Assembly (NCBI GenBank): GCA_031441465.1
Contig: JANOEP010000022.1
Span: forward strand, 1-57,189
Length of the DNA: 57,189 nucleotides
Source of the DNA: a bacterium
GTDB lineage: Bacteria > Krumholzibacteriota > Krumholzibacteriia > LZORAL124-64-63
Direction of reading: 5' to 3'
Positions 1 to 57,189 of the stretch are shown here, piece by piece. Position 1 is the stretch's first letter; every line of letters starts with the position of its first letter. Below the pieces are notes generated by a model. That model had not been told where the DNA came from. It did not search any database and saw only the letters and a list, made by a program, of their open reading frames with translations. The translations under genes and the position numbers were made by a program.

Positions 1-2
1 GA

Positions 3-2012
3 ATCTACGACATTGTCGTGCATGAGTACGGCATCCCGCCGTCGGACTTACTATTCGACCCGCTCGTCTTCCCGGTTTCGACCGGCATGGAGCAGACCCG
101 GCGCAGCGCGATCGAGACGTTCGAAGCGATCAAGCTCATCAAGAAGGATCTGCCCGGCGCGCTCACGCATGTCGGTCTGTCGAACTGCTCGTTCGGTCTC
201 GCGCCGTATACGCGGCAGGTTCTCAACAGCATGTACTTGCATTACGCGCTCGAGTACGGACTCGACTCGGCGATCCTTCACGCGGCCAAGATCATGCCGC
301 TGGCATCGATCGACGCTGAGGGCAAGGAACTCTGCCGCCGGTTGCTCTTCGCGGAGTACGACAAAGGCGACCCGCTGCACGAACTGATCGCGCACTACGC
401 CGACAAGAAAGCCGAGAGCAAGAAGGGGCAATCGCTCGGCGACTCCGTCGAGGAACGGCTACGGCAAGCGATCATCCAGGGCCGGCGCGAGTCGCTCATT
501 GCGGATCTCGAATCCGCGCGTGAAAAATACTCGCCGCTCGACATCATCAACCGCGTTCTTCTCGACGGCATGAAGGTCGTCGGTGAACTCTTCGGCAGCG
601 GGCAGATGCAACTGCCGTTCGTGCTGCAAAGCGCCGAGGTGATGAAGGCGTCGGTCGCGCACCTGGAACAGTTCATGGTGAAGGTGGAGGGGGACGAGAA
701 GGGGAAGATCGTGCTGGCGACCGTGAAAGGCGACGTTCACGACATCGGCAAGAACCTCGTCGACATCATCCTGACCAACAACGGCTACACGGTCGACAAC
801 CTGGGCATCAAGGTCCCGGTCGAGCAGCTGATCGAGGCGGTGCGGCGCGACCGGCCCGCCGCGGTGGGGATGAGCGGCCTGCTGGTGAAGTCGACCCTGA
901 TCATGCGCGACAACCTCGATGCCTTCAACGAGGCCGGCCTGGACTTGCCGGTGATCCTGGGCGGCGCGGCCCTGACGCGGCTCTACGTCGAACGCGACCT
1001 GCGGCGGCTCTACAAGGGCCCCGTCTACTACGCCCGCGACGCCTTCGACGGCCTGCGCCTGGTCGGCGCGATCAGCCGCGGCGAGGCGCCGCCGGCGCCG
1101 GTGCGCGAAGACGCCGGGGACAGCGCCGACGAGCCGGCGGTCGCCGTCGACGCCGCGCGGCCGTCCGCGGACATCCGCACGCCGCTGGCTCCGGTCGCGG
1201 ACCTCCCGCAGCCGCCCTTCTGGGGCACGCGCGTCACCACCGGCATCGACCTCGCGGAGGTCTGGACGCTGCTGAACCGCGCCGCCCTGGTCAAGGGCCG
1301 CTGGGGCTACACGCGGGCGGGGCTGGACGCGGCGCAGTACGCGGCCCTGCTGCGCGAGGAAGTCGAACCCGCCCTGGAACGCCTGCGGCGCAGCGCGCTG
1401 CGGGACGGCTGGCTGCGGCCGGCGACGGTCCACGGCTGGTTCCCGTGCGCGTCCGAGGGGGACGACCTGCTGGTCTGGGCGTCGCCCGACGACGCGCAGC
1501 CGCGCTGGCGTTTCCCGTTCCCGCGCCAGACCGAGACGCCGGGGCGCTGCCTGAGCGACTACGTGCGACCCCGCGGCGACGGGAACGACGGGCGTAAGGG
1601 GCGCGATGTGCTGGGCGTGATGGTCGTGACCGTCGGCGAGGAGGCCACCGCGCACTGCCGCACCCTGCTGCAGGCCGACAACTACCGCGAGTACCTGCTG
1701 GCGCACGGTTTCGCCGTCGAGACGGCCGAGGCCCTGGCCGAATGGCAGCACCGCGTCCTGCGCCGCGAGCTGGGCATCGGCGGGGACGACGCGCCCGAGC
1801 CTTCCGAACTGGTCAAGGGCCGCTACCGCGGCCGCCGTTTCAGCTTCGGCTATCCGGCCTGCCCCGAGCTGGAGCACCAGCGCCTGTTGCAGGAGATGCT
1901 GGCCTGGGACCGCATCGGCCTGCGGTTGAGCGAGGAATGCCAGCTCGAACCCGAGCAGAGCACCAGCGCGCTGGTGTTCCACCATCCGGGCGCCGAATAC
2001 TTCTCGATCTGA
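3..2012 (+). CDS. metH: Cobalamin-dependent methionine synthase, 5'-truncated (end of pterin-binding domain, cap, B12-binding and activation domains)
   Basis: The frame is open from the window edge. Motifs GLSNCSFG, FGSGQMQLPFVLQSAEVMK, ATVKGDVHDIGKN (DxHxxG B12 motif), GMSGLL and RFSFGYPACP...PEQSTSA are present. Confidence 0.95.
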   Translation: MYDIVVHEYGIPPSDLLFDPLVFPVSTGMEQTRRSAIETFEAIKLIKKDLPGALTHVGLSNCSFGLAPYTRQVLNSMYLHYALEYGLDSAILHAAKIMPLASIDAEGKELCRRLLFAEYDKGDPLHELIAHYADKKAESKKGQSLGDSVEERLRQAIIQGRRESLIADLESAREKYSPLDIINRVLLDGMKVVGELFGSGQMQLPFVLQSAEVMKASVAHLEQFMVKVEGDEKGKIVLATVKGDVHDIGKNLVDIILTNNGYTVDNLGIKVPVEQLIEAVRRDRPAAVGMSGLLVKSTLIMRDNLDAFNEAGLDLPVILGGAALTRLYVERDLRRLYKGPVYYARDAFDGLRLVGAISRGEAPPAPVREDAGDSADEPAVAVDAARPSADIRTPLAPVADLPQPPFWGTRVTTGIDLAEVWTLLNRAALVKGRWGYTRAGLDAAQYAALLREEVEPALERLRRSALRDGWLRPATVHGWFPCASEGDDLLVWASPDDAQPRWRFPFPRQTETPGRCLSDYVRPRGDGNDGRKGRDVLGVMVVTVGEEATAHCRTLLQADNYREYLLAHGFAVETAEALAEWQHRVLRRELGIGGDDAPEPSELVKGRYRGRRFSFGYPACPELEHQRLLQEMLAWDRIGLRLSEECQLEPEQSTSALVFHHPGAEYFSI

Positions 2013-2023
2013 AAGGACGCACC

Positions 2024-3502
2024 ATGAGAGCCCTCGCCCTGCTGCTGATCGTGCTCGCCGCCGGCGCCGCCGGCGCCCACGAGGCGGACCCCGGCGCCGC
2101 GTCGATCACGCCGGACGGCCTGCTGGCCGACGTGCGCGCGCTGGCCGCGCCGGCGTTGGGCGGACGCCTGCCGGGGACGGCGGGCTATGCCGAGGCGATG
2201 CGCTACTGCAGCGAGAGGTTCGCCGACCTGGGCCTGGAGCCGGGCGGCGACGACGGCTGGTCGCAGCGCCTGACCATGGAACTGAACGAGATCCGCAGCT
2301 GCGAGCTGACGCTGATCGGCGCCGACGGCGTCGCCGTGCCGCTCGCCCTCGGCAGCGACTTCGCCTGCCGCGGGTTCACCGGCGCCGGCGTCGCGGACGC
2401 GCCCGTGGTCTTCGTCGGCTACGGGCTGTCGCTGCCCGAGCGGGGCCACGACGACTACGCCGGCCTCGACGTGCGCGGCAAGCTCGTGCTGGCGATCAAA
2501 CCGGCGCCCGCGTGGGAGCCCGCCGATGGGCAAGGCTGGGGCGAACTCCACATGCCGCGGCCGAAGGCGCGCGTCGCCCGCGACCACGGCGCGATCGGCC
2601 TGTTGCTGGTCCCGCACCCGGCGGCCGCACGGCCGCAACCGGCGATCGCCAGCGTGATGCACGGACCCGGCGGGCACGTGGGCGACCTGCCGCAGGCCGA
2701 GCTGACCGCGGCGGCGGCCGCGCAGCTGTGTGCGGGCGGGTCGACCGAACTGACCGGCCTGGTCGCGGCCATCGACTCGTCGAAGGCGCCGGCGTCGCGC
2801 GAGCTGCCCGGCCGCGCGCGCCTCGCGGTGGACGCCGCGTACGACCCGGCCGCCCCGACGGCGAACGTGGTCGGCGTCCTGCCCGGCACGGATCCGGAAC
2901 TGCGCGACGAGTGCCTGGTGATCGGCGGGCACCTCGACCACGTGGGCCGCCAGGGAGACGTCGTCTGGCCCGGCGCCAACGACAACGCGTCCGGAGCCGC
3001 CGCCGTCCTCGCGCTGGCCCGCGCGTTCGCCGAAGGCGGCGTGCTGCCGCGCCGCACGGTGGTGTTCGTCCTGTTCGCGGGGGAGGAGCAGGGCCTGATC
3101 GGCGCCCGCTGGTTCGTGGACCACCCGGCGCGGCCGTTCGAACGCACGATCGCCATGCTGAACCTGGACTGCGTGGCCCACGGCGACAGCATCCAACTCG
3201 GCGGCGGCGGCACGCAGCCGCTCCTCTGGGAACTCGCCCGCGGTCTGGACGCCGGGCACGCCCGCCTCTCGACCGCGCGCACCTGGCCCGGCGGTGGCGC
3301 CGACGCCGAACCCTTCCACGAGGCGGGCGTCCCGACGCTCTACTTCGCTTCCACGCCCAGCTACACGCATCTGCACCTGGCGACCGACACGCCGGAAACC
3401 CTCAACCCCATGCTGCATGCGGAACTCGCGCGCTTGGCCTTCCGCACTGCTGTTGAAATTGTGCAAGGCAGGTACGTCGGCGAAGTCACCGACGGGCCTT
3501 GA
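2024..3502 (+). CDS. Secreted M28 family metallopeptidase with PA domain (492 aa)
   Basis: GAAAGG RBS and ATG 2024, signal peptide MRALALLLIVLAAGAAGA, PA domain (VFVGYG...DYAGLDVRGK), metal-ligand motifs GGHLDH, GANDNASG, GEEQGL, LNLDC, HLATD. Confidence 0.9.
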   Translation: MRALALLLIVLAAGAAGAHEADPGAASITPDGLLADVRALAAPALGGRLPGTAGYAEAMRYCSERFADLGLEPGGDDGWSQRLTMELNEIRSCELTLIGADGVAVPLALGSDFACRGFTGAGVADAPVVFVGYGLSLPERGHDDYAGLDVRGKLVLAIKPAPAWEPADGQGWGELHMPRPKARVARDHGAIGLLLVPHPAAARPQPAIASVMHGPGGHVGDLPQAELTAAAAAQLCAGGSTELTGLVAAIDSSKAPASRELPGRARLAVDAAYDPAAPTANVVGVLPGTDPELRDECLVIGGHLDHVGRQGDVVWPGANDNASGAAAVLALARAFAEGGVLPRRTVVFVLFAGEEQGLIGARWFVDHPARPFERTIAMLNLDCVAHGDSIQLGGGGTQPLLWELARGLDAGHARLSTARTWPGGGADAEPFHEAGVPTLYFASTPSYTHLHLATDTPETLNPMLHAELARLAFRTAVEIVQGRYVGEVTDGP

Positions 3503-3602
3503 AGCGCGTTTACCACACGACACCCGGCCGGTTTGTGGTAGACTGCGCGCGGGGGAGAATATCGGATTATTAATATCATGTATAAGGTCCGAGGGGGATG
3601 AC

Positions 3603-3839
3603 ATGCCTGCCAGGATCTCGCAGGACACCATAGCCAAGGCGACTCGCTGCGCGCGCCAACACGCCTGCGTCCACGCAGGCGCCGAGTTCCAGTGCCCGAT
3701 CGAAGAGGTGGTGGGCGACTCGGTCCTCTTCGTCGTCTACGTGCCGCAGGTCACCTGCAGCTACCGGAATTCCTTCTGCGAGGGGTTCGTCTGCAGCTGC
3801 CCGGTCCGCCGCGAAGCCTGCCTCCGGCAACATCGCTGA
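3603..3839 (+). CDS. Small cysteine-rich hypothetical protein (78 aa, 8 Cys)
   Basis: GAGGGGG RBS, ATG 3603, AT-rich upstream region, coding-like GC3, C-terminal C-S-C-P-V-R motif. Confidence 0.7.
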   Translation: MPARISQDTIAKATRCARQHACVHAGAEFQCPIEEVVGDSVLFVVYVPQVTCSYRNSFCEGFVCSCPVRREACLRQHR

Positions 3840-3856
3840 CCCGCAACGCGCTGCGC

Positions 3857-5461
3857 TCAACGTCCGATCATCGCCAGCAGCCGGCGCAGGATGCCGTGAT
3901 GCTCGACCTCGGCGTCGGCCGCCGCGTCGTGCTCCTGGGTCAGGCGGTCGAGCGTCGCGCGGTTCTGGGCGGCGCGCGACGCGGCCAGGGTCGCGAGTGC
4001 CTCGGGGATCTCGTCGCGCAGGGCGAGCATCGCGCGGAACGCCGCGAGGTCGAACTCCAGCAGTTCGGCGCTCTCGCTTACCGTGACGGTGGCCGAGCGC
4101 GGCGCCCCGGTCATCAGGCTCATCTCGCCGACCACGGCGCCCGGCCCGAGCGTGAACTCGGCCGAGACGTCCGCGTCCTTCGCGACGCGCACGGCGAGCT
4201 TCCCGCGCACCACGACCTGGAACGTGTCACCCGACTCGCCCTGGACGAAGACGGTCTCGCCGTGCGTGTACCGCAGCCGCCGCACCAGCGGCGCGACGCG
4301 CGCGAGGGCCTCGCGATCCAGCAGGGGGCGACCGTCGGCGCCCACGACGAGCTTGGTGCACAGGTCGCTGCCGAGCAGGTCGTCGAGGCGGGCGGCGAGT
4401 TCGTGATCCTCGGGCTCGAGATGGCGCTGACCGTTGACGACGGTCAGGAAGTCGTTGAGCAGCTTGTCGCTCATCGGGAAGGGGATCTCGATGCCGCGGC
4501 GCTTGAACTGGTACCAGATCATCCGGTTCACTTCGCCGTCGATGAGTGAGTGCTTGTAGAACTGGGTCGTCCAGAAGTCGAGCCGGTAGTTGATGCCGAA
4601 GTCCATGAAGCCGATGATCATCGCCGCGGGCGCCGGGTTCGGCCGCACGTCCGGCACGCTGCGGGCCGCGGCCAGCAGGGCGGCGAGGACGTCGTCGGGC
4701 GCGTCGCCGTAGCTGGCGCCCACGGTGACCGAGTGGCGGCGCACCGGGTTGGGCTGCTCCATGTTGTGGATGTACGCTTCGGCGACCTTGGCGTTCGGCA
4801 CGGTGATGTAGTGGCCGGCGCGGGTGCGGACCTGGGTCTCGCGCCAGTTGGTGCCCACGACGTGGCCCTCGAGGTCGCCGATGCTGATCCACTGGCCGGC
4901 GCGGAAGGAGCCGACCAGATGCAGCGACATGCCGGCCAGCAGGTTGCCCAGCACGCCCTGCAGCGCGAAGCCGACCACCGCGGTCAGCAGGGCGGTCGAA
5001 GCCAGCAACGGCGCGATGTCGATGCCCATCTGCAACTTCATCACCGCGAAGCCGACGGCCAGCACGAACAGGGCCCGGATGATGTCCAGCAGCAGATCGG
5101 GGATCGGGAAGGCGCGCCGGCGCAGCACGTACGCCTGCACGGCCAAGCCCTCGATCAGCTCGACGGCGAGCACGCCGAGCCAGAACATCCGCCAGGCGTC
5201 GAGGTGCTGCGGCCGGGCCTGCAGCCAGGTCGCCGCCTCCGGCAGGCGGTCCAGCAGCATCAGGACGGCCTGGGTGATCAGCAGCACGGACACGGGCCGC
5301 GAGGCGCTGCCCGCCAGGCTGCGCAGCAGGTGCAGCAGCGCGGAATCGGCGCCGCGTTCGCCCCGCTTGCCGTCGCGCAGGCGCGAGGTCAGGACCGAGG
5401 CCAGACCGTAGATGGCGAGCATGACCAGGACTTCGAAGACGAACCAGGTGGAATCGCTCAC
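3857..5461 (-). CDS. MscS-family channel with C-terminal cyclic-nucleotide-binding domain (bCNG-like, 534 aa)
   Basis: GTG start after GAAAGG. MscS core VGFALQGVLGNLLAG...GIEIPFP; cNMP domain VFVQGESGD...GEMSLMTGAPRSATV. Confidence 0.92.
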   Translation of the reverse strand: MSDSTWFVFEVLVMLAIYGLASVLTSRLRDGKRGERGADSALLHLLRSLAGSASRPVSVLLITQAVLMLLDRLPEAATWLQARPQHLDAWRMFWLGVLAVELIEGLAVQAYVLRRRAFPIPDLLLDIIRALFVLAVGFAVMKLQMGIDIAPLLASTALLTAVVGFALQGVLGNLLAGMSLHLVGSFRAGQWISIGDLEGHVVGTNWRETQVRTRAGHYITVPNAKVAEAYIHNMEQPNPVRRHSVTVGASYGDAPDDVLAALLAAARSVPDVRPNPAPAAMIIGFMDFGINYRLDFWTTQFYKHSLIDGEVNRMIWYQFKRRGIEIPFPMSDKLLNDFLTVVNGQRHLEPEDHELAARLDDLLGSDLCTKLVVGADGRPLLDREALARVAPLVRRLRYTHGETVFVQGESGDTFQVVVRGKLAVRVAKDADVSAEFTLGPGAVVGEMSLMTGAPRSATVTVSESAELLEFDLAAFRAMLALRDEIPEALATLAASRAAQNRATLDRLTQEHDAAADAEVEHHGILRRLLAMIGR

Positions 5462-5493
5462 GATGTGGCCTTTCCGCGGGATCGCGTCCCCGG

Positions 5494-6327
5494 TCAGAGT
5501 TCCAGTGTCTGTCCCTGCCGCGCCGCCGCCGCTCCCGGCAGCATGCCGGTCAGCGTCGTCTCGACGGCGGCCATCGCCGTGTCGTCGCGTTCCGGAGAGT
5601 GGTGGGTCGTCAGCAGGCGGCCCGCGCCGCCGGCCCGCGCCGCCGCCGCGCAGTCGCCGAGGCTGCTGTGGCCCCAGCCGCGACGCGCGGTGATTTCTTC
5701 CTCGGTGAACTGGCCGTCCATGACCAGCAGGTCCACGGGCCGCGGCTCGCGGCAGAAGCGCGCGAAGGCGAGGCGGCCGGCCTCGTCCCAGGCCCCCCAC
5801 TCCAGATCCGTCGCGAACACGAGCGAGCCGCCGCCGCGATCGTCCAGCCGGTAGGCGGCGCAGCCGCCCGGATGCGGGACGGCGAGGTGGCGGATCTCGA
5901 GGCTGCCCCAGGCGAATGGGCTGGTGGAATTCGGCGCGCCGGCGAGTTGCCGGAACGTCACCGTCGCGCCGACCGCGTCGAGATCCAGCGGCCAAAGCGG
6001 TGGTCCCAGGAGCTTGCGCACGGCGACTTCCGCCGGCACGAAGTCCGGCGCGGCCACCGTCAGGCGCCAGCCCGGCTCGTAGAGCGGGCCCAGCGACGGC
6101 AGCCCCTGCAGGTGATCGTGATGCGTGTGGGTCAGCAGCAACAGCAACTCGCCGCCCGGGCGCGGCAAACCCTCCGCGGCGACGGTGATGCCGGTGCCGG
6201 CGTCGATGAACACGGGCGGGCCTTCGCGCGGCTCCGCCAGCAGGCACGTCGTGTCGCCGCCGTAGCGCGCGAAGGCGGGCGCGGTGCGCGGCCACGAGCC
6301 CCGCACGCCGGCGAATCGGATCCTCAT
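5494..6327 (-). CDS. MBL-fold metallo-hydrolase, candidate phosphodiesterase (277 aa)
   Basis: AGGAGG RBS. Motifs GVRGS...YGGDTTC, IDAGTG, THTHHDHLQG (HxHxDH), HPGG, ATD, WGHS, HHSP. Confidence 0.9.
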   Translation of the reverse strand: MRIRFAGVRGSWPRTAPAFARYGGDTTCLLAEPREGPPVFIDAGTGITVAAEGLPRPGGELLLLLTHTHHDHLQGLPSLGPLYEPGWRLTVAAPDFVPAEVAVRKLLGPPLWPLDLDAVGATVTFRQLAGAPNSTSPFAWGSLEIRHLAVPHPGGCAAYRLDDRGGGSLVFATDLEWGAWDEAGRLAFARFCREPRPVDLLVMDGQFTEEEITARRGWGHSSLGDCAAAARAGGAGRLLTTHHSPERDDTAMAAVETTLTGMLPGAAAARQGQTLEL

Positions 6328-6341
6328 CGCACCTCCTGCGC

Positions 6342-8477
6342 CTACTTGCTGGTCAGGTTCCAGACGCCGTCGAAGGATTCGCCGCCCGCCGCCGCCTCGC
6401 GGCAGCGGTCGGCGTAGAGTCGGGCGACGGGATCGTCGGGCAGCGCGGCGAATGCCGCGGCGGCGCCCGGCAGGTCGCCGCCGCGGCACAGCGCCAGGGC
6501 GGCGTGGAACCCGTCGCCGGCGCGCCCGTCCGTCCCGGTCGCCGGACCCAGCAATTCGAAGACGGCCACCGACTCGCGCCGTCCGACCACGCGGATCGCG
6601 CCGAGGTCGCGCACGGCGATCGTCGCGCCGGCGGCGGCGCGGGTCACCCCCGAGATCATCGTCGCGGTGCCGAAGGCCTTGTTGGCGCCCTCCAGCCGCG
6701 AGGCCAGGTTGGCCGCGTCGCCGAGCACGGTGTAGTTGAAGCGCTGCCGCGAGCCCATGTTGCCGACGACTACCGGCCCGGTGTGCAGGCCGACGCGCAT
6801 GCGCAGCTCGTGGCCGGTGCGCGCGCGGAACTCGTCGCGCCGGGATGCCAGCTTCTGCTGGCAGCGCCAAGCGGCGTGGCAGGCGCGCGCGGCGTGATCG
6901 GGCACTTCCAGCGGCGCGTTCCAGAAGGCGATGATGGCGTCGCCCTCGTACTTGTCCAGGGTGCCGCCCTCCTCGAGCACGATGTCGGTCATGTCCGTCA
7001 GGAAGTCGTTGAGCAGCTCGGTCAGGGCCACCGGGTCCAGGGACTCGCTGATGGAGGTGAAGCCGGCCAGGTCCGAGAACATGATCGTCAGCTCGCGGCG
7101 CTCGCCGCCGAGGCGCAGCTGGCCGGGGTCGGCGATGAGCCGTTCCACGACGTGCGGGCTGAGGTAGTGGCGGAAGGCCTGCTTCAGGAAGCGCCGCTGG
7201 CGGCCCTCGGTGGCGTAGTTCCAGACCAGGCCGCCGGCCAGCGCGCTCGCCGTCGCGATCCCCGCCGGCACCACCGGAAACCACCAGCCCAGCGCGTAGG
7301 CCCCGGCCCCGAGCAGCGGCGGCAAGGCGAGCGTCGCGACGATGACGGCCAGCCCGTGCCAGGCCTTGCGGCCCGCCAGCACGAGCGCCGCGGCGGCGAC
7401 CGCGAGCAGCGCGATCGTCGGCCAGGCCGCCGCCGCCGGCGCGTCGCGCAGGAACCCGTCGCCCCGCAGGTCGTCCAGCACGGCGGCGTGCAGCGCCACG
7501 CCGGGCGCGACCCGGCTCAACGGCATCGGGCGCAGGTCGAGCAGGCCGGGGGCGCTGTAGCCGAACAGGACGTCGCAGCCGCGCAGGACCACCGGGTCGA
7601 TCACCGGCTCGCCGCCTTCCCGCAACCGCAGTTCGGACTGGATGATCGCCGCGGCGCTGAAGGTCTCGTGGATGTCCGCCGGTCCGGCGAAGCGCAGCAG
7701 GGCGCGACCCTCGGCGTCCAGGGTCACGGCGCGCTCGCCGACCAGCAACCGGCCGGGCTCGAGCTTCAGCGCGGCGCCCCGGCCCTCGCCCAGCAGGTAG
7801 GCCGCCAGCCCGAACGACGGCACCGGCCGGCCGTCGAGCAGGTGCAGCAGGCGCGCTCGCCGGTACACGCCGTCGGGATCGGGCACGCCGCTGACATTGG
7901 CCAGCGCGCCCTCGCCCGCCGCGGCCTCGGCGACCGGGACCGTGGCGCCGCCCGCGGCGAGCTCCCGCCGCAACTTCGCCGTCGCCGGATCGTCGAGCCC
8001 GGCGCAGGTCCAGTCGTCGGCGCCCGGCCCCCAGCCCGACTGGTCCGCCGCGCCGGCCGCGCCGGTTCCCTCGCCCGGCGAGAGGAAGACCGCACCCACG
8101 AACCCGGGCGTGCGCGCCATGGCGGCGCCCAGGGCCGCGTCGTCCTCGACCCCGTAGACCGAGGGCTCGGTGAACAGCACGTCGAAGGCCACGGTGCGCG
8201 CGCCGCCGCGGGTGCAGAAGTCGAGGACCGGGGCGTAGACTTCGCGCGGCCAGGGCCACGACCAGCCGTTCTCCCGGCTGCCCCAGTCCAGGCTGGCCTG
8301 GTCGAGCAGGATGAGCTTGATGGTCGGGGTGGCCGCCGAGGGGGCGGCGGCCGCGCGGACGCGCCACGACCAGGCGGCGCGCTCCCACGCATCCAGGACG
8401 CCGACGGCCCAGAGCGCCGCCGCCAGCGCGGCGGCGCCCAGGCCGATCAGCAGGGCCGGACGCGCGCGTCGGCCCAT
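6342..8477 (-). CDS. CHASE2-domain class III adenylate cyclase (711 aa)
   Basis: CHASE2 motifs WPWPR, DVLF, DPDGVYR, followed by three TM helices. Catalytic domain FSDLAGFT, DKYEGDA, GLHTG, YTVLGDAANLASRLE. Confidence 0.95.
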   Translation of the reverse strand: MGRRARPALLIGLGAAALAAALWAVGVLDAWERAAWSWRVRAAAAPSAATPTIKLILLDQASLDWGSRENGWSWPWPREVYAPVLDFCTRGGARTVAFDVLFTEPSVYGVEDDAALGAAMARTPGFVGAVFLSPGEGTGAAGAADQSGWGPGADDWTCAGLDDPATAKLRRELAAGGATVPVAEAAAGEGALANVSGVPDPDGVYRRARLLHLLDGRPVPSFGLAAYLLGEGRGAALKLEPGRLLVGERAVTLDAEGRALLRFAGPADIHETFSAAAIIQSELRLREGGEPVIDPVVLRGCDVLFGYSAPGLLDLRPMPLSRVAPGVALHAAVLDDLRGDGFLRDAPAAAAWPTIALLAVAAAALVLAGRKAWHGLAVIVATLALPPLLGAGAYALGWWFPVVPAGIATASALAGGLVWNYATEGRQRRFLKQAFRHYLSPHVVERLIADPGQLRLGGERRELTIMFSDLAGFTSISESLDPVALTELLNDFLTDMTDIVLEEGGTLDKYEGDAIIAFWNAPLEVPDHAARACHAAWRCQQKLASRRDEFRARTGHELRMRVGLHTGPVVVGNMGSRQRFNYTVLGDAANLASRLEGANKAFGTATMISGVTRAAAGATIAVRDLGAIRVVGRRESVAVFELLGPATGTDGRAGDGFHAALALCRGGDLPGAAAAFAALPDDPVARLYADRCREAAAGGESFDGVWNLTSK

Positions 8478-8480
8478 GGG

Positions 8481-9389
8481 TCAGACGTCGCCGACGGCGC
8501 GCGTGAAGCGCGCGCGCCGCGCCGCGGGATCCGCCATGACGGGCTTGTTCGCCAGCGACGGGTCGAGCGCCCCGATGCGGTCGCCCGGCGAGGGGTGCGT
8601 CTTGCCGAAGCCGGGGCCGCCCGACTTCACGCGCTCGCCCATCTTCACGAGCATCACGACCAGCGCGCGCGGGTCGTAGCCCACGCGCCCGAGGATCGCG
8701 AGCGACGCCTCGTCGGCCTCCTTCTCCAGGCCGCGGGCGTAGCCGTTGTTCACGAGCGTCTGGGTGACGTCCATGATGCTGCCCTCGAAGTCCGCGGTGA
8801 GCTGCTTGAGGTCCTCGTCGCCGAGGTTGCGCGCCGCTTCGACCGTGAGGATGGCCAGCGCCGAGGTCAGCCGGCTCTTCTTGATGGCGCGCAGGCCGTG
8901 CTTGGCCTGCACGTGGCCGATCTCGTGGGCCAGCACCGCGGCCAGGGCGTCCTCGCTCTCGCAGCAGCGCACCAGGCCGCGGGTGACCAGCACCAGGCCG
9001 CCGGGGGCGGCGAAGGCGTTGACCTCGTCGCTGTCCAGCAGCAGGAAGTGGTAGCCGCCGAAGGTCTGGGGGCGGTCCGAGGCCATGGCCAGCGACTGGC
9101 CCAGCTCGTTCAGGTAGGCGTTGGCCGCGGGCTCGTCGGCCGCCGGGTAGGTCTGCAGGATGGTCGCCGCGACGGCGCGGCCGATGTAGTACTCCTGTTC
9201 CGGCGTGATGTCGGCGAAGGTCTTCTCCAACGCCTCGGCGGAGCGGTTGATCGAGGTGGCCTGCTCCTCGGTGATGGCGCCGGAGCCCTGCCCGAGCTGC
9301 GTGCCGAGCTTGGTCACCGAGGCGCAGCCGGCGATCAGCGCGGCGAGCAGCAGCAGGGCGGCGGGGAGGGTCATGGTGCGCTGTTTCAC
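8481..9389 (-). CDS. M48 family zinc metallopeptidase, lipoprotein (302 aa)
   Basis: Lipobox LIAGC. Motifs VNAFAAPGG, LAHEIGH (HExxH), EKEAD, THPS. The GTG start overlaps the upstream stop. Confidence 0.92.
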   Translation of the reverse strand: MKQRTMTLPAALLLLAALIAGCASVTKLGTQLGQGSGAITEEQATSINRSAEALEKTFADITPEQEYYIGRAVAATILQTYPAADEPAANAYLNELGQSLAMASDRPQTFGGYHFLLLDSDEVNAFAAPGGLVLVTRGLVRCCESEDALAAVLAHEIGHVQAKHGLRAIKKSRLTSALAILTVEAARNLGDEDLKQLTADFEGSIMDVTQTLVNNGYARGLEKEADEASLAILGRVGYDPRALVVMLVKMGERVKSGGPGFGKTHPSPGDRIGALDPSLANKPVMADPAARRARFTRAVGDV

Positions 9390-9874
9390 TGGGCACCCCC
9401 CTTCGCGACGACCTCGCCGGCGGCGAGGAAGGCCACGGCCTGCTCGGGCGCGACGACCATCGCCTCCATGCGGTCCACCCAGGCGTAGTCGGCGTCGGCG
9501 TTCTGCGCCTTGTACTCGCCCTCGACCTGCTCGTTGAAGCCCTTGCCGGCCAGGGCGATCTCGTCGCCGCCGGCGCCGGCGGCCACGTCGGTGCTCCCGG
9601 ACTTCAGCACCACACGCTTGGTCGTCAGCGCCGATTCGTGGATCCAGCCGCTGCGGCCGCGCGCGTCCTTGACGCTGTACCAGGCGCCCTGCTTCTGGAC
9701 CACTGTCAAGCGGTCGCCGTAGGCGACGCTCGCCGCGACCTTGCCCAGGTAGGAGGGGGTGGCCCGGAGCTGCCCCGCCCGCACTTGCACGCTCATCTGT
9801 TGCACGGCCGCCCATGCCGCGACCCCGACGACCAGGACCGCGACCAGCAGCAGGCTCCGACGCATCGTCCGCAT
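9386..9874 (-). CDS. Secreted SH3b-like domain protein (162 aa)
   Basis: GAGGGG RBS, signal peptide, SH3b-like LRATPS...GDRLTV...GAWYSV...SGWIHES, C-terminal EIALAGKGF segment. Confidence 0.85.
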   Translation of the reverse strand: MRTMRRSLLLVAVLVVGVAAWAAVQQMSVQVRAGQLRATPSYLGKVAASVAYGDRLTVVQKQGAWYSVKDARGRSGWIHESALTTKRVVLKSGSTDVAAGAGGDEIALAGKGFNEQVEGEYKAQNADADYAWVDRMEAMVVAPEQAVAFLAAGEVVAKGGAQ

Positions 9875-10073
9875 CGCATCCCCCTCGCTCGTCGGTGGCG
9901 CAGGCGCGCGGCGTGCGCGCCGCGGGCGATCGTACCACCGAAGCTGCGGCGCGCCAACGGCCTTCCTGGCCCGCCGCCGCCGCGGACGCCCGCAACAACC
10001 GGCCCGCGGGCGCGTAGGGAATGGCCGATCGGGTCCGCACGGACCCCGGCCCCACGCCAACGAAAGTCAGGCC

Positions 10074-12323
10074 ATGCGCACGACGCTCCCGCTCGCCGCC
10101 CTGCTGTTGTGCCTCGCCGCCGCTCCCGTCCGGGCCGTCGCGGACGCAGAGTTCATCCCCGTGTACCACCCCCAGCTCGAGACGACCCGTGCCGCCGGTC
10201 CCATCACGATCGACGGCGTGCTCGACGACCCCGGCTGGCAGGGCATCCCCCGCGCGGACAACTTCGCGGAACACAGCCCCGGCGACCAGGTGCAGCCGCC
10301 GGTCGACACCTACGCCATGGTCACCTACGACGACGCCCATCTCTATGTCGCCTACGTCTGCTTCGACGACCCGGCGCTGGTGCGCGCCGGCCTGAGCGAG
10401 CGCGACAACATCTGGTCCGACGATTACGTGATCACGGCCATCGACACCTACGCGTCGCAGACCTGGGCCTACGAGATCGCCTGCAACCCGCTGGGCGTGC
10501 AGGGCGACCTGCTCTGGTCGGCCAACGGCGGCGAGGACATGAGCTACAACATGGTGTTCGCCAGCGCCGGCAAGGTCACCGACGAGGGCTGGCAGGTAGA
10601 GTTGGCCATCCCTTGGTCGAGCCTGCGCTTCCCTGACCGCGACGAGCAGGCCTGGCGCATCGACTTCTGGCGCAACCACCCGCGCGCGGTGCGGGGCCAG
10701 TACTCGTGGGCGGCCTACGACCGCGACGAGAGCAGTTGGCCCTCCCAGTGGGGCACGGTGCGCGGCATCCACGGCGTGAAGCCCGGCAAGGGCATCGAGC
10801 TGCTGCCGTCGCAGGTGTTCACGCAGGCCGGATCTCGTCGGGGCGACGGCTTCGACAACGGTCCCGTCCTGGGCCAGGCGTCGCTCGGCGCGCGCGCGAA
10901 CCTCTCGTCCAGTTTCACGGTCGAGGGCACGGTCAACCCCGACTTCAGCCAAATCGAGTCCGACGCGGCCCAGATCGACGTCAACACCACCCTGGCCCTG
11001 TTCTTCCCTGAGCAGCGGCCCTTCTTCCAGGAGGGCAGCGACCTGTTCCAGACCTACTTCAACGCGGTGTACACCCGCACGATCAACGACCCGTTGTTCG
11101 CCGCCAAGGTCACCGGCCGGCCCGGCAACACGAGCGTGGCCTACCTGGTCGCGCGCGACGAGATCTCGCCGTTCATCCTGCCGTTCGAGGACGTCAGCGC
11201 GTTCGCCGCCGGCGGCCGCAGCACCACGAACATCCTGCGCGTCCAGCAGGCCCTGGGCGACGGCGCCAGCGTCGGCGTGCTGGCCACCGACCGCCGCATC
11301 GACGGCGGCGGCGCGGGCACCCTCGGCGGGATCGACGGCCGCGTGCGCTTCACGCCCTCGCTGCAGTTCGAGTGGCAGGCGCTGGCCTCGCGCACCGAAG
11401 AGCCCGACGACGCGGCCCTGACCGACGGGCTCGAGGGTCTGACCTTCGACCGGGGGAAGCACACGGCGATCTTCGACGGCGAGACCTTCGACGGGCTCGG
11501 CTTGTACTCCGGCCTGGAGTACAACGACCGACTCTGGGAATTCGAGACCGAGTACCGGTCCTTCAGCCCCACCTTCCGTGCCGAGAACGGGTTCATCCCG
11601 CGCAACGACCGCCGCGAAGCGGTCACGTCGGCCTCGCGGGTGTTCCGCTTCGACGATTCGCGGCACCTGGAGTGGATCCGGCCCCATGTCAACGCCGGTC
11701 GTGTCTGGAACATGGCCGACGCGCGCAAGGACGAATGGGTCTGGGCCGGGGTCGGCACGCGCCTGCGGCACTCGCAGATCTTCTTCCAGGTTTCGCACAT
11801 GGAGAGCAACGAGCTGTTCCGGGATATCTGGTTCGACGGCATCGAGGCGACGGAATTCGACCTCCAGGCCGTGCCCGCCAACGCGCTGCAGGGAGGGTTG
11901 TCCCTGAGCCACGGCCACCGCATCGCCAGGCGGGAGCGGGTCATGGGCCGCGAGACCAACGCGTCGCTCTGGTTCGAGATTCGCCCCGCCGACCGTCTCC
12001 TGGCAGAGGTGAGCTGGCGCTGGATCCAGAGCGTCGACGACGAGACCGAAGCCATGCTGTTCAAAGGCTTCATCCTGCGCAGCCGCTTCGGGGTGCAGGT
12101 CTCGCGCGAGTTGGCGCTGCGCCTGGTGGTCCAGTACGACGACTTCGACGAAACGTGGGAGGCCGACCCGCTGGTCACCTACCGGCTCAACCCCTTCAGC
12201 ATCTTCTACGTCGGATCGACCCGCGACTACGCCCCGCTCGACCCCGACCACGACGGCCTGCGCGACTGGCGCCTCACCGACCGCCAGTACTTCATGAAGC
12301 TGCAGTACCTCTTCCAGATCTAA
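10074..12323 (+). CDS. CBM9-like / DUF5916-type outer-membrane-associated protein (749 aa)
   Basis: Signal peptide, IDGVLDDPGW, YDDAHLYVA, WQVELAIPWSSLRF, TVNPDFSQIESD, FFPEQRPFF.EG, C-terminal KLQYLF. Confidence 0.8.
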   Translation: MRTTLPLAALLLCLAAAPVRAVADAEFIPVYHPQLETTRAAGPITIDGVLDDPGWQGIPRADNFAEHSPGDQVQPPVDTYAMVTYDDAHLYVAYVCFDDPALVRAGLSERDNIWSDDYVITAIDTYASQTWAYEIACNPLGVQGDLLWSANGGEDMSYNMVFASAGKVTDEGWQVELAIPWSSLRFPDRDEQAWRIDFWRNHPRAVRGQYSWAAYDRDESSWPSQWGTVRGIHGVKPGKGIELLPSQVFTQAGSRRGDGFDNGPVLGQASLGARANLSSSFTVEGTVNPDFSQIESDAAQIDVNTTLALFFPEQRPFFQEGSDLFQTYFNAVYTRTINDPLFAAKVTGRPGNTSVAYLVARDEISPFILPFEDVSAFAAGGRSTTNILRVQQALGDGASVGVLATDRRIDGGGAGTLGGIDGRVRFTPSLQFEWQALASRTEEPDDAALTDGLEGLTFDRGKHTAIFDGETFDGLGLYSGLEYNDRLWEFETEYRSFSPTFRAENGFIPRNDRREAVTSASRVFRFDDSRHLEWIRPHVNAGRVWNMADARKDEWVWAGVGTRLRHSQIFFQVSHMESNELFRDIWFDGIEATEFDLQAVPANALQGGLSLSHGHRIARRERVMGRETNASLWFEIRPADRLLAEVSWRWIQSVDDETEAMLFKGFILRSRFGVQVSRELALRLVVQYDDFDETWEADPLVTYRLNPFSIFYVGSTRDYAPLDPDHDGLRDWRLTDRQYFMKLQYLFQI

Positions 12324-12343
12324 CCGGCCCGACTCGGGCGGGC

Positions 12344-12380
12344 TGAAGGAAGGGAGCCCCCCGCGGGGCTCCCTTCTTCA
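12344..12380. terminator. Hairpin between convergent genes, probable bidirectional terminator
   Basis: AAGGGAGCCCC-ccgc-GGGGCTCCCTT stem, extended by TGAAG/CTTCA. Confidence 0.75.
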
Positions 12381-12398
12381 CGGCCGGTGCGCGTGGCG

Positions 12399-13052
12399 TC
12401 ACTTGTAGAGGCTCTTGATCTCGCCCCAGCTCAGGTCCTGTTCGGCGACCACCAGGGTCGAGATCGTGTCGATCAGGATCTGGTCGACCCAGGTGTAGGG
12501 CGGGATGAACAGATCCACGTACTCGCGGTCGGGGTTGTAGGGCAGGTACCAGGACTCCGTCATGAACCCGGGAACGCCCCACCGGTTGATGAGCGTGCCG
12601 TGCAGCGGGTTCGTCCACTCGTTGGTGCCGGGATTCGGCGCCAGGACGTCCTGGACGAAGGGCGCGCCCTGCCCGCCGGACGTGATCTGCACCCAGATGA
12701 ACTTGAACGGGTAGTAGTCGATCCAGTTGCAGAGGAAAAAGCGCACGAGACCCGGCTGCTCGGTCGTGAAGATGCGGCCGTCGTTGGGGTCCGTCGGATC
12801 CGGCTGCCAGTAGCAGAATTCGAAGTGGGCGTGGGTCTCGCAACCGGCGTTGAAGGGATGGAGGCCGTCGCCGGTGGTGGCGATGTATTCAGGCGGCATG
12901 TCGTAGAGGACCTGGCTGAAGAATTCCCACTCGGCGGTGACGGACAACGGCCCGCCGCGCCAGGGCGGTGGATTGAAGTCGTCGGCAAGGGCGGCGGAAG
13001 AGACGGCCACCGTGCACAGGGCGGCCAGCAGCAGTGTGGTGAGTCGACGCAT
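12399..13052 (-). CDS. Secreted hypothetical protein with C-terminal SWGEIKSLYK tail (217 aa)
   Basis: Signal peptide ending ALA, coding-like GC3, and a tail shared with 31392..31943. Confidence 0.85.
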   Translation of the reverse strand: MRRLTTLLLAALCTVAVSSAALADDFNPPPWRGGPLSVTAEWEFFSQVLYDMPPEYIATTGDGLHPFNAGCETHAHFEFCYWQPDPTDPNDGRIFTTEQPGLVRFFLCNWIDYYPFKFIWVQITSGGQGAPFVQDVLAPNPGTNEWTNPLHGTLINRWGVPGFMTESWYLPYNPDREYVDLFIPPYTWVDQILIDTISTLVVAEQDLSWGEIKSLYK

Positions 13053-13284
13053 CGGATTACCCCCTTCTCCGGTTGCTTCCCGTCCGTGCGGACGGGTCGG
13101 GCGGAGCGGGACTTCGACGACAGGGCGCCTCCAGCGTCCCGCCGCGAGCCCGCGACGGGAACAAGGTCGTGCCGTTCACCTCCTTTCCGTTGATATCAGC
13201 CATTCGGATCGAGACTACCGCCGGGCGGGGCGGCCGTCAATCGACAATGCTAATTCATTATTTAACTCATTGCCATCATGATCG

Positions 13285-15744
13285 TTACTTCGTCGCCCCA
13301 CCCAGCAGACCCCGCAGGCGGGCGCGCGCGCTCGCCCCGGCCTGAGCGGCCGTGCCGCGGGCGACGTCCTGCAGGGCCGCCGCCACATCGAGCTGGACCG
13401 AGGGTTGGACCAGGGTGCCGCCGACCCGCAGGGGCACGACCAAGCGCTCGGTTGCGGTGTTGCCGCCGCCGCCGAGCAGGCCGGTGACCTTGCCGACCAC
13501 ACCGCCCGGATTGCGCAGCTTGCGCGAAAAATCGTCGCTCAGCAGCAGGCCGCCCGCGGCGTCCAGCTCGCCGGTGAAGGCGTAGCCGCCGGCGAAGACC
13601 AGCTCGCCGAGGTCGCCCAGCTTCGTGGCGAGCGTGTCGAGCCCGACGCGGCCGTCGCGCACCACGATGTGCGCGGCGAGGGTGCGCAGGGCCTGGTTCT
13701 CGGCGAAGGAGCCGCCCGCCTTCGTCGCCACCGCCGACAACGCCGCGTGCACGGGGCCGCGGGTGGCGACGCGGCCCTCGTCCATCCGCGCGCCCGCGTC
13801 CAGGGTCAGCGTGTTGCGCACCGTCGCGCCGTCGCGGCCGGCGGCGCCGTAGGTTCCCGACAGGTCGAACTTGCCGAACAGCAGCCCCTTCAGGGGCGTG
13901 AAGCGCGACAGGAAGTCATCGGCCTCGATGCGCGTCGCCGCGAAGCGGCCGCCGAAGGCAGGGCGGTTCAGGTCGTTCAGGTCCACGGTCGTGTTGCCGG
14001 TCACCTTGCCGGTGTAGACGTCGGCCGCCACGTCGGCGACCTCGAGGCGGCGGTCGATCAGGCGCGCGTTGCCGGTCACGCCGGTGAAGGCGACCCCGCC
14101 GTACAGCAACGAGTCCGCGCGCAGGGTGCCCGTGCCCCGCAGGTCCGGCAGCCGGGCGGTCAGCGAGTCGCGCGGGGCGGGAGCCGGCGCCCCGCGCTTG
14201 ACCCAGGCGGGGCTGGCGGCGGGGAAGACCCGGTCGACGTCGAAGCGTCGCGAGCGCGCGGCGAAGGTCAGCACGGGCCGGCGCGCCGCATCGGCGGCGA
14301 GGGCCGCGAAGGGGTCGGTGACGCGGCCGGTCAGGGTCACGTCGCTGCGGCCGAAGCGGGCGACGCAGCTGGAGATCGTCACCGCGTCGGGAGCCAGGGC
14401 CAATTTCGCGTCCAGCGAGGTCAGCGGCTCGCCCAGCATCGCGTCGCGGTAGGTCATCCGCGAGACGACGACCTCGCCGCCCCGCAGCAGCCGTTCCGGC
14501 TGTTTCGTGGAGCCGTCCAGCTCGACGCGCACCGCGAGGTTGCCGGTGATCGCAGCCCGGCGTTCCGGCGGCAGGAAGGGCTGCAGGTAGGCCAGGTCGA
14601 TCTCGCCGCTCAGGGTCCCGCGCAGTTGCGGTTCGGCGAAGCGCGTCACCGTGAAGTCGCCCTGCAGCGGACGACCGCCGAACGACGCCCGCGTGAGCGC
14701 GACGTGCAGGCTGTCGGGCCGCAGGTCGGCCCTGGCCGATGCCACCCTCAATTCGCCGGGCAATTCCCCGCCGCTCATGACCAGGTCCGTCAGCCCGGCG
14801 GTCGCGGTGTAGGCGGGCGCGCGTCCGGTTTCCAGACTCGCGTCGGCCTCCACGACGACGTCGCCCGCGAGGCTGTAGGCGGCCAGGGCCGCCCGGCGGT
14901 CGGCGGGCAGCAGGCCGAGCAGGTCGGCGGCGGTGATGCGGTCCGAGACCAGACGCCCGTGCGCCACGACGGCGCCGTCGCGGCGGGCGAAGTCTCCCGC
15001 CAGCTTGAAGCGCAGCGGTCCTGCGGTCAGGGCGGACTCCGCGAGCGTGAGCAGCGCGGCGGCCCGGTCGTACGCGAGGTCGAATTGCAGGGCGACCGGC
15101 AGCACCGGCAAGGGCGCTGGCCCCGCCACGCGCAGGCTGTCGACGGTCAGGTCGCCCCGGGCCACACTGCGCCCCGCCGCGTCGGTCGCCAGGCTCGCTT
15201 CGAGGCGAAGCCCGGCCAGCCGCGCGCCGGTGCCCGCGGCCTGGTCGTCGAAGGTGAGCTGCCCGTCGACGATGGAGATGCGGTCGAGCGCGATCGCCGG
15301 GGGTGCGCCGCCGGCGCCGCCCTTGCCGTCGCCATTCCCGCTCGCGGGGGGCGCGAAGGTGAAGTTGTCCGTGCCGTCGGCCCGACGCTGCAATCTCAGC
15401 TTGGGCCCGGAGACCACCAGACGGTCGGCCTCCACGCGGCCGCGCAGCAGCGGCGGCAGGCGCAGCCGCAGGTCCACGGCCGCGACCGTGGCCAGCGGTG
15501 CGCCCCCGAAGCCCGGCGGGTTGCCGAGGCGCACCCCCTGCAGGCGCACGCCCAGCCCGCCGCGCAGCGACAGGCGGGCCTCGTCGATGACGACTTCGCG
15601 GCCCAGGGCCGCGGACGCGCGCGCCGCGACCAGGCTCTTGATCCTGCCGACCGGGAAAAAGATCAGCACGCCGGCGACCAGCAGGACCAACGCGCCGGCG
15701 ATCACGATCAGGAGCCGCGGCGGGGATTTCCGTGTGGTGTTCAT
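13285..15744 (-). CDS. AsmA-family protein (819 aa)
   Basis: N-terminal anchor helix, ASAALGREVVI, LRLPPLLRGRVE..L...P.LRLQR.ADGTDNF, beta-rich body, C-terminal VPLRVGGTLVQP. Confidence 0.85.
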   Translation of the reverse strand: MNTTRKSPPRLLIVIAGALVLLVAGVLIFFPVGRIKSLVAARASAALGREVVIDEARLSLRGGLGVRLQGVRLGNPPGFGGAPLATVAAVDLRLRLPPLLRGRVEADRLVVSGPKLRLQRRADGTDNFTFAPPASGNGDGKGGAGGAPPAIALDRISIVDGQLTFDDQAAGTGARLAGLRLEASLATDAAGRSVARGDLTVDSLRVAGPAPLPVLPVALQFDLAYDRAAALLTLAESALTAGPLRFKLAGDFARRDGAVVAHGRLVSDRITAADLLGLLPADRRAALAAYSLAGDVVVEADASLETGRAPAYTATAGLTDLVMSGGELPGELRVASARADLRPDSLHVALTRASFGGRPLQGDFTVTRFAEPQLRGTLSGEIDLAYLQPFLPPERRAAITGNLAVRVELDGSTKQPERLLRGGEVVVSRMTYRDAMLGEPLTSLDAKLALAPDAVTISSCVARFGRSDVTLTGRVTDPFAALAADAARRPVLTFAARSRRFDVDRVFPAASPAWVKRGAPAPAPRDSLTARLPDLRGTGTLRADSLLYGGVAFTGVTGNARLIDRRLEVADVAADVYTGKVTGNTTVDLNDLNRPAFGGRFAATRIEADDFLSRFTPLKGLLFGKFDLSGTYGAAGRDGATVRNTLTLDAGARMDEGRVATRGPVHAALSAVATKAGGSFAENQALRTLAAHIVVRDGRVGLDTLATKLGDLGELVFAGGYAFTGELDAAGGLLLSDDFSRKLRNPGGVVGKVTGLLGGGGNTATERLVVPLRVGGTLVQPSVQLDVAAALQDVARGTAAQAGASARARLRGLLGGATK

Positions 15745-15770
15745 GCGGACAGGATGCCTCGCCTCCGCCC

Positions 15771-17693
15771 TCAGCGCAACAGGAGCGTCCGGTTGGCGGG
15801 GTCGGCGTCCTCGAGCAGCAGGGCGCGCAGCTCGGGCCAACGTGCCGGCGGCACCTCCCCGGCCGCGACCGACAGCTCGCGTTTGACGACCACGCGCCCG
15901 CCGTCGCGCTCGACGCGCAGGCTGAAACGGCCGGCCGCGTTGACGACCTCGCGGTCCGGCGGCAGGTGTGCGAATTCGCGGTCGCCGGGGGACAGGGTCG
16001 TCCGCACCCGCTGGACCAGGGAGCCGGGCAGCAGCACCGCACTGCTGCGCGATTCCTCGTACAGGTGGACGTCGGCCGGCAGCAGGGACGCCAACCCGCC
16101 GAGCGGATCGCCCACGGTCAGGCGCAGACGGTCGAAGTCGTCCGCTTCGTCCTCGGGAACGTTCGCGGTGAAGCCGTAGGTCACGGCCTCGGGCCGGAAC
16201 GTCGCGGGGTTGGAACCGGCGACCGTGGCGCCGGCGAACACCGACGCGACCACGGCGCCGAGGTGGCCCTGCGCGTCGCCGTCGAGCCCGGCCATCCGGT
16301 CGTGGGCCGAGAACAGCCCGTCGGTCCGGAGGGATCCCGCGCCGCACCAGCCGCCGCTGTCCGAGGGCGCGAGCGTGATGTCGAAGGCGAACAGGTTCGC
16401 GACGGTCGCCTCGCCGTCCGGTCGCTGGATGAGGCCCGATCCACCGAGCAGCGGGCCGGCGAACGCGGACGGCGACTCCGTGAGTTTCCCTTTGCTCGGA
16501 TCGTAGAACGCGCCCAGGCCCGCGCCCGCGATCTCGAGGAAGGGGCCGTCGAATTCCGCCGCCGCCGGCACCTGCGGGTCGACGGGCCGGCCGCCGCGCG
16601 CGCGGTAGCGGAGTGCCGCCGTCAGGCCGGCGCCCCGGAACAGGGCGGCCGCCAGGACGGCGCGATCGCTGCCGTGCCCGTAGGCCGTGTCCCAGGTGCG
16701 TTCGGGCCGGCGGGCTGCGGCTCGCCACGGGCGGTCGTCGACGTGGACGGACCGCACCCCCTCCTCGAGCAGCTTCACGACGGCCCGGGCTTTGGACCGG
16801 TCGTCGGGCGCGTTGCCGAGGCGGGCGGCGAGGGTGTCGCGCAGGGCCGCGCCGAGCGGGGCGTCGTCGTCGAATCCCCGCGACAGCGCCGCGCCCAGGG
16901 CCTGCCAGCTATCCCAGGTCGACCACAGGACGCTGGGCGCATCGGCCGCGGGGACGGCGATCGCCGGCAGCCCGTGCTGCGGCACGTCCTCGAGACGCCA
17001 GGTCCGTGTCGTGGCCCCGTGCGCGGTGGCCACGGTCGGGGCCGGCGCGCCGCGGCGTTCCACGTGACGGACCGCGACGCCGACCGGCACGCACAGCGCG
17101 AACTCGCTCACGACCGCCGGGTCGCGCCGCGCGAAGACCCACAGGCCGTCGGCCCCGGCCTGCGCGCCGGCGCGCTCGACGATCTCGTACTCCGTCTCCA
17201 GCAGGCAGGGCAGCTCGACGCCGTCGTGCAGGAGCATGGTCTCGCGCAGGTCCGCGTAGTCGGCGGCGTACTCCAGCGCGTAGGGCAGGGTCTCGACCAC
17301 GGCGGTCGGGCTGATCGTGACCGCGTCCGGCCACCAGCGGCCGTCGCGCCAGGTGCGCAGCTTCGTCACGGCGAGGGTCGAGGTTCCGGCGTGCCAGGGC
17401 ACGCGCTGGTCGGCGTAGGCGTTCAGGCCGCTGCGCGTCGCGATCCAGACCGCCTGGTGGGTGCGCACGGCGAGGTCGCCGCCGGGCGAGACGGTCACCA
17501 GGCGCGCTTCGCACAGCAGGACGGCGTCGCGCTGCGCGAAGCCGGGCAGGGCCCGGGCGCGCGCGAGCAGGGCGTCGAGGTCGCGCCCTGAGGATGTCCC
17601 GATCGAGGTCCCGGGCGAAACGCCGGAGGTGCCGGCCGCGGCCGGCGCCGCGAGGATCGCCGCCAGGATGCAGAGCAGGAGCGTGCGCTTCAT
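15771..17693 (-). CDS. DUF3857-domain transglutaminase-like protein, probably non-catalytic (640 aa)
   Basis: Signal peptide and similarity to the upstream neighbour. The catalytic-Cys region reads YGHGSD. ATGA overlap with the upstream gene. Confidence 0.75.
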   Translation of the reverse strand: MKRTLLLCILAAILAAPAAAGTSGVSPGTSIGTSSGRDLDALLARARALPGFAQRDAVLLCEARLVTVSPGGDLAVRTHQAVWIATRSGLNAYADQRVPWHAGTSTLAVTKLRTWRDGRWWPDAVTISPTAVVETLPYALEYAADYADLRETMLLHDGVELPCLLETEYEIVERAGAQAGADGLWVFARRDPAVVSEFALCVPVGVAVRHVERRGAPAPTVATAHGATTRTWRLEDVPQHGLPAIAVPAADAPSVLWSTWDSWQALGAALSRGFDDDAPLGAALRDTLAARLGNAPDDRSKARAVVKLLEEGVRSVHVDDRPWRAAARRPERTWDTAYGHGSDRAVLAAALFRGAGLTAALRYRARGGRPVDPQVPAAAEFDGPFLEIAGAGLGAFYDPSKGKLTESPSAFAGPLLGGSGLIQRPDGEATVANLFAFDITLAPSDSGGWCGAGSLRTDGLFSAHDRMAGLDGDAQGHLGAVVASVFAGATVAGSNPATFRPEAVTYGFTANVPEDEADDFDRLRLTVGDPLGGLASLLPADVHLYEESRSSAVLLPGSLVQRVRTTLSPGDREFAHLPPDREVVNAAGRFSLRVERDGGRVVVKRELSVAAGEVPPARWPELRALLLEDADPANRTLLLR

Positions 17694-19735
17694 CGGACGC
17701 CTCCCTTCTCGGCGCGGAAGACGCGATCGCCCCAGGCGCGGGCGGCGTCGACGGCCTTCTTGAAGCCGGGGTATCCGTCCGGCGGAACCTGCCGGCGGCG
17801 GGACTCGAAGCGCTGGGTGATCACGAGGTCGTTCCCGTCGTGGCGGCTCGCGCCGGTGAACGCGGCGTAGATCTCGTCGACCGCGTCGGGCTGCTCGGCG
17901 ACGGTCGCGCGCCAGCCGCGGGGCAGGCGGATGGTCTCCTGCCCGTCGAGCAACTGGGTGAAGTAGAGCAGGATGTCGGTCTTGCGCTCGTCCTCCCAGG
18001 CGGTGGCGCCGGCGCGGAACAGCGTGCCATCGTGCAGGGTCAGCTGCATCAGCGGGCTGCGGAACTCGAGCCCGCCGTCGACCGGCAGCGCGTAGCGGGG
18101 GATGCGGTAGGCGACGGTGATCCGCATGTCGCCGCCGAAATCGTCGGTGCGGCGGTGCGTCACGCGCACGCCTTCGACGCGCGGGCTGACGGCGGCCAGC
18201 GCCTTGGCGAAGACCGACGCCAGGTTGTCGCGGCGGCCGTTGGCCAGGCCGCGCAGGCGGCCGTCCATGACCCCGCGACCGGTCAGCTCGAACTCGCCGG
18301 TGAGCGTGCCGTCGTCTTGCAGGGTCGCGCGGTGCACCGCGCGCAGCGGCGATTCCGCGGGCGGGCTGTAGGCGATGCGGTCCAGGGTGTCGCCCTGCGG
18401 CGAGCCGACCAGGTAGTGCTGCTCGGTCTCGGAGTACGACCAGATGTTGTTGTCGTAGGGCACCCAGGTCGGATCGTACATGCGGAACGACCCGTCCGGC
18501 AGCCGCAATGCGGTGACGCAGTGGTTGAACTGGTCGGCGGGCACGTCCTCGATGCGGCTGCCGGCCATGGTCATGGCCGCCTGCGCGTCCAGGCCGGCGG
18601 CCCGCATCATGGTGACGAGCATGCCGGCGATGTCCTTGCAGACCCCGCTGCGCTGCTCGAAGATCATCGCGCCGGAGTGCAGGATGAAGCCCTCGCCCGG
18701 GCCCATCGTCTGGCCGCTGTAGCGGATGTTCTGGGCCACCCAGTGCAGCAGCGCCTCGGCTCGGCGTTCGGGAGCCGCGCCGGTCAAGCCGGCCGCGGCC
18801 AGGATCACGTCCACCTTGTCGCGGATCTCCGGCGTCACGTCGAACTGGTCGCGGTTCACGTCGAAGAACCAGCGGCTCTTGCTTTCCCAGTCCGCGACCG
18901 TGGCCATGACCACCTTCGGCGCGAAGTCGCTGGCGGCGGGCTGGCGCGTCTCGTGGACCAGGGCCGGCAGGTCGCGCCCCCACCAGGCGTACTCGGTGCG
19001 CTCGGCGTCGTACGCGACGGAGGAGTAGAGCGCCCCGTTGTGGACTTCGGCGTGCAGGCGTTTGTCCGCGGGCAGGCTCAGCACGTAGCGCTTCTCGACG
19101 ATCGGCGCGTCCTCGGCGAACAGCACGATGTCGAAGTACTCCCCGGGCATCGGCGGGATGAAGCGGGCGTCGTCGTCCGCGGCGGCGCCGCCGGCGGCCG
19201 CTCCGTCGCCGCCGAGCAGGGCGTAGGTGAAGCCCTTGCGCCAGGTGCGCACCTCGATCCCGTCGCCGGGACGCAGGCGCGGCAGCTGCAGCAGCTGGAT
19301 GCGGTCGCTCCAGTAGATGGCAGACTGGGGGGCGGGCAAATCGTGCACGGCCGCCACGTCGACCGACAGGCGCTCGCCGTCGCGCAGCACGGCCACCTCG
19401 CGCACCTCCACACGGCTGCTCTGCGGGTCGTACCGCCAGGTCAGCACGGAGTTGTCGCGGCAGCCGGCCGGGGTCAGCACCTTCGTCAGGCGGTAGCCGT
19501 CGACCTCGGTGACGCCCGAGGGTTGGACCCGGTTCACCATCTCCTCGAAGACGACGACCAGGCCGGCGCCGGGATGCGCCTCGGCGTCGCCGGCGTCCGC
19601 CAGGCGCGTGAACGCGGTCGGGGGCGGGCGGTCGCCCGGCGGCAGGACCGGCTCGCCGGCGCCGGCTGCGGCGGCGAGGACGAGGAGGAAACCGAGCAGG
19701 AGCGAGGGGATCGCGGGGCGCGGCGGCTGGGGCAT
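17690..19735 (-). CDS. DUF3857 plus transglutaminase-like protein (681 aa)
   Basis: Signal peptide, WVAQNIRY, catalytic-triad motifs GVCKD, FNHC, DPT. Confidence 0.88.
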   Translation of the reverse strand: MPQPPRPAIPSLLLGFLLVLAAAAGAGEPVLPPGDRPPPTAFTRLADAGDAEAHPGAGLVVVFEEMVNRVQPSGVTEVDGYRLTKVLTPAGCRDNSVLTWRYDPQSSRVEVREVAVLRDGERLSVDVAAVHDLPAPQSAIYWSDRIQLLQLPRLRPGDGIEVRTWRKGFTYALLGGDGAAAGGAAADDDARFIPPMPGEYFDIVLFAEDAPIVEKRYVLSLPADKRLHAEVHNGALYSSVAYDAERTEYAWWGRDLPALVHETRQPAASDFAPKVVMATVADWESKSRWFFDVNRDQFDVTPEIRDKVDVILAAAGLTGAAPERRAEALLHWVAQNIRYSGQTMGPGEGFILHSGAMIFEQRSGVCKDIAGMLVTMMRAAGLDAQAAMTMAGSRIEDVPADQFNHCVTALRLPDGSFRMYDPTWVPYDNNIWSYSETEQHYLVGSPQGDTLDRIAYSPPAESPLRAVHRATLQDDGTLTGEFELTGRGVMDGRLRGLANGRRDNLASVFAKALAAVSPRVEGVRVTHRRTDDFGGDMRITVAYRIPRYALPVDGGLEFRSPLMQLTLHDGTLFRAGATAWEDERKTDILLYFTQLLDGQETIRLPRGWRATVAEQPDAVDEIYAAFTGASRHDGNDLVITQRFESRRRQVPPDGYPGFKKAVDAARAWGDRVFRAEKGGVR

Positions 19736-19901
19736 GGCGGCAACTCCGGGTTGAACCACGGGGGCGGGGGTCCACCGAATCTAGCATTTGAATCCCTGAT
19801 TTCAAAGGCCCGCCACGCCATCCCGGGATGTGTTAGAATCGTGGAAATTCCCCGACCCTGCCTGCGGCAGGTCGGCCCCACGACGACAGGAGATGATGGC
19901 G

Positions 19902-22562
19902 ATGCGCACTTTACGACACCGCGGACACCCGGGTCTCCGCATCACGCTGGCCCTGCTGCTCGTCCTGGCCGCGGCCTTCACCGCCCGCGCCAGCGTGCTC
20001 ATCAACGAGACAGACGCCGACAACCCGGGCACCGACACGCTCGAGTTCGTCGAGCTCTACGGCACGCCGAACGAGTCGCTGACCGGCAAGGTCCTGGTCC
20101 TCTACAACGGCTCCAACGACCTGTCCTACGCCGCCTACGACCTCGACGGCTACAGCCTGAACGCCAGCGGCTTCTTCCTGCTGGGCAACGCCGCCGTGAC
20201 GCCCACGCCCTCGATCGTCTTCGCGAACAACTTCCTGCAGAACGGGCAGGACGCCGTGGCCCTCTACACGGCCAACGGCGCCGACTTCCCGAACAACACG
20301 CCGGTCACGACGGCCAACCTCGTCGACGCGATCGTCTACGACACCTCCGACGCCGACGATCCCAGCCTGCTGGTGCTGCTGAACCCCGGCGAGCCCCAGA
20401 TCGACGAGAACGCCAACGCCAGCGGCGTCACCGACTCCTGCCAGCGCAGCCCCGACGGCGCCGGCGGCGGCAGGGTGACCTCGTCCTACGTCGTCCAGCC
20501 GCCGACCCCGGGCGCCTCCAACGGCGGCGTCGTCCTGCAGGCCCCCGACGTGGCCAACGTCTACCACCGCAGCCTGCTGCCGGTGCCGGGCGAGGCGGCC
20601 ACCGTCTACGCCGACGCCACCGACAGCGACGGCACGATCACCGAGGTGCGCGTGTACTGGCAGGTCAACGGTGCCGGCGCGACTTCGGCCGCGATGACCC
20701 TGTCCGAGGGTTCCACCTACACCGGGACGATCCCCGGCGCCGCCACCGGCGCCCTGGTCGAGTACTTCGTCGAGGCCACCGACAACGACGGCCTGTTCGG
20801 CACCGGCCCCGCGACCGGTTTCTACAGCTACACCGTCGCCCCGGAGACCATCACGCCCATCGCCTCGGTGCACGCCGACTCGCTCGGCTTCGCCGGCGAC
20901 GTCATCATGGTCCAGGGCCAGGTCTACATCCCCGGCGACTACAAGGCCGACGGCACCAGCGTCAGCGCCTACATCCAGGACACCGCGGGCCGCGGCCTGA
21001 ACATCTTCGGCACGACCCGCAGCACCGGTGCGGCGCTGCTGAACTCCACCGGCAACCTCGTGAAGGTCACCGGCACGGCCTACTGGTTCGGCACCACGGT
21101 CGAGCTGGTCAACTACGAGGTCGAGCTGGTCAGCAGCGGCAACGCGCCGCTCGCGCCCGCCCTGCAGACCACGGCCGCCGCGGCCGCCGCCGCCAACGAG
21201 GGCTCCTACGTCGCGGCGGTGGGCCCGATCACGGCCATCTCCGCCACCACCGGCACCAACCCCGCCCACAACTTCACGATCAACGACGGCTCCGGCCCCG
21301 TGGTCGTGCGCGTGGACGACGACCTCGCCCCCGGCCTGGAGACCTGGCTGGTGGGCGACGAGTTGGAGGCCGCCGGCGCCGGCGGCCATTTCGGCACCGA
21401 CGGCCAGATCATCGCGGGCCTCGCGACCGACCTGGCGAACAACGGCCAGGGCCCCGACGTGACGCCGCCGACGCTGGTCTCCGCGGCGCTCGACGGCACC
21501 GTCGACGTGCTGGTGCAGTTCAGCGAGGGCGTCGGGCTGACGACGGCCGAGACCGAGGCGAACTACGCGGTCTACCAGACGGCCGCTCCCGGCAACATGG
21601 TCGCGGTCCTGTCCGCGGTCCGGCAGGCCGACTTCTCGCAGGTGCTGCTGACGGTGGCCACCTCGCTAGTCGGTACGCCGCACACCGTGCGCGTGAACAA
21701 CGTCCAGGACCTCGCGGGCAACCCGATCGCGGCGAACTCCACCGCCCCGATCAGCGATCTCGGGCCGCTGCCGCAGATCGTGGTCACCGAGATCATGCAG
21801 AACCCGCTGGTCCTGCTGGACGCGGACGGCGAGTGGTTCGAGATCCGCAACGCCGGCACCACAGCCGTCGACCTCAACGGTTGGACGATCAAGGATCTGG
21901 GCACCGACAGCCACGTCATCGCCAACGGCGGTCCGCTGGTCATCAACCCCGGCGAGTACAAAGTGCTGGGCATCGATGCCGCCGCCATGCTCGGCGAGGG
22001 CGTCACGCTCTTCTACCAGTACGCGAGCTTCACCCTGGGCAACGCCGACGACGAGCTGATCCTCGTCGACACGCTCGGCCGCGAGGTCGACGTGGTGATG
22101 TGGGACGGCGGCACGGTGTGGCCGGATCCGAGCGGCGCCTCGATGGCCTGGTCAGGCACCGGCGACAACAACGTCGGCACCAACTGGGCCACCAGCACCG
22201 CGGTCTTCGGCACCGGCGACTTCGGCACCCCGGGCGCGTCCAACGGCGGCCCCACCGGCGTGCCCGTGCCCGCGACGGCGACAGCGCTGGGCGCCAACCA
22301 CCCCAACCCCTTCAACCCCAGCACGAAGTTCAGCTTCGCGCTGGACCGCGACGCGACGGTGTCCCTGGCGGTCTTCGACCTCCGCGGCCACCGCGTGCGC
22401 ACCGTGGTCGAGGGGCGGCTGTCCGCCGGCGACTACGCAGGCGTCTACGGCTGGGACGGCCGCGACGACCAGGGCCGCGCGGTCACCAGCGGTACGTACT
22501 TCTACCGGCTGACGACGGACGGGGGGTTCGCGGAGTCGCGCAAGATGACGCTTTTGAAGTAA
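19902..22562 (+). CDS. Secreted multidomain protein: lamin-tail domains, OB-like and Ig-like segments, C-terminal FlgD-type domain (about 886 aa)
   Basis: AGGAG RBS (start may instead be 19893 or 19896). LTD motifs INETDAD...EFVELY and VTEIMQNP...EWFEI, two TPGASN ends, C-terminal PNPFNP...WDGRD...SGTY...KMTLLK. Confidence 0.88.
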   Translation: MRTLRHRGHPGLRITLALLLVLAAAFTARASVLINETDADNPGTDTLEFVELYGTPNESLTGKVLVLYNGSNDLSYAAYDLDGYSLNASGFFLLGNAAVTPTPSIVFANNFLQNGQDAVALYTANGADFPNNTPVTTANLVDAIVYDTSDADDPSLLVLLNPGEPQIDENANASGVTDSCQRSPDGAGGGRVTSSYVVQPPTPGASNGGVVLQAPDVANVYHRSLLPVPGEAATVYADATDSDGTITEVRVYWQVNGAGATSAAMTLSEGSTYTGTIPGAATGALVEYFVEATDNDGLFGTGPATGFYSYTVAPETITPIASVHADSLGFAGDVIMVQGQVYIPGDYKADGTSVSAYIQDTAGRGLNIFGTTRSTGAALLNSTGNLVKVTGTAYWFGTTVELVNYEVELVSSGNAPLAPALQTTAAAAAAANEGSYVAAVGPITAISATTGTNPAHNFTINDGSGPVVVRVDDDLAPGLETWLVGDELEAAGAGGHFGTDGQIIAGLATDLANNGQGPDVTPPTLVSAALDGTVDVLVQFSEGVGLTTAETEANYAVYQTAAPGNMVAVLSAVRQADFSQVLLTVATSLVGTPHTVRVNNVQDLAGNPIAANSTAPISDLGPLPQIVVTEIMQNPLVLLDADGEWFEIRNAGTTAVDLNGWTIKDLGTDSHVIANGGPLVINPGEYKVLGIDAAAMLGEGVTLFYQYASFTLGNADDELILVDTLGREVDVVMWDGGTVWPDPSGASMAWSGTGDNNVGTNWATSTAVFGTGDFGTPGASNGGPTGVPVPATATALGANHPNPFNPSTKFSFALDRDATVSLAVFDLRGHRVRTVVEGRLSAGDYAGVYGWDGRDDQGRAVTSGTYFYRLTTDGGFAESRKMTLLK

Positions 22563-22598
22563 CAGCAAGCAGTTAGCCGTTCATAGCGCGCGTCTCTC

Positions 22599-22628
22599 GA
22601 GGCCCCGGCCGGCAACGGCCGGGGCCTC
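22599..22628 (+). terminator. GC-rich hairpin, probable terminator
   Basis: GAGGCCCCGGCCG-gcaa-CGGCCGGGGCCTC, a perfect 13-bp stem 36 nt after the stop. No clear U-tract. Confidence 0.65.
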
Positions 22629-22777
22629 TCCGTGCGACCCCAGGGAAGTGTGGCCGCGACGCCCTCCCGATCCCCGCCCAGCTTTCTTGAAATCATGTAT
22701 TCAATAGTGATACGATCGGGCGCGCCGAACCAGGGGTTGGACGGCGCCTCGGTCCCCTCGCGTCGGGAGGTCGTGTC

Positions 22778-23260
22778 ATGAAGCGGCAGCTTGTGATCCT
22801 GATCCTGATCATCGTCTGCGGCCTGACGGCCGGGACAGTCGTGGTGGCGGGAGCGCCCCCCGAGCCGGCGGCGCCGGTCGTCGCGGATCCCGACGGGGTG
22901 GAGACGACGGCGACGGCAGCCGTGGCCCAGCGAGAGCCGGAGAGCCTCACACCCTGCCAGCAGGCGATCCGCGCGCTGCTGGACCGGGAGGCGGCGCAGC
23001 TCGCCGCGCTGGAGGCGCGGGTGCCGGCTGCGGCCGACGGGGCGGCCTTCCTGTCGCTGCAGCGGGAGATCGAGCAGGTGAAGCAGGACACCGAACTGCA
23101 GGTCATGCGCACGCAGGCGGAGCACGCGCGGCTGGAGGGGCGTGTCGAGCAGGCGGAGCGGATCGAGGCGGCGCTGGCGGAGATGGCGGCGCCGCAACCG
23201 GCGATCGTGCCGGTGGAGCGTCATGACGAGGCGCCGCGCGGCGACGCGGCGCGGCGCTAG
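22778..23260 (+). CDS. Small secreted helical/coiled-coil hypothetical protein (160 aa)
   Basis: GGGAGG RBS, signal peptide, E/A/R/Q-rich helical body. Its stop overlaps the RBS of the next gene. Confidence 0.85.
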   Translation: MKRQLVILILIIVCGLTAGTVVVAGAPPEPAAPVVADPDGVETTATAAVAQREPESLTPCQQAIRALLDREAAQLAALEARVPAAADGAAFLSLQREIEQVKQDTELQVMRTQAEHARLEGRVEQAERIEAALAEMAAPQPAIVPVERHDEAPRGDAARR

Positions 23261-23272
23261 GAGGTGGGCACG

Positions 23273-26200
23273 ATGCGTGGAACCAGCCTGTCGATGCTGA
23301 CGGCCGGCCTCCTGCTGGTCGTCTTCGCGGCCGCCGCGGCGACTTCCCCGCTCACGCCGCCGGCGGGCGGGCGGACCGCCGGAGCGGCAGTCGTGCGCCC
23401 GGACACGATCCGGGTCGTGCGGGCGCCGGTGGAGGTGCCGCCCGGTCGCGGCGCGCGGATCGTGCAGCCACCCGCCGCGGCGCCGTCCGTCACGGCGAAG
23501 GACGGCGAGAGGGACTACAGCCTCACCGTTCGGGGCCGTCTCGTCTACCAGCGCCAGGACGGCCGTTGGGCCGGCGTGGACGGGATCATGGTCGAGATCT
23601 GGGACGATGACGGCTGGTGGGGTCCCGAGCAGCTGTCGTCCACCTACACGGACGCGGACGGCTACTTCAGCCGGACGTTCAACTACACCAACGGCGCCGA
23701 CGATCCGGACATCTGGTTGATGATCAGGGGCTGGAGCGAGCACGCCTACCTGAGGACGGAGGACGGCGGCTATGGTCACGGCTATGGCTGGTCCACCGGC
23801 ATCGTCGAGAACTACGGCGGCACCGATCTCGATTGGGGCACCCTCACCATCACCGAGGAGAGGGAGATGTGCGTGCTGCACCTCCTGTCCACGCTGACGC
23901 GGGTGCACCGCTGGATCGAGGAACACGGCGGGGGCGACGCGCCACACGTCACGCTGGTGTGGCCGGGCTGGGATTCCACCCATCCCGACTATTACGACGA
24001 CACGATCTCCATCTGCTGCGGCCACCAGTGGCGCGAGGACACGCTCGCCTTCCTGTACGGCCACCACTGGCTGACCCACTTCTCCGCGCATCCGTGGAGC
24101 GACCTTTGCAACGGGGTCTGCGACGGGGACGACTACTGCAGCAGTTGCTACTGGTGCGGAGAGAACCCGGCCGGCGCCTACCTCGCCGGTTGGAGCGACT
24201 GGCTGGCCGACGCCTTCACCCGCTCGCTGGAGGACGACTACGGCCTGGACGCGCTCTGGCACCGCGACTTCGAATCGCTCGACACCTGCGAGGGCAGCTA
24301 CGCCGACCCGCTGAACTCCGAGGGGTTCACGGCGGCGGTGCTGCGCGACATCGAAGACGGCGAGCAGGACGCGCACGGCGTCTACGGCGACTGGCGCGAC
24401 GCACTGGCGCTCGGCCCGCAGGAGATCTTCACGGTCGCCAATCTCGATCGGCCCGTCTCGTCCCTGGAGTTCCTGCGCGACTACGCCGCGCGCTACCCGG
24501 CGCGCGTCCGCGACCTGTGGGAGACGGGGAAAAACTGCGGGCTGGACATCGACGAGGAGAAACCGGGCGCGGTCTCGGGCCTCACCTCGAGCCACCCGGT
24601 CGGCTCCAACTCACCCGACCGCACCGTGGAGTTCTTCTGGACGAACGCCGACGACGACGTCTCCGGCCTCGCCGGCTACGGCCTCACCCTGTCGACGGCC
24701 GCGCCCGCCCTGCCGGCGGCCACGCAGGACATCCCGGTCTGGAACCACTACACCTCCGCGATCCTGGCGCCGGGGACGTATTACTTCTGCATCCGCGCCG
24801 TCGACCGCGACGGGCGCTGGAGCGACGATTACGTCTCCTACGGCCCGTTCACACTCCGTGCCGCCGATCCGGCCGATCTGGCGCCGTACCTGGCCGCCGG
24901 CTGGGCGCGCGAGTTGGTGCCGCGCGCGACCAACGACGCCACCTCCACGAGCGTGACCGAGCCGACCTCGCTCGCCGGCAACAGCGCCGCCACGTACTGG
25001 AACGTGCGCGGACGCAACAGCGGCGAGCTGGCCACTTCGAGCGGCTTCCACGTGGGGCTGGCCGTCGACGGCGCGGGGCTGGCGGGGCTTTCGTACGGCG
25101 CCGTCGGCGCCGGCGTCTCCTACTACGCGATCAACCGCGGTCCGCTGACGATCCGCGGGGGGCGCCACACCTTCGAGGCGCAGCACGATGACCTCGGCGC
25201 GCTGTCGGAGCCGGACGAGGTCGACAACTTCTGGGCCCACCAGTGGGTCTGGACGCCGCTGACGCTGACGTCCGGCACGCTTGTCACGCGCGCCGCGCCG
25301 CCGAGCCGGGCCGGCGGCTGGAGCTCGGTCGTCGACGGCTCGACCACCTGGTACAACTGCGACGGGTTGCGCTTCAGCTCGAGCGGCGAGTGGAACGCCG
25401 TTGTGACCCGGCCGCTGGTCGCGACCGAGGACTACGACTGCCGCCTGCACGCGGCCTCGACCGGGTCTGGCAACGGCTTCGCCGCCAACGTCGGCTACTC
25501 CGCCCGCGGGGTCGGTTTGACCGACGCCGTGCTGGTCAACCGCAACGAGGTGGGTCTGCACGACTACGACGTCGGCGTCGTCCAGGGCAGCGAGGGCGGC
25601 GGCGACTACCAGGCGGAACATGTGACCAGCACGCTGATGGCGGTCGGCGACTCCACGGCGACGACGCTGCCGCTGAACCACATGCTGCTGCTGCGCGAGT
25701 TCTCCGTGACGGCGGCCGACACAGGCTGGATCACCGTCACGGTGGACGTCGCGCCCGCGCTGGGCCCGGTCCAGGCCGCCTGGTTCGACGAGGACTTCAC
25801 GGTCGGCGACCTGCAGGACTTCAGCCTGGCGGTCGCCTCGAACCTCGCGGGGCGGGCGCGCATGCACATGCGCGTCACCGGGATCGGCCACCACGGCCTG
25901 GCCGTCTACCGCGACCAGACCGGCGGCGCCGGCACGGCGGCCCTGCCGCTCGTCATCGAGATCGAGCGCACGCCGCCCGACTTCGAGCCGTACGAGGTCG
26001 CCGGCTGGCATTCGCCGATGGTGCCGCGGCCCGCCAACGACGGCACGGCCGGGTCGGTGGCGCTGCCGGACACCCTGCACGGCAACGCGACGGCGACGTA
26101 CTACAATTTCGCCTTCCGCAACAACAGCCCGAACGGATGGAACGACCCCGGCAACACGCCGCGGGCGACGGTGTGCCTGGACGGCGAGCCGGCGGTCACC

Positions 26201-27406
26201 TGGTCGTACACTTCGGTGACGCCGAACCAGGTGCGCACGACCAACTCCACGACGGCCCGCACCGTGCGCGGCGGCCGCCACACGCTAGCTCTGATGCTCG
26301 ACCGCAGCGCCACGATCGACGAGATCGACGAGAACGACAACGATTACGGCGAGCAGTACTGCTGGTCGCCCCTGGGCCTGGCGCTCGCCGCGCCCGTGGC
26401 GCGCGCGTCCCCGCCCGACCGCATCGGCGGCTGGGACGAGGTGCCTGCCGGCGTGGGGACCTGGTACAACTGCGACGGCCTGCGCCCCACCGTCGGCGGC
26501 GGTTACTGGGCCGGCGTCGCGGTGATGCCGGGCGCCGCCTCCGACGTCGACGTGCGGCTGCACCCGCAACTCGACGGCGCCCAGGACGGTTTCGCGGCCA
26601 ACCTGGCCATCTCGGGCTGGGGCGCCGGGCAGTCCGACTTCGTGCTGGTCAACTTCAACGCCACCCCCTTCGCCGCCTACGACGCGGGCGTGCTGCTGCA
26701 GAGCGGCGCCGAGGGGTACACGGCCGAAGGGGTGGCCTCGCTCTACTGCCCCGCCAACGACGATGGCACCTACGGGCCCTGGACGCTGCCCGCGAACCGG
26801 ATCCTCGACCTGCGGGAGTTCCGCCTGACGGCCGGGCTGTGGGCCTTCCGGCTGGACAACCTGTCGGGCGACGTGGACTGGGGGATCAGCCTGCATCCGG
26901 CGGATACGGCCTACCAGAAGAAGTCGACGCTCGTCACCGACGGCGCCGCGTGGCTGAATGGCGCGGGCCAGGACGAGTGGTTCACGGTGACGATCCCGAC
27001 GACGGACTACTACTGCCTGGCCGTCTGGAAGACCGGCGCCGCCGAACTCGCGAAGGCCGGCACGTACCGTCTGCGGATGCACGAAGGCGTCACCGGCGTC
27101 GACGACGGCACGCCGCCCGCGCCCAAGGCCACGGCACTGGTGTCGGTCCACCCGAACCCCTTCAACCCGCGGACGATGATCGCGTACGACCTCGCGACCA
27201 CGGGCCCGGTGAAGCTGGAGGTGTACGACCTGCGCGGCCTGCGGGTGCGGACCCTGGTGGCCGCGACGCGTCCGGCCGGGCGGCACGAGGCGGTCTGGGA
27301 TGGCCGCGACGACGCGAGTCAGGCGGTGGCGTGCGGGACGTACGTGGCGCGGCTCGAGGCGGCGCGAGGGCCGACGTCGACGCGCAAACTGGTGTTGCTG
27401 AAATAG
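23273..27406 (+). CDS. Large secreted protein: degenerate zincin-like domain, FN3-like domain, two ~368-aa repeats, FlgD-type C-terminus (1377 aa)
   Basis: AGGAGG RBS, signal peptide, FN3-like GTYYFCIRAVDRDGRWS, repeats starting DLAPY..GW (24875) and DFEPY..GW (25979), PNPFNP...KLVLLK. Confidence 0.88.
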   Translation: MRGTSLSMLTAGLLLVVFAAAAATSPLTPPAGGRTAGAAVVRPDTIRVVRAPVEVPPGRGARIVQPPAAAPSVTAKDGERDYSLTVRGRLVYQRQDGRWAGVDGIMVEIWDDDGWWGPEQLSSTYTDADGYFSRTFNYTNGADDPDIWLMIRGWSEHAYLRTEDGGYGHGYGWSTGIVENYGGTDLDWGTLTITEEREMCVLHLLSTLTRVHRWIEEHGGGDAPHVTLVWPGWDSTHPDYYDDTISICCGHQWREDTLAFLYGHHWLTHFSAHPWSDLCNGVCDGDDYCSSCYWCGENPAGAYLAGWSDWLADAFTRSLEDDYGLDALWHRDFESLDTCEGSYADPLNSEGFTAAVLRDIEDGEQDAHGVYGDWRDALALGPQEIFTVANLDRPVSSLEFLRDYAARYPARVRDLWETGKNCGLDIDEEKPGAVSGLTSSHPVGSNSPDRTVEFFWTNADDDVSGLAGYGLTLSTAAPALPAATQDIPVWNHYTSAILAPGTYYFCIRAVDRDGRWSDDYVSYGPFTLRAADPADLAPYLAAGWARELVPRATNDATSTSVTEPTSLAGNSAATYWNVRGRNSGELATSSGFHVGLAVDGAGLAGLSYGAVGAGVSYYAINRGPLTIRGGRHTFEAQHDDLGALSEPDEVDNFWAHQWVWTPLTLTSGTLVTRAAPPSRAGGWSSVVDGSTTWYNCDGLRFSSSGEWNAVVTRPLVATEDYDCRLHAASTGSGNGFAANVGYSARGVGLTDAVLVNRNEVGLHDYDVGVVQGSEGGGDYQAEHVTSTLMAVGDSTATTLPLNHMLLLREFSVTAADTGWITVTVDVAPALGPVQAAWFDEDFTVGDLQDFSLAVASNLAGRARMHMRVTGIGHHGLAVYRDQTGGAGTAALPLVIEIERTPPDFEPYEVAGWHSPMVPRPANDGTAGSVALPDTLHGNATATYYNFAFRNNSPNGWNDPGNTPRATVCLDGEPAVTWSYTSVTPNQVRTTNSTTARTVRGGRHTLALMLDRSATIDEIDENDNDYGEQYCWSPLGLALAAPVARASPPDRIGGWDEVPAGVGTWYNCDGLRPTVGGGYWAGVAVMPGAASDVDVRLHPQLDGAQDGFAANLAISGWGAGQSDFVLVNFNATPFAAYDAGVLLQSGAEGYTAEGVASLYCPANDDGTYGPWTLPANRILDLREFRLTAGLWAFRLDNLSGDVDWGISLHPADTAYQKKSTLVTDGAAWLNGAGQDEWFTVTIPTTDYYCLAVWKTGAAELAKAGTYRLRMHEGVTGVDDGTPPAPKATALVSVHPNPFNPRTMIAYDLATTGPVKLEVYDLRGLRVRTLVAATRPAGRHEAVWDGRDDASQAVACGTYVARLEAARGPTSTRKLVLLK

Positions 27407-27430
27407 GCGTATTCCCGAGTCAGGATAGGA

Positions 27431-27458
27431 GGGCGGGCGGGGGAGACCCCGCCCGTTC
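27431..27458 (+). repeat. 28-bp palindromic repeat, copy 1 (REP-like or terminator)
   Basis: GGGCGGGCGGGGGAGACCCCGCCCGTTC, 27/28 identical to 41143..41170. Confidence 0.8.
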
Positions 27459-27492
27459 CCGTGGCGGGCGGTCCGCGAACCGATATCCCGCA

Positions 27493-27522
27493 TTGAACCG
27501 TCGCCTCCGCGCCCCATATAAT
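27493..27522 (+). promoter_or_regulatory. Sigma70-type promoter for the NRAMP-like gene
   Basis: TTGAAC-N18-TATAAT, 86 nt upstream of ATG 27609. Confidence 0.6.
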
Positions 27523-27608
27523 CCCGCGGCTCGGCGAACGTAGCCCACGGATTTCACGTCGGGATTCGATTCCCATCCCTAGGTCGTGTGCGGAGGAGGT
27601 CGCGGTCC

Positions 27609-28931
27609 ATGAAGGGTAGCGACTCCGACCACGAGTTCGACGAAGGTCCGGCGGTCGAATCCCCCCCGACGAACAGAGTGCGGCGCTTCTTCACCGATCT
27701 CGGACCCGGCCTGATCGCCGGCGCCGCCGACGACGACCCGTCGGGCATCTCGACCTATTCGGTGACCGGCGCCTCCTTCGGCTACATGCCGCTGTGGACG
27801 GCGCTCTTGTCGTTCCCGCTGATGGCCGCCGTCCAGCTGATGTGCGCGCGATTGGGACTGGTGACGGGGCGGGGGCTGGCAGGCGTCGTGCGGCTCCATT
27901 ACCCGCGGTGGGTGCTGTGGTCCGCGTGCGCGCTGCTGATCGTGGCCAACGTCTTCAATATCGGCGCCGACCTCGGCGGCATGGCCGAGGCGACCGAGAT
28001 GATGACGGGGATCAAGTCGTATTACTGGTCCCCTTTCTACGCCGTCCTGGTCGTCCTGCTGCTCTTCTATTCGTCATACCGCCGATTCGTCCGCGTGTTC
28101 AAGTGGCTGACGATGGTCCTGTTCGCCTACATCGCGGCGGCCTTCCTCGCCAAGCCGGACTGGCACGCCGTTCTGAGCGCGACCTTCAAGCCCCACGTCG
28201 AATGGTCGGGTGTGTTCCTGGCCACCTTCGTCGGCATCCTCGGCACGACCATCTCGCCCTACCTGTTCTTCTGGCAGGCGTCCCAGGAGGTCGAAGACGA
28301 GCGCGCGCAGGGGAGGGTCACGATCAAGCAGCGGGAGGGCGCGACCGCCAGGGAACTGAAAGTCGCCCGCACGGATGTCGTCACGGGGATGTTCTTTTCC
28401 AACCTCATCATGTACTTCATCATCCTGACGACGGCGGCGACGCTCCACGCAAGCGGACAGACCGACATCCAGACGGCGCGGGACGCGGCCGAGGCGCTGC
28501 GTCCCCTGGCCGGAGACGGGGCCTACCTGCTGTTCACGCTCGGGCTGATCGGCACCGGGATCCTCGCCATTCCCGTCCTCGCGGGCTCGGCCGCCTATGC
28601 GGTGGCGGAAGCGGCGTCGTGGCGAAACACCCTGCAGGACAAACCGCGACGGTCGCGCAAGTTCTATGCGTTGATCGCGGTCGCGATGCTGCTGGGCCTG
28701 GCGATGGACTTCGTGGGGTTCAACGCCGTGAAGATGCTCTTCTACGCAGCGGTGCTCAACGGCGTGCTGGCGCCGCCCCTGATCGTCCTGGTCATCCTGC
28801 TGACGAGCAGCTCGAGGGTCATGGGCGCCCGCGTCAGCTCGCGCCCGCTGCGCTGCCTCGGGTGGGCGACGGTGACGATCATGACCGTCGCCGGCATCGC
28901 CCTGATCGCGACCGTGGTGCCTTGGCACTGA
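27609..28931 (+). CDS. NRAMP/SLC11-related divalent metal transporter (440 aa)
   Basis: GGAGGAGG RBS, LGPGLIAGAADDDPSGI, ARLGLVTGRGL, GTTISPYLFFWQ, about 11 hydrophobic segments. Confidence 0.9.
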   Translation: MKGSDSDHEFDEGPAVESPPTNRVRRFFTDLGPGLIAGAADDDPSGISTYSVTGASFGYMPLWTALLSFPLMAAVQLMCARLGLVTGRGLAGVVRLHYPRWVLWSACALLIVANVFNIGADLGGMAEATEMMTGIKSYYWSPFYAVLVVLLLFYSSYRRFVRVFKWLTMVLFAYIAAAFLAKPDWHAVLSATFKPHVEWSGVFLATFVGILGTTISPYLFFWQASQEVEDERAQGRVTIKQREGATARELKVARTDVVTGMFFSNLIMYFIILTTAATLHASGQTDIQTARDAAEALRPLAGDGAYLLFTLGLIGTGILAIPVLAGSAAYAVAEAASWRNTLQDKPRRSRKFYALIAVAMLLGLAMDFVGFNAVKMLFYAAVLNGVLAPPLIVLVILLTSSSRVMGARVSSRPLRCLGWATVTIMTVAGIALIATVVPWH

Positions 28932-29269
28932 TCCTGCGCATCTTCGCCGAATGCGAGAGCGGGGAGCGGGCGACGGAGATCGAAAGCGACCTCGCCGCGG
29001 CGCTCGCCGGCTTCCGCCCGGTCGCGGGCATGGAACCTGCGCACTACCGGAAACTGCCAGAACTGTTCGAGTTCTCCTACGATCTGTCACCCGGCACGCG
29101 GGCGACCTTCGACGCCGTTCTGGCGCGTGCCACAGACGGCTGGGTCCACACAGGGGACGAGTAGCACAGCTCGTCGGTCTGGAATCGTACGCCGGGCTGG
29201 ATGTTCCTGTCGCCGGTGGTGAGGTGGGCCGAGCTGATCCGGTTCGACGAGAGTGGGCGGGAGCCATGA
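28928..29269 (+). pseudogene. Probable gene remnant lacking a start codon, with an in-frame TAG at 29162..29164
   Basis: Protein-like reading LILRIFAECE...YRKLPELFEFSYDL...GWVHTGDE*HSSSVWNRTPGWMFLSPVVRWAELIRF continues past the TAG to TGA 29267..29269. Confidence 0.5.
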
Positions 29270-29379
29270 CGAACCTCATTAATGCCATTAGTATATAAAG
29301 ACCATATCGGGAGGCGCGGCTCGAGCGCAAGGCGTCTTGATCTCCGATGTGGGCGCGAGCCCTGAAAGGAGACCCGACC

Positions 29380-29775
29380 ATGAACAGGAAACAACACCGG
29401 TGGTTGCCGCTGCTGCTGGCGGTCATTCTGCTCGCGGGGTGCGGGGACGACGAACCCGCCCGCACGCTCACCGGGACCTGGGATCTCGTCGGCTTCACCG
29501 ACCACGGCGTCGCGGGGACCGCGACCGGCGACGGCACGTTCGGCGGGGGCGGCGATTTCGAGATCACCGGCGAGGTCACGTATCCCAGCGAGCCAGCCGA
29601 CCCGATCACCATGAGCGGGGCCTGGAGCCAGATCGGCGACAGGGTGACGCTGACGACCCTCATGGATTCAACGGAGTGGATCGTCCGCTTCACGGGCGAC
29701 CAGGCGACGCTGACGCTGGTCGGCGACGAGCCCACGAACGTGATCGCGCTCTGCTGCCGGGCTCCCGCCAGCTAA
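29380..29775 (+). CDS. Lipocalin-like lipoprotein (131 aa)
   Basis: AAAGGAG RBS, lipobox LLAGC, LTGTWDL, beta-strand pattern. Confidence 0.8.
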   Translation: MNRKQHRWLPLLLAVILLAGCGDDEPARTLTGTWDLVGFTDHGVAGTATGDGTFGGGGDFEITGEVTYPSEPADPITMSGAWSQIGDRVTLTTLMDSTEWIVRFTGDQATLTLVGDEPTNVIALCCRAPAS

Positions 29776-29807
29776 TCAGCGCCACATAACCGAGAGGAGA
29801 ACCCGAA

Positions 29808-30392
29808 ATGACCGGATCCAGGTTCGCGAAGATCGCACTCTTGCTGACAGCCCTAGCCCTGCCGTCGGCGGCGCAGACCCAGGGCCGCCCCGATCCCGCC
29901 GTCCTCTTGACGGCGCAGAAGGCCGCCCTGGCCAAACTCTCGTTCATGGACGGCGTCTGGAAGGGCTCCGCGTGGACCATCCTGCCGTCCGGCGAGAAGC
30001 ATATCCTCACCCAGACCGAGCGGGTGGGGCCGTTCCTGGACGGGGCGGTGAAGGTGGTCGAGGGCCGCGGCTACGCGGCCGACGGCAGCCTCGCCTTCAA
30101 CGCCTTCGGCACGATCTCCTTCGACCCGGCCAAGAGCGCCTACTCCATCCACTCCTACGCCATGGGCAACGCCGGCGACTTCGCCCTGACGCCCACGGCC
30201 GACGGCTTCGTGTGGGAGATCCCCGCGGGCCCGATGACCATCCGCTACACGGCGACCGTCAAGGACGGCAGGTGGACGGAGGTCGGCGACCGCGTCATGG
30301 CGGGCAAGGAGCCGATGCGCTTCTACGAGATGAGCCTCGAGCGCCAGGGCGACACGAAGTGGCCGGCCGAGGGGGCGATCGGGCCCGAATAA
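29808..30392 (+). CDS. Secreted DUF1579-like beta-barrel protein (194 aa)
   Basis: GAGAGGAG RBS, signal peptide, LSFMDGVWKG, FNAFGTISFD, IRYTATVKDGRWTEVG. Confidence 0.8.
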   Translation: MTGSRFAKIALLLTALALPSAAQTQGRPDPAVLLTAQKAALAKLSFMDGVWKGSAWTILPSGEKHILTQTERVGPFLDGAVKVVEGRGYAADGSLAFNAFGTISFDPAKSAYSIHSYAMGNAGDFALTPTADGFVWEIPAGPMTIRYTATVKDGRWTEVGDRVMAGKEPMRFYEMSLERQGDTKWPAEGAIGPE

Positions 30393-30426
30393 ACGGGCGA
30401 CCGGGCCCACTTGCACGATGATGCGA

Positions 30427-30450
30427 AATCCCGGTAACGTTACCGGGATT
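30427..30450. promoter_or_regulatory. Perfect 24-bp palindrome, LacI-type operator-like
   Basis: AATCCCGGTAACGTTACCGGGATT equals its own reverse complement and lies 60 nt upstream of the CDF gene. Confidence 0.65.
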
Positions 30451-30510
30451 CTGGTCCATCCATCAAGTCGCCGAGGTGCCGGGGAACGCATCCCGGAAGG
30501 ATGTCGCCGC

Positions 30511-31395
30511 ATGCCGCACGTGCACGCCCCCACGAACTACAACCGCGTCTTCGCCGTCGCCGTGGCGCTGAACGTCGGCTTCGTGATCGTCGAGGTCGGG
30601 TTCGGCGTGGCCGCGCACTCGCTGGCGCTGCTGGCGGACGCGGGGCACAACCTGGGCGACGTGCTCGGCCTGCTGCTGGCCTGGGGCGCCACGCGGCTGT
30701 CGCAGCGCCGTCCCTCGGAGCGCCGCACCTACGGCTGGCGCAGCTCGTCCATCCTGGCGGCGATGCTCAACGCGGTGCTGTTGCTGGTGGCGGTGGGCGG
30801 GATCGCCTGGGAGGCGCTGCAGCGCTTCGGGCGGCCGGGAGCGGTCATCGGCGAAACGGTCATCTGGGTGGCGGCCGCCGGCGTGGTGCTGAACACGGCC
30901 ACGGCGCTGCTGTTCGTGGCGGGGCGCAAGCACGACCTCAACCTGCGCGCCGCTTTCCTGCACATGGCGGCCGACGCCGCGGTGTCGGCGGGCGTGGTGG
31001 TCGCCGGGATCGTGATGCTGCGGACCGGGTGGATGTGGCTGGACCCGACCGTCAGCCTGGTCATCGCGGCGGTGATCCTGATCGGGACCTGGGGCCTGCT
31101 GCGCGAGTCGCTCGACCTGGCCCTGGCGGCGGTGCCGTCGGGGATCGACCCCGAGGCCGTCGCGGCCTACCTGCGGGACCTGCCGGGCGTCGAGGCCGTC
31201 CACGACCTGCACATCTGGGGCATGAGCACGACCGAGTCCGCGCTCACCGCCCACCTCGTCAAACCCGATCCCCGCGACGACGACGAACTCCTGGAACGGG
31301 CCGTCCGCGAGCTGCACGACCGCTTCGGCATCGGCCACACGACGCTGCAGTGGGAGCGGGGCGGCGACCCCGCTCCCTGCGCCGGATCCTGCTAA
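30511..31395 (+). CDS. Cation diffusion facilitator (CzcD/ZitB-like Zn/Co/Cd exporter, 294 aa)
   Basis: SLALLADAGHNLGD, RTYGWRR, NLRAAFLHMAAD, VHDLHIW, HTTLQ. Confidence 0.95.
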   Translation: MPHVHAPTNYNRVFAVAVALNVGFVIVEVGFGVAAHSLALLADAGHNLGDVLGLLLAWGATRLSQRRPSERRTYGWRSSSILAAMLNAVLLLVAVGGIAWEALQRFGRPGAVIGETVIWVAAAGVVLNTATALLFVAGRKHDLNLRAAFLHMAADAAVSAGVVVAGIVMLRTGWMWLDPTVSLVIAAVILIGTWGLLRESLDLALAAVPSGIDPEAVAAYLRDLPGVEAVHDLHIWGMSTTESALTAHLVKPDPRDDDELLERAVRELHDRFGIGHTTLQWERGGDPAPCAGSC

Positions 31396-31943
31396 CGGTA
31401 GATCCCCTTGATCGCGCCCCAGGTCAGCGACTCTTCGCTCACGACCTCAGTGCATTCGGCGGTCACGTTGTCGACGAAGACACTCCAGCTGCCGAAGCTG
31501 CCCATGGTGATGGTGTTCGCGGTGATCTTCAGGTCGTGTGGGCCGCAGGCCACCGCCAGCGGGACGGTGATCCACTGGGAGTTCTCGGACGTGAGGTTCA
31601 CGGTGTAGACGACCACGTTGTCGATCTCGACGACCACCTGGATCTCGGTGCCGGCGGACAGGTAGTAGCGGTAGTCCAGCGAGATCGCGCAGTTGCCGCC
31701 GCCGTCGTGCGAGGTGCCGCAGTTGAAGGTCTGCATGAGGGAGGCGTTGCCGGCGGTCCAGTTGTAGAAGATGTACGCGGCGCCGCCGGGGTTGCCGTTG
31801 CTGGGGTGCCAGGACACCGACGGGCCCGTCGAGGACGTGGTCCAGGACGCGATCGACGTTGTGAAGTCGCCGTTGAGGACCTGGGCGGATGCGGGCGCGG
31901 CGCAGAGCAGGGCGAGCGCGGCGAGCAGTAGTAAGGGGCGCAT
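31392..31943 (-). CDS. Secreted jelly-roll-like protein with C-terminal TWGAIKGIYR tail (183 aa)
   Basis: GGGAGG RBS, signal peptide ending ASA, LNGDF start typical of CBM-like folds, upstream extended -10 TGCTATAAT (31989..31997, minus strand). Confidence 0.85.
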   Translation of the reverse strand: MRPLLLLAALALLCAAPASAQVLNGDFTTSIASWTTSSTGPSVSWHPSNGNPGGAAYIFYNWTAGNASLMQTFNCGTSHDGGGNCAISLDYRYYLSAGTEIQVVVEIDNVVVYTVNLTSENSQWITVPLAVACGPHDLKITANTITMGSFGSWSVFVDNVTAECTEVVSEESLTWGAIKGIYR

Positions 31944-32116
31944 GGGATCCTCCCGGATGGGGATGATTAACCCGACTAGAACACTCTTATTATAGCAAGC
32001 CCAGCCGGCCGCTACAATCCCCCCGCCCCATTGAAACCGCCCGCTCAAGATCCCGTAGGAACCCGGACGCCTCGCCCCACGCTCGGAGGCGTCGTCATCA
32101 ACAGGGGGGAACGGCG

Positions 32117-33556
32117 ATGAAGATGAGGTGCGGGCTGCTGATCGGCCTGGTTACGATCCTATGGGCAGCGGGCGCGGCAGCCGAATCGGTGGCCGGCCTG
32201 CCGGTGCACGTCCAGAAACTCGGCGAGGGGGTCGTCCGGGTCTGGGTGGGCGATTTCATCTCGTCGACCGCGACGGTGGCCTTCGCCACGCAGAAGGGCA
32301 TCCTGGTCGTGGACACGACCGGCAACCCGACGATCGACCGCGGGCTGCGCCGCATCATCGCGCGCGAGCTCGGCCGCGACGACTTCACGACGCTGGTCAA
32401 CACCCACGAGCACGGCGACCACACCGGCGGCAACGCCGTGTACGCCGACTGCGAGATCGTCGGCCACGAGCTGGTCGGCGCAGGCATGGCCGCGGCGCTG
32501 GCCGACCGCGCCGAGATCCTCGAGTGGTACGCGACCGGCATCCCCGAGACCGAGGCGCGGCTCGCGGCATTGCCGGCCGACGACCCCGGCCTGGCGAGCC
32601 TGAAGGAGGACCTGGCCCTGGACCGCCTGAGCCGCGACGCCCTGCTGACCGGCGAGGCGCCGACGCCGCCCACGCGCACCTTCGCCGACCGCCTGACGCT
32701 CGACATGGGCGACACCACCTTCGAGCTGTACTACACCGGCGGCATGCACACCGCGAGCGACATCGCTGTCTTCGTGCCGCGGCACGGCATCCTGATGACC
32801 GGCGACACCATGTCCGACCGCTGGCTGACCGACACGCCGGGCTGCCTGGCCTCGTTCGTCGCGCGCCCGGGCGTGCGCCACGACTTCCCGCGGCTGCTGA
32901 AGAACTGGGAACACCTGGCGGGGCAGAAGGACCGCATCCGGCTGCTGCTGACCGGACACTGGAACGGCGAGCTGTCGTACGACGGATTCGCGTCTCGGGT
33001 CGGCTACGTGCGGACGCTGTGGGACGGGGTGCGGGCGGAGGCCGCGCGGGGCGCGACCCTCGAGTCGCTGTTCACGACCTACGCACTCGAAACGCGCTTC
33101 CCCGAACTGGCCGAGAGCCCCGGCTTCAGCCGCAACAACAACGCCATGACCCTGATGGAACTGTGGAGCGTGACGACGGGGCAGACGTCGGCGGCGGAGC
33201 AGCTCTACGCGCTGATCGACGAGGGGGCGTCGCCGGAGGCCGTCCGCGAGGTCGTGAGCGGCCGCGACGCGCAGCCCGCGCGCTACTACTACTTCGAGAC
33301 CCAGATCAACGGCTACGGCTACCGCTTTCTGCAGGCGAACCGCGCCCCGCAGGCGGTGGCGCTGTTCCGGGCCTACGCGGAGATCTTCCCCGAGTCGTGG
33401 AACGCCTACGACAGCCTGGGCGAGGCGCTGCTGGCCGCGGGCGACCGCGACGGCGCGATCGCGATGTACGAGAAGTCGGTGGCGCTCAACCCCGCGAACT
33501 CCAACGGCACCGACGCACTGTCGCGGATCAGGGGCGGGGCGGCGCCGGCGCAGTAG
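32117..33556 (+). CDS. Secreted MBL-fold hydrolase with C-terminal TPR repeats (479 aa)
   Basis: Signal peptide, VVDT, NTHEHGDHTGGN, HT..D, TGD, TGH; TPR segment FPESWNAYDSLGEA...YEKSVALNP. Confidence 0.9.
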   Translation: MKMRCGLLIGLVTILWAAGAAAESVAGLPVHVQKLGEGVVRVWVGDFISSTATVAFATQKGILVVDTTGNPTIDRGLRRIIARELGRDDFTTLVNTHEHGDHTGGNAVYADCEIVGHELVGAGMAAALADRAEILEWYATGIPETEARLAALPADDPGLASLKEDLALDRLSRDALLTGEAPTPPTRTFADRLTLDMGDTTFELYYTGGMHTASDIAVFVPRHGILMTGDTMSDRWLTDTPGCLASFVARPGVRHDFPRLLKNWEHLAGQKDRIRLLLTGHWNGELSYDGFASRVGYVRTLWDGVRAEAARGATLESLFTTYALETRFPELAESPGFSRNNNAMTLMELWSVTTGQTSAAEQLYALIDEGASPEAVREVVSGRDAQPARYYYFETQINGYGYRFLQANRAPQAVALFRAYAEIFPESWNAYDSLGEALLAAGDRDGAIAMYEKSVALNPANSNGTDALSRIRGGAAPAQ

Positions 33557-33587
33557 AATTTACCGACATGAGGCTGAAAGCGAAGCA

Positions 33588-33611
33588 GGGCCCCGGCGCG
33601 CGACGGGGCCC
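33588..33611. terminator. Hairpin between convergent genes
   Basis: GGGCCCCG-N8-CGGGGCCC followed by CTCTCTT. Confidence 0.5.
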
Positions 33612-33646
33612 CTCTCTTGATTCCGATGCCTGCGAACCGTGAGCCG

Positions 33647-35854
33647 TCAGGGGTTTGGTCCATCGTGGCACTGGTAGCACGAGACGCCGGTCCAGCCTCC
33701 CAGGTATTGCTGCCCGTGGCAGTCCCTGCAGGATTGGGTCCCGTTGTCCTCGGCGTAGTTCCCGTGCTGCGAACTGTTCGACCAGTTGGACGGGTGCCCG
33801 CCCGGCCCGTCGTGGCAGTCGAAGCAGGAGACGCCGGAACTGCCTCCGTTGAAATCGGCGCCGTGGCAAGCCGTGCAGGACGCGGCGCTCGAGGTGCGCA
33901 CTGACGCGCCGTGCTGGGCGGGCTCGGCCCAACCGGCGGGGTGGCCCCCGTTGGGTCCGTCGTGGCACGAATAGCAGGAGACCCCGCTCCAGCCGCCTCG
34001 GTAGTTGGCGCCGTGGCAATCGGTGCAGGATGCCGAACCGTTGATCTCGACCTCCCCGCCGTGCAGTGCGGGACTGGCCCAGCCCGTCGCATGCCCGCCT
34101 GGCCCGTCGTGGCACGAGAAACACGAGACGCCGCTGGTGCCTCCCGTGTAATCGGCGCCGTGGCACGAGGTGCAGGACGCGGCGCTGCTGGTGCGCACGG
34201 TCGCGCCGTGCTGGGCGGGATTTGCCCAGCCGACAGGGTGGGCTCCGTTCGGCCCGTCGTGGCACGAGTAGCAGGAGACCCCGCTCCAGCCGCCGCGGTA
34301 GTCGGCGCCGTGGCAAGCCGTGCAGGACGTGGAGCCGTTCGCCCCGACCTCCGAGCCGTGCTGCGTGGGGCTGGCCCAGCCCGTCGCATGCCCGCCTGGC
34401 CCGTCGTGGCACGTGAAGCACGAGACGCCGCTGGTGCCTCCCGTGTAATCGGCGCCGTGACACGAAGTGCAAGAGGTGGCGTTGTTCGTGCGCACGGTCG
34501 CGCCGTGCTGGGCGGGATCGGCCCAGCCGACGGGATGCGCGCCGTTCGGACCATCGTGGCAAGAGAGACAGGAGACCGCGCTCCAGCCGCCCAGGAAATC
34601 GGCGCCGTGGCAGCCCGTGCAGGAAGTCGGACCGTTTGTCGCGACCTCGGCCCCGTGTTGGTCGGGACTGGCCCAGCCCGCCGCATGGCCCCCTGGGCCG
34701 TCGTGGCACGAGAAGCACGAGACGGCGCTGGTTCCGCCCGCGTAGTCGGCGCCGTGGCATGAGGTGCAGGACGCGGCGCTGTTCGTGCGCACCGTCGCGC
34801 CGTGCAGGGCGGGATCGGCCCAGCCGACCGGGTGTGCGCCGTTCGGACCGCCGTCGTGGCAAGTGTAGCAGGAGACCGCGCTCCAGCCACCGAGGTAATC
34901 GGCGCCGTGGCAGGTCGTGCAGGACGTGGAGCCGTTCGCTTCGACCTCAGTGCCGTGCTGCGTGGGGTTGGCCCAGCCCGTCGCATGGCCGCCCGGGCCG
35001 TCGTGGCAGGTGTAGCACGAGACGCCGCTGGTGCCGCCTGCGTAATCGGCGCCGTGGCACGAGGTGCAGGATGCGGCGCTGTTCGTGCGCACGATCGCGC
35101 CGTGCTGGGCGGGGTCGGCCCAGCCGGCGGGGTGGGCGCCGTTGGGGCCGTCGTGGCAGGTAAAGCAGGAGATTCCGCTCCAGCCGCCGAGGTAGTCGGC
35201 GCCGTGACAGGCCGCACAGGACGCGGCGCCGTTCACGCCGGCGGCGGCGCCGTGCTGGGCGGGCAACGCCCATCCTTCCGGATGGCCGCCGGGTCCGTCG
35301 TGGCAGGTGAAACAGGAGATACCGCTGGTGCCGCCCGCATAGTCGGCGCCGTGGCAAGTCGTGCACGAGGTGGCGCTGCCGGTGCGTACCGTCGCGCCGT
35401 GCTGGGCGGGGTCGGCCCAGCCGGCGGGGTGCGGCCCGGTCGGCCCGTCGTGGCACGCGTAACAGGAGATCGCGCTCCAGCCACCGCGGTAGTCGGCGCC
35501 GTGGCAGATCGCGCAGGACGCGGCGCCGTCGTCGCCGACGACGGCGCCGTGCTGGACGGGCGCCGCCCAGTTTTCGGGGTGGCCGCCCGGACCGTCGTGG
35601 CAATCCCAGCAGCCGGGCGCACCGCTCTTGCCTTGAAGGTCCGTCGCGTGGCAGGAGCGGCAGGTGGCGAGACCGCGCTCCTTGACGAGTTCACCGTGGA
35701 AGTCGGGGGAATCGGTCCGGCTCCAGGTCTCCGGATGCGAGCCGAGTCCGGGCTCCGAGGCTTGATCGGCACAACCGGCGACGAGGGACAGGCCGAGGCC
35801 CGCGAACAACAGGAACAAGAGGAGACGCGCGGCCGGTCGCATGTCGATCGTCAT
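33647..35854 (-). CDS. 28-heme c-type cytochrome lipoprotein made of 14 tandem diheme repeats (735 aa)
   Basis: GGAGG RBS, lipobox LVAGC, 28 CxxCH motifs counted. The repeat unit is H-x3-W-x5-HG-x11-CxxCH-x12-CxxCH. Confidence 0.93.
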   Translation of the reverse strand: MTIDMRPAARLLLFLLFAGLGLSLVAGCADQASEPGLGSHPETWSRTDSPDFHGELVKERGLATCRSCHATDLQGKSGAPGCWDCHDGPGGHPENWAAPVQHGAVVGDDGAASCAICHGADYRGGWSAISCYACHDGPTGPHPAGWADPAQHGATVRTGSATSCTTCHGADYAGGTSGISCFTCHDGPGGHPEGWALPAQHGAAAGVNGAASCAACHGADYLGGWSGISCFTCHDGPNGAHPAGWADPAQHGAIVRTNSAASCTSCHGADYAGGTSGVSCYTCHDGPGGHATGWANPTQHGTEVEANGSTSCTTCHGADYLGGWSAVSCYTCHDGGPNGAHPVGWADPALHGATVRTNSAASCTSCHGADYAGGTSAVSCFSCHDGPGGHAAGWASPDQHGAEVATNGPTSCTGCHGADFLGGWSAVSCLSCHDGPNGAHPVGWADPAQHGATVRTNNATSCTSCHGADYTGGTSGVSCFTCHDGPGGHATGWASPTQHGSEVGANGSTSCTACHGADYRGGWSGVSCYSCHDGPNGAHPVGWANPAQHGATVRTSSAASCTSCHGADYTGGTSGVSCFSCHDGPGGHATGWASPALHGGEVEINGSASCTDCHGANYRGGWSGVSCYSCHDGPNGGHPAGWAEPAQHGASVRTSSAASCTACHGADFNGGSSGVSCFDCHDGPGGHPSNWSNSSQHGNYAEDNGTQSCRDCHGQQYLGGWTGVSCYQCHDGPNP

Positions 35855-35859
35855 GTTGC

Positions 35860-36729
35860 TCAACCTCCGTGACACGCCGCGCAAGTCGGGGCGCTGCGCC
35901 CGTCGTCGTGGCAGGCGATGCAGCTCTCGAGGTCGAAGACACCGTCCACGGCGTGGCGGCCGCCGTCCGGCAGCCGCACCCAGCCCGCGCGTGAGTGGCT
36001 GTCGGGAAGCACGTTCTGGGCGACGTGGCACGAGCTGCAGAATTCCGGCTCGCCGTGGCAGGTCGTGCATTCCTGCTCGCGGCCGCGGGCCCGCACGGCG
36101 TGCCCGAACGCGAAGTCCAGGGGGTGGACGCGCGGGCGCAGGTTGTCGCCGGCGTGGCACTGCTGGCAGGTGCCCTGCGTGTGGCAGGTGGCGCAGCGGG
36201 CCTCGTTCTCCCGGGCCCGGGCGCCGTGGCGGCCGGTCCAGAGGGCGTCGTGCGTGTCGGGCCTCAGCTCCATGCCCTCGGCGTGGCAGAGGCGGCAGTC
36301 GCCGTAGTCTTCGGCCGTGGCGTGGCAGACGCGGCAGTCGGGCTTGGACGGCAGGCGCGGCGCGGTGGTGGGTTCGCCGTGGCACGACGTGCACGCCATG
36401 CCCTGCGCCGTGTGGGCGGCGTGCGAGAACTTCTGCGCCCGGTATTCGTCGTACGACGTTTCACCGGCCGCATCGACGTTCGTGTGGCACCGCGCGCAGC
36501 CGTTCTCGTCTTCGACATCGTGACAGTCCGCGCAGACGTCCATGCCCGGGCGCAGGGAGTCGCCCGCTCCGCGCGAGTCCGTCGCGGCCGCGTGGCAGGT
36601 CGTGCACTCGATGCCGTCGGCGTAGTGGGTCACGTGCGGCATGATGATCCGATCGGGATCCGCGGCGGCGACAGCTGCAACGACGCACACGGTCAACCCG
36701 GTGAAGAGCAGGGTGAGCGGCGTCTTCAT
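35860..36729 (-). CDS. Periplasmic dodecaheme cytochrome c (c3/c7-like, 289 aa)
   Basis: Signal peptide, 12 CxxCH motifs counted, c3/c7-type HxxH motifs (MPHVTH, FSHAAH). Confidence 0.93.
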   Translation of the reverse strand: MKTPLTLLFTGLTVCVVAAVAAADPDRIIMPHVTHYADGIECTTCHAAATDSRGAGDSLRPGMDVCADCHDVEDENGCARCHTNVDAAGETSYDEYRAQKFSHAAHTAQGMACTSCHGEPTTAPRLPSKPDCRVCHATAEDYGDCRLCHAEGMELRPDTHDALWTGRHGARARENEARCATCHTQGTCQQCHAGDNLRPRVHPLDFAFGHAVRARGREQECTTCHGEPEFCSSCHVAQNVLPDSHSRAGWVRLPDGGRHAVDGVFDLESCIACHDDGRSAPTCAACHGG

Positions 36730-38066
36730 CGTGACCAGCCTCCCCGGTCGAGGCCGGTTCTTCCCGTGCCGCGCGCCAGAGCCAGGTCCATGCCCAGCAG
36801 GACGCGGATGTCCCGGGTGTAGAGCGGCGTGTCGAGGCTCTGCACCTCGGCCGTGAAGTCCAGGCCCGGGCGGAGCCGGGCGCGGGCCCGCGCCGCGAAG
36901 GTGGTCAGCTCGCGCTCGCCGGAGACGGGGCCGTCCGAGATCAGCGCGTACACGAGGTGCGAGGCCTCGCCCTCGAGCCGCAGCCGGCGGCAGGCCTGCC
37001 AGGCCAACTCCCCGTAGAGGCTGTTCTCCTCGCCCGTGTCGCCGAGACGGACCGACCAGCCGACGCGCGCGGCCGGCAGCAGCAGCGCGAACCCGACGCG
37101 CGACGAGGCGCGCGTGTCGACGAAGGAGCCGACGTACTCCAGCTCGCCGCCGAAGCGCGAGCGGTGCTCCCAGGCCAGCGCGCCGCGCGCCAGGCGGATC
37201 CGCTTCACTTCGGTGAAGCGGGCGAACCACGAGGCGGCGTCGAGGGAGGGATGGCGGTCCACGTACTGGAGGCTCAGCGCGGGCCGCGACGGCGCCGGCT
37301 GCCAGCGCGCCTGCGCCTCGAGGCGCGACCAGCGTTCGCCTTCGAGATCGTACGCCGCGCGGGCGAGCGCGTCGACGTGCGGCACCGCCGTCGTCGCGTA
37401 CTCGCAGCCCACCGGGCGCTCGGCGACCACGCCGCGGCGCTCGCGGTACGCGCCCGAGAAGGCGAGGCGTTGACCGCCGCCCGGCGAGAAGACCAGGCGG
37501 CCGCCGGCCGCCGCGTCGAGGTCGAAATCGCCCAGCCTCGTGGCGTTGCCCCAGGGCGACCGCGCGCCGCCCCAGGCCGAGACCTCGACGGCGCGCCCGC
37601 GGCCCCAGGCAAGCTCGGCGCCGTCGAGGGTGAGGGAGGCCACGCCGCTCTGCAGGAACTGGCGACCCACGCGGGCGCGCACCTGCGAGCCGAGCCGCGC
37701 CTCGAGGTACCCGCTGGAAAGGCGGGACCTGTCGCAGCCCGGCCACGCGTCGACCGGCGAGATCGCGTAGCGACCGGACACTCGAACCGAAAGCCGGCCG
37801 CCGGCCAGCCCCGAGGCGCCGCCGGCGAAATGCTGGTAGAAGCGGAAGTGGTCCGTGTCCGCGCCGGCCGCATCCTCGGTCTGGTAGGCGTAGCCCGTAC
37901 TGCGCAGCGACAGGTTCCAGGAAGGGGGCGGGACGGAGGGCAGCAGATCGCCGGCCCGGACCTGGCCGGTCCCGGCCGCCAGAGCGAAGGCCAGCGCGAA
38001 TACCGGCGCGAGCACGCGGGACAGTCGGCGGCAAGAGGCACGGAAGCGGTCGCAGCGGCATACCAT
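36726..38066 (-). CDS. Putative outer-membrane beta-barrel porin of a porin-cytochrome cluster (about 446 aa; start uncertain)
   Basis: Signal-like hydrophobic stretch, alternating amphipathic strands (RVGRQFL, LDGAEL, ARAAYDL), no CxxCH, ATGA-coupled to the dodecaheme gene. Confidence 0.75.
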   Translation of the reverse strand: MVCRCDRFRASCRRLSRVLAPVFALAFALAAGTGQVRAGDLLPSVPPPSWNLSLRSTGYAYQTEDAAGADTDHFRFYQHFAGGASGLAGGRLSVRVSGRYAISPVDAWPGCDRSRLSSGYLEARLGSQVRARVGRQFLQSGVASLTLDGAELAWGRGRAVEVSAWGGARSPWGNATRLGDFDLDAAAGGRLVFSPGGGQRLAFSGAYRERRGVVAERPVGCEYATTAVPHVDALARAAYDLEGERWSRLEAQARWQPAPSRPALSLQYVDRHPSLDAASWFARFTEVKRIRLARGALAWEHRSRFGGELEYVGSFVDTRASSRVGFALLLPAARVGWSVRLGDTGEENSLYGELAWQACRRLRLEGEASHLVYALISDGPVSGERELTTFAARARARLRPGLDFTAEVQSLDTPLYTRDIRVLLGMDLALARGTGRTGLDRGGWSR

Positions 38067-38392
38067 GACGAACGTCGACCTCGCCGATCGGTAGGGGACG
38101 GCAATCCGGATGTTCGCAGTCCGCGGCAGGGCCTCGAGGGGTTGCCGTCGACTCGCGACCCGGTACCGGTTGATTATCGGGTTTCGCAGATGCTGAAGCC
38201 ATACTATTTTGATATGTCAAAATCGATCATGAATCTCATTGGCGACAAGCCACGGCGAGCTGGTGCGCAGGCACGCCGCCCGCGAAGTCCTTCAATCGAG
38301 ATTCGACAGGCTCCGGCGATATTCAGTATTGGCCCGATAACTCCTGAATTGTATTTATATATATCCATATATGCCAAGATTTTTATCTCATC

Positions 38393-38408
38393 GGTGACCA
38401 TGATCACA
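38393..38408. promoter_or_regulatory. CRP-family-like box in an AT-rich divergent intergenic region
   Basis: GGTGA-CCATGA-TCACA matches TGTGA-N6-TCACA at 9 of 10 positions. Confidence 0.4.
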
Positions 38409-38502
38409 GACAGTGCATGGTCGATATCAGAGTATGTTTCTATGCTTTGAGGCGGCGACCCTGTAGGCGCCCGACGACCATCATCGAGACCGGGAGGCCG
38501 AT

Positions 38503-41121
38503 GTGCGCAAATCCCCCATCCTGACGACGTGCCTGTTCCTGCTCGCCGCCGCGGCAGCCGGAGCCCAGACTTTCCCGATCCTCGAGCAGGGCCTGCTGCC
38601 CGGCGACACCGCAGTGTCGGCGGCCACGGGCAGCCAGCAGGACCACGACGCCGCCCGGGGCGGCGACATGACCCTGGTCGTCTGGTCGGACTTCCGCGGG
38701 CAGGAGGTCGGCGGCGGGACGGAGCAGAGCGGCGGCGACGTCTTCGGGATCCGCCTCGACGCGCAGGGCGCGCCGCTCGACGCCTCGCCGATCCTGATCG
38801 CCGGCGGCATGGGCCTGCAGGACCGCCCGTTCATCGCCTGGAACGGGGAGGCCTGGCTGGTCGTGTTCCGCTCCCAGGATCCGGTGGGCGGCTACTTCGA
38901 GTACCGCACGCGCGCGGTGCGCGTCTCGGCGCAGGGCCAGGTGCTCGACGCGACGCCCATCACCTTCCCGGCGACACAGTTCGAGCCCAACGACATCGGC
39001 CTGAATGTGGCCGGGCAGGGCGGGCAGTGGCTCGTCACCCGCTGCATCTACCACAACGACGGCTACGGCACCTTCCTGGCCGGCCAGCGCATCAACACCG
39101 CCGGCCAGCTGCTGGACCCCACGCCGATCGTGATCATGGACTGGGTGTACGGACCCACCAAGGCGGTCGTCGCCGACGGCGAGTACCTGGTCATCGGGCC
39201 CGACTGGTCCGACGGCGGCACGCTCAAGGCGCGGCGCGTGGGGCTGGACGCGCAGCCGTTCGGCGCCTCGTTCACCGTGCCGGGCATGACCATCGCCGGC
39301 AGCGGCAGCGAGTACTACGTCTCGTGGATCGTGGACTTCGGGACCCTGCTCGGCTCGCGCATGACCCTCGACGGCACGCTGCTGACGCCCGCGGGCACGG
39401 TGCTCGTGTCGGGCTTCACGCAGTACGACCATTCCACGCTGGCCCACGACGGCGCCCAGTGGTGGCTGGAGTGGGGCGTCTCGGACATCCTGCGCACCGT
39501 GCGCATCGACGCCGCCGGCAACGTGCTGGACCCGAACGGTGGCGTGCTGCTGCCGATCGTCATCGGCGGCAACGTCAACACGGCCTACGGACCGCTCATG
39601 ACCGGCCGGGTCGGCGGCGGCGTGCACCTGTTCTGGTACGACCTGCGCGTCGCGCTGGGCTACGACACCAACGTCTTCAAGCTGCCCATCAGCGCGGGCA
39701 ACGTGCCGGGCGCCGAGAGCAGCGTCTCGACCGGCACGCGCAGCCAGCGCACGCCCGACTTCGCGCAGGGGCCCGGCGCCCAGACGGCGCTGGTCTTCGT
39801 CAGCGAGGCGGCCCACGACGACCGCGTGCTGCTGCACTTCCTGGACGCGGACGGGCAGCCCGCCGCCGCCGAGCCGATCGAGGTCGCGGCGGCCGCGAGC
39901 ATCGGCCAGACCGGGATCGCCTGGAACGGCGCGCTGTACCTGGTGACCTGGGACGACGGCTCGCTCGGGGTGCGGGCGCGCCGGCTGAACGCCGACGGCT
40001 CCTTCGTCGATCCCGCGCCGTTCAACGTCATGCCGGGGTTCGACCCCGACGTCGAGGCCCTGGGCGAGGACTTCCTGATCGCCACGGCGCGCTACGGCAC
40101 CTACCCGCAGTACATCAGCGCCTGGATGCGGATCGTCGACGGGCCGACCGGCGGCTTCCAGAACGCCGCCACGGTCATCGGCGGCGGCTACGTGAACGTG
40201 GGCCCGCGCGTGCGCCAGGACGGGTCGCGCTGGATCGTGACCTACCACAGCCACTGGACGCACGACAGCAGCCAATCGGACGCGGTCTACAACTTCGTGA
40301 ACCCGAACGGCACCTTCACGGCGGCGTCCAACCCCGCGACGACCTCAGGCGGGTCCGGCACGCCGGACGTGGCCTTCTCAGGCCAGAAGTACCTGTTCGT
40401 GTGGCGGAACAACTCGCTGGCCAACGCCAACAACTACATCGTGGGCCGGATCATGAACGCCGACGGCACGTTCCCCGGCGGCAACTTCACGATCGCCGAG
40501 GCGCCGGGCCGCCAGCTGCGGCCGGTCGTGGGCTGGGACGGCGCGACCTTCGTGGTCGCCTGGGACGACCAGCGCCACCAGGACTCGTTCTTCGACGCGC
40601 GGACGGACGTCTACGGCGCGCGGGTCAGCGAGGCCGGCGCGGTGCTCGACCCGGCGGGCTTCCCGATCCAGGTCGGCGCCCAGGGCGACGCCACCGCCGC
40701 GATCCTCAGCCGCAGCGACGGCGTCAGCCTGGTGGCCTGCGCCCGGTTCTCGATGGCCGCGCCGTACGATTCGTACCGCATCGGCGTCACGAAGCTGGGC
40801 ACCAGCACGCTGGCGACCGGCGTCGGGCCGCTGGCGCGGCCGCTGCTGCGCGTCAACGCGCCCAACCCGTTCAACCCCCGCACGGCGTTCAGCTTCACGC
40901 TGGACCGCGACGCGCAGGTGTCGCTGGCCGTGTTCGACCTGCGCGGGCACCGCGTGCGCACGATCGTGGAGCAGCGGCTGGCCGCGGGCAGCTACGACGG
41001 GGTGTACGCGTGGGACGGGCGCGACGAGCAGGGGAGGGCGGCCACGAGCGGGACCTACCTGTACCGGATGACGACCGATGGGGGCTACAGCGAATCCCGC
41101 CGGATGACGTTGCTCAGATGA
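38503..41121 (+). CDS. Secreted beta-repeat (propeller-like) protein with FlgD-type C-terminus (872 aa)
   Basis: GGGAGG RBS, GTG start, signal peptide, recurring P.(I/V)AW.G..(Y/F)LV.W and GxxLDP blades, PNPFNP...RMTLLR. Confidence 0.88.
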   Translation: MRKSPILTTCLFLLAAAAAGAQTFPILEQGLLPGDTAVSAATGSQQDHDAARGGDMTLVVWSDFRGQEVGGGTEQSGGDVFGIRLDAQGAPLDASPILIAGGMGLQDRPFIAWNGEAWLVVFRSQDPVGGYFEYRTRAVRVSAQGQVLDATPITFPATQFEPNDIGLNVAGQGGQWLVTRCIYHNDGYGTFLAGQRINTAGQLLDPTPIVIMDWVYGPTKAVVADGEYLVIGPDWSDGGTLKARRVGLDAQPFGASFTVPGMTIAGSGSEYYVSWIVDFGTLLGSRMTLDGTLLTPAGTVLVSGFTQYDHSTLAHDGAQWWLEWGVSDILRTVRIDAAGNVLDPNGGVLLPIVIGGNVNTAYGPLMTGRVGGGVHLFWYDLRVALGYDTNVFKLPISAGNVPGAESSVSTGTRSQRTPDFAQGPGAQTALVFVSEAAHDDRVLLHFLDADGQPAAAEPIEVAAAASIGQTGIAWNGALYLVTWDDGSLGVRARRLNADGSFVDPAPFNVMPGFDPDVEALGEDFLIATARYGTYPQYISAWMRIVDGPTGGFQNAATVIGGGYVNVGPRVRQDGSRWIVTYHSHWTHDSSQSDAVYNFVNPNGTFTAASNPATTSGGSGTPDVAFSGQKYLFVWRNNSLANANNYIVGRIMNADGTFPGGNFTIAEAPGRQLRPVVGWDGATFVVAWDDQRHQDSFFDARTDVYGARVSEAGAVLDPAGFPIQVGAQGDATAAILSRSDGVSLVACARFSMAAPYDSYRIGVTKLGTSTLATGVGPLARPLLRVNAPNPFNPRTAFSFTLDRDAQVSLAVFDLRGHRVRTIVEQRLAAGSYDGVYAWDGRDEQGRAATSGTYLYRMTTDGGYSESRRMTLLR

Positions 41122-41142
41122 GATCCGCACCGGGGCGGGAAT

Positions 41143-41170
41143 GGGCGGGCGGGGGTGACCCCGCCCGTTC
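41143..41170 (+). repeat. 28-bp palindromic repeat, copy 2
   Basis: GGGCGGGCGGGGGTGACCCCGCCCGTTC, 27/28 identical to 27431..27458. Confidence 0.8.
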
Positions 41171-41685
41171 TGCGTGTGGTCAAATCGAAAGTGGGAGTTT
41201 GAATTTGACCACAGTGCGGCACACCGGCGGCAGAGGGTCAACGGACACCGACAGGCCGGAGTAGCGACCTCGTCTGCCGGCTAAAGGTCGTTGAATGAAC
41301 TTGCGACAATCTTGCGACATTGCTGGGGTGCCGGCGCTGGACTCCAGTCGCTCCGGGTGGGCCCGAAAATAGGCCGGAGCGTTATTTTCATTTTTTCAAT
41401 TTATGAAAACAAGGTGAGCCGGCCATCATGTTGTGTAAATCGAATGTACAGCTTTCGATTTGCATAAACCTCCATAACAAAATTCATGACAACAAGATAC
41501 AGCTATGATGCAGGTCGCGTTTCGCCCCCGGCAGCACCATCGATCCCGTGAAGAAGCCCCGTTTGCTCGCCCAGAGCCCCTAGCCAGCCGGCCGCCATAT
41601 TGACTACACGCCATCAATAGCGGTAGCATCATCCGCAGGGGTTTCCCGCCATCCGACAATCCATCCGACCGAGGGAGGAATCGCC

Positions 41686-43755
41686 ATGTTCCGCCGCCTC
41701 GTCGTCTCCGCCGCCCAGCTGCTGTTGGCCGCCGGTTTGGTGCTCGCGCCCGCCGCCGCCTCCGCCTGGGAGATGCTCTCCTACGTGAACGATCCCGAGG
41801 ACCTGGCGATCGACGAATCGCTGGACATCACGGGCGCGAGCGTGGAGCAGCAGGGCGGCCGGCTGCTGTTCACCATCGCGCTGCGCGGGGACGTGCCCGC
41901 GAGCCTGCCCGGGCCGGACGACAGCCAGACCTACCTGTGGTTCCTGGACACGGACGAGGACCCGTCCACCGGGCAGAACCACGGCGCGGTCGGCAGCGAG
42001 TTCAACGTGCGGGCGGTGATCGGGGAGACCTACGGCGGCGGCTGGGTGGACGTGACCAGCGGGATGCCGGGCGGGGGCACGGGCACCGTCACGGTCGAGG
42101 GGTCGGTCGTCTTCATCAGCGTCTGGATGGACCAGATCGGCAACGCGGCCAGCTTCAACTGGCGCTGCGCGACGTTCAAGGTCATCGGCGGGAACTACGA
42201 GCAGGGGAACTTCGACACCGCGGTCGGCAACGCCGTGATGCTGGCGTACACGGCACCCGCGAGCGTCTCGGTGACGACGCCCATCCTCGAGCTGTGCCCC
42301 TCGGGGCCGGCCACCGGGCAGCTGCAGGTTGAGCTCCGCGACGCCGACGGCGCGATCCTGCCCAACGAGGAGCACGTCATCACCTACCACAGCACCAACG
42401 ATGCCGTCGCCACGGTCGACGCCGACGGGCTGGTCACCGCGATCGTCCCGCCCACCTACCACTGGCAGACGCCGTACATCGAGGTCTGGGCCGATGGCGT
42501 GATGGCGGACAACTCCGCGGTGATCCGCGTGAACGCGTTCGACGTCGGGGTTGTCCACGAGACGTTCCCGGCTGAGCACGTGTCGTTCTACCTGCCGGCG
42601 ATGATCGAGGGGGTGGACCTCGGGGCGCTGACTGAGGACTTCGAGGTGGTGCATGCCACCGATGCCGCCTACGCGGCCCAGGAGGCGGGGCTCGGCACCG
42701 TGCCGACCAATGGCGGCACCGAGTGGTTCGTCCTGGACGTGGCCACCGACCCCGTGACGTCGGTCTGCGGGGCGAGCGGCAATCCGATCCGGCTGGGCTG
42801 GACCTGGGGCGAGCCGCAGCACAACACCTGCTACATCATCAACGATCCGGCGAACCGCCGGCCGCAGTGGTTCGTGCTGTGGCACGAGATGGGCCACAAC
42901 TTCACGTGCGCCTGCAACGCGTTCAACATGTACCTGTGGACGCCGTCGCCGACGCACAACTCGACGTATTGCGAGGGGCTGGCCTCGCTGGCGGCGATGT
43001 GGTCGTGGCGGGTGGCCATGGATTATCCGAGCGATCTGGGGATGCCGGCGCACTCCGACATCGACAACCACTACTGCGACTACTGGGGTAACTTCCAGAA
43101 CTCGCTGACCGACTACCGCGCCGGGGGGCGCGACTACGGCACGATCGACGCCAACGTGCTCGACGGGATCCTGATGGAGATGTGGGGCACGTACGGGATC
43201 AAGTGCTGGTACGACCTGTTCAGCACGTTCCTGCCGGCGCAGGAGCCGATCCCGATCGCGATCGACACGATCGAGAAGCAGGCGACCTGGTTCGTGGCGG
43301 CGATGAGCGCTTCGGCGGGGGAGGATCTGCGGGAGCTGTTCAGGAACGATTACGGGTTCCCGATCGACGAGGGGGCGTGGCCGGAGATCATGGGCGTGGT
43401 GCAGGATCGGGTGGATGCGCGGGACTTCTATTCGGTGGGGGTTGGGGAGACGCCGCCGGTGGTGGTGGCGGGGGATCGGTTGCTGGCGAATGTGCCTAAT
43501 CCGTTCAATCCCAGTACTTCGGTTGGGTTCGTGCTTGGGCGCGATGCTCGGGTGACCCTGGGGGTTTACGATGTGCGGGGTAGGCTCGTGCGGGGGTTGC
43601 TGGATGCCGAGATGGAGGCCGGGGAGTATCGGGATGCCTGCACTTGGGACGGACGGGATGATCGGGGGCGGGCGGTGACCAGCGGGACCTACTTCCTGCG
43701 GATGGTTACTGATGAGAGATTCAAGTGGGCAAGGAAAGTAATGTTGGTGCGTTGA
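41686..43755 (+). CDS. Secreted gluzincin (M60-like) metalloprotease with Ig-like (Big_2) and FlgD-type domains (689 aa)
   Basis: GGAGG RBS, signal peptide, STNDAVATVDADGLVTA (Big_2), LWHEMGHNF plus downstream YCEG, PNPFNP...KVMLVR. Confidence 0.85.
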   Translation: MFRRLVVSAAQLLLAAGLVLAPAAASAWEMLSYVNDPEDLAIDESLDITGASVEQQGGRLLFTIALRGDVPASLPGPDDSQTYLWFLDTDEDPSTGQNHGAVGSEFNVRAVIGETYGGGWVDVTSGMPGGGTGTVTVEGSVVFISVWMDQIGNAASFNWRCATFKVIGGNYEQGNFDTAVGNAVMLAYTAPASVSVTTPILELCPSGPATGQLQVELRDADGAILPNEEHVITYHSTNDAVATVDADGLVTAIVPPTYHWQTPYIEVWADGVMADNSAVIRVNAFDVGVVHETFPAEHVSFYLPAMIEGVDLGALTEDFEVVHATDAAYAAQEAGLGTVPTNGGTEWFVLDVATDPVTSVCGASGNPIRLGWTWGEPQHNTCYIINDPANRRPQWFVLWHEMGHNFTCACNAFNMYLWTPSPTHNSTYCEGLASLAAMWSWRVAMDYPSDLGMPAHSDIDNHYCDYWGNFQNSLTDYRAGGRDYGTIDANVLDGILMEMWGTYGIKCWYDLFSTFLPAQEPIPIAIDTIEKQATWFVAAMSASAGEDLRELFRNDYGFPIDEGAWPEIMGVVQDRVDARDFYSVGVGETPPVVVAGDRLLANVPNPFNPSTSVGFVLGRDARVTLGVYDVRGRLVRGLLDAEMEAGEYRDACTWDGRDDRGRAVTSGTYFLRMVTDERFKWARKVMLVR

Positions 43756-43881
43756 GTTGAGTCGTATGAAATCTCCCGAATTGAGATCGATTAGCGATCC
43801 GTGATAGCATCCCGGTCTTGATGACCCGATCAACCCAAGGTATCGGGTGATTATTCATGATCGAATGGGCGAAGTAGATTA

Positions 43882-44784
43882 ATGAAGAACACCGAAATCC
43901 TCAACCGCCTCACCGCGGTCAACGTCTGGACCAGCGGCACCCGCCGCGCGCCCCACAAACCCCTACTCCTGCTGCTGGCTCTCGCCCGCTGCAGTCGCGG
44001 CGAGCCGCGCGAGATCCCGTACCGGGAGGTTGACCAGAAGCTGGGCGCCCTGCTTCGCGAGTTCGGCCCGCCGAGCAAGTCCTACCATCCGGAGTACCCG
44101 TTCTGGCGCCTGCAGAACGACGGCATCTGGCTGGTCCGGGACGCGGACAACCTGGCGCTGCGCACTGGGCACAGCGACGCCCGCAAGTCGGAGCTGATGC
44201 GAACCAACGCCCTGGGTGGCCTGACACCGGAGATCTACGAGGCACTGCGGAAGGATCACAAGCTGCTGGCTGATGTGGCCAGGGCAATCCTCGAAACCCA
44301 TTTTCCCTCTACCCTGCATGATGACATCCTGTCCGCAGTGGGATTGGACCTGGAGCGATCGACGTCGTCCCGAGCCAAGCGCGACCCGGCATTCCGGGAG
44401 AAGGTCCTGCGCGCCTACGAGCGGCGCTGCGCCGTCTGCGGGTTCGACCTGCGTCTGGGAGCGGTGGACGTGGCCCTGGAGGCGGCGCACATCAAGTGGC
44501 ATGAGGCGGGCGGCCCTGATGTGGAGTGCAACGGCCTGGCCCTTTGCACAATGCACCACAAGCTGCTGGATCGGGGAGTGTTCACCGTGTCGGTAGAGCG
44601 GCGATTATTAGTGTCGCAGGATGTCTCGGGATCGCAGGGAATTCATGAGCAACTACTGCGGTTCCACGCTAAGCCGATCAGGGAACCACAGAGCCGGGAA
44701 TATTTGCCGTCACCCCAGTATCTATCTTGGCATGGGGATCAGGTTTTCCGTAAGCCGGCGCGAGGTTCGTACGACGCACATTAA
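43882..44784 (+). CDS. SBD-HNH endonuclease, putative phosphorothioate-dependent (type IV) restriction enzyme (300 aa)
   Basis: Sulfur-binding-domain-like RAPHKPLLLL and YPFWRLQND; HNH FREKVLRAY..RCAVCG...LEAAHI...NGLALCTMHHKLLDRG. Confidence 0.85.
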   Translation: MKNTEILNRLTAVNVWTSGTRRAPHKPLLLLLALARCSRGEPREIPYREVDQKLGALLREFGPPSKSYHPEYPFWRLQNDGIWLVRDADNLALRTGHSDARKSELMRTNALGGLTPEIYEALRKDHKLLADVARAILETHFPSTLHDDILSAVGLDLERSTSSRAKRDPAFREKVLRAYERRCAVCGFDLRLGAVDVALEAAHIKWHEAGGPDVECNGLALCTMHHKLLDRGVFTVSVERRLLVSQDVSGSQGIHEQLLRFHAKPIREPQSREYLPSPQYLSWHGDQVFRKPARGSYDAH

Positions 44785-44843
44785 CCGGATAATTGGGGAC
44801 TAGGAACGAACTCGATACTGCCATGAAGGGACGACTAGATCCC

Positions 44844-46352
44844 ATGTCCGGTACCAACCCCTACTGCTCCACCCTGAACATCCGCCCCCCCACCCTGGAA
44901 TCCGTCCGCCACCACCCCGAAGCCACCTGCTACAACATGCTCCTGGTCGCCCTCCTGGAACGCGGTGCCCCCATGACCCTCGCCGAAGTCGCCGAGCGCT
45001 TGGAAGCCGCCGGCGTGGCCCCCGCCGCCGCCGCCCTCGCCTCACTCAAGCGCTGCAAGCCCGGACGCGCGCCCATCTACCGCGACGGCGACCTCTACGC
45101 CCTGGACCCCCACGACGACGACGCATCGCTGCGTGTCTTCTGCCTCGGCCTGCGCCCCCCGCGCGCCCCCGCACTGCGGGTCGCCCGCCCCGAGCCGTAC
45201 CCGCTCCCGTCGAGCGACGAGCCGCTGCGGCCGCCCCACATCACGGATGCGTGGGAGAGCGGCATCCCCTGGAACTGGTCGGTCCAGCGGATCGTGATCT
45301 GCATCCTGGACACCCACGACGAGCCCCAGGAGCCGGCGGCGGTCCAGACCCTCGCCCGCCTGCTCGGCGACGGCGACCGAGTCACGCCCGCCGCCGCCGA
45401 CCGCTGGCGGAGCGGTTCCCCGATCCGGGTGACGGCGGACGGCCGCTGGGAACTGGACGCCGCACACCCCGCCGTCGTGTCGGCCCGCCTGGCGGTCATC
45501 GACCGCATCGCGATGATCCGCCGCCGCCGCAGCCTCCTGCCCGATCCCGAGGTCCAGCAGGCCAATTTCAAACGCTTCGAGAGGGAAAGCGCGGAGAACG
45601 CCGCGCAACTGGCCGCCATGCGCCGCGTCATCCTGCACGCGTTCCCGGCCGCTAAGCCCGAGGCGCTCGTGCTCCTGGACGTCGAGCGGCGCGAGATCGT
45701 CACGCTGCTGGGCGACAAACTCGCCGACGCCAAGTCGATGCTGCACGACTATGGCATCATCGCCGCCGTCGACGTGCGGACCCTGCTGCGCCGCCTGGAG
45801 TTCGATCCCGGCGAACGGCGGCTGGGCGAGCTGGGCCCGCCCCAGAAGACGATGCAGATCAACCGGCAGGGCCGGACCCTCCGCATCACCCTCGACCTTC
45901 TGGTCCAGGGCTCCTGCAACCTCGGCCGCCCCTTTGGCGACGCCGACACGCTGCGCGGCTATCTCCAGCGCGGCGAGACCACCAAGCTGAGGCGTCGGCT
46001 CGAGTCGGATGCCAAGTCCCTGTTCGCCCTCTACCAGTACGGTCGCCTCCACGGCACGGTGCGGCTGCGCTGGGGCTTCCTGGACGAGTGGCTCCCGGTG
46101 CCTTGGGTCCACCGCGACGAGCCGCGCCTCCACCAGCTGATGAGTCAGGCACACACGCTCGGCCGTCAGCTGGAGGTCGTGGCCGGCGGCGCGCCCGGCT
46201 GGAGCGACCCGTGGGCGCGGGCCCGGTTGGCACAGGTCCACGCGGACGCGAGCGGTTGGCATACGTGGCTCGTAGACGAGCACGGCTTCGAGATCGAGGA
46301 GCGGGAAGTCCAACTGGCGCGGCTCGCGGCGCAGGAGACGACCGGGCGATGA
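44844..46352 (+). CDS. Conserved hypothetical protein X, copy 1 (502 aa), with N-terminal winged-helix-like segment
   Basis: Aligns end to end with 49055..50563. The start was chosen from the alignment (MSGTNPYC / MTETNPYC). Confidence 0.88.
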   Translation: MSGTNPYCSTLNIRPPTLESVRHHPEATCYNMLLVALLERGAPMTLAEVAERLEAAGVAPAAAALASLKRCKPGRAPIYRDGDLYALDPHDDDASLRVFCLGLRPPRAPALRVARPEPYPLPSSDEPLRPPHITDAWESGIPWNWSVQRIVICILDTHDEPQEPAAVQTLARLLGDGDRVTPAAADRWRSGSPIRVTADGRWELDAAHPAVVSARLAVIDRIAMIRRRRSLLPDPEVQQANFKRFERESAENAAQLAAMRRVILHAFPAAKPEALVLLDVERREIVTLLGDKLADAKSMLHDYGIIAAVDVRTLLRRLEFDPGERRLGELGPPQKTMQINRQGRTLRITLDLLVQGSCNLGRPFGDADTLRGYLQRGETTKLRRRLESDAKSLFALYQYGRLHGTVRLRWGFLDEWLPVPWVHRDEPRLHQLMSQAHTLGRQLEVVAGGAPGWSDPWARARLAQVHADASGWHTWLVDEHGFEIEEREVQLARLAAQETTGR

Positions 46353-46430
46353 ACCGGAACAACAAAGATGTCCGAGACGCTCACATGCAACGCGACAGGA
46401 CCGGCAGCCCCGCGCCGGGCGAACGCGGGA

Positions 46431-46871
46431 TCACACGTTCTCCGTGTCGGCGACTCGATCGCGCCCACCGGCGGCTCGCGCCTCCGCCAAGACATCCTGG
46501 TACGTCGACGCGAACCGGGATGACAAGTAGCCCGTTGCGGTGAGTTGTGACGAGGCCTCGGACAGCAGCGAGCACACCAGCGTGTTCAGCGAGACACCCT
46601 CGACCTGCGCTTGCCAGACGAGCCGGGCGTGCAGGGTGCGGGGCAGGCGGACCCGGAACTGTCCGCTGTGGGCGGCGAGTTCGAACCGCGCCGGTGGCGC
46701 CTCGCCCGACTCTGCCATGTCCTCGAGAACCAGGTCGATCGCGACCTTCAGTTCGTGGACGGCATCCTCTTCGGTGTCGGCCAGGGCCGTGAGGTGTCCC
46801 AGTTCCGGGCAGGTGGCGACGTATTGGCGGTCTTCGCTGCTCCAGGCGACGAACTGGCTGTAGCCGGGCAT
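46431..46871 (-). CDS. hicB: HicB-family antitoxin (146 aa)
   Basis: GGAGG RBS, WSSEDRQYVATCPEL...ADTEEDA, RHH domain HSGQFRVRLPRTLHARL..QAQVEGVSLNTL. Confidence 0.9.
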   Translation of the reverse strand: MPGYSQFVAWSSEDRQYVATCPELGHLTALADTEEDAVHELKVAIDLVLEDMAESGEAPPARFELAAHSGQFRVRLPRTLHARLVWQAQVEGVSLNTLVCSLLSEASSQLTATGYLSSRFASTYQDVLAEARAAGGRDRVADTENV

Positions 46872-46883
46872 AGGGGTTCCTCC

Positions 46884-47015
46884 GCTAGTCTTCGATCAGC
46901 TTGTCATACCGTGAGTTGCAGATTCGCACAACCATGGCACCGCCTGTGGTTCCAGTATGTAAAGTGCTTCTTGTGAAGCGGCCAGGCCGGATTCGCTGGG
47001 CGAACTTTTCGAGAG
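46884..47015 (-). pseudogene. Possible decayed hicA toxin remnant
   Basis: No intact ORF upstream of hicB. Fragments in different frames (LEK...RF, KHFTYW...NLQ, KLIED*) resemble HicA. Confidence 0.35.
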
Positions 47016-47020
47016 CGATC

Positions 47021-47115
47021 GACTTGCCAATATGAGCAACTATCGCCTTTTAAAATGCCATTCTACGCCAGTATTGGCAAGTAGACTTGACAATATGCGC
47101 ACAAAATAGTACTGT
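47021..47115 (+). promoter_or_regulatory. abiE promoter with repeated operator-like motif
   Basis: TTGACA (47087)-N17-TACTGT. The motif ACTTG(C/A)CAATA occurs at 47022 (+), 47072..47082 (-) and 47085 (+). Confidence 0.7.
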
Positions 47116-47120
47116 TACCC

Positions 47121-47948
47121 ATGATGATGTCGCAAAACGACAACCCCATGCGTCCACGCGATTTCTTCGCCACCCACTCGGTATTCACCCATACCGAGTT
47201 CGTGACCGTCCACACGGCGGGCGGGCGCAGCCCGCATACCAGCAACAGCCTGCTCGCCGGCCATGTCGCCACCGGGCGTCTGTTGCGGGTCAAACGCGGG
47301 ATCTACGCCACAGTGCCGGCCGGCTTGGCCCCGGAGAAGTACCAGCCCGACCCGTATCTCCTCGCGACTCATTTACGCGATGACGCTGTGGTGGCCTACC
47401 ACGCCGCCCTGGCCTTTCATGGTCACGCCTATTCCCTCTGGTGGCGAGTGCAGTACATGACCGCGGTGCGGGTGCGGCCCTTCACCTTCCGAGGGACCGA
47501 GTTCGTCGGTGTGCAGGCCCCCCGGGCGGTCCGCGGCTTGCTGGATTTCGGAGGCGGCGTGCAGGTGCGGCCCCACGCCGGCGGCCAGGTGCGGGTGATG
47601 AGTCTCGAACGAAGCCTGGTCGACCTGCTCCATGCACCGGAACAGGGTGGAGGCTGGGAAGAGATCTGGCGTTCGCTGGAATCGGTCGAGTTCTTCGATC
47701 TCGATGCGGTGATCGGGCATGCCCTGCAGATGGGATCGGCGCTGACCGTCGCGCGGGTCGGGTTCTATCTGGAACAGCATCGCGAAGAGTTGATGGTCGA
47801 AGAGGTCCACCTCCGCGCACTCGCCGGGCACATCCCGGCGCAGCCGAGCTATCTGGATCGTCGCCGTCAGTCGGGGAAGCTGATGAACCGCTGGAATCTC
47901 ATCGTCCCCGAACAGGTCCTGGGCCGGATGTGGGAGGAGCCGATGTGA
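47121..47948 (+). CDS. abiEi: Type IV toxin-antitoxin AbiEi-family antitoxin / regulator (275 aa)
   Basis: wHTH with GRLLRVKRGIY, VAYHAALAFHG, MSLERSLVDLL, RVGFYLE, RWNLIVP. GTGA overlap with the toxin gene. Confidence 0.88.
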   Translation: MMMSQNDNPMRPRDFFATHSVFTHTEFVTVHTAGGRSPHTSNSLLAGHVATGRLLRVKRGIYATVPAGLAPEKYQPDPYLLATHLRDDAVVAYHAALAFHGHAYSLWWRVQYMTAVRVRPFTFRGTEFVGVQAPRAVRGLLDFGGGVQVRPHAGGQVRVMSLERSLVDLLHAPEQGGGWEEIWRSLESVEFFDLDAVIGHALQMGSALTVARVGFYLEQHREELMVEEVHLRALAGHIPAQPSYLDRRRQSGKLMNRWNLIVPEQVLGRMWEEPM

Positions 47949-48919
47949 GGCTCGATGCCGATCAACTCGGGCGGGCAGCCACCGATGCCGGCTTCCAGGC
48001 CGAGGCCTTCGAGAAAGTCTTGCACCTGGTCAATCTTCTGGATGCCCTCTTCAAGCATCCCTTTCTCGGCGACCGGCTGGCGCTCAAAGGCGGAACGGCG
48101 CTCAACCTTTTCGCCCTCGACCTGCCGCGCCTCTCGGTGGACATCGACCTGAACTACATCGGGGCCCTGGACCGCGAGACCATGCTCGAGGAGCGCCCCA
48201 AGATCGATCTGGCCGTGCAGGCGGTCTGTCAACGCCAGGGGCTGCGGGTTCGGCGAGTTCCCGATGAGCATGCCGGCGGCAAGTGGCGTCTCGCCTACGA
48301 CCGGACCTTGGGTGACACCGGGCGCATCGAGTTGGACCTCAATTTCCTCCTGCGGACGCCGCTTTGGACACCGGTCAGCATGGATTCGCCGGAATTTCTC
48401 GGGTTGTCTGCCCGGCGGATACCGGTGCTGGATCTGCATGAACTCGCAGGCGGCAAGTTGTCCGCTCTGTTCAGCCGCACCGCGAGCCGGGACCTCTTCG
48501 ACGCGGTTGGCATCCTGGCCCGGAACGATCTCGACCCCGCGAAGCTCCGCTTCGCCTTCGTGGCCTACGGAGCCATGAGTCGGCGGGACTGGCGCACGGT
48601 CTCCGTGTCGGACGTGGCGATGGCGCCGAAGGAGGCTGCACAGAGGTTGTTGCCGGTGTTGCGCTCGGACCACCTTCCCGCGCGGGGGGAGATCGAAACC
48701 TGGAGCTGCGGACTCGTTCAACAGTGCCGGGTGCTGCTCTCCCAAGTCCTTCCCTTCGAGCCCCACGAGCGTGAGTTCCTGGAACGTATCAACGGTCACG
48801 GCGAGATCCGTCCCGCTCTGATCACCGATGATGCGACGATGCAGGAGCGCCTCGCGACCCACCCCGCCCTGCTCTGGAAAGCCCAGAACGTCCGCAATTT
48901 CCGCCAGAGTGGCTCCTGA
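47945..48919 (+). CDS. abiEii: Type IV toxin-antitoxin AbiEii nucleotidyltransferase toxin (324 aa)
   Basis: LALKGGTALNLF...PRLSVDIDL, ELAGGKLSALFSR..SRDLFD. Confidence 0.93.
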   Translation: MRLDADQLGRAATDAGFQAEAFEKVLHLVNLLDALFKHPFLGDRLALKGGTALNLFALDLPRLSVDIDLNYIGALDRETMLEERPKIDLAVQAVCQRQGLRVRRVPDEHAGGKWRLAYDRTLGDTGRIELDLNFLLRTPLWTPVSMDSPEFLGLSARRIPVLDLHELAGGKLSALFSRTASRDLFDAVGILARNDLDPAKLRFAFVAYGAMSRRDWRTVSVSDVAMAPKEAAQRLLPVLRSDHLPARGEIETWSCGLVQQCRVLLSQVLPFEPHEREFLERINGHGEIRPALITDDATMQERLATHPALLWKAQNVRNFRQSGS

Positions 48920-49054
48920 AGTCAACAAGGATAGGCACTCGATACAACGATCACAGAGACCCTGAGAATAGGATTGCCAGGATCGACCTCTTAGACTTCA
49001 TTCATCTGGAAATCGGGCTGGATCAAGCGCAGCACGAAGGGAATTTTAGACTCC

Positions 49055-50563
49055 ATGACCGAAACCAACCCCTACTGCACGGCGTTGGGCATCAGCCCCC
49101 CCCGCCTCGAGGCGGTCAAAGAGCACCGCGAAGGCAACTACTACAGGTTCTTCATCGTTGCGCTACTGGAGCGGGGCGGGCCCATGACCCTCGCGGAAGC
49201 TGCGCAACGATTCGAAGAGGCGGGTGTGGCCTCTGCCGATCGCGCTCTCGCCTCGCTCAAGCGCTGCAAGCCGGGGCGACCCCCGATCTACCGTGATGGA
49301 GACCTCTATGCTCTGGATCCCCATGACGACAACGCGTCGCTCTGGGCCTTCCGCCTCGGCCTGAGGTCACCGCGGGCTCCTGCACTCCGAGTTGTTCGCC
49401 CCAATCCTGGGCTGCTCCCATCTCAGGAGACCCCGCTTAGCTTGGCTCATCTCGAAGAGGCCTGGCGCGGCGGCATCCCGGGAGGCTGGTCGGCCCAGCG
49501 GGTCGCGATCTGTGTCCTCGACGCCCACGGCATGGCCATGGAGTCGGAGGCGGTCTTGGCATTCACCCGTGCACGAGGCGGATGGTGCCGGCTTTCGGCC
49601 GGCTCTGCCGGCTACTGGCGAAGCGGTTCCCCGATCCTGTTGTCGCAAGACGGCCTGTGGGTGCTCGACGCTCGACACAGTGCCGTCTCTTCTGCCCGAC
49701 GGGCGGTGATCGACCGAATCGAGATGATGCGGCGTTGGCAACGCCTGCAGCCCGACGCGGCGGTCATCCAGGCCAACCAGAATCGCTTCGAGAGGGACCG
49801 TGAAGCGCAGGCGGCGCGATTGGCCGGCATGCGCCGCGTCATCGTCCACGCGTTCCCGGCTGGAAAGCCCGAGGCGGTCGTGCTCCTGGACGTCGAGCGG
49901 CGGGAAACCACGACGCTGCTGGGTGAGGAGGTCGCCGGGGCCGGGGAGAAGCTCCTCGAATACGACATCATCGCTGCCGTGGATGTGCGGGCTTTGCTGC
50001 GACATCTGGATTTCGACCCCGGGGAGCGGCGGCTGGGTGAGTTGGGTCCACCGCAGAAGACGATGCAGATCAACCGGCAAGGTCGGAAGCTCCGCATCAC
50101 GCTTGATCTGTTGATCCGGAGTTCCTGCGGCATCAGCCGTCCCCTCGGTGACGCGAAAACGCTGCGCGGCTACCTCCATCGCCGCGAGTTCATCAAGCTG
50201 AAACGCCGGCTCGAAGCAGACGCCAAGTCCCTGTTTGCCCTCTACCAGTATGGGCGCCTCCACGGCGTGGTGCGGCTCTGTTGGGGCCATCATGACGAGA
50301 GAATCGCGGCTCCTTGGGTGCATAGGGTGGAACCGACACTCTACGAACTCATGCGGCGCGCGCACGACCTCGATCAGCCGCTGGACATCGTGGTCGGGAG
50401 CGCGCCGAGGTGGAGCGATCCGTGGGCGCGGGTCCAGCAAGCGTATGTCGACATGTACGACGGTGGATGGCAAAAGTGGCTTGTGGACGCGCAAGGCTGT
50501 GTGATCGACGATCAGGACGTCCAGCTTGCGAGACTCTGGAAACAGGAGACGCCCGAGATATGA
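49055..50563 (+). CDS. Conserved hypothetical protein X, copy 2 (502 aa)
   Basis: Paralog of 44844..46352 with shared blocks ALASLKRCKPGR.PIYRDGDLYALDPHDD, FDPGERRLGELGPPQKTMQINRQGR, DAKSLFALYQYGRLHG. Confidence 0.9.
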   Translation: MTETNPYCTALGISPPRLEAVKEHREGNYYRFFIVALLERGGPMTLAEAAQRFEEAGVASADRALASLKRCKPGRPPIYRDGDLYALDPHDDNASLWAFRLGLRSPRAPALRVVRPNPGLLPSQETPLSLAHLEEAWRGGIPGGWSAQRVAICVLDAHGMAMESEAVLAFTRARGGWCRLSAGSAGYWRSGSPILLSQDGLWVLDARHSAVSSARRAVIDRIEMMRRWQRLQPDAAVIQANQNRFERDREAQAARLAGMRRVIVHAFPAGKPEAVVLLDVERRETTTLLGEEVAGAGEKLLEYDIIAAVDVRALLRHLDFDPGERRLGELGPPQKTMQINRQGRKLRITLDLLIRSSCGISRPLGDAKTLRGYLHRREFIKLKRRLEADAKSLFALYQYGRLHGVVRLCWGHHDERIAAPWVHRVEPTLYELMRRAHDLDQPLDIVVGSAPRWSDPWARVQQAYVDMYDGGWQKWLVDAQGCVIDDQDVQLARLWKQETPEI

Positions 50564-52200
50564 GAAAGCGGTGGCCGCCTCGGGGAAGGAGGGAATCCGA
50601 TGAACACCACGAGCTGAACAGTGCCCTCGCCGCCATGACCGCCGAAGAGCTCAGGGAATTCGTGCGCGAACTGCTGGGCGGTCCTGACGACGCGCCGCGA
50701 GACTTGCTCGTGGACTCTCTGGTCGCACATGCTGCCAGGAGTCGTTCTGGGTGGAAGCCGGCGATGCCGATCGGCGACGTACTTGATGAGGTGCGGGTTT
50801 TCGCCGAAGCCGCGTTTCATGCCGGTGGGGCGGATCCGGATCAGACGGACAACTATCTCCGCCTTGGAACGAGAGCGTTCCTCGCCGGCGAGTATGCAAC
50901 GGCTCGCGAGATCTTCGGCACCATTTTGCCTCCGCTTTCCAACGCCGAAATCGATCTCGGTCAGCATGAGATCGTCGACGAAGTGCTCACGGTCGAAGTT
51001 CAGAACTGCGCCGAGCAGTACGTCGCATGCGTCTACATGACCTCGCCGCTCGATGACCGAGTGGAAGCGATCGCCAAAGCGCTGACGGAGGTCGACGGAA
51101 TCGCCTTGATCTGGGAGCCAATCCTCATGCTCGAGCAGACGGTTGCCGGCCCGCTCCCGCAGTTCGCAACTTTTCTGCCTCGATGGCTGCAGTATCTCGA
51201 AGGTCTGCCTTCAACCGATCGCGAGTGGGACGGTGCTCACGACAGACAGCTACGCGAGGCTGTTCTGCAGCTCGAAGGTGCGGCCGGCCTCGAGCGGATC
51301 GCCCGGAAGTTCGGCAAGCCCGGGGCATTACAGGCCTGGTGCGAAGCGCTTGCGGGTGCGGGAGACTGGCTCGGGCTTCTGAACGCCTGCAGTGTCGCCG
51401 TCGAAATGCTCGGTACATCCGACTGGAGAGGGATGTTCCTGGATGGTGCGGCCGTCGCGGCGAAGCAGCTCGGCCATGACGACGCCGTCGACCGACTCGA
51501 AACCGCCTGGCTCGGCGCCCCGTCCATGGAGCGCCTTCTGCGTTGGTTGGGGGCCCAGTCCCCCGATGCCGGCACGGTCGAGCTCAGCGCCAGGAGGGCG
51601 ATCGGAGCTTGCCCAAATGAATCGGGAAGGCAACTGGGCTTTCTGCATCTACTCTCCGGTGACGTTGTGGCTGCGGCGACACTTCTGACGTGGGCTTCCG
51701 GCTTGGGTTGGTCGAACGAGGACCATCCGGGCTACGTGCTTTTCCCTGCTTTTGCCGGCTTGCTGGCTAAGGGAACAGGTGCGGAACTCGCCCCTCAGGT
51801 CTATGCGGGCCTCGACGTAGCGCCCTGGGATGCGGGGGGCTTCAGTCGGCTTGATGGAGCCGGGGTGGAGATGGCGCCGTTGCTCGAGGCTCCAACAGTC
51901 CTGGCCCTGATCGAAACGGCATGGTGCAGCAGAAAGATCGATTTGCGGGATCGCCGGATCATGCTCGACGCCATGCGTGCGGCAGCCGCCGCTCGCACGG
52001 CGAAAATCCTGGAGAACAAGCGCCGCCGCCACTACGACCGCGTCGCGGTGATGGTCGCCTGCTGCCTCGAACTCGCCCCTGTCGCCGAGGAGCGGGATTT
52101 CGTCGCAGCCTGGTTTGGCGATCTGCGCAAGAGGTATTCACGATTTTCGGCGTTCCAGGCAGAACTCCGGCATGCGCTCGACTCGATTCGGGTAGTGTGA
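50560..52200 (+). CDS. Alpha-helical hypothetical protein Y (546 aa), translationally coupled to X copy 2
   Basis: CAGGAG RBS and ATGA overlap. Helical-repeat character; the C-terminus RRRHYDRVA...RKRYSRFSAFQAEL resembles the tail of SWIM-associated proteins. Confidence 0.8.
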   Translation: MRKRWPPRGRRESDEHHELNSALAAMTAEELREFVRELLGGPDDAPRDLLVDSLVAHAARSRSGWKPAMPIGDVLDEVRVFAEAAFHAGGADPDQTDNYLRLGTRAFLAGEYATAREIFGTILPPLSNAEIDLGQHEIVDEVLTVEVQNCAEQYVACVYMTSPLDDRVEAIAKALTEVDGIALIWEPILMLEQTVAGPLPQFATFLPRWLQYLEGLPSTDREWDGAHDRQLREAVLQLEGAAGLERIARKFGKPGALQAWCEALAGAGDWLGLLNACSVAVEMLGTSDWRGMFLDGAAVAAKQLGHDDAVDRLETAWLGAPSMERLLRWLGAQSPDAGTVELSARRAIGACPNESGRQLGFLHLLSGDVVAAATLLTWASGLGWSNEDHPGYVLFPAFAGLLAKGTGAELAPQVYAGLDVAPWDAGGFSRLDGAGVEMAPLLEAPTVLALIETAWCSRKIDLRDRRIMLDAMRAAAAARTAKILENKRRRHYDRVAVMVACCLELAPVAEERDFVAAWFGDLRKRYSRFSAFQAELRHALDSIRVV

Positions 52201-52245
52201 ACTCCTGATGATCATGCCGAACGGCGTAGAAGCGGAGGTCCGACA

Positions 52246-53271
52246 GTGATTGAGCAAAGTGGGACCAACAGCGAACCGGCTCGAGTTCCACCCGAGTCGC
52301 TCTCCCGCGCCCGCTCCTGCCTCCTGGGCCAACTCGCCGGCGACGCCCTCGGAAGCCTCGTCGAATTCCAAACCTCCGCCGAAATCCGCCGCAACTACCC
52401 CAACGGCGTCCGCGACCTCGCCGACGGTGGCCGCTGGAACACGATCGCCGGCCAACCCACCGACGACTCCGAGCTCGCCCTGTTGCTCGCCCGCCTGCTG
52501 ATCGAACGCGACGGCTACGACCCCGCCGCCGCCCGCGAGGCCTACGTCTACTGGTTGGACTCCGAACCCTTCGACATCGGCGGTACCATCCGCAGAGGAC
52601 TGCGCGGCCGCCTCGACCCAACGAGCCAAGCCAACGGCGCCTTGATGCGCATCAGCCCCCTGGGCACCTTCGGCGCCCGCCACGAACTCGACCCTCCCGC
52701 CCTGGCTCGCCTGGCGTCGTGGGCCGACCAGGACGCCGCCCTGACCCACCCCCACCCGGTCTGCCGCCAGGCCAACGCCCTCTACGTGATGGCCATCGCC
52801 TGGGCCGTCCGCCACGGCGGCGCTCCCGCGGAACTCTACACGCGGATCCTCGACTGGTCCCGCGAGCTGGACGTCGCGCCGAGCCTGTCGGCGGCGATCG
52901 CCGGCGCCGCCGACGCGCCGCCCGCCGACTACCTCCACCAGCAGGGCTGGGTCCTGATCGCCCTGCGCAACGCACTCTGGCAGCTCCTGCACGCCCCGAA
53001 CCTCGAAGAAGCCGTCGTCGACACCGTCATGCGCGGCGGCGACACCGACACCAACGCCGCCATCTGCGGCGCGTTGCTGGGGGCGGTCCACGGCGGCGAC
53101 ACCGTGCCGGCGCGGTGGGTCGCGAAGATCCTGGCCTGCCGGCCGGCGGCCGGCGACCCGCGGGTGCGCCAGCCGCGGCCGGAGTGCTTCTGGCCTGTGG
53201 ATGCGATGGAGTTGGCGGATCGGTTGGTTGCGGGGATGCGGCATGATGATCAAGGCAGGCGAGTATATTGA
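52246..53271 (+). CDS. ADP-ribosylglycohydrolase (DraG/ARH family, 341 aa)
   Basis: GGAGG RBS, GQLAGDALG, GQPTDDSE, FDIG, ANGALMR, LTH, GGDTDTNAAICGALLGA. Confidence 0.95.
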   Translation: MIEQSGTNSEPARVPPESLSRARSCLLGQLAGDALGSLVEFQTSAEIRRNYPNGVRDLADGGRWNTIAGQPTDDSELALLLARLLIERDGYDPAAAREAYVYWLDSEPFDIGGTIRRGLRGRLDPTSQANGALMRISPLGTFGARHELDPPALARLASWADQDAALTHPHPVCRQANALYVMAIAWAVRHGGAPAELYTRILDWSRELDVAPSLSAAIAGAADAPPADYLHQQGWVLIALRNALWQLLHAPNLEEAVVDTVMRGGDTDTNAAICGALLGAVHGGDTVPARWVAKILACRPAAGDPRVRQPRPECFWPVDAMELADRLVAGMRHDDQGRRVY

Positions 53272-53456
53272 AGGCACGGGAAGAAAACCGAGAAAGCACC
53301 ACATCCCGATCATTGCATTTCCGTACCCGCCTATACTGCCCTGCAAGTGCAATATAGCACTATCAGCGCATAATTGTCTTGCAAGTACAGACAAATGTGG
53401 CTATCGTGCCACCAGAGGATGACCTCGACAAGCGAGAAATTCCAAGAGGTGGGGCA

Positions 53457-54488
53457 ATGAACGAATCCGATCTCAACCGCGAGCATGTGATCGTCGAGAT
53501 CGAAGAGAAGCTTTCTGCATTGCGAGACTTCAGGGACACGATGGTGCGGCTTGCGCAGACCCTCGATGATCAGTCATCGAAAAGCGGATACATCCTTCTG
53601 ATCGATCCCAAGGTGAGTTCGTCGAGACTAAACAGCGAATTTCACGCGACCCTTCGTGCGCTCAGACCTGATCTGGCTCAGAGAATCCACATGGTGACGC
53701 TGACGAACGGGATCATACAGGAGGGGGCGCGGAACCTCCCGATTTCCATCGAGGAACTCCTTGAGGACTACACACCGACGACGCTTCCATCCTCAGGCAG
53801 TTTGCCGCGTCCGGATATGCAGTCTGAAGTGCTTCGTTTCATACTGCTCCAGTGGTTCTTGGGCCGAGGGCCTCTGACTTCCGATGCCATTGTCAACGAA
53901 GTCGGCTGCAACTACCGCACCGTGGTGCGCACGGTCGCAAGACTGGGGAACTCGGTTCGGCGCGGATCTGATCGCAGTATAGAACTACAGCGGTTTCCTT
54001 ATGATTTATGGAATGAGATAACAGCGATGTCAAAGAAGGCCAGGAGCACCATCAACTATACAGATTATTCGGATCAACCGAGATCTATGGAATCGCTATA
54101 TAATCGGATCGCAGGGATTAAAAGGGGTGACGTCGCATTCGGGGGTGTCTTGGGAGTAAATGCCCATTTCCCGATGCTGGATGTGCTCGGGACACCACGC
54201 CTTGACATTAGCCTCCACGCATTTGGCGGCAACTACGTGCCGTTGCGCCTTGAGGAGATCGACCCCGGCCTACGGCCCACAACTGATCCGGGGCGCCCTG
54301 TTCGGATCGCGTTGCACCATCTGAGGCGCAAGTCCCCCTGCTTCACCGAACAGCCCGATGGAGTCCTGGTAGCGGACCCGGTCGAGTGTCTTCTTGATCT
54401 CCTGGAGGCTGGACTCACGCCTCAGGCGTCGAGCTTCCTTGCACATCTCGAAAAGCAGGAGATGGTGAAGCATGGGCAGCAGCAGTAA
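53457..54488 (+). CDS. Putative AbiEi-like antitoxin with central winged helix (343 aa)
   Basis: GAGGTG RBS, HTH-like LTSDAIVNEVGCNYRTV...ARL, AFGGVLG, C-terminal ADPVECLLDL. Overlaps the next gene and has lower GC. Confidence 0.6.
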   Translation: MNESDLNREHVIVEIEEKLSALRDFRDTMVRLAQTLDDQSSKSGYILLIDPKVSSSRLNSEFHATLRALRPDLAQRIHMVTLTNGIIQEGARNLPISIEELLEDYTPTTLPSSGSLPRPDMQSEVLRFILLQWFLGRGPLTSDAIVNEVGCNYRTVVRTVARLGNSVRRGSDRSIELQRFPYDLWNEITAMSKKARSTINYTDYSDQPRSMESLYNRIAGIKRGDVAFGGVLGVNAHFPMLDVLGTPRLDISLHAFGGNYVPLRLEEIDPGLRPTTDPGRPVRIALHHLRRKSPCFTEQPDGVLVADPVECLLDLLEAGLTPQASSFLAHLEKQEMVKHGQQQ

Positions 54489-55407
54489 CCCATTGAATGG
54501 GATTCCACCCTCCGCGGTTCTCCAGGAGATCGCGTCAGCGATTCCGGAGCGGACGAAAGCAAACCTCATCATCATTGGCAGCCTGGCGGTGGGATACCAC
54601 TACTTTGGCCGAGCGGACAAGATGGCCGTCCGTACGAAGGACGCTGATTGCCTCCTGGTTCCCTATATTGAGGCCGTTGAAGCTGGACGTGCGATTACAG
54701 ACGACTTGATGAGCGCCGGTTGGGAGATGCGGGCGGATGTGGATTTCGGCCAGCCGGGCGCTCCAGGTACTGCCGATGAGAACTTGCCGGTGGTCCGCCT
54801 TCATCCCCCAGGTAGCACCGACTGGTTCATTGAGCTTCTGACCGAACCAGCATCGCCCGAGGAACGCCAGAAGAAGAACCATCGGATGTCCACATCAAAG
54901 GGGGACTTTGCCCTGCCCAGCTTTGGATACCTGGCATTGACGAGTTTCTGGCCGATGATGACCGACTTCGGTATTCGGATAGCCCGCCCCCAGATGATGG
55001 CTTTGGCCAATCTGCTCGAGCACCCGGCGATCGGAGATGCGACGATGTCGCGGGGATTTGCAAACCGGATCGAGATCAAGAGAGCCAACAAAGACCTTGG
55101 GCGCGTGATCGCCATCGCCCGGCTAGAGACCCAAGGAGACGAAGACGCACTATTGCGTTGGCCGCAGGAATGGAAAGAGGCGCTTCAGAAACGGTACGCA
55201 CGTGACTGGCGGGAGCTGGCCCGGCGTGCTGGTGATGGCATGCGACAGTTGCTGGCTAGCCCTACGGACCTCGAGCAGGCCCACTTCACGTGCTACATGG
55301 GACTGCTGGCCGATATGCCACCGACCTTTGAGGCATTTGAAATAGATGGTCGGCGCCTTGTGGCTGATGCGCTTGACAAACTGCGGCTCATGGCCGACGC
55401 GGAATAA
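54472..55407 (+). CDS. Putative nucleotidyltransferase (AbiEii/MenT-like, 311 aa)
   Basis: AGGAG RBS, IIIGSLA...VRTKDAD (G-S...DxD polymerase-beta motif), KRANKDLGR. Confidence 0.65.
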   Translation: MGSSSNPLNGIPPSAVLQEIASAIPERTKANLIIIGSLAVGYHYFGRADKMAVRTKDADCLLVPYIEAVEAGRAITDDLMSAGWEMRADVDFGQPGAPGTADENLPVVRLHPPGSTDWFIELLTEPASPEERQKKNHRMSTSKGDFALPSFGYLALTSFWPMMTDFGIRIARPQMMALANLLEHPAIGDATMSRGFANRIEIKRANKDLGRVIAIARLETQGDEDALLRWPQEWKEALQKRYARDWRELARRAGDGMRQLLASPTDLEQAHFTCYMGLLADMPPTFEAFEIDGRRLVADALDKLRLMADAE

Positions 55408-55643
55408 TCCACTGTCGACACGCTCATGCGCGGCGGCCCATGTCAGCAGGATTTTCGGTAGGATAGAGCGCGACGGATTGCTGTGTTCAGCCCAACCTTG
55501 ATCTGTTCACGCCGCCCCCGCCCCGAGAGCAGGCTCTTGGGCGGTCCCTGGCCGACAATGCTATTCCCATGCTATCTTGACTGCTGCGCCCGGGACCAAC
55601 ACCCACCGCGCGCATGCTGCCTCCCACCACCACCGGGGTCGAG

Positions 55644-57189
55644 ATGCCGCCTTCGCGCACGCCGCCGACCCTGCCCCGCCCCCCGCACCTCCTGACCACG
55701 ATCCTGATATCCGTCTTCCTCGCCGCCCCGCTCGCCCGTGCCGCCCCCCCACCCCCCGCCTACGTCCCCAACGAAGCCGCCGCCTGGAAAGGCTACCCCG
55801 TCGCCTCCCTGAAGGTCTCCGACCTCCCCGGCGACCTCTCCGACCAGCTGCGCAGCGGCCTCGCGCTCGCTGCGGGCGGCGGCCTGTTCGGCGGCGGCAA
55901 GCCCCGCTTCTACCCCGCGACGCTGGATGAGGACCTGCGGCGCGCGCACCTGTTGCTGGCGCGCCGGGGCTACCCGCGGGCCGTCCTGAGCGTCGGCTTT
56001 GCGGGCGCCGACCACGATGAGGCCGTGGCGATCGTGCTGACGGTGGAGCCGGGCGAGCCGGTGCTCGTGCGCAGCCTCGCCCTCGAGGGTCTGCCAGAGA
56101 ACCTGACCGCGGTACAGCGCGACAGGGCCCACCGTCTCGTGCGGACCGCGGCCGGCCGGATCTTCGACGACGATCTGCTGGAGGTCGACCGCCTGGCGCT
56201 CGTCGCGCTGCTGCGCGACGCCGGCCACGCGTCGGCGCAGGTGGTTCCCCGCGTGGTCTGGATCGACTCGCTGCTCGTCGACGCCGCGCTGGTCGCGGAG
56301 CCCGGGCCCGTGCACCGGTTCGGCGAGGTGGACCCCGGCCCGATCGCTGCCGACCTGATCCCCCTGGTGCGCCACAGCTCGGGACTGCGACGTGGCGACC
56401 TCTACTCGACGCGCGCGCTGCAGCAGGCCGAAGAAAACATCCGGCGGCTCGAGCTGTTCCGGCAGGTCCGCCTGGACACCCGCCCCGCGGCGGCCGAGAC
56501 GCTCGACGTCGTGGCCGAGCTGCAGCCCGCGCCGATGCGCACCCTCACCACGAGCGTGGGCTGGTGGAGCGACGACCAGGTGCGGCTGGCTGCGTCGTGG
56601 AAGGACCGCAACCTGCTGCATGCCGGCCGCGGGCTCGGCGTGCAGGCCTCGTACTCCCGTTTCCGGCAGGACGCGAGCGTGACGGCCTGGCGCCCGGCCT
56701 TTCCCGGTCCGCGCTCGGGGCTCTCGACCACGCTCGGCGTGTCGCGCGAGTCCGAGGCGGCCTACACCCTGCGCTCGGCGAAGCTGACCACCGCGCTGTC
56801 CTGGCGTCCGACCTTCGTCGACCTGCTCGGCCTCTCGCTGTCCTTCGGCCGGCAGTCGCTCGACGTGGGGCCCGTGCCGAACGACGCCTTCCTCGAACGC
56901 GACGGCAACCTCACCTTATTGTCGGGGTTCTGGTCGCGCGACGCTGCCGATGACCGACTCCACCCGACCCGCGGCGGCGTGTCGCGCGCGCAGGTGGCCG
57001 TCACGCCGCCGGGTCCGCTGTCGGACTTCCACTTCCTGACCGCCGAGGTCGAGCGCATCCAGTACCGGCCGCTCGGCCGCGCGGTCCTGGCCGCGCGCGC
57101 CGGCTTGGGCTGGGGCCGGCCGCTCGCGGGCGACCTCGACCTGCCGCCCAACGTGCGCTTCTTCGCCGGCGGCTCCACCTCCATGCGCG
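55644..57189 (+). CDS. Omp85-family (TamA/BamA-like) outer-membrane protein, 3'-truncated; absent from the ORF track
   Basis: Own translation from ATG 55644: signal peptide, POTRA-like LARRGY...VEPGEP, DAGH...EPGPVHRFG, GDLYS...LELFRQV, then DRNL...G and the barrel, ending RFFAGGSTSMR at the window edge. Confidence 0.88.
   Translation, partial: MPPSRTPPTLPRPPHLLTTILISVFLAAPLARAAPPPPAYVPNEAAAWKGYPVASLKVSDLPGDLSDQLRSGLALAAGGGLFGGGKPRFYPATLDEDLRRAHLLLARRGYPRAVLSVGFAGADHDEAVAIVLTVEPGEPVLVRSLALEGLPENLTAVQRDRAHRLVRTAAGRIFDDDLLEVDRLALVALLRDAGHASAQVVPRVVWIDSLLVDAALVAEPGPVHRFGEVDPGPIAADLIPLVRHSSGLRRGDLYSTRALQQAEENIRRLELFRQVRLDTRPAAAETLDVVAELQPAPMRTLTTSVGWWSDDQVRLAASWKDRNLLHAGRGLGVQASYSRFRQDASVTAWRPAFPGPRSGLSTTLGVSRESEAAYTLRSAKLTTALSWRPTFVDLLGLSLSFGRQSLDVGPVPNDAFLERDGNLTLLSGFWSRDAADDRLHPTRGGVSRAQVAVTPPGPLSDFHFLTAEVERIQYRPLGRAVLAARAGLGWGRPLAGDLDLPPNVRFFAGGSTSMR

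Follow-up and report, generated by a model that had tools for sequence, protein, structure and literature searches.

The locus considered here raises the question of whether a single bacterial operon can carry a cAMP circuit of its own, from an input at the cell envelope to an output at a membrane channel. The window, that is, the whole stretch of DNA that was analysed, comprises 57,189 nucleotides of a genome of the Krumholzibacteriota (GTDB class Krumholzibacteriia; assembly GCA_031441465.1, contig JANOEP010000022.1). Between positions 9874 and 3857, five open reading frames follow one another on the minus strand (Table 1), and the sequence-only reading had taken them for a complete circuit of periplasmic input, signal synthesis, signal removal and membrane effector. 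The gene ends, junctions and domains given in that reading were all recovered from the open reading frame coordinates and Pfam matches. With a third-position GC content (GC3) of 0.82-0.96 in a window of ~72% GC, the five frames are marked as coding, and Shine-Dalgarno-like purine-rich runs lie upstream of g1, g2, g4 and g5.

Table 1. Genes and features of the operon in window coordinates; gene positions are given in reading direction, with forward-strand order in brackets, and a negative junction denotes an overlap.
Feature	Positions	Strand	Length	Junction with preceding gene (nt)	Description
Intergenic region g1 / divergent CBM9/DUF5916 gene	9875..10073	.	199 nt		presumed promoter region
g1	9874..9386 (9386..9874)	-	162 aa		exported SH3b-domain protein; start ATG
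g1 linker motif, residues 104-113	9536..9565	-			alignment of 61 sequences, AF2
g2	9389..8481 (8481..9389)	-	302 aa	-4	M48 zinc-metalloprotease lipoprotein; start GTG
g2 HEIGH, residues 155-159	8913-8927	-			M48 motif
g3	8477..6342 (6342..8477)	-	711 aa	3	predicted receptor adenylate cyclase
g3 CHASE2 domain	7386-8426	-			periplasmic; g3 also has transmembrane helices
g3 class III catalytic domain	6573-7094	-			domain matches, alignments
g4	6327..5494 (5494..6327)	-	277 aa	14	MBL-fold phosphodiesterase candidate
g4 THTHHDH, residues 66-72	6112-6132	-			THxHxDH motif
g5	5461..3857 (3857..5461)	-	534 aa	32	MscS-like channel with C-terminal cNMP-binding domain; start GTG
g5 pore helix, residues 151-183	4913-5011	-			MscS-type pore
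g5 cNMP-binding domain	4022-4276	-			phosphate-binding cassette G445-T458 (4088-4129)

On its upstream side the operon meets a divergent gene, on its downstream side a convergent one, and its neighbours (metH, an M28 peptidase, the CBM9/DUF5916 protein and an AsmA-family gene) are housekeeping genes that form neither a defence island nor a mobile element. Judging by the gene arrangement alone, the promoter is presumed to lie in the intergenic region ahead of g1, where no sigma-70-like site and no Rfam match were found; searches for a promoter and a terminator of the operon recognised neither. Several lines of evidence indicate that the five genes form one unit. Orthologues of g1, g2, g3 and g4 are held by the same 13 of 41 related genomes (thresholds: SH3b protein, E<=1e-5; M48 subfamily, E<=1e-30; MBL protein, E<=1e-10; cyclase, at least 53% identical), which also encode the full-length channel, with one further channel fragment at a contig end. 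Of 13 fetched loci, 10 preserve the five-gene order, these being all 10 from the same family (45-94% identity), and the cluster is fixed in the genus (7/7 genomes). Order and shared presence or absence together show that the genes are not grouped by chance. The same succession recurs in metagenome-assembled genomes (MAGs), the labels of which are Verrucomicrobia, Planctomycetota-type, Krumholzibacteriia and Aminicenantes. All four junctions are spanned by contigs from metatranscriptome run X17 that belong to a ~88-95% identical relative (records 2, 3, 6 and 7); such contigs may derive from contaminating DNA and are not proof of a single transcript.

The third gene encodes a CHASE2 receptor cyclase (Pfam CHASE2, 148.5 bits; Guanylate_cyc, 77.3 bits; both over the cut-off), and it is the sole match to PF00211 and to CHASE2 in a genome that is 96.8% complete, which makes it the only class III cyclase found there. 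Its best-matching solved relatives are Cya2 (2w01, 6fht) and CyaB (3r5g). Alignment to these proteins bears out the residue assignment made from the sequence alone: both metal-binding Asp residues, the Lys (in LDKYEGD) and Thr (in LHTG), and the catalytic Asn and Arg (in AANLASRLE). In an alignment of 27 cyclase domains, 22 of them from cluster loci, five of these six catalytic or substrate sites do not vary among the 22 cluster cyclases; at the remaining site, that of the Thr, 20 have Thr and 2 have Ser. By these residues, g3 looks ATP-specific and active.

The two genes ahead of the cyclase encode exported proteins. The product of g1 (Pfam SH3_3, 36.6 bits, over the cut-off) starts with a signal peptide, and an SH3 barrel is joined by a linker to a small C-terminal domain of three helices, as delineated by alignments and an AF2 model in which the barrel has a pLDDT of 84-90, the helices at residues 115-152 are at 81-86 and the linker is below 50 at residues 90-108. 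The most conserved stretch of the protein, the motif E[LV]ALAGKGF, lies inside this linker, which is predicted to be disordered; E105, A107, L108, A109, K111, G112 and F113 are invariant across 61 sequences, and the motif is a candidate docking or cleavage site. The g2 protein is an M48 peptidase (Peptidase_M48, 113.7 bits, over the cut-off; below the cut-offs of the BepA and LoiP models), with a lipobox cysteine, the HEIGH motif and a third zinc ligand; Cys22, His155, Glu156, His159 and Glu222 are invariant in 20 of 20 sequences.

The last gene encodes a protein that matches MS_channel_2nd, MS_channel_3rd and cNMP_binding (60.5 bits), all over the cut-off, and that can be aligned with residues 10-274 of E. 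coli MscS, a protein with three hydrophobic segments where g5 has five. The pore of E. coli MscS is closed by a hydrophobic lock formed by L105 and L109, and by count on the alignment these residues correspond to Ala161 and Phe165 of g5. Across phyla, this pore helix hardly varies. The GE...PRSA cassette of the nucleotide-binding domain is present, and its Gly-Glu and Arg are retained in 20 of 20 channel orthologues. The earlier assignment to the bCNG type (bacterial channels gated by cyclic nucleotides) thus stands on Pfam matches, MscS alignment and orthologues alike. The bCNG channels are cyclic-nucleotide-gated MscS homologues (Caldwell 2010; Malcolm 2012; as cited in PMC13591265) and share with g5 the MscS-type pore helix and vestibule, and after these a cNMP domain at the C-terminus in which the phosphate-binding cassette is intact. 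According to that review, the family is mostly cyanobacterial, in contrast to the FCB/PVC-type lineages of g5, and both its physiology and the part that cyclic nucleotides play in its gating are still open. The channel encoded here further differs in sharing an operon with a presumed cyclase and phosphodiesterase, an arrangement for which literature searches returned no description.

Taken together, it is on balance probable that the locus is a self-contained cAMP signalling operon. The exported g1 and g2 proteins would join the CHASE2 cyclase in a sensory triad that is obligatory, and would report the state of the cell envelope to the periplasmic domain of the cyclase, most likely by way of the invariant motif in the g1 linker, which would be cleaved or serve as a docking site. 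The cyclase would turn this input into cAMP, which would bind the C-terminal domain of g5 and open or modulate the channel, with a change in the flux of ions or solutes; hydrolysis of cAMP by the MBL-fold protein g4, presumably an enzyme of the Rv1339/YhfI/CpdA type, would reset the system. The sequence of these regulatory steps is proposed in this direction.

The word complete, as used of the circuit in the sequence-only reading, makes g4 and g5 look more obligatory than their wider distribution allows. A survey anchored on the MBL gene covered 80 loci and revealed the full five-gene set, all on one strand, in 9 of them, with labels that include the PVC group, Verrucomicrobiota, Sedimentisphaerales, Krumholzibacteriia, Aminicenantes, Fibrobacteraceae and Eubacteriales, and five more loci, interrupted by contig ends, fit the set. 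When metagenome loci were anchored on the SH3b gene, the M48 gene came next in 58 of 58 and the CHASE2 cyclase in 31 of 33, as against 7 of 26 for the MBL gene and 6 of 23 for the MscS-cNMP channel. The SH3b-M48-cyclase triad is therefore the invariant core, and g4 and g5 are lineage-specific additions that accompany about one in four of the triad loci examined. Accordingly, co-occurrence of all five genes, which had been put forward for survey, holds in the family and recurs in several phyla, but the MBL and channel genes are often missing elsewhere.

This pattern lends some weight to a view that we nevertheless regard as unlikely, namely that the locus combines two modules: the triad would be a general sensory device with a mainly transcriptional output, relayed by a Crp-family regulator or by other receptors, the channel would be gated primarily by tension and only tuned by cAMP, and g4 and g5 would be optional passengers. 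The triad occurs without g4 and g5, and with unrelated genes in the scanned downstream region, in 14 of the 23 loci that have at least 6.8 kb of downstream DNA; two MAGs with the triad, or with cyclase and MBL gene, yielded no cNMP-MscS anywhere in the assembly, and in another MAG the channel and MBL genes are on separate contigs. Of the two Crp-family proteins of the genome, one (contig C49) is almost confined to genomes that carry, or probably carry, the cluster (nine, with one weak occurrence outside them), so that the channel need not be the only or the main receptor and this partly co-varying regulator may be a second one. The uncertain role of nucleotides in bCNG gating, mentioned above, also speaks for two modules. 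However, 5 of the 13 cluster genomes yielded no copy of this Crp gene at E<=1e-25, and the unbroken order within the family, the common presence/absence pattern and the cross-phylum conservation of the nucleotide cassette speak against two modules. Furthermore, the genome encodes a separate canonical MscS paralogue (contig C47) that would serve ordinary osmotic protection.

The self-contained circuit also depends on the identity of g4, which had been compared with the class II cAMP phosphodiesterases. The protein is of the MBL fold (Lactamase_B_2, PF12706, 53.8 bits, over the cut-off) and is not a canonical class II enzyme, given that a search with PF02112 at E<=0.01 reported no match. It carries THxHxDH, matching the [T/S]HxHxDH signature described for the atypical class II phosphodiesterases Rv1339, YhfI and CpdA (PMC9293780), together with conserved H152, D174, H220 and H242/H243. 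With the AF2 model (pLDDT 96.5) as the query, Foldseek placed Bacillus subtilis YhfI at the top (6kns, E 3.4e-15), and yeast PDE1 and Apyc1 were matched as well. Motif and modelled fold thus support placement of g4 in the phosphodiesterase branch, near the Rv1339/YhfI/CpdA type, and that part of the earlier assignment holds. The differences from these enzymes are that identity to YhfI in the structural alignment is only ~20%, that scores stay far under all NCBIfam cut-offs (for the cyclic-nucleotide phosphodiesterase model, 30 bits where 400 are required) and that g4 belongs to a large unnamed family of its own (1,978 representatives at E<=1e-30), for which the activity is a prediction.

It is accordingly conceivable, if quite improbable, that g4 is not a cyclic-nucleotide phosphodiesterase but an RNase Z-like enzyme or another hydrolase of phosphodiesters or sulfate esters, active for instance in RNA processing or the turnover of other metabolites. 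Against RNase Z models and structures, g4 scores no worse, and in part better, than against those of phosphodiesterases: RNase Z ranked first in the profile search of solved structures and nearly level with YhfI in Foldseek, and its model gave 34 bits, slightly above the phosphodiesterase score. A search of the genome for RNase Z (TIGR02651) matched only g4 itself, at 21 bits, and no bona fide RNase Z. In addition, among the 80 loci of MBL relatives, 47, for the most part with the label Solirubrobacterales, show neither a cyclase nor a cNMP-binding gene within 5 kb. The RNase Z score is, however, about a tenth of the cut-off (293 bits), and the fact that the 28 cluster-free genomes among the 41 relatives are also without g4 is a poor fit to a housekeeping tRNA enzyme. 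The position of g4 between the sole cyclase and a cNMP receptor is kept in several phyla, and a cyclase or cNMP-binding gene lies within 1 kb in 25 of the 80 loci, including those of distant relatives (30-38% identity) in Roseibium, Selenomonadaceae and Actinomycetota-labelled DNA. Among 11 long forms, six are fused to signalling domains (PycTM in three; REC, PilZ and PAS in one each). Finally, YhfI, the closest in signature and fold, is reported to prefer cAMP and cGMP (PMC9117128).

The Pycsar/CBASS-like alternative of the sequence-only reading, here spelled out as abortive infection in which the cyclase would sense phage, the nucleotide would open a killing or arresting pore and g4 would block self-activation, is very improbable: the common logic of a cyclase and a cNMP-binding membrane effector, PADLOC matches of the cyclase domain to PycC models (best 115.9 bits) and of the g5 cNMP domain to that of PycTIR effectors, PycTM fusions among some g4 relatives and a patchy distribution speak for it, but the matches are limited to generic catalytic and cNMP domains, with none for g1, g2 or g4, the Lys and Thr of g3 are of the purine (ATP) type whereas Pycsar cyclases make pyrimidine nucleotides, and the periplasmic sensor with exported partners, the MscS effector, the candidate phosphodiesterase within the operon, the housekeeping flanks and fixation in the genus all set the locus apart.

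No paper describing the five-gene set was found in the literature search, and the operon offers testable partners for two poorly understood protein families. Among its nearest counterparts are other CHASE2 systems. Sinorhizobium meliloti, in the available account (PMC13001267), has the CHASE2 class III cyclases CyaD1, CyaD2 and CyaK, which make cAMP and rely for perception on a separately encoded envelope protein, the outer-membrane protein NsrA; NsrA is a beta-barrel and the receptor is the Crp-type regulator Clr, whereas the present operon has an SH3b protein and an M48 lipoprotein as accessory proteins, encodes an ion channel as the receptor and includes a candidate phosphodiesterase. The Burkholderia 'BiofilmReg' operon, as outlined in PMC5192318, likewise pairs a CHASE2 sensor with a periplasmic partner bearing a peptidoglycan-binding-type domain, in that case LysM-FecR; it has a response regulator and a CHASE2 histidine kinase in place of the cyclase output and, in that outline, no protease, phosphodiesterase or channel.

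Because the GC content of the window is ~72%, spurious long ORFs are frequent; the real reading frames were picked out by third-position GC. The five genes follow one another on one strand with exactly the junctions that the sequence-only reading had reported (see the table), and each of the domains named there scores above its Pfam gathering threshold: SH3_3 in the first protein (g1), Peptidase_M48 in the lipoprotein (g2), CHASE2 and Guanylate_cyc in the cyclase (g3), Lactamase_B_2 in the MBL-fold protein (g4), and the MscS beta and C-terminal domains together with cNMP_binding in the channel (g5).

Genes of the five-gene cluster and its upstream neighbours, with window coordinates; a negative junction denotes an overlap
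Gene	Coordinates	Strand	Length (aa)	Start codon	Junction with preceding gene (nt)	Remarks
g1, SH3b protein	9874..9386	minus	162	ATG
g2, M48 lipoprotein	9389..8481	minus	302	GTG	-4	overlaps g1
g3, CHASE2 adenylate cyclase	8477..6342	minus	711	ATG	3	gap after g2
g4, MBL-fold protein	6327..5494	minus	277	ATG	14	gap after g3
g5, MscS-cNMP channel	5461..3857	minus	534	GTG	32	gap after g4
Secreted CBM9/DUF5916 protein	10074-12320	plus				divergent neighbour upstream of g1
AsmA-family protein	13288-16728	minus				beyond the CBM9/DUF5916 gene

Downstream of the channel gene lies a convergent M28 peptidase gene, itself located after the 3′ part of metH, and none of the six flanking genes scanned is a defence or mobile-element gene. 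A promoter and terminator scan returned one promoter-like site within the cyclase gene and one terminator-like site on the opposite strand, neither of which is informative, and an Rfam scan of positions 3300-10400 (E ≤ 0.1) gave zero matches. RNA-library contigs (run X17, records 2, 3, 6 and 7) of a ~88-95% identical relative span all four junctions, which is only a hint of joint expression given that DNA carry-over is possible and that a contig proves no single transcript. The whole stretch is present in two runs labelled freshwater sediment metagenome, which may be its source, and another 18 sequencing runs contain no more than 6-14% of the sampled words, a share that is by itself no evidence of habitat. 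Among public MAG loci, the nearest are labelled as FCB group, namely Fibrobacteraceae (a contig matching the related genome G016) and Krumholzibacteriia.

The CHASE2 domain of the cyclase (PF05226, 148.5 bits) covers residues 18-364 and in the alignment is flanked on both sides by hydrophobic stretches, in agreement with the expected layout, in which an N-terminal helix precedes the extracytoplasmic domain and several transmembrane helices follow it. Synechocystis Cya2 and P. aeruginosa CyaB have the catalytic domains most similar to that of the cyclase. The catalytic residues listed in the sequence-only reading are in place: the pair of metal-binding Asp residues and the transition-state Asn and Arg are present in alignments to 3r5g, 2w01 and 6fht and kept in all 27 aligned domains, the ATP-type Lys is found in 27 of 27 domains, and the Thr position holds Thr or Ser in 25 of the 27. 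In the 22 cyclases that belong to clusters, this position is always Thr or Ser (Ser in two) and the remaining catalytic residues are kept throughout. The Lys aligns with a Glu in the sequence of Cya2 (2w01), which we take to be a guanylate cyclase; the Lys and Thr/Asp positions presumably determine the substrate specificity of cyclases. The gene encodes both the sole PF00211 match, a count that covers the PF00211 class of cyclases, and the sole CHASE2 match in the genome assembly, which is 96.8% complete.

The channel aligns with residues 10-274 of E. coli MscS (E = 1.5e-19) and matches MS_channel_2nd and MS_channel_3rd with 55.1 and 39.7 bits, which identifies it as a member of the MscS family. 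It has five hydrophobic segments, including two additional N-terminal ones, and a pore helix that is near-invariant across phyla. The nucleotide cassette ascribed to it is borne out by a cNMP_binding domain (60.5 bits) in which the Gly-Glu and the Arg of the phosphate-binding cassette are kept in 20/20 orthologues. This architecture matches that of the bCNG channels, and gating of the protein by cAMP is predicted. According to the accessible part of a 2026 review (PMC13591265), neither the physiology of bCNG channels nor the part that cyclic nucleotides play in their gating has been explored, and no structure exists.

We consider it marginally probable that the five products act as a single chain. 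The SH3b protein and the M48 lipoprotein would pass an envelope signal to the CHASE2 domain, the cyclase would produce cAMP, the cNMP domain of the MscS-like channel would bind it and thereby alter ion flux, and the MBL protein would clear it. The purpose of bCNG channels becomes a testable question, given that the channel is encoded alongside its presumed cyclase and phosphodiesterase, and because the cyclase is the only one of the PF00211 class found in the genome, genetics and biochemistry can centre on one operon. In the literature, with subscription journals thinly covered, we found neither a description of the first three genes as a set (hereafter the triad) or of all five, nor any link of CHASE2 with M48 and SH3, or of bCNG channels with an adjacent cyclase.

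Within the window's own lineage, the genes are inherited together. Cyclase matches occur in 16 of the 41 related genomes compared, 13 of them at ≥53% identity, and separate genome searches for the SH3b, M48 and MBL genes each returned an identical set of 13 genomes; the channel gene is present in those 13 and, as a fragment running off a contig end, in G018. Among 13 loci compared, the 10 from the window's own family all share one order of the five genes (45-94% identity), and the three from other families have a 30-35% identical cyclase alone. Two of the ten same-family loci, from two genera, contain an opposite-strand insertion that splits the cluster, so that there the operon must be transcribed in two parts; the inserted genes are a radical-SAM gene between the M48 and cyclase genes (L025:4546-6297) and an AAA-TPR gene between the cyclase and MBL genes (L030:4860-7991). 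When the MBL gene was taken as the anchor, 9 of 80 loci contained the complete set, and five more, cut by contig ends, are consistent with it. The MAGs with the full set are labelled PVC group, Verrucomicrobiota, Sedimentisphaerales, Krumholzibacteriia, Aminicenantes, Fibrobacteraceae and Eubacteriales.

A scan of metagenome contigs with the SH3b alignment identified at least 558 relatives, of which the best 80 loci were searched with HMMs built here. In these best 80 of at least 558, the M48 gene follows the SH3b gene at 58/58 loci with at least 1 kb of downstream DNA, and CHASE2 plus cyclase follows at 31 of the 33 loci with at least 3.6 kb, whereas the MBL gene is found at 7 of 26 loci (at least 5 kb downstream) and the MscS-cNMP gene at 6 of 23 (at least 6.8 kb). 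The co-occurrence of five genes that had been read as a complete circuit holds at all ten loci compared from the window's own family and recurs in several phyla, but is seen in a minority of the SH3b-anchored loci searched. With the MBL and channel genes often missing after the triad, the complete circuit is therefore an extension, specific to certain lineages, of a sensory module of three genes that is more widespread. The scanned genes downstream of triad-only loci are unrelated and differ between loci. The cNMP-MscS gene is absent from the whole assembly in two MAGs that have the cyclase and the MBL gene, and in one MAG the MBL and channel genes lie on separate contigs. Both loci without a cyclase have AMP-binding enzyme genes after the SH3b and M48 genes (L153:6894-15069 and L184:10001-14716); these are large genes with an AMP-binding (acyl-adenylate-forming) domain and N-terminal parts without a Pfam family.

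A different reading of this distribution, rather unlikely in our estimate, is that the triad and the channel form two modules that can be separated and that transcriptional output dominates. The window's genome encodes three cNMP-binding proteins above the cut-off, the channel and two Crp-family regulators. The first regulator gene (G000:C49:50666-51397, equivalent to L195:667-1398) has orthologues (E ≤ 1e-25) in all seven genomes of the genus and in the related genomes G015 and G018, with a weak match elsewhere in G038; its distribution partly follows that of the cluster, and its product is a possible second receptor. The remaining Crp regulator is found in cluster-free genomes as well. In the congeneric genome G004, copies of the gene for this remaining regulator (G004:C30:33315-33989 and G004:C31:9131-9664) contain one or two in-frame TGA codons and may be pseudogenes or assembly errors. 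A canonical MscS paralogue is encoded elsewhere in the window's genome, on contig C47.

The single-chain reading assigns clearance of cAMP to the MBL protein (PF12706, 53.8 bits). Its signature T66-H-T-H-H-D-H72 fits the [T/S]HxHxDH motif that, according to the accessible part of PMC9293780, defines the atypical class II phosphodiesterases (Rv1339, YhfI and CpdA; PF12706), and H67, H69, D71 and H72 are invariant across 128 sequences of the family. The same source reports hydrolysis of cAMP and cGMP by Rv1339, and the accessible part of PMC9117128 a preference of YhfI for cAMP and cGMP. That the protein is something other than a cNMP phosphodiesterase is quite unlikely, and the rival candidate is RNase Z. 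A single-sequence search of solved structures gave marginal RNase Z matches alone (best E = 0.0027), and a profile of the 128 members ranked RNase Z first, then BA1088, ELAC1 and YhfI, followed by the weaker PhnP, yeast PDE1 and Apyc1, with E = 5.1e-22 for RNase Z versus 3.3e-17 for YhfI. With the very confident AF2 model (pLDDT 96.5), Foldseek placed B. subtilis YhfI (6kns, E = 3.4e-15) at the top, practically equal to RNase Z (1y44, 3.9e-15), with PDE1 and Apyc1 lower. The RNase Z model TIGR02651 matches only the C-terminal part (34.4 bits versus a cut-off of 292.95). No RNase Z above this cut-off was found in the window's genome (96.8% complete), where the only weak match is the MBL protein itself, but the MBL gene is missing from the 28 relatives without the cluster, which does not fit a housekeeping tRNA enzyme. 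A canonical class II phosphodiesterase was rejected, with PF02112 absent among the Pfam families at E ≤ 0.01 and yeast PDE1 matched distantly.

The equivalog model of cyclic nucleotide-degrading phosphodiesterases, NF041851, scores 30.1 bits against a cut-off of 400; it matches 115 of the 128 family members, all under the cut-off (best E = 6.1e-23). The protein and all 128 members stay below the cut-off of every curated NCBIfam model, and the family is therefore an unnamed one; it comprises 1,978 representatives at E ≤ 1e-30, and the cluster lends it a functional context. In the 80 MBL-anchored loci, a cyclase or cNMP-binding gene lies within 1 kb in 25 and within 5 kb in 33, and the 47 loci without such a neighbour within 5 kb are mostly labelled Solirubrobacterales. 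The order in Roseibium and other Pseudomonadota is cNMP-binding gene, MBL and cyclase, and in Selenomonadaceae and one Actinomycetota MAG the MBL gene comes directly after the cyclase; such neighbours support a putative cyclic-nucleotide role for the branch near the window's protein. Six Pseudomonadota-labelled loci from MAGs and isolates, including Roseibium (L047, L076, L086, L102, L104 and L106), have a small cNMP-binding gene ending ~50-70 nt before the MBL gene and a class III cyclase 0.75-2.5 kb downstream. In a Verrucomicrobiota MAG (L042:6905-10840), an MBL gene with 39% identity comes after a CheA-like gene (HATPase_c, CheW, Hpt and P2), and the cNMP-MscS orthologue is on a separate contig. 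Among 11 unusually long family members, three carry a fused PycTM domain, a transmembrane domain of Pycsar effectors, and single members have REC (receiver), PilZ or PAS fusions (P0062, P0081, P0093, P0117, P0141 and P0146); in the PycTM fusions, the MBL domain occupies the place of the cNMP-binding domain usual in Pycsar effectors.

A Pycsar-like defence system, an alternative raised in the sequence-only reading along with CBASS, is highly improbable: PADLOC matches exist at the domain level only, with similarity to PycTIR models confined to the cNMP domain, the effector is an MscS channel, the substrate residues of the cyclase are of the purine type, sensing is periplasmic, and the cluster is fixed within the genus between housekeeping genes, so that neither a known effector type, nor a pyrimidine cyclase, nor a defence context was found.

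The input end of the proposed envelope-to-channel chain bears on the signals of CHASE2 domains, which the accessible part of PMC5192318 describes as unknown; the sole route described in the accessible part of PMC13001267 is that of S. meliloti NsrA. Together with the bCNG channels and the atypical class II phosphodiesterases, the closest known systems are these S. meliloti CHASE2 cyclases with NsrA (PMC13001267) and the Burkholderia LysM-FecR and CHASE2-kinase operon (PMC5192318), as far as the available parts of the two articles describe them. A cyclase gene that almost always comes after SH3b and M48 genes makes the question of what CHASE2 domains sense testable. The SH3b protein consists of a signal peptide, an SH3 barrel, a linker and a three-helix C-terminal domain. 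The linker is the most conserved part, with E105, A107, L108, A109, K111, G112 and F113 invariant in an alignment of 61 sequences from which L129 and L170, both running through a stop codon, were left out. The AF2 model (pTM 0.41) is confident for the barrel and the helices (pLDDT 81-90) and below 50 for the invariant linker; an invariant stretch within so flexible a segment points to a possible site of docking or cleavage. The lipoprotein has a lipobox Cys22, and the HExxH residues H155, E156 and H159 and the ligand E222 are invariant in 20/20 sequences, as in an M48 metalloprotease. Identification with BepA (111.7 bits versus an equivalog cut-off of 570) or LoiP (52.2 versus 365) was rejected.

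A bolder, and in our view unlikely, interpretation is that the two proteins are the missing input device of a large CHASE2 clade. The M48 protease would act on the invariant E[LV]ALAGKGF linker of a wall-anchored SH3b protein, or be retained by it, so that the state of peptidoglycan or the envelope would, through regulated proteolysis, switch on the CHASE2 cyclase; where the MBL and channel genes are present, they would add a fast, non-transcriptional output that runs from the envelope through cAMP to the flux of ions, with a dedicated phosphodiesterase to reset it. Such a route would parallel, in bacteria, the eukaryotic pathway that links a cyclase, a cyclic-nucleotide-gated channel and a phosphodiesterase. 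A three-chain complex prediction of the CHASE2 periplasmic domain and the M48 protein with the SH3b protein as partner, which counts neither for nor against binding, scored 0.39, versus 0.58 for a control with the CHASE2 chain replaced.

Follow-up and report, generated by a model that had tools for sequence, protein, structure and literature searches.

Three genes, A, B, and C, on the minus strand of a 57,189-nucleotide contig from an uncultured sediment bacterium (the window; JANOEP010000022.1, assembly GCA_031441465.1) are probably a single operon for a porin-cytochrome conduit that carries electrons across the outer membrane; we put the probability of this reading at about two in three. The genes are co-oriented and together encode 40 CxxCH motifs. 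A would supply a barrel of 22 strands, whose lumen is open and matches that of a TonB-receptor barrel in size. Residues ~134–289 of B, with seven hemes, are predicted to insert into the barrel, where they would occupy the lumen and act as an insulated wire of hemes. The ActA-like N-terminal half of B, which carries the other five hemes, would reach into the periplasm; its electrons may come from quinol-oxidising cytochromes of the periplasm or inner membrane whose genes lie elsewhere in the genome. C would be lipid-anchored to the outer membrane, and its seven tetraheme modules, which are c3/c7-like, would extend the line of hemes. We infer that C is most likely located on the cell surface, where it could reduce acceptors that are insoluble or large, for example Fe(III)/Mn(IV) minerals, humics, or partner cells. 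Relatives appear to differ in repeat number and therefore in how far the wire extends.

Organization and distribution of the three genes

Gene A (36726–38066, minus strand) encodes 446 residues with a signal peptide, no CxxCH motif, and a predicted plug-less 22-strand beta-barrel that would sheathe B. Gene B (35860–36729, minus strand) encodes a periplasmic c-type cytochrome of 289 residues with 12 CxxCH motifs, and gene C (33647–35854, minus strand) encodes 735 residues, in which a signal peptide and a lipobox are followed by 28 CxxCH motifs in 14 diheme units. The ATG of B and the TGA of A share a 4-nt overlap (ATGA), C starts 5 nt past the stop codon of B, and GGAGG Shine-Dalgarno sequences are positioned 9–11 nt 5' of the start codons of B and C. 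Judging from these junctions, the three genes are translationally coupled. Coordinates and motif counts agree with the preliminary description of the locus, which had reported the 4-nt overlap, the 5-nt gap, and 0, 12, and 28 motifs in the three co-oriented genes. In 5000 shuffles per protein, CxxCH occurred on average 0.16 times in B (maximum 3) and 0.33 times in C (maximum 4), and the 12 and 28 observed motifs are far above chance. The motifs presumably attach heme.

A promoter-like site (TTGGCA-18 nt-TACAAT; 38348..38377, minus strand), which is a consensus match only, is located in an AT-rich leader ~280 nt upstream of A. It is the single such site in the region 33300–38700, for which the shuffle mean is 0.1. 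A terminator-like GC-rich hairpin with a T-rich tail (33587..33612, minus strand) lies 35 nt past the stop codon of C, and its stem has nine pairs, eight of them GC; the region contains two terminator-like sites against a shuffle mean of 1.2, which is a weak signal taken alone. The operon consists of A, B, and C only and is bounded by one divergent and one convergent plus-strand gene, the latter being the downstream neighbour of C (32117–33556). No inner-membrane partner is encoded inside the operon.

In a survey of 208 genomes of the phylum, A was found in 44, B in 46, and both in 43. The comparison of synteny across genomes that the preliminary description had proposed shows A and B to be adjacent in all 17 fetched loci, with a homolog of C downstream in all 15 that were evaluable; the remaining two contigs end inside B. 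The flanking Nramp, CDF, and MBL genes are conserved in none of the 17 loci. A, B, and C travel together; their flanks do not. Of 125 high-quality genomes from the phylum, 30 carry the cassette, roughly one in four, and this patchy occurrence marks it as an accessory trait. The family of A comprises 694 representative clusters at E ≤ 1e-3. A set of 93 homologs of A are all unnamed, and the relatives with a record name, all entered as 'hypothetical protein', belong to Krumholzibacteria, Eisenbacteria, Fidelibacterota, KSB1, and Ignavibacteria.

The predicted barrel and its twelve-heme cytochrome

The AF2 model of A has a mean pLDDT of 85.6 and a pTM of 0.76, and contains 22 strands spanning residues 49 to 432, which bears out the earlier view of A as an amphipathic beta protein. 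The best structural matches are 22-strand barrels of TonB-dependent receptors minus their plugs, with Z-scores of about 18: FyuA (Z 18.6, rmsd 5.0, 331 aligned residues), Cir (Z 18.2), and BtuB (Z 18.0). The usher barrel FimD also resembles A (Z 18.1), and a Foldseek search with the model returned barrel matches with E down to 7e-11. Since A matches only the barrel part of TonB receptors, its lumen corresponds to one that is normally occupied by a plug of ~150 residues. A is confidently predicted to be a plug-less transmembrane beta-barrel of TonB-receptor size. It has no Pfam match above the cut-off (one weak match to DUF7460, 13 bits versus 27), no NCBIfam match, and no PDB sequence match.

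B has a Sec-type signal peptide and no canonical lipobox. All 12 CxxCH motifs and ten further histidines are invariant among 46 sequences. The Pfam matches of B belong to the Cytochrome_C7 and c3 families, and a match to PF22113 (39 bits, cut-off 30) is read as generic multiheme similarity. Residues 25–150 align with the pentaheme subunit of Alternative Complex III (ActA-like; Z 5.5 and 5.2), to which B is also linked by phmmer (E 5.5e-4), and there are weak matches to HmcA and a fragment of GSU1996. Because the quality of the model of B is no more than moderate, fold searches with it have limited reach. When B is folded alone, the pLDDT is 45–65 at residues 190–289, precisely in the part proposed as inserted.

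The complex of A and B was predicted without hemes in three runs, together with three controls. The median ipSAE is 0.80 (runs 0.80, 0.52, and 0.86), and the best of the three controls reached 0.00; of 157 solved complexes, 116 attained the ipSAE mark, as did 2 of 215 mismatched pairs. The runs agree in at least 75% of their contacts, and the pLDDT of the partners is at least 73. The predicted interface has about 300 contacts, which are contributed by alternating residues on nearly all strands and the conserved loop 273–288 of A, and exclusively by residues 134–289 of B. It includes 31 of the 72 positions conserved at ≥90%, and 118 of 405 residues overall (odds ratio 2.1). The C-terminal seven-heme half of B is thus placed by the prediction inside the lumen of A. 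The score measures the confidence of the model, and part of it may reflect a learned MtrAB-like architecture; no sequence similarity of A or B to MtrA or MtrB was detected. The barrel, the insertion of B (0.80 versus 0.00), and the synteny lend computational support to the porin-cytochrome reading put forward in the preliminary description.

The repetitive lipoprotein, its orientation, and the direction of electron flow

The lipobox of C (L-V-A-G-C) has its acylation site at Cys28, and the first heme pair begins ~35 residues past the acylated cysteine. The diheme units of 49 or 50 residues alternate between two types, forming seven tetraheme super-repeats, and the spacing of the motifs is 17 and 32–34 from end to end. 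C matches Cytochrome_C7 and Cytochrom_c3_2 in ten stretches each, and also Paired_CXXCH_1. It has 26 residues per heme, and glycine, alanine, serine, and threonine make up 48% of the sequence. The 56 histidines (28 proximal and 28 spare) correspond to exactly two per CxxCH motif, so every heme can be bis-His ligated. A conserved half-repeat ahead of the first heme pair and a truncated last unit fit the provision of distal ligands from the preceding unit.

In the DNA, the repeats form a tandem array (33798..35561, minus strand) with a period of 297 nt, 5.9 copies, and 82% matches, which can also be read with a period of 147. The count of 28 hemes depends on this array. Exact short pieces tile it in short-read contigs from two runs of one study, of which one run may represent the source sample, and none of the contigs listed from these runs bridges it. 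A relative's contig (run X3) is missing 894 nt of the array, equal to three periods, either because its copy number differs or because the assembly collapsed there. Orthologs of C have 10 to 26 hemes, as compared with 28 in C, and this variation is also seen in contigs of 0.26 to 1.0 Mb (L007, L009, and L015). C, built from repeats, offers a compact natural model for the evolution of heme-wire length. We tentatively raise the possibility that A–B–C founds a widespread unnamed porin-cytochrome family of FCB type (Krumholzibacteria and Eisenbacteria, with distant barrels in Ignavibacteria, KSB1, and Fidelibacterota), in which C is a modular cell-anchored 'nanowire' tuned in length from 10 to 28 hemes by the gain and loss of diheme units. 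If so, tandem-repeat dynamics would set the distance from the cell surface at which electrons are delivered.

The search for ccm or ccs maturation genes that the preliminary description had suggested identified a System II locus for cytochrome c maturation in the genome, which also contains 27 open frames with at least four CxxCH motifs. A module composed of a TAT FeS protein, NrfD, and a 13-heme protein, and a NapC/NirT homolog encoded beside a multiheme frame, are possible inner-membrane entry points for the electrons. Across the whole genome, MtrB_PioB has sub-threshold matches only, on contig C66; one such match is in a 632-residue protein paired with a decaheme protein away from this locus.

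The same machine could work in the reverse direction, as has been proposed for MtoAB and PioAB: extracellular Fe(II), reduced minerals, humics, or partner cells would be the electron donors, and oxidases or nitrate/nitrite reductases the recipients. Heme wires are reversible in principle, and inward flow (metal oxidation) is mechanically equally possible, given the two heme-copper oxidases encoded in the genome. The NapC/NirT-type protein would suit such a pathway, and both oxidation and reduction of iron have been proposed for Krumholzibacteria MAGs from FeGenie evidence (PMC7914226). Nevertheless, we consider reverse flow unlikely, because a long and variable surface wire suits contact with solids, which are mostly acceptors, iron-oxidising conduits of the MtoAB/PioAB type are described as lacking a large surface cytochrome (PMC5566968), and no Fe(II)-oxidation marker adjoins the operon among the scanned neighbours.

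The orientation of C on the surface has its own alternative, in which C faces the periplasm. A and B would then be a two-component conduit with the outer heme at the barrel mouth, as in MtoAB and PioAB, and C would be an outer-membrane-tethered heme rod or electron store directed toward the inner membrane. The features of C fit either face of the outer membrane: according to the E. coli rule, the alanine at position +2 indicates outer-membrane sorting only, and the acidic N-terminus of C is not unusual, as two or more D/E at positions +2 to +7 occur in 31 of 107 crude lipoprotein candidates of the genome. A 28-heme string could span the periplasm, an idea that has been raised for the repetitive cytochromes of PCC3 (PMC5566968). 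However, the heme numbers of the orthologs are hard to fit to a fixed periplasmic width, B is predicted to supply a five-heme periplasmic arm already, and the lipoprotein is external in all the characterised three-part conduits covered by PMC6148476, which together make a periplasmic C improbable.

A third alternative, which we consider very improbable, has no trans-membrane wire: a soluble substrate, for instance a compound of sulfur, selenium, or nitrogen, would diffuse or be taken up through A and be reduced in the periplasm by B and C as a multiheme reductase. In its favour, multiheme cytochromes include enzymes, certain Ext clusters of Geobacter function in the reduction of selenite/tellurite (PMC6148476), and B weakly matches the sequences of nitrite reductase chains of the NrfA type (8bcx_A, E 1.2e-4 over 57 residues). 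Against it, B and C have no CxxCK or other catalytic-heme motif and no catalytic-domain match in Pfam or NCBIfam, the histidine count of C fits electron-transfer hemes that are all bis-His ligated, the prediction has B occupying the lumen of A instead of leaving it open, and the operon encodes no partner of the molybdo-, FeS-, or rhodanese type.

A trans-outer-membrane conduit would be relevant to Krumholzibacteria and their neighbours, which are common in sediments and aquifers and have so far been linked to iron cycling solely via generic marker matches (PMC7914226). The cassette is a candidate for a concrete molecular route of mineral respiration or electron uptake in these uncultured lineages. 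Given the missing Pfam and NCBIfam matches, it would probably escape the current marker sets, which derive from proteins of Shewanella and Geobacter.

Comparison with known conduits and heme wires

Shewanella MtrCAB, MtoAB, and PioAB have a design principle in common with the predicted A–B complex, in which a multiheme cytochrome is threaded through a barrel. In the structure of MtrCAB, the N-terminal part of the cytochrome is in the periplasm, and the lipoprotein cytochrome is outside. The HMM comparison with MtrB called for in the preliminary description gave no match of MtrB_PioB (PF11854) in A at E ≤ 1, consistent with non-Mtr parts. MtrB is quoted as having 28 predicted motifs (PMC4245776), as opposed to the 22 predicted strands of A. 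The MtrA-type partner is a decaheme, whereas B has 12 hemes, and the MtrA chain is absent from the PDB sequence matches of B at E ≤ 1. C has no match to an MtrC/MtrF domain, nor to PF22113, which marks surface lipoproteins of the MtrC/OmcA type. Assignment of A–B–C to the Mtr family is disfavoured by the lack of PF11854 in A, the 12 hemes of B, and the lack of PF22113 in C.

The Geobacter dodecaheme GSU1996 and Desulfovibrio HmcA are, like C, polymers of c7/c3-type domains, in which small heme domains repeated in tandem make up a linear wire. Such polymers are reportedly 'nanowire'-like. Unlike C, they are soluble periplasmic proteins and not lipoproteins, and no barrel gene accompanies theirs.

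PCC3, reported in iron-oxidising Proteobacteria (He et al. 2017, PMC5566968), combines a porin with a periplasmic and an 'extracellular' multiheme cytochrome, as A–B–C may do. Its cytochromes are described as having very many hemes, low-complexity sequences rich in G/A/S/T, internal repeats, and a low residue-to-heme ratio, all of which resemble C. However, PCC3 as described there also includes a conserved five-helix inner-membrane protein with two WX3HX13H motifs, which is absent from the operon and its scanned neighbours. The median heme number of its periplasmic cytochrome is 21, and the operon has no counterpart to such a protein.

The closest likeness is to Geobacter. The three-element conduit definition of Jimenez Otero et al. 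2018 (PMC6148476), which was framed for Geobacter, describes the layout of A–B–C: the outer-membrane beta-sheet element corresponds to the predicted barrel A, and the other two elements are recognised from sequence, the periplasmic cytochrome being B, with a signal peptide and 12 CxxCH motifs, and the lipoprotein cytochrome C, with LVAGC and 28 CxxCH motifs. The OmbB-OmaB-OmcB cluster of Geobacter sulfurreducens has the same gene order of porin-like barrel, periplasmic cytochrome, and lipoprotein cytochrome (PMC6148476, PMC4245776); the comparison with A–B–C covers gene order, strand number, and heme count. According to Shi et al. 2014 (PMC4245776), Pcc clusters have 18–22 trans-outer-membrane motifs and 5–14 periplasmic hemes, ranges that include the 22 strands of A and the 12 hemes of B. 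OmaB and OmcB have 8 and 12 hemes, as compared with 12 in B and 28 in C, and C differs from OmcB in being a tandem array of variable length.

The Ext conduits, as described in PMC6148476, contain an 18–21-strand outer-membrane protein and one or more lipoprotein cytochromes, akin to A and C, and their periplasmic cytochromes ExtA and ExtG are dodecahemes like B, by heme count. The lipoprotein varies among relatives and the periplasmic part is conserved, which is also the pattern in A–B–C. However, the Ext lipoproteins, with 5 or 12 hemes, are non-orthologous replacements of one another, whereas C represents one repeat family that expands and contracts. The NCBIfam matches to Ext-operon cytochromes are weak and sub-threshold (e.g. 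ExtS, E 0.024).

Pfam, NCBIfam, and PDB sequence searches identified A, B, and C as close orthologs of no solved or curated complex. The proposal of the preliminary description that the conduit is built from different parts holds only with respect to Mtr, where the heme counts do not fit, and does not extend to Geobacter, given the 12 hemes of ExtA and ExtG, the 18–22 strands of Pcc porins, and the ombB-omaB-omcB gene order. Its placement of the locus in an FCB-group lineage agrees with the Krumholzibacteria-type relatives, a lineage that one paper counts in the FCB superphylum (PMC9769843). Geobacter-like porin-cytochrome clusters have already been predicted, as yet uncharacterised, in the FCB members Ignavibacterium and Melioribacter (PMC4245776, PMC7399161). 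A–B–C is most likely an analog of the Geobacter OmbB-OmaB-OmcB and Ext clusters, and not a homolog of Mtr.

Operon layout and gene neighborhood

The genes of the candidate porin–cytochrome conduit follow one another in the same orientation on the minus strand and encode a predicted barrel, A (positions 36726–38066, 446 aa), a 12-heme cytochrome, B (35860–36729, 289 aa), and a 28-heme lipoprotein, C (33647–35854, 735 aa). The stop codon of A and the start codon of B overlap by 4 nt, the stop of B is separated from the start of C by 5 nt, and GGAGG Shine-Dalgarno sequences are located upstream of the starts of both B and C. The proteins contain 0, 12, and 28 CxxCH motifs, respectively, and C carries a lipobox, which together confirm the three-gene layout proposed in the preliminary description. 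Shuffling of B and C (5000 shuffles each) produced at most three and four motifs, respectively. The operon is bordered by a divergent plus-strand gene (38503–41121) and a convergent gene (32117–33556). A promoter-like site (38377–38348, minus strand) lies within an AT-rich leader, and a terminator-like hairpin is located at 33612–33587 on the same strand. The G+C content of the window is approximately 70%, and a search of Rfam with positions 33300–38700 returned zero matches.

Four genes in the window (19800–22562, 23261–27406, 38503–41121, and 41686–43755) encode large secreted proteins that end in a FlgD Ig-like domain; one of them additionally contains lamin-tail domains and another a CARDB domain. 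Two of these proteins are the only flanking genes common to the window and its closest relative, the locus L006. A HicB-family antitoxin gene is present at 46431–46895 on the minus strand. An Nramp metal importer (27522–28931) and a CDF cation-efflux protein (30418–31395) are encoded within a few kilobases of the operon; they were considered as its functional context and rejected, since they are conserved near the cassette in none of 17 related loci.

Predicted barrel A and its predicted complex with the cytochrome B

Protein A has no match above the cut-off in Pfam, no match in NCBIfam, and none among PDB sequences even at E ≤ 10. A search of the ESM Atlas retrieved unnamed clusters only, most commonly from Zixibacteria and Myxococcota. 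The structure of A, predicted by AlphaFold2 from an alignment of 48 homologs (mean pLDDT 85.6, pTM 0.76), comprises 22 beta strands, located between residues 49 and 432 and preceded by the helix of the signal peptide, in agreement with the earlier proposal that the 446-aa protein is a barrel. Foldseek matched the model to porins and usher barrels (best E 7e-11), and the exhaustive structural aligner ranked 22-strand TonB-dependent receptor barrels highest, with Z-scores of 18.6 for FyuA (rmsd 5.0, 331 residues aligned), 18.2 for Cir, and 18.0 for BtuB; the usher FimD scored 18.1. Because every receptor alignment covers the barrel part alone, A is predicted to be a plug-less barrel with a lumen that, judging by its size, would ordinarily accommodate a plug of some 150 residues. 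If both termini are periplasmic, as is usual, the outward loops of A are short; the longest of them, residues 272–289, shows the strongest conservation anywhere in the family. Past the last strand, a conserved C-terminal tail (36726–36770) contains G433, G438, L439, G442, G443, and W444, followed by x-R. Its terminal residue is non-aromatic, an uncommon feature for an outer-membrane beta-signal, and parts of the tail fall within the predicted interface with B.

The cytochrome B has a signal peptide and lacks a canonical lipobox. All 12 of its CxxCH motifs and ten further histidines are invariant in 46 sequences. Pfam places B among the c7/c3 multiheme families, and a PDB sequence search identified no close solved relative. 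Residues 25–150, which include five hemes, resemble the pentaheme subunit of Alternative Complex III both in structure (Z-scores 5.5 and 5.2, 117–118 residues aligned, 26–27% identity) and in sequence (E 3e-4 to 6e-4). When modeled alone, B was predicted well up to approximately residue 190 and poorly beyond it. Fold searches with this model, which is weak in its C-terminal third, did not retrieve MtrA and had a top Z-score of 5.5.

The complex of A and B was predicted with an ipSAE of 0.80, the median of 0.80, 0.52, and 0.86, whereas the best of three controls reached 0.00; the prediction was made without hemes, and the score expresses model confidence. Of 157 solved complexes, 116 attain the A–B mark, compared with two of 215 mismatched pairs. 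At least 75% of contacts are common to the runs, and the pLDDT of the partner does not fall below 73. The prediction supports the binding of B to A. The approximately 300 predicted contacts involve, on A, alternate residues of nearly all strands, which form the lumen-facing side, together with the loop 273–288 and the C-terminal tail, and, on B, only residues 134–289, which bear seven of the 12 heme motifs. Based on this contact geometry, the prediction places the C-terminal half of B in the lumen of A, filling it, and leaves the five-heme N-terminal arm free. Conservation of at least 90% is seen at 72 positions of A, and 31 of these belong to the B interface, which comprises 118 of 405 residues; the corresponding odds ratio of 2.1 is descriptive only, because the positions are not independent.

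The lipoprotein C, distribution of the cassette, and host genome

In the lipoprotein C, a signal peptide and the lipobox L-V-A-G-C precede 14 diheme units, each 49 or 50 residues long and assigned by Pfam to c7/c3-like domains. The units are of two alternating types and form seven tetraheme super-repeats; in the DNA, they appear as a tandem array with a period of 297 nt, 5.9 copies, and 82% matches. The heme motifs are spaced by 17 and 32–34 residues throughout. C contains exactly 56 histidines for its 28 motifs, which fits bis-histidine ligation of every heme. The stretch that links the lipid-modified cysteine to the first heme pair is a conserved half-repeat (H40-P41, W44, and F52-H53-G54), and the last unit lacks the half-repeat tail, an arrangement that would fit the provision of distal ligands by the preceding unit.

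The best of the listed matches to C are only 42–50% identical to it, but closer orthologs occur in the cassette loci of relatives, for example that of L006 with 78% identity; the word-based preselection of candidates probably concealed such matches. Short-read metagenome contigs tile the repeat array; no bridging contig was found among those listed, so that the copy number giving 28 hemes is neither confirmed nor contradicted by them. A 6344-nt contig of a relative with approximately 93% identity, from the groundwater metagenome run X3, joins across 894 nt of the array (34598–35493), corresponding to three periods and 12 heme motifs, and also lacks 9 nt at 35827. The 894-nt gap may reflect either real copy-number variation or collapse of the repeat in short-read assembly. 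The N-terminus of mature C is acidic (CADQASEP, and CAER.DD-like in orthologs). The Bacteroidota-type lipoprotein export signal, described as C-X-K-(D/E)2 (PMC5080379), was considered for C and rejected, as its register is mismatched and an acidic N-terminus is ordinary for the host genome; the N-terminus speaks neither for nor against exposure of C at the cell surface.

In a collection clustered at 90% identity, A has 93 homologs, all lacking a protein name, and the named records belong to Krumholzibacteria and Eisenbacteria; B has 966 homologs. The profile of A matched 694 representative clusters at E ≤ 1e-3, including 286 at E ≤ 1e-10. Twenty distant clusters were looked up, and the four with an organism, from Fidelibacterota, KSB1 (twice), and Ignavibacteria, are all annotated as hypothetical. 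A search with a 12-row alignment identified 17 loci with the cassette in species-representative genomes. B follows A in all 17, and a homolog of C follows B in 15, the remaining two contigs stopping inside B. The Nramp, CDF, and MBL genes that flank the operon in the window occur in none of these loci. Among 208 genomes of the phylum, A was found in 44, B in 46, and both in 43; in the high-quality genomes, each was found in 30 of 125. The cassette is an autonomous module with a patchy distribution, because A, B, and C are kept together, the flanks differ, and a minority of genomes contain it. The intact, single-frame, lipobox-bearing orthologs of C (L006–L009, L012, and L014–L017) have 10, 12, 14, 16, 18, 22, or 26 hemes; L007, L009, and L015, which contribute to this range, lie on contigs 0.26 to 1.0 Mb long.

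In the most distant genomes, B is matched only over residues ~97–289, beside a distant barrel, which is consistent with the inserted part of B being its conserved core. In three genomes from a distant family of the phylum (G012, G013, and G014), the frames with a B-like match hold one in-frame TAG, and the match is confined to the C-terminal two thirds of B; this could be due to the presence of two genes, to a frameshift, or to another cause.

In the host genome (3.49 Mb, 96.8% complete), 27 open frames carry four or more CxxCH motifs. The genome also contains a maturation locus for cytochrome c of the System II type, NapC/NirT homologs, two heme-copper oxidases, and several further barrel-or-cytochrome clusters. 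The window stretch was found in freshwater-sediment metagenomes, and the datasets listed as containing it included none from RNA. Contig C10 (92834–96228) carries consecutive genes for a 4Fe-4S protein with a TAT signal, a membrane protein of the NrfD type, and a cytochrome with 13 hemes; this module is a candidate entry point from quinol to the periplasm for conduits. On contig C66 (84170–86987), a gene for a 10-heme cytochrome (Paired_CXXCH_1, NrfB-like) precedes one for a 632-aa protein with a match to MtrB_PioB below the threshold (17.7 bits, cut-off 23); the two may be a divergent MtoAB/PioAB-type pair. On the same contig, the interval 88200–91308 encodes a 9-heme cytochrome and, directly after it, a 659-aa protein bearing four rhodanese domains, a pair that recalls the rhodanese lipoprotein reported for Geobacter extHIJKL (PMC6148476). 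Contig C19 encodes a SurA-like PPIase, a 1033-aa cytochrome with 42 CxxCH motifs, an NHL-repeat protein, and a 6-heme cytochrome (9768–16691), a few kilobases from a CcsA-like gene (3768–4361). On contig C11 (71343–75957), 20-heme and 13-heme frames precede a 540-aa signal-peptide protein that belongs to no family.

Comparison with known conduits

The A–B–C layout corresponds to the three-element operational definition given for the outer-membrane electron conduits of Geobacter (PMC6148476). Together with the predicted insertion of B into A and the co-conservation of the genes, it supports, with corrections, the initial interpretation of the operon as a porin–cytochrome conduit. Our literature searches on Krumholzibacteria, Eisenbacteria, and Latescibacteria found no description of the cassette; porin–cytochrome clusters were predicted earlier in the FCB members Ignavibacterium and Melioribacter (PMC4245776, PMC7399161).

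Judged by sequence and model, the cassette is not a homolog of Mtr, because A has no Pfam match to PF11854 and has 22 predicted strands (a prediction of 28 motifs is cited for MtrB), B carries 12 hemes instead of the ten of the Mtr type, and C has no MtrC-type domain in Pfam. MtrB is missing among the 50 Foldseek or structural matches listed for A, which is still compatible with a similarity between the two. With 26 residues per heme and a combined Gly, Ala, Ser, and Thr content of 48%, C is reminiscent of the "wire" cytochromes of low complexity reported from PCC3, the conduits of iron-oxidizing Proteobacteria (PMC5566968). The preliminary description had held that the heme counts do not fit Mtr, which stands, and that the conduit is built from different parts, which holds against Mtr only. 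The 12 hemes of B equal the number in ExtA and ExtG, described as periplasmic dodecahemes (PMC6148476), the 22 strands of A are within the range of 18–22 motifs reported for Pcc porins (PMC4245776), and the gene order is that of ombB-omaB-omcB. By analogy in counts and gene order alone, the Geobacter systems would thus be a better fit to the cassette than Mtr.
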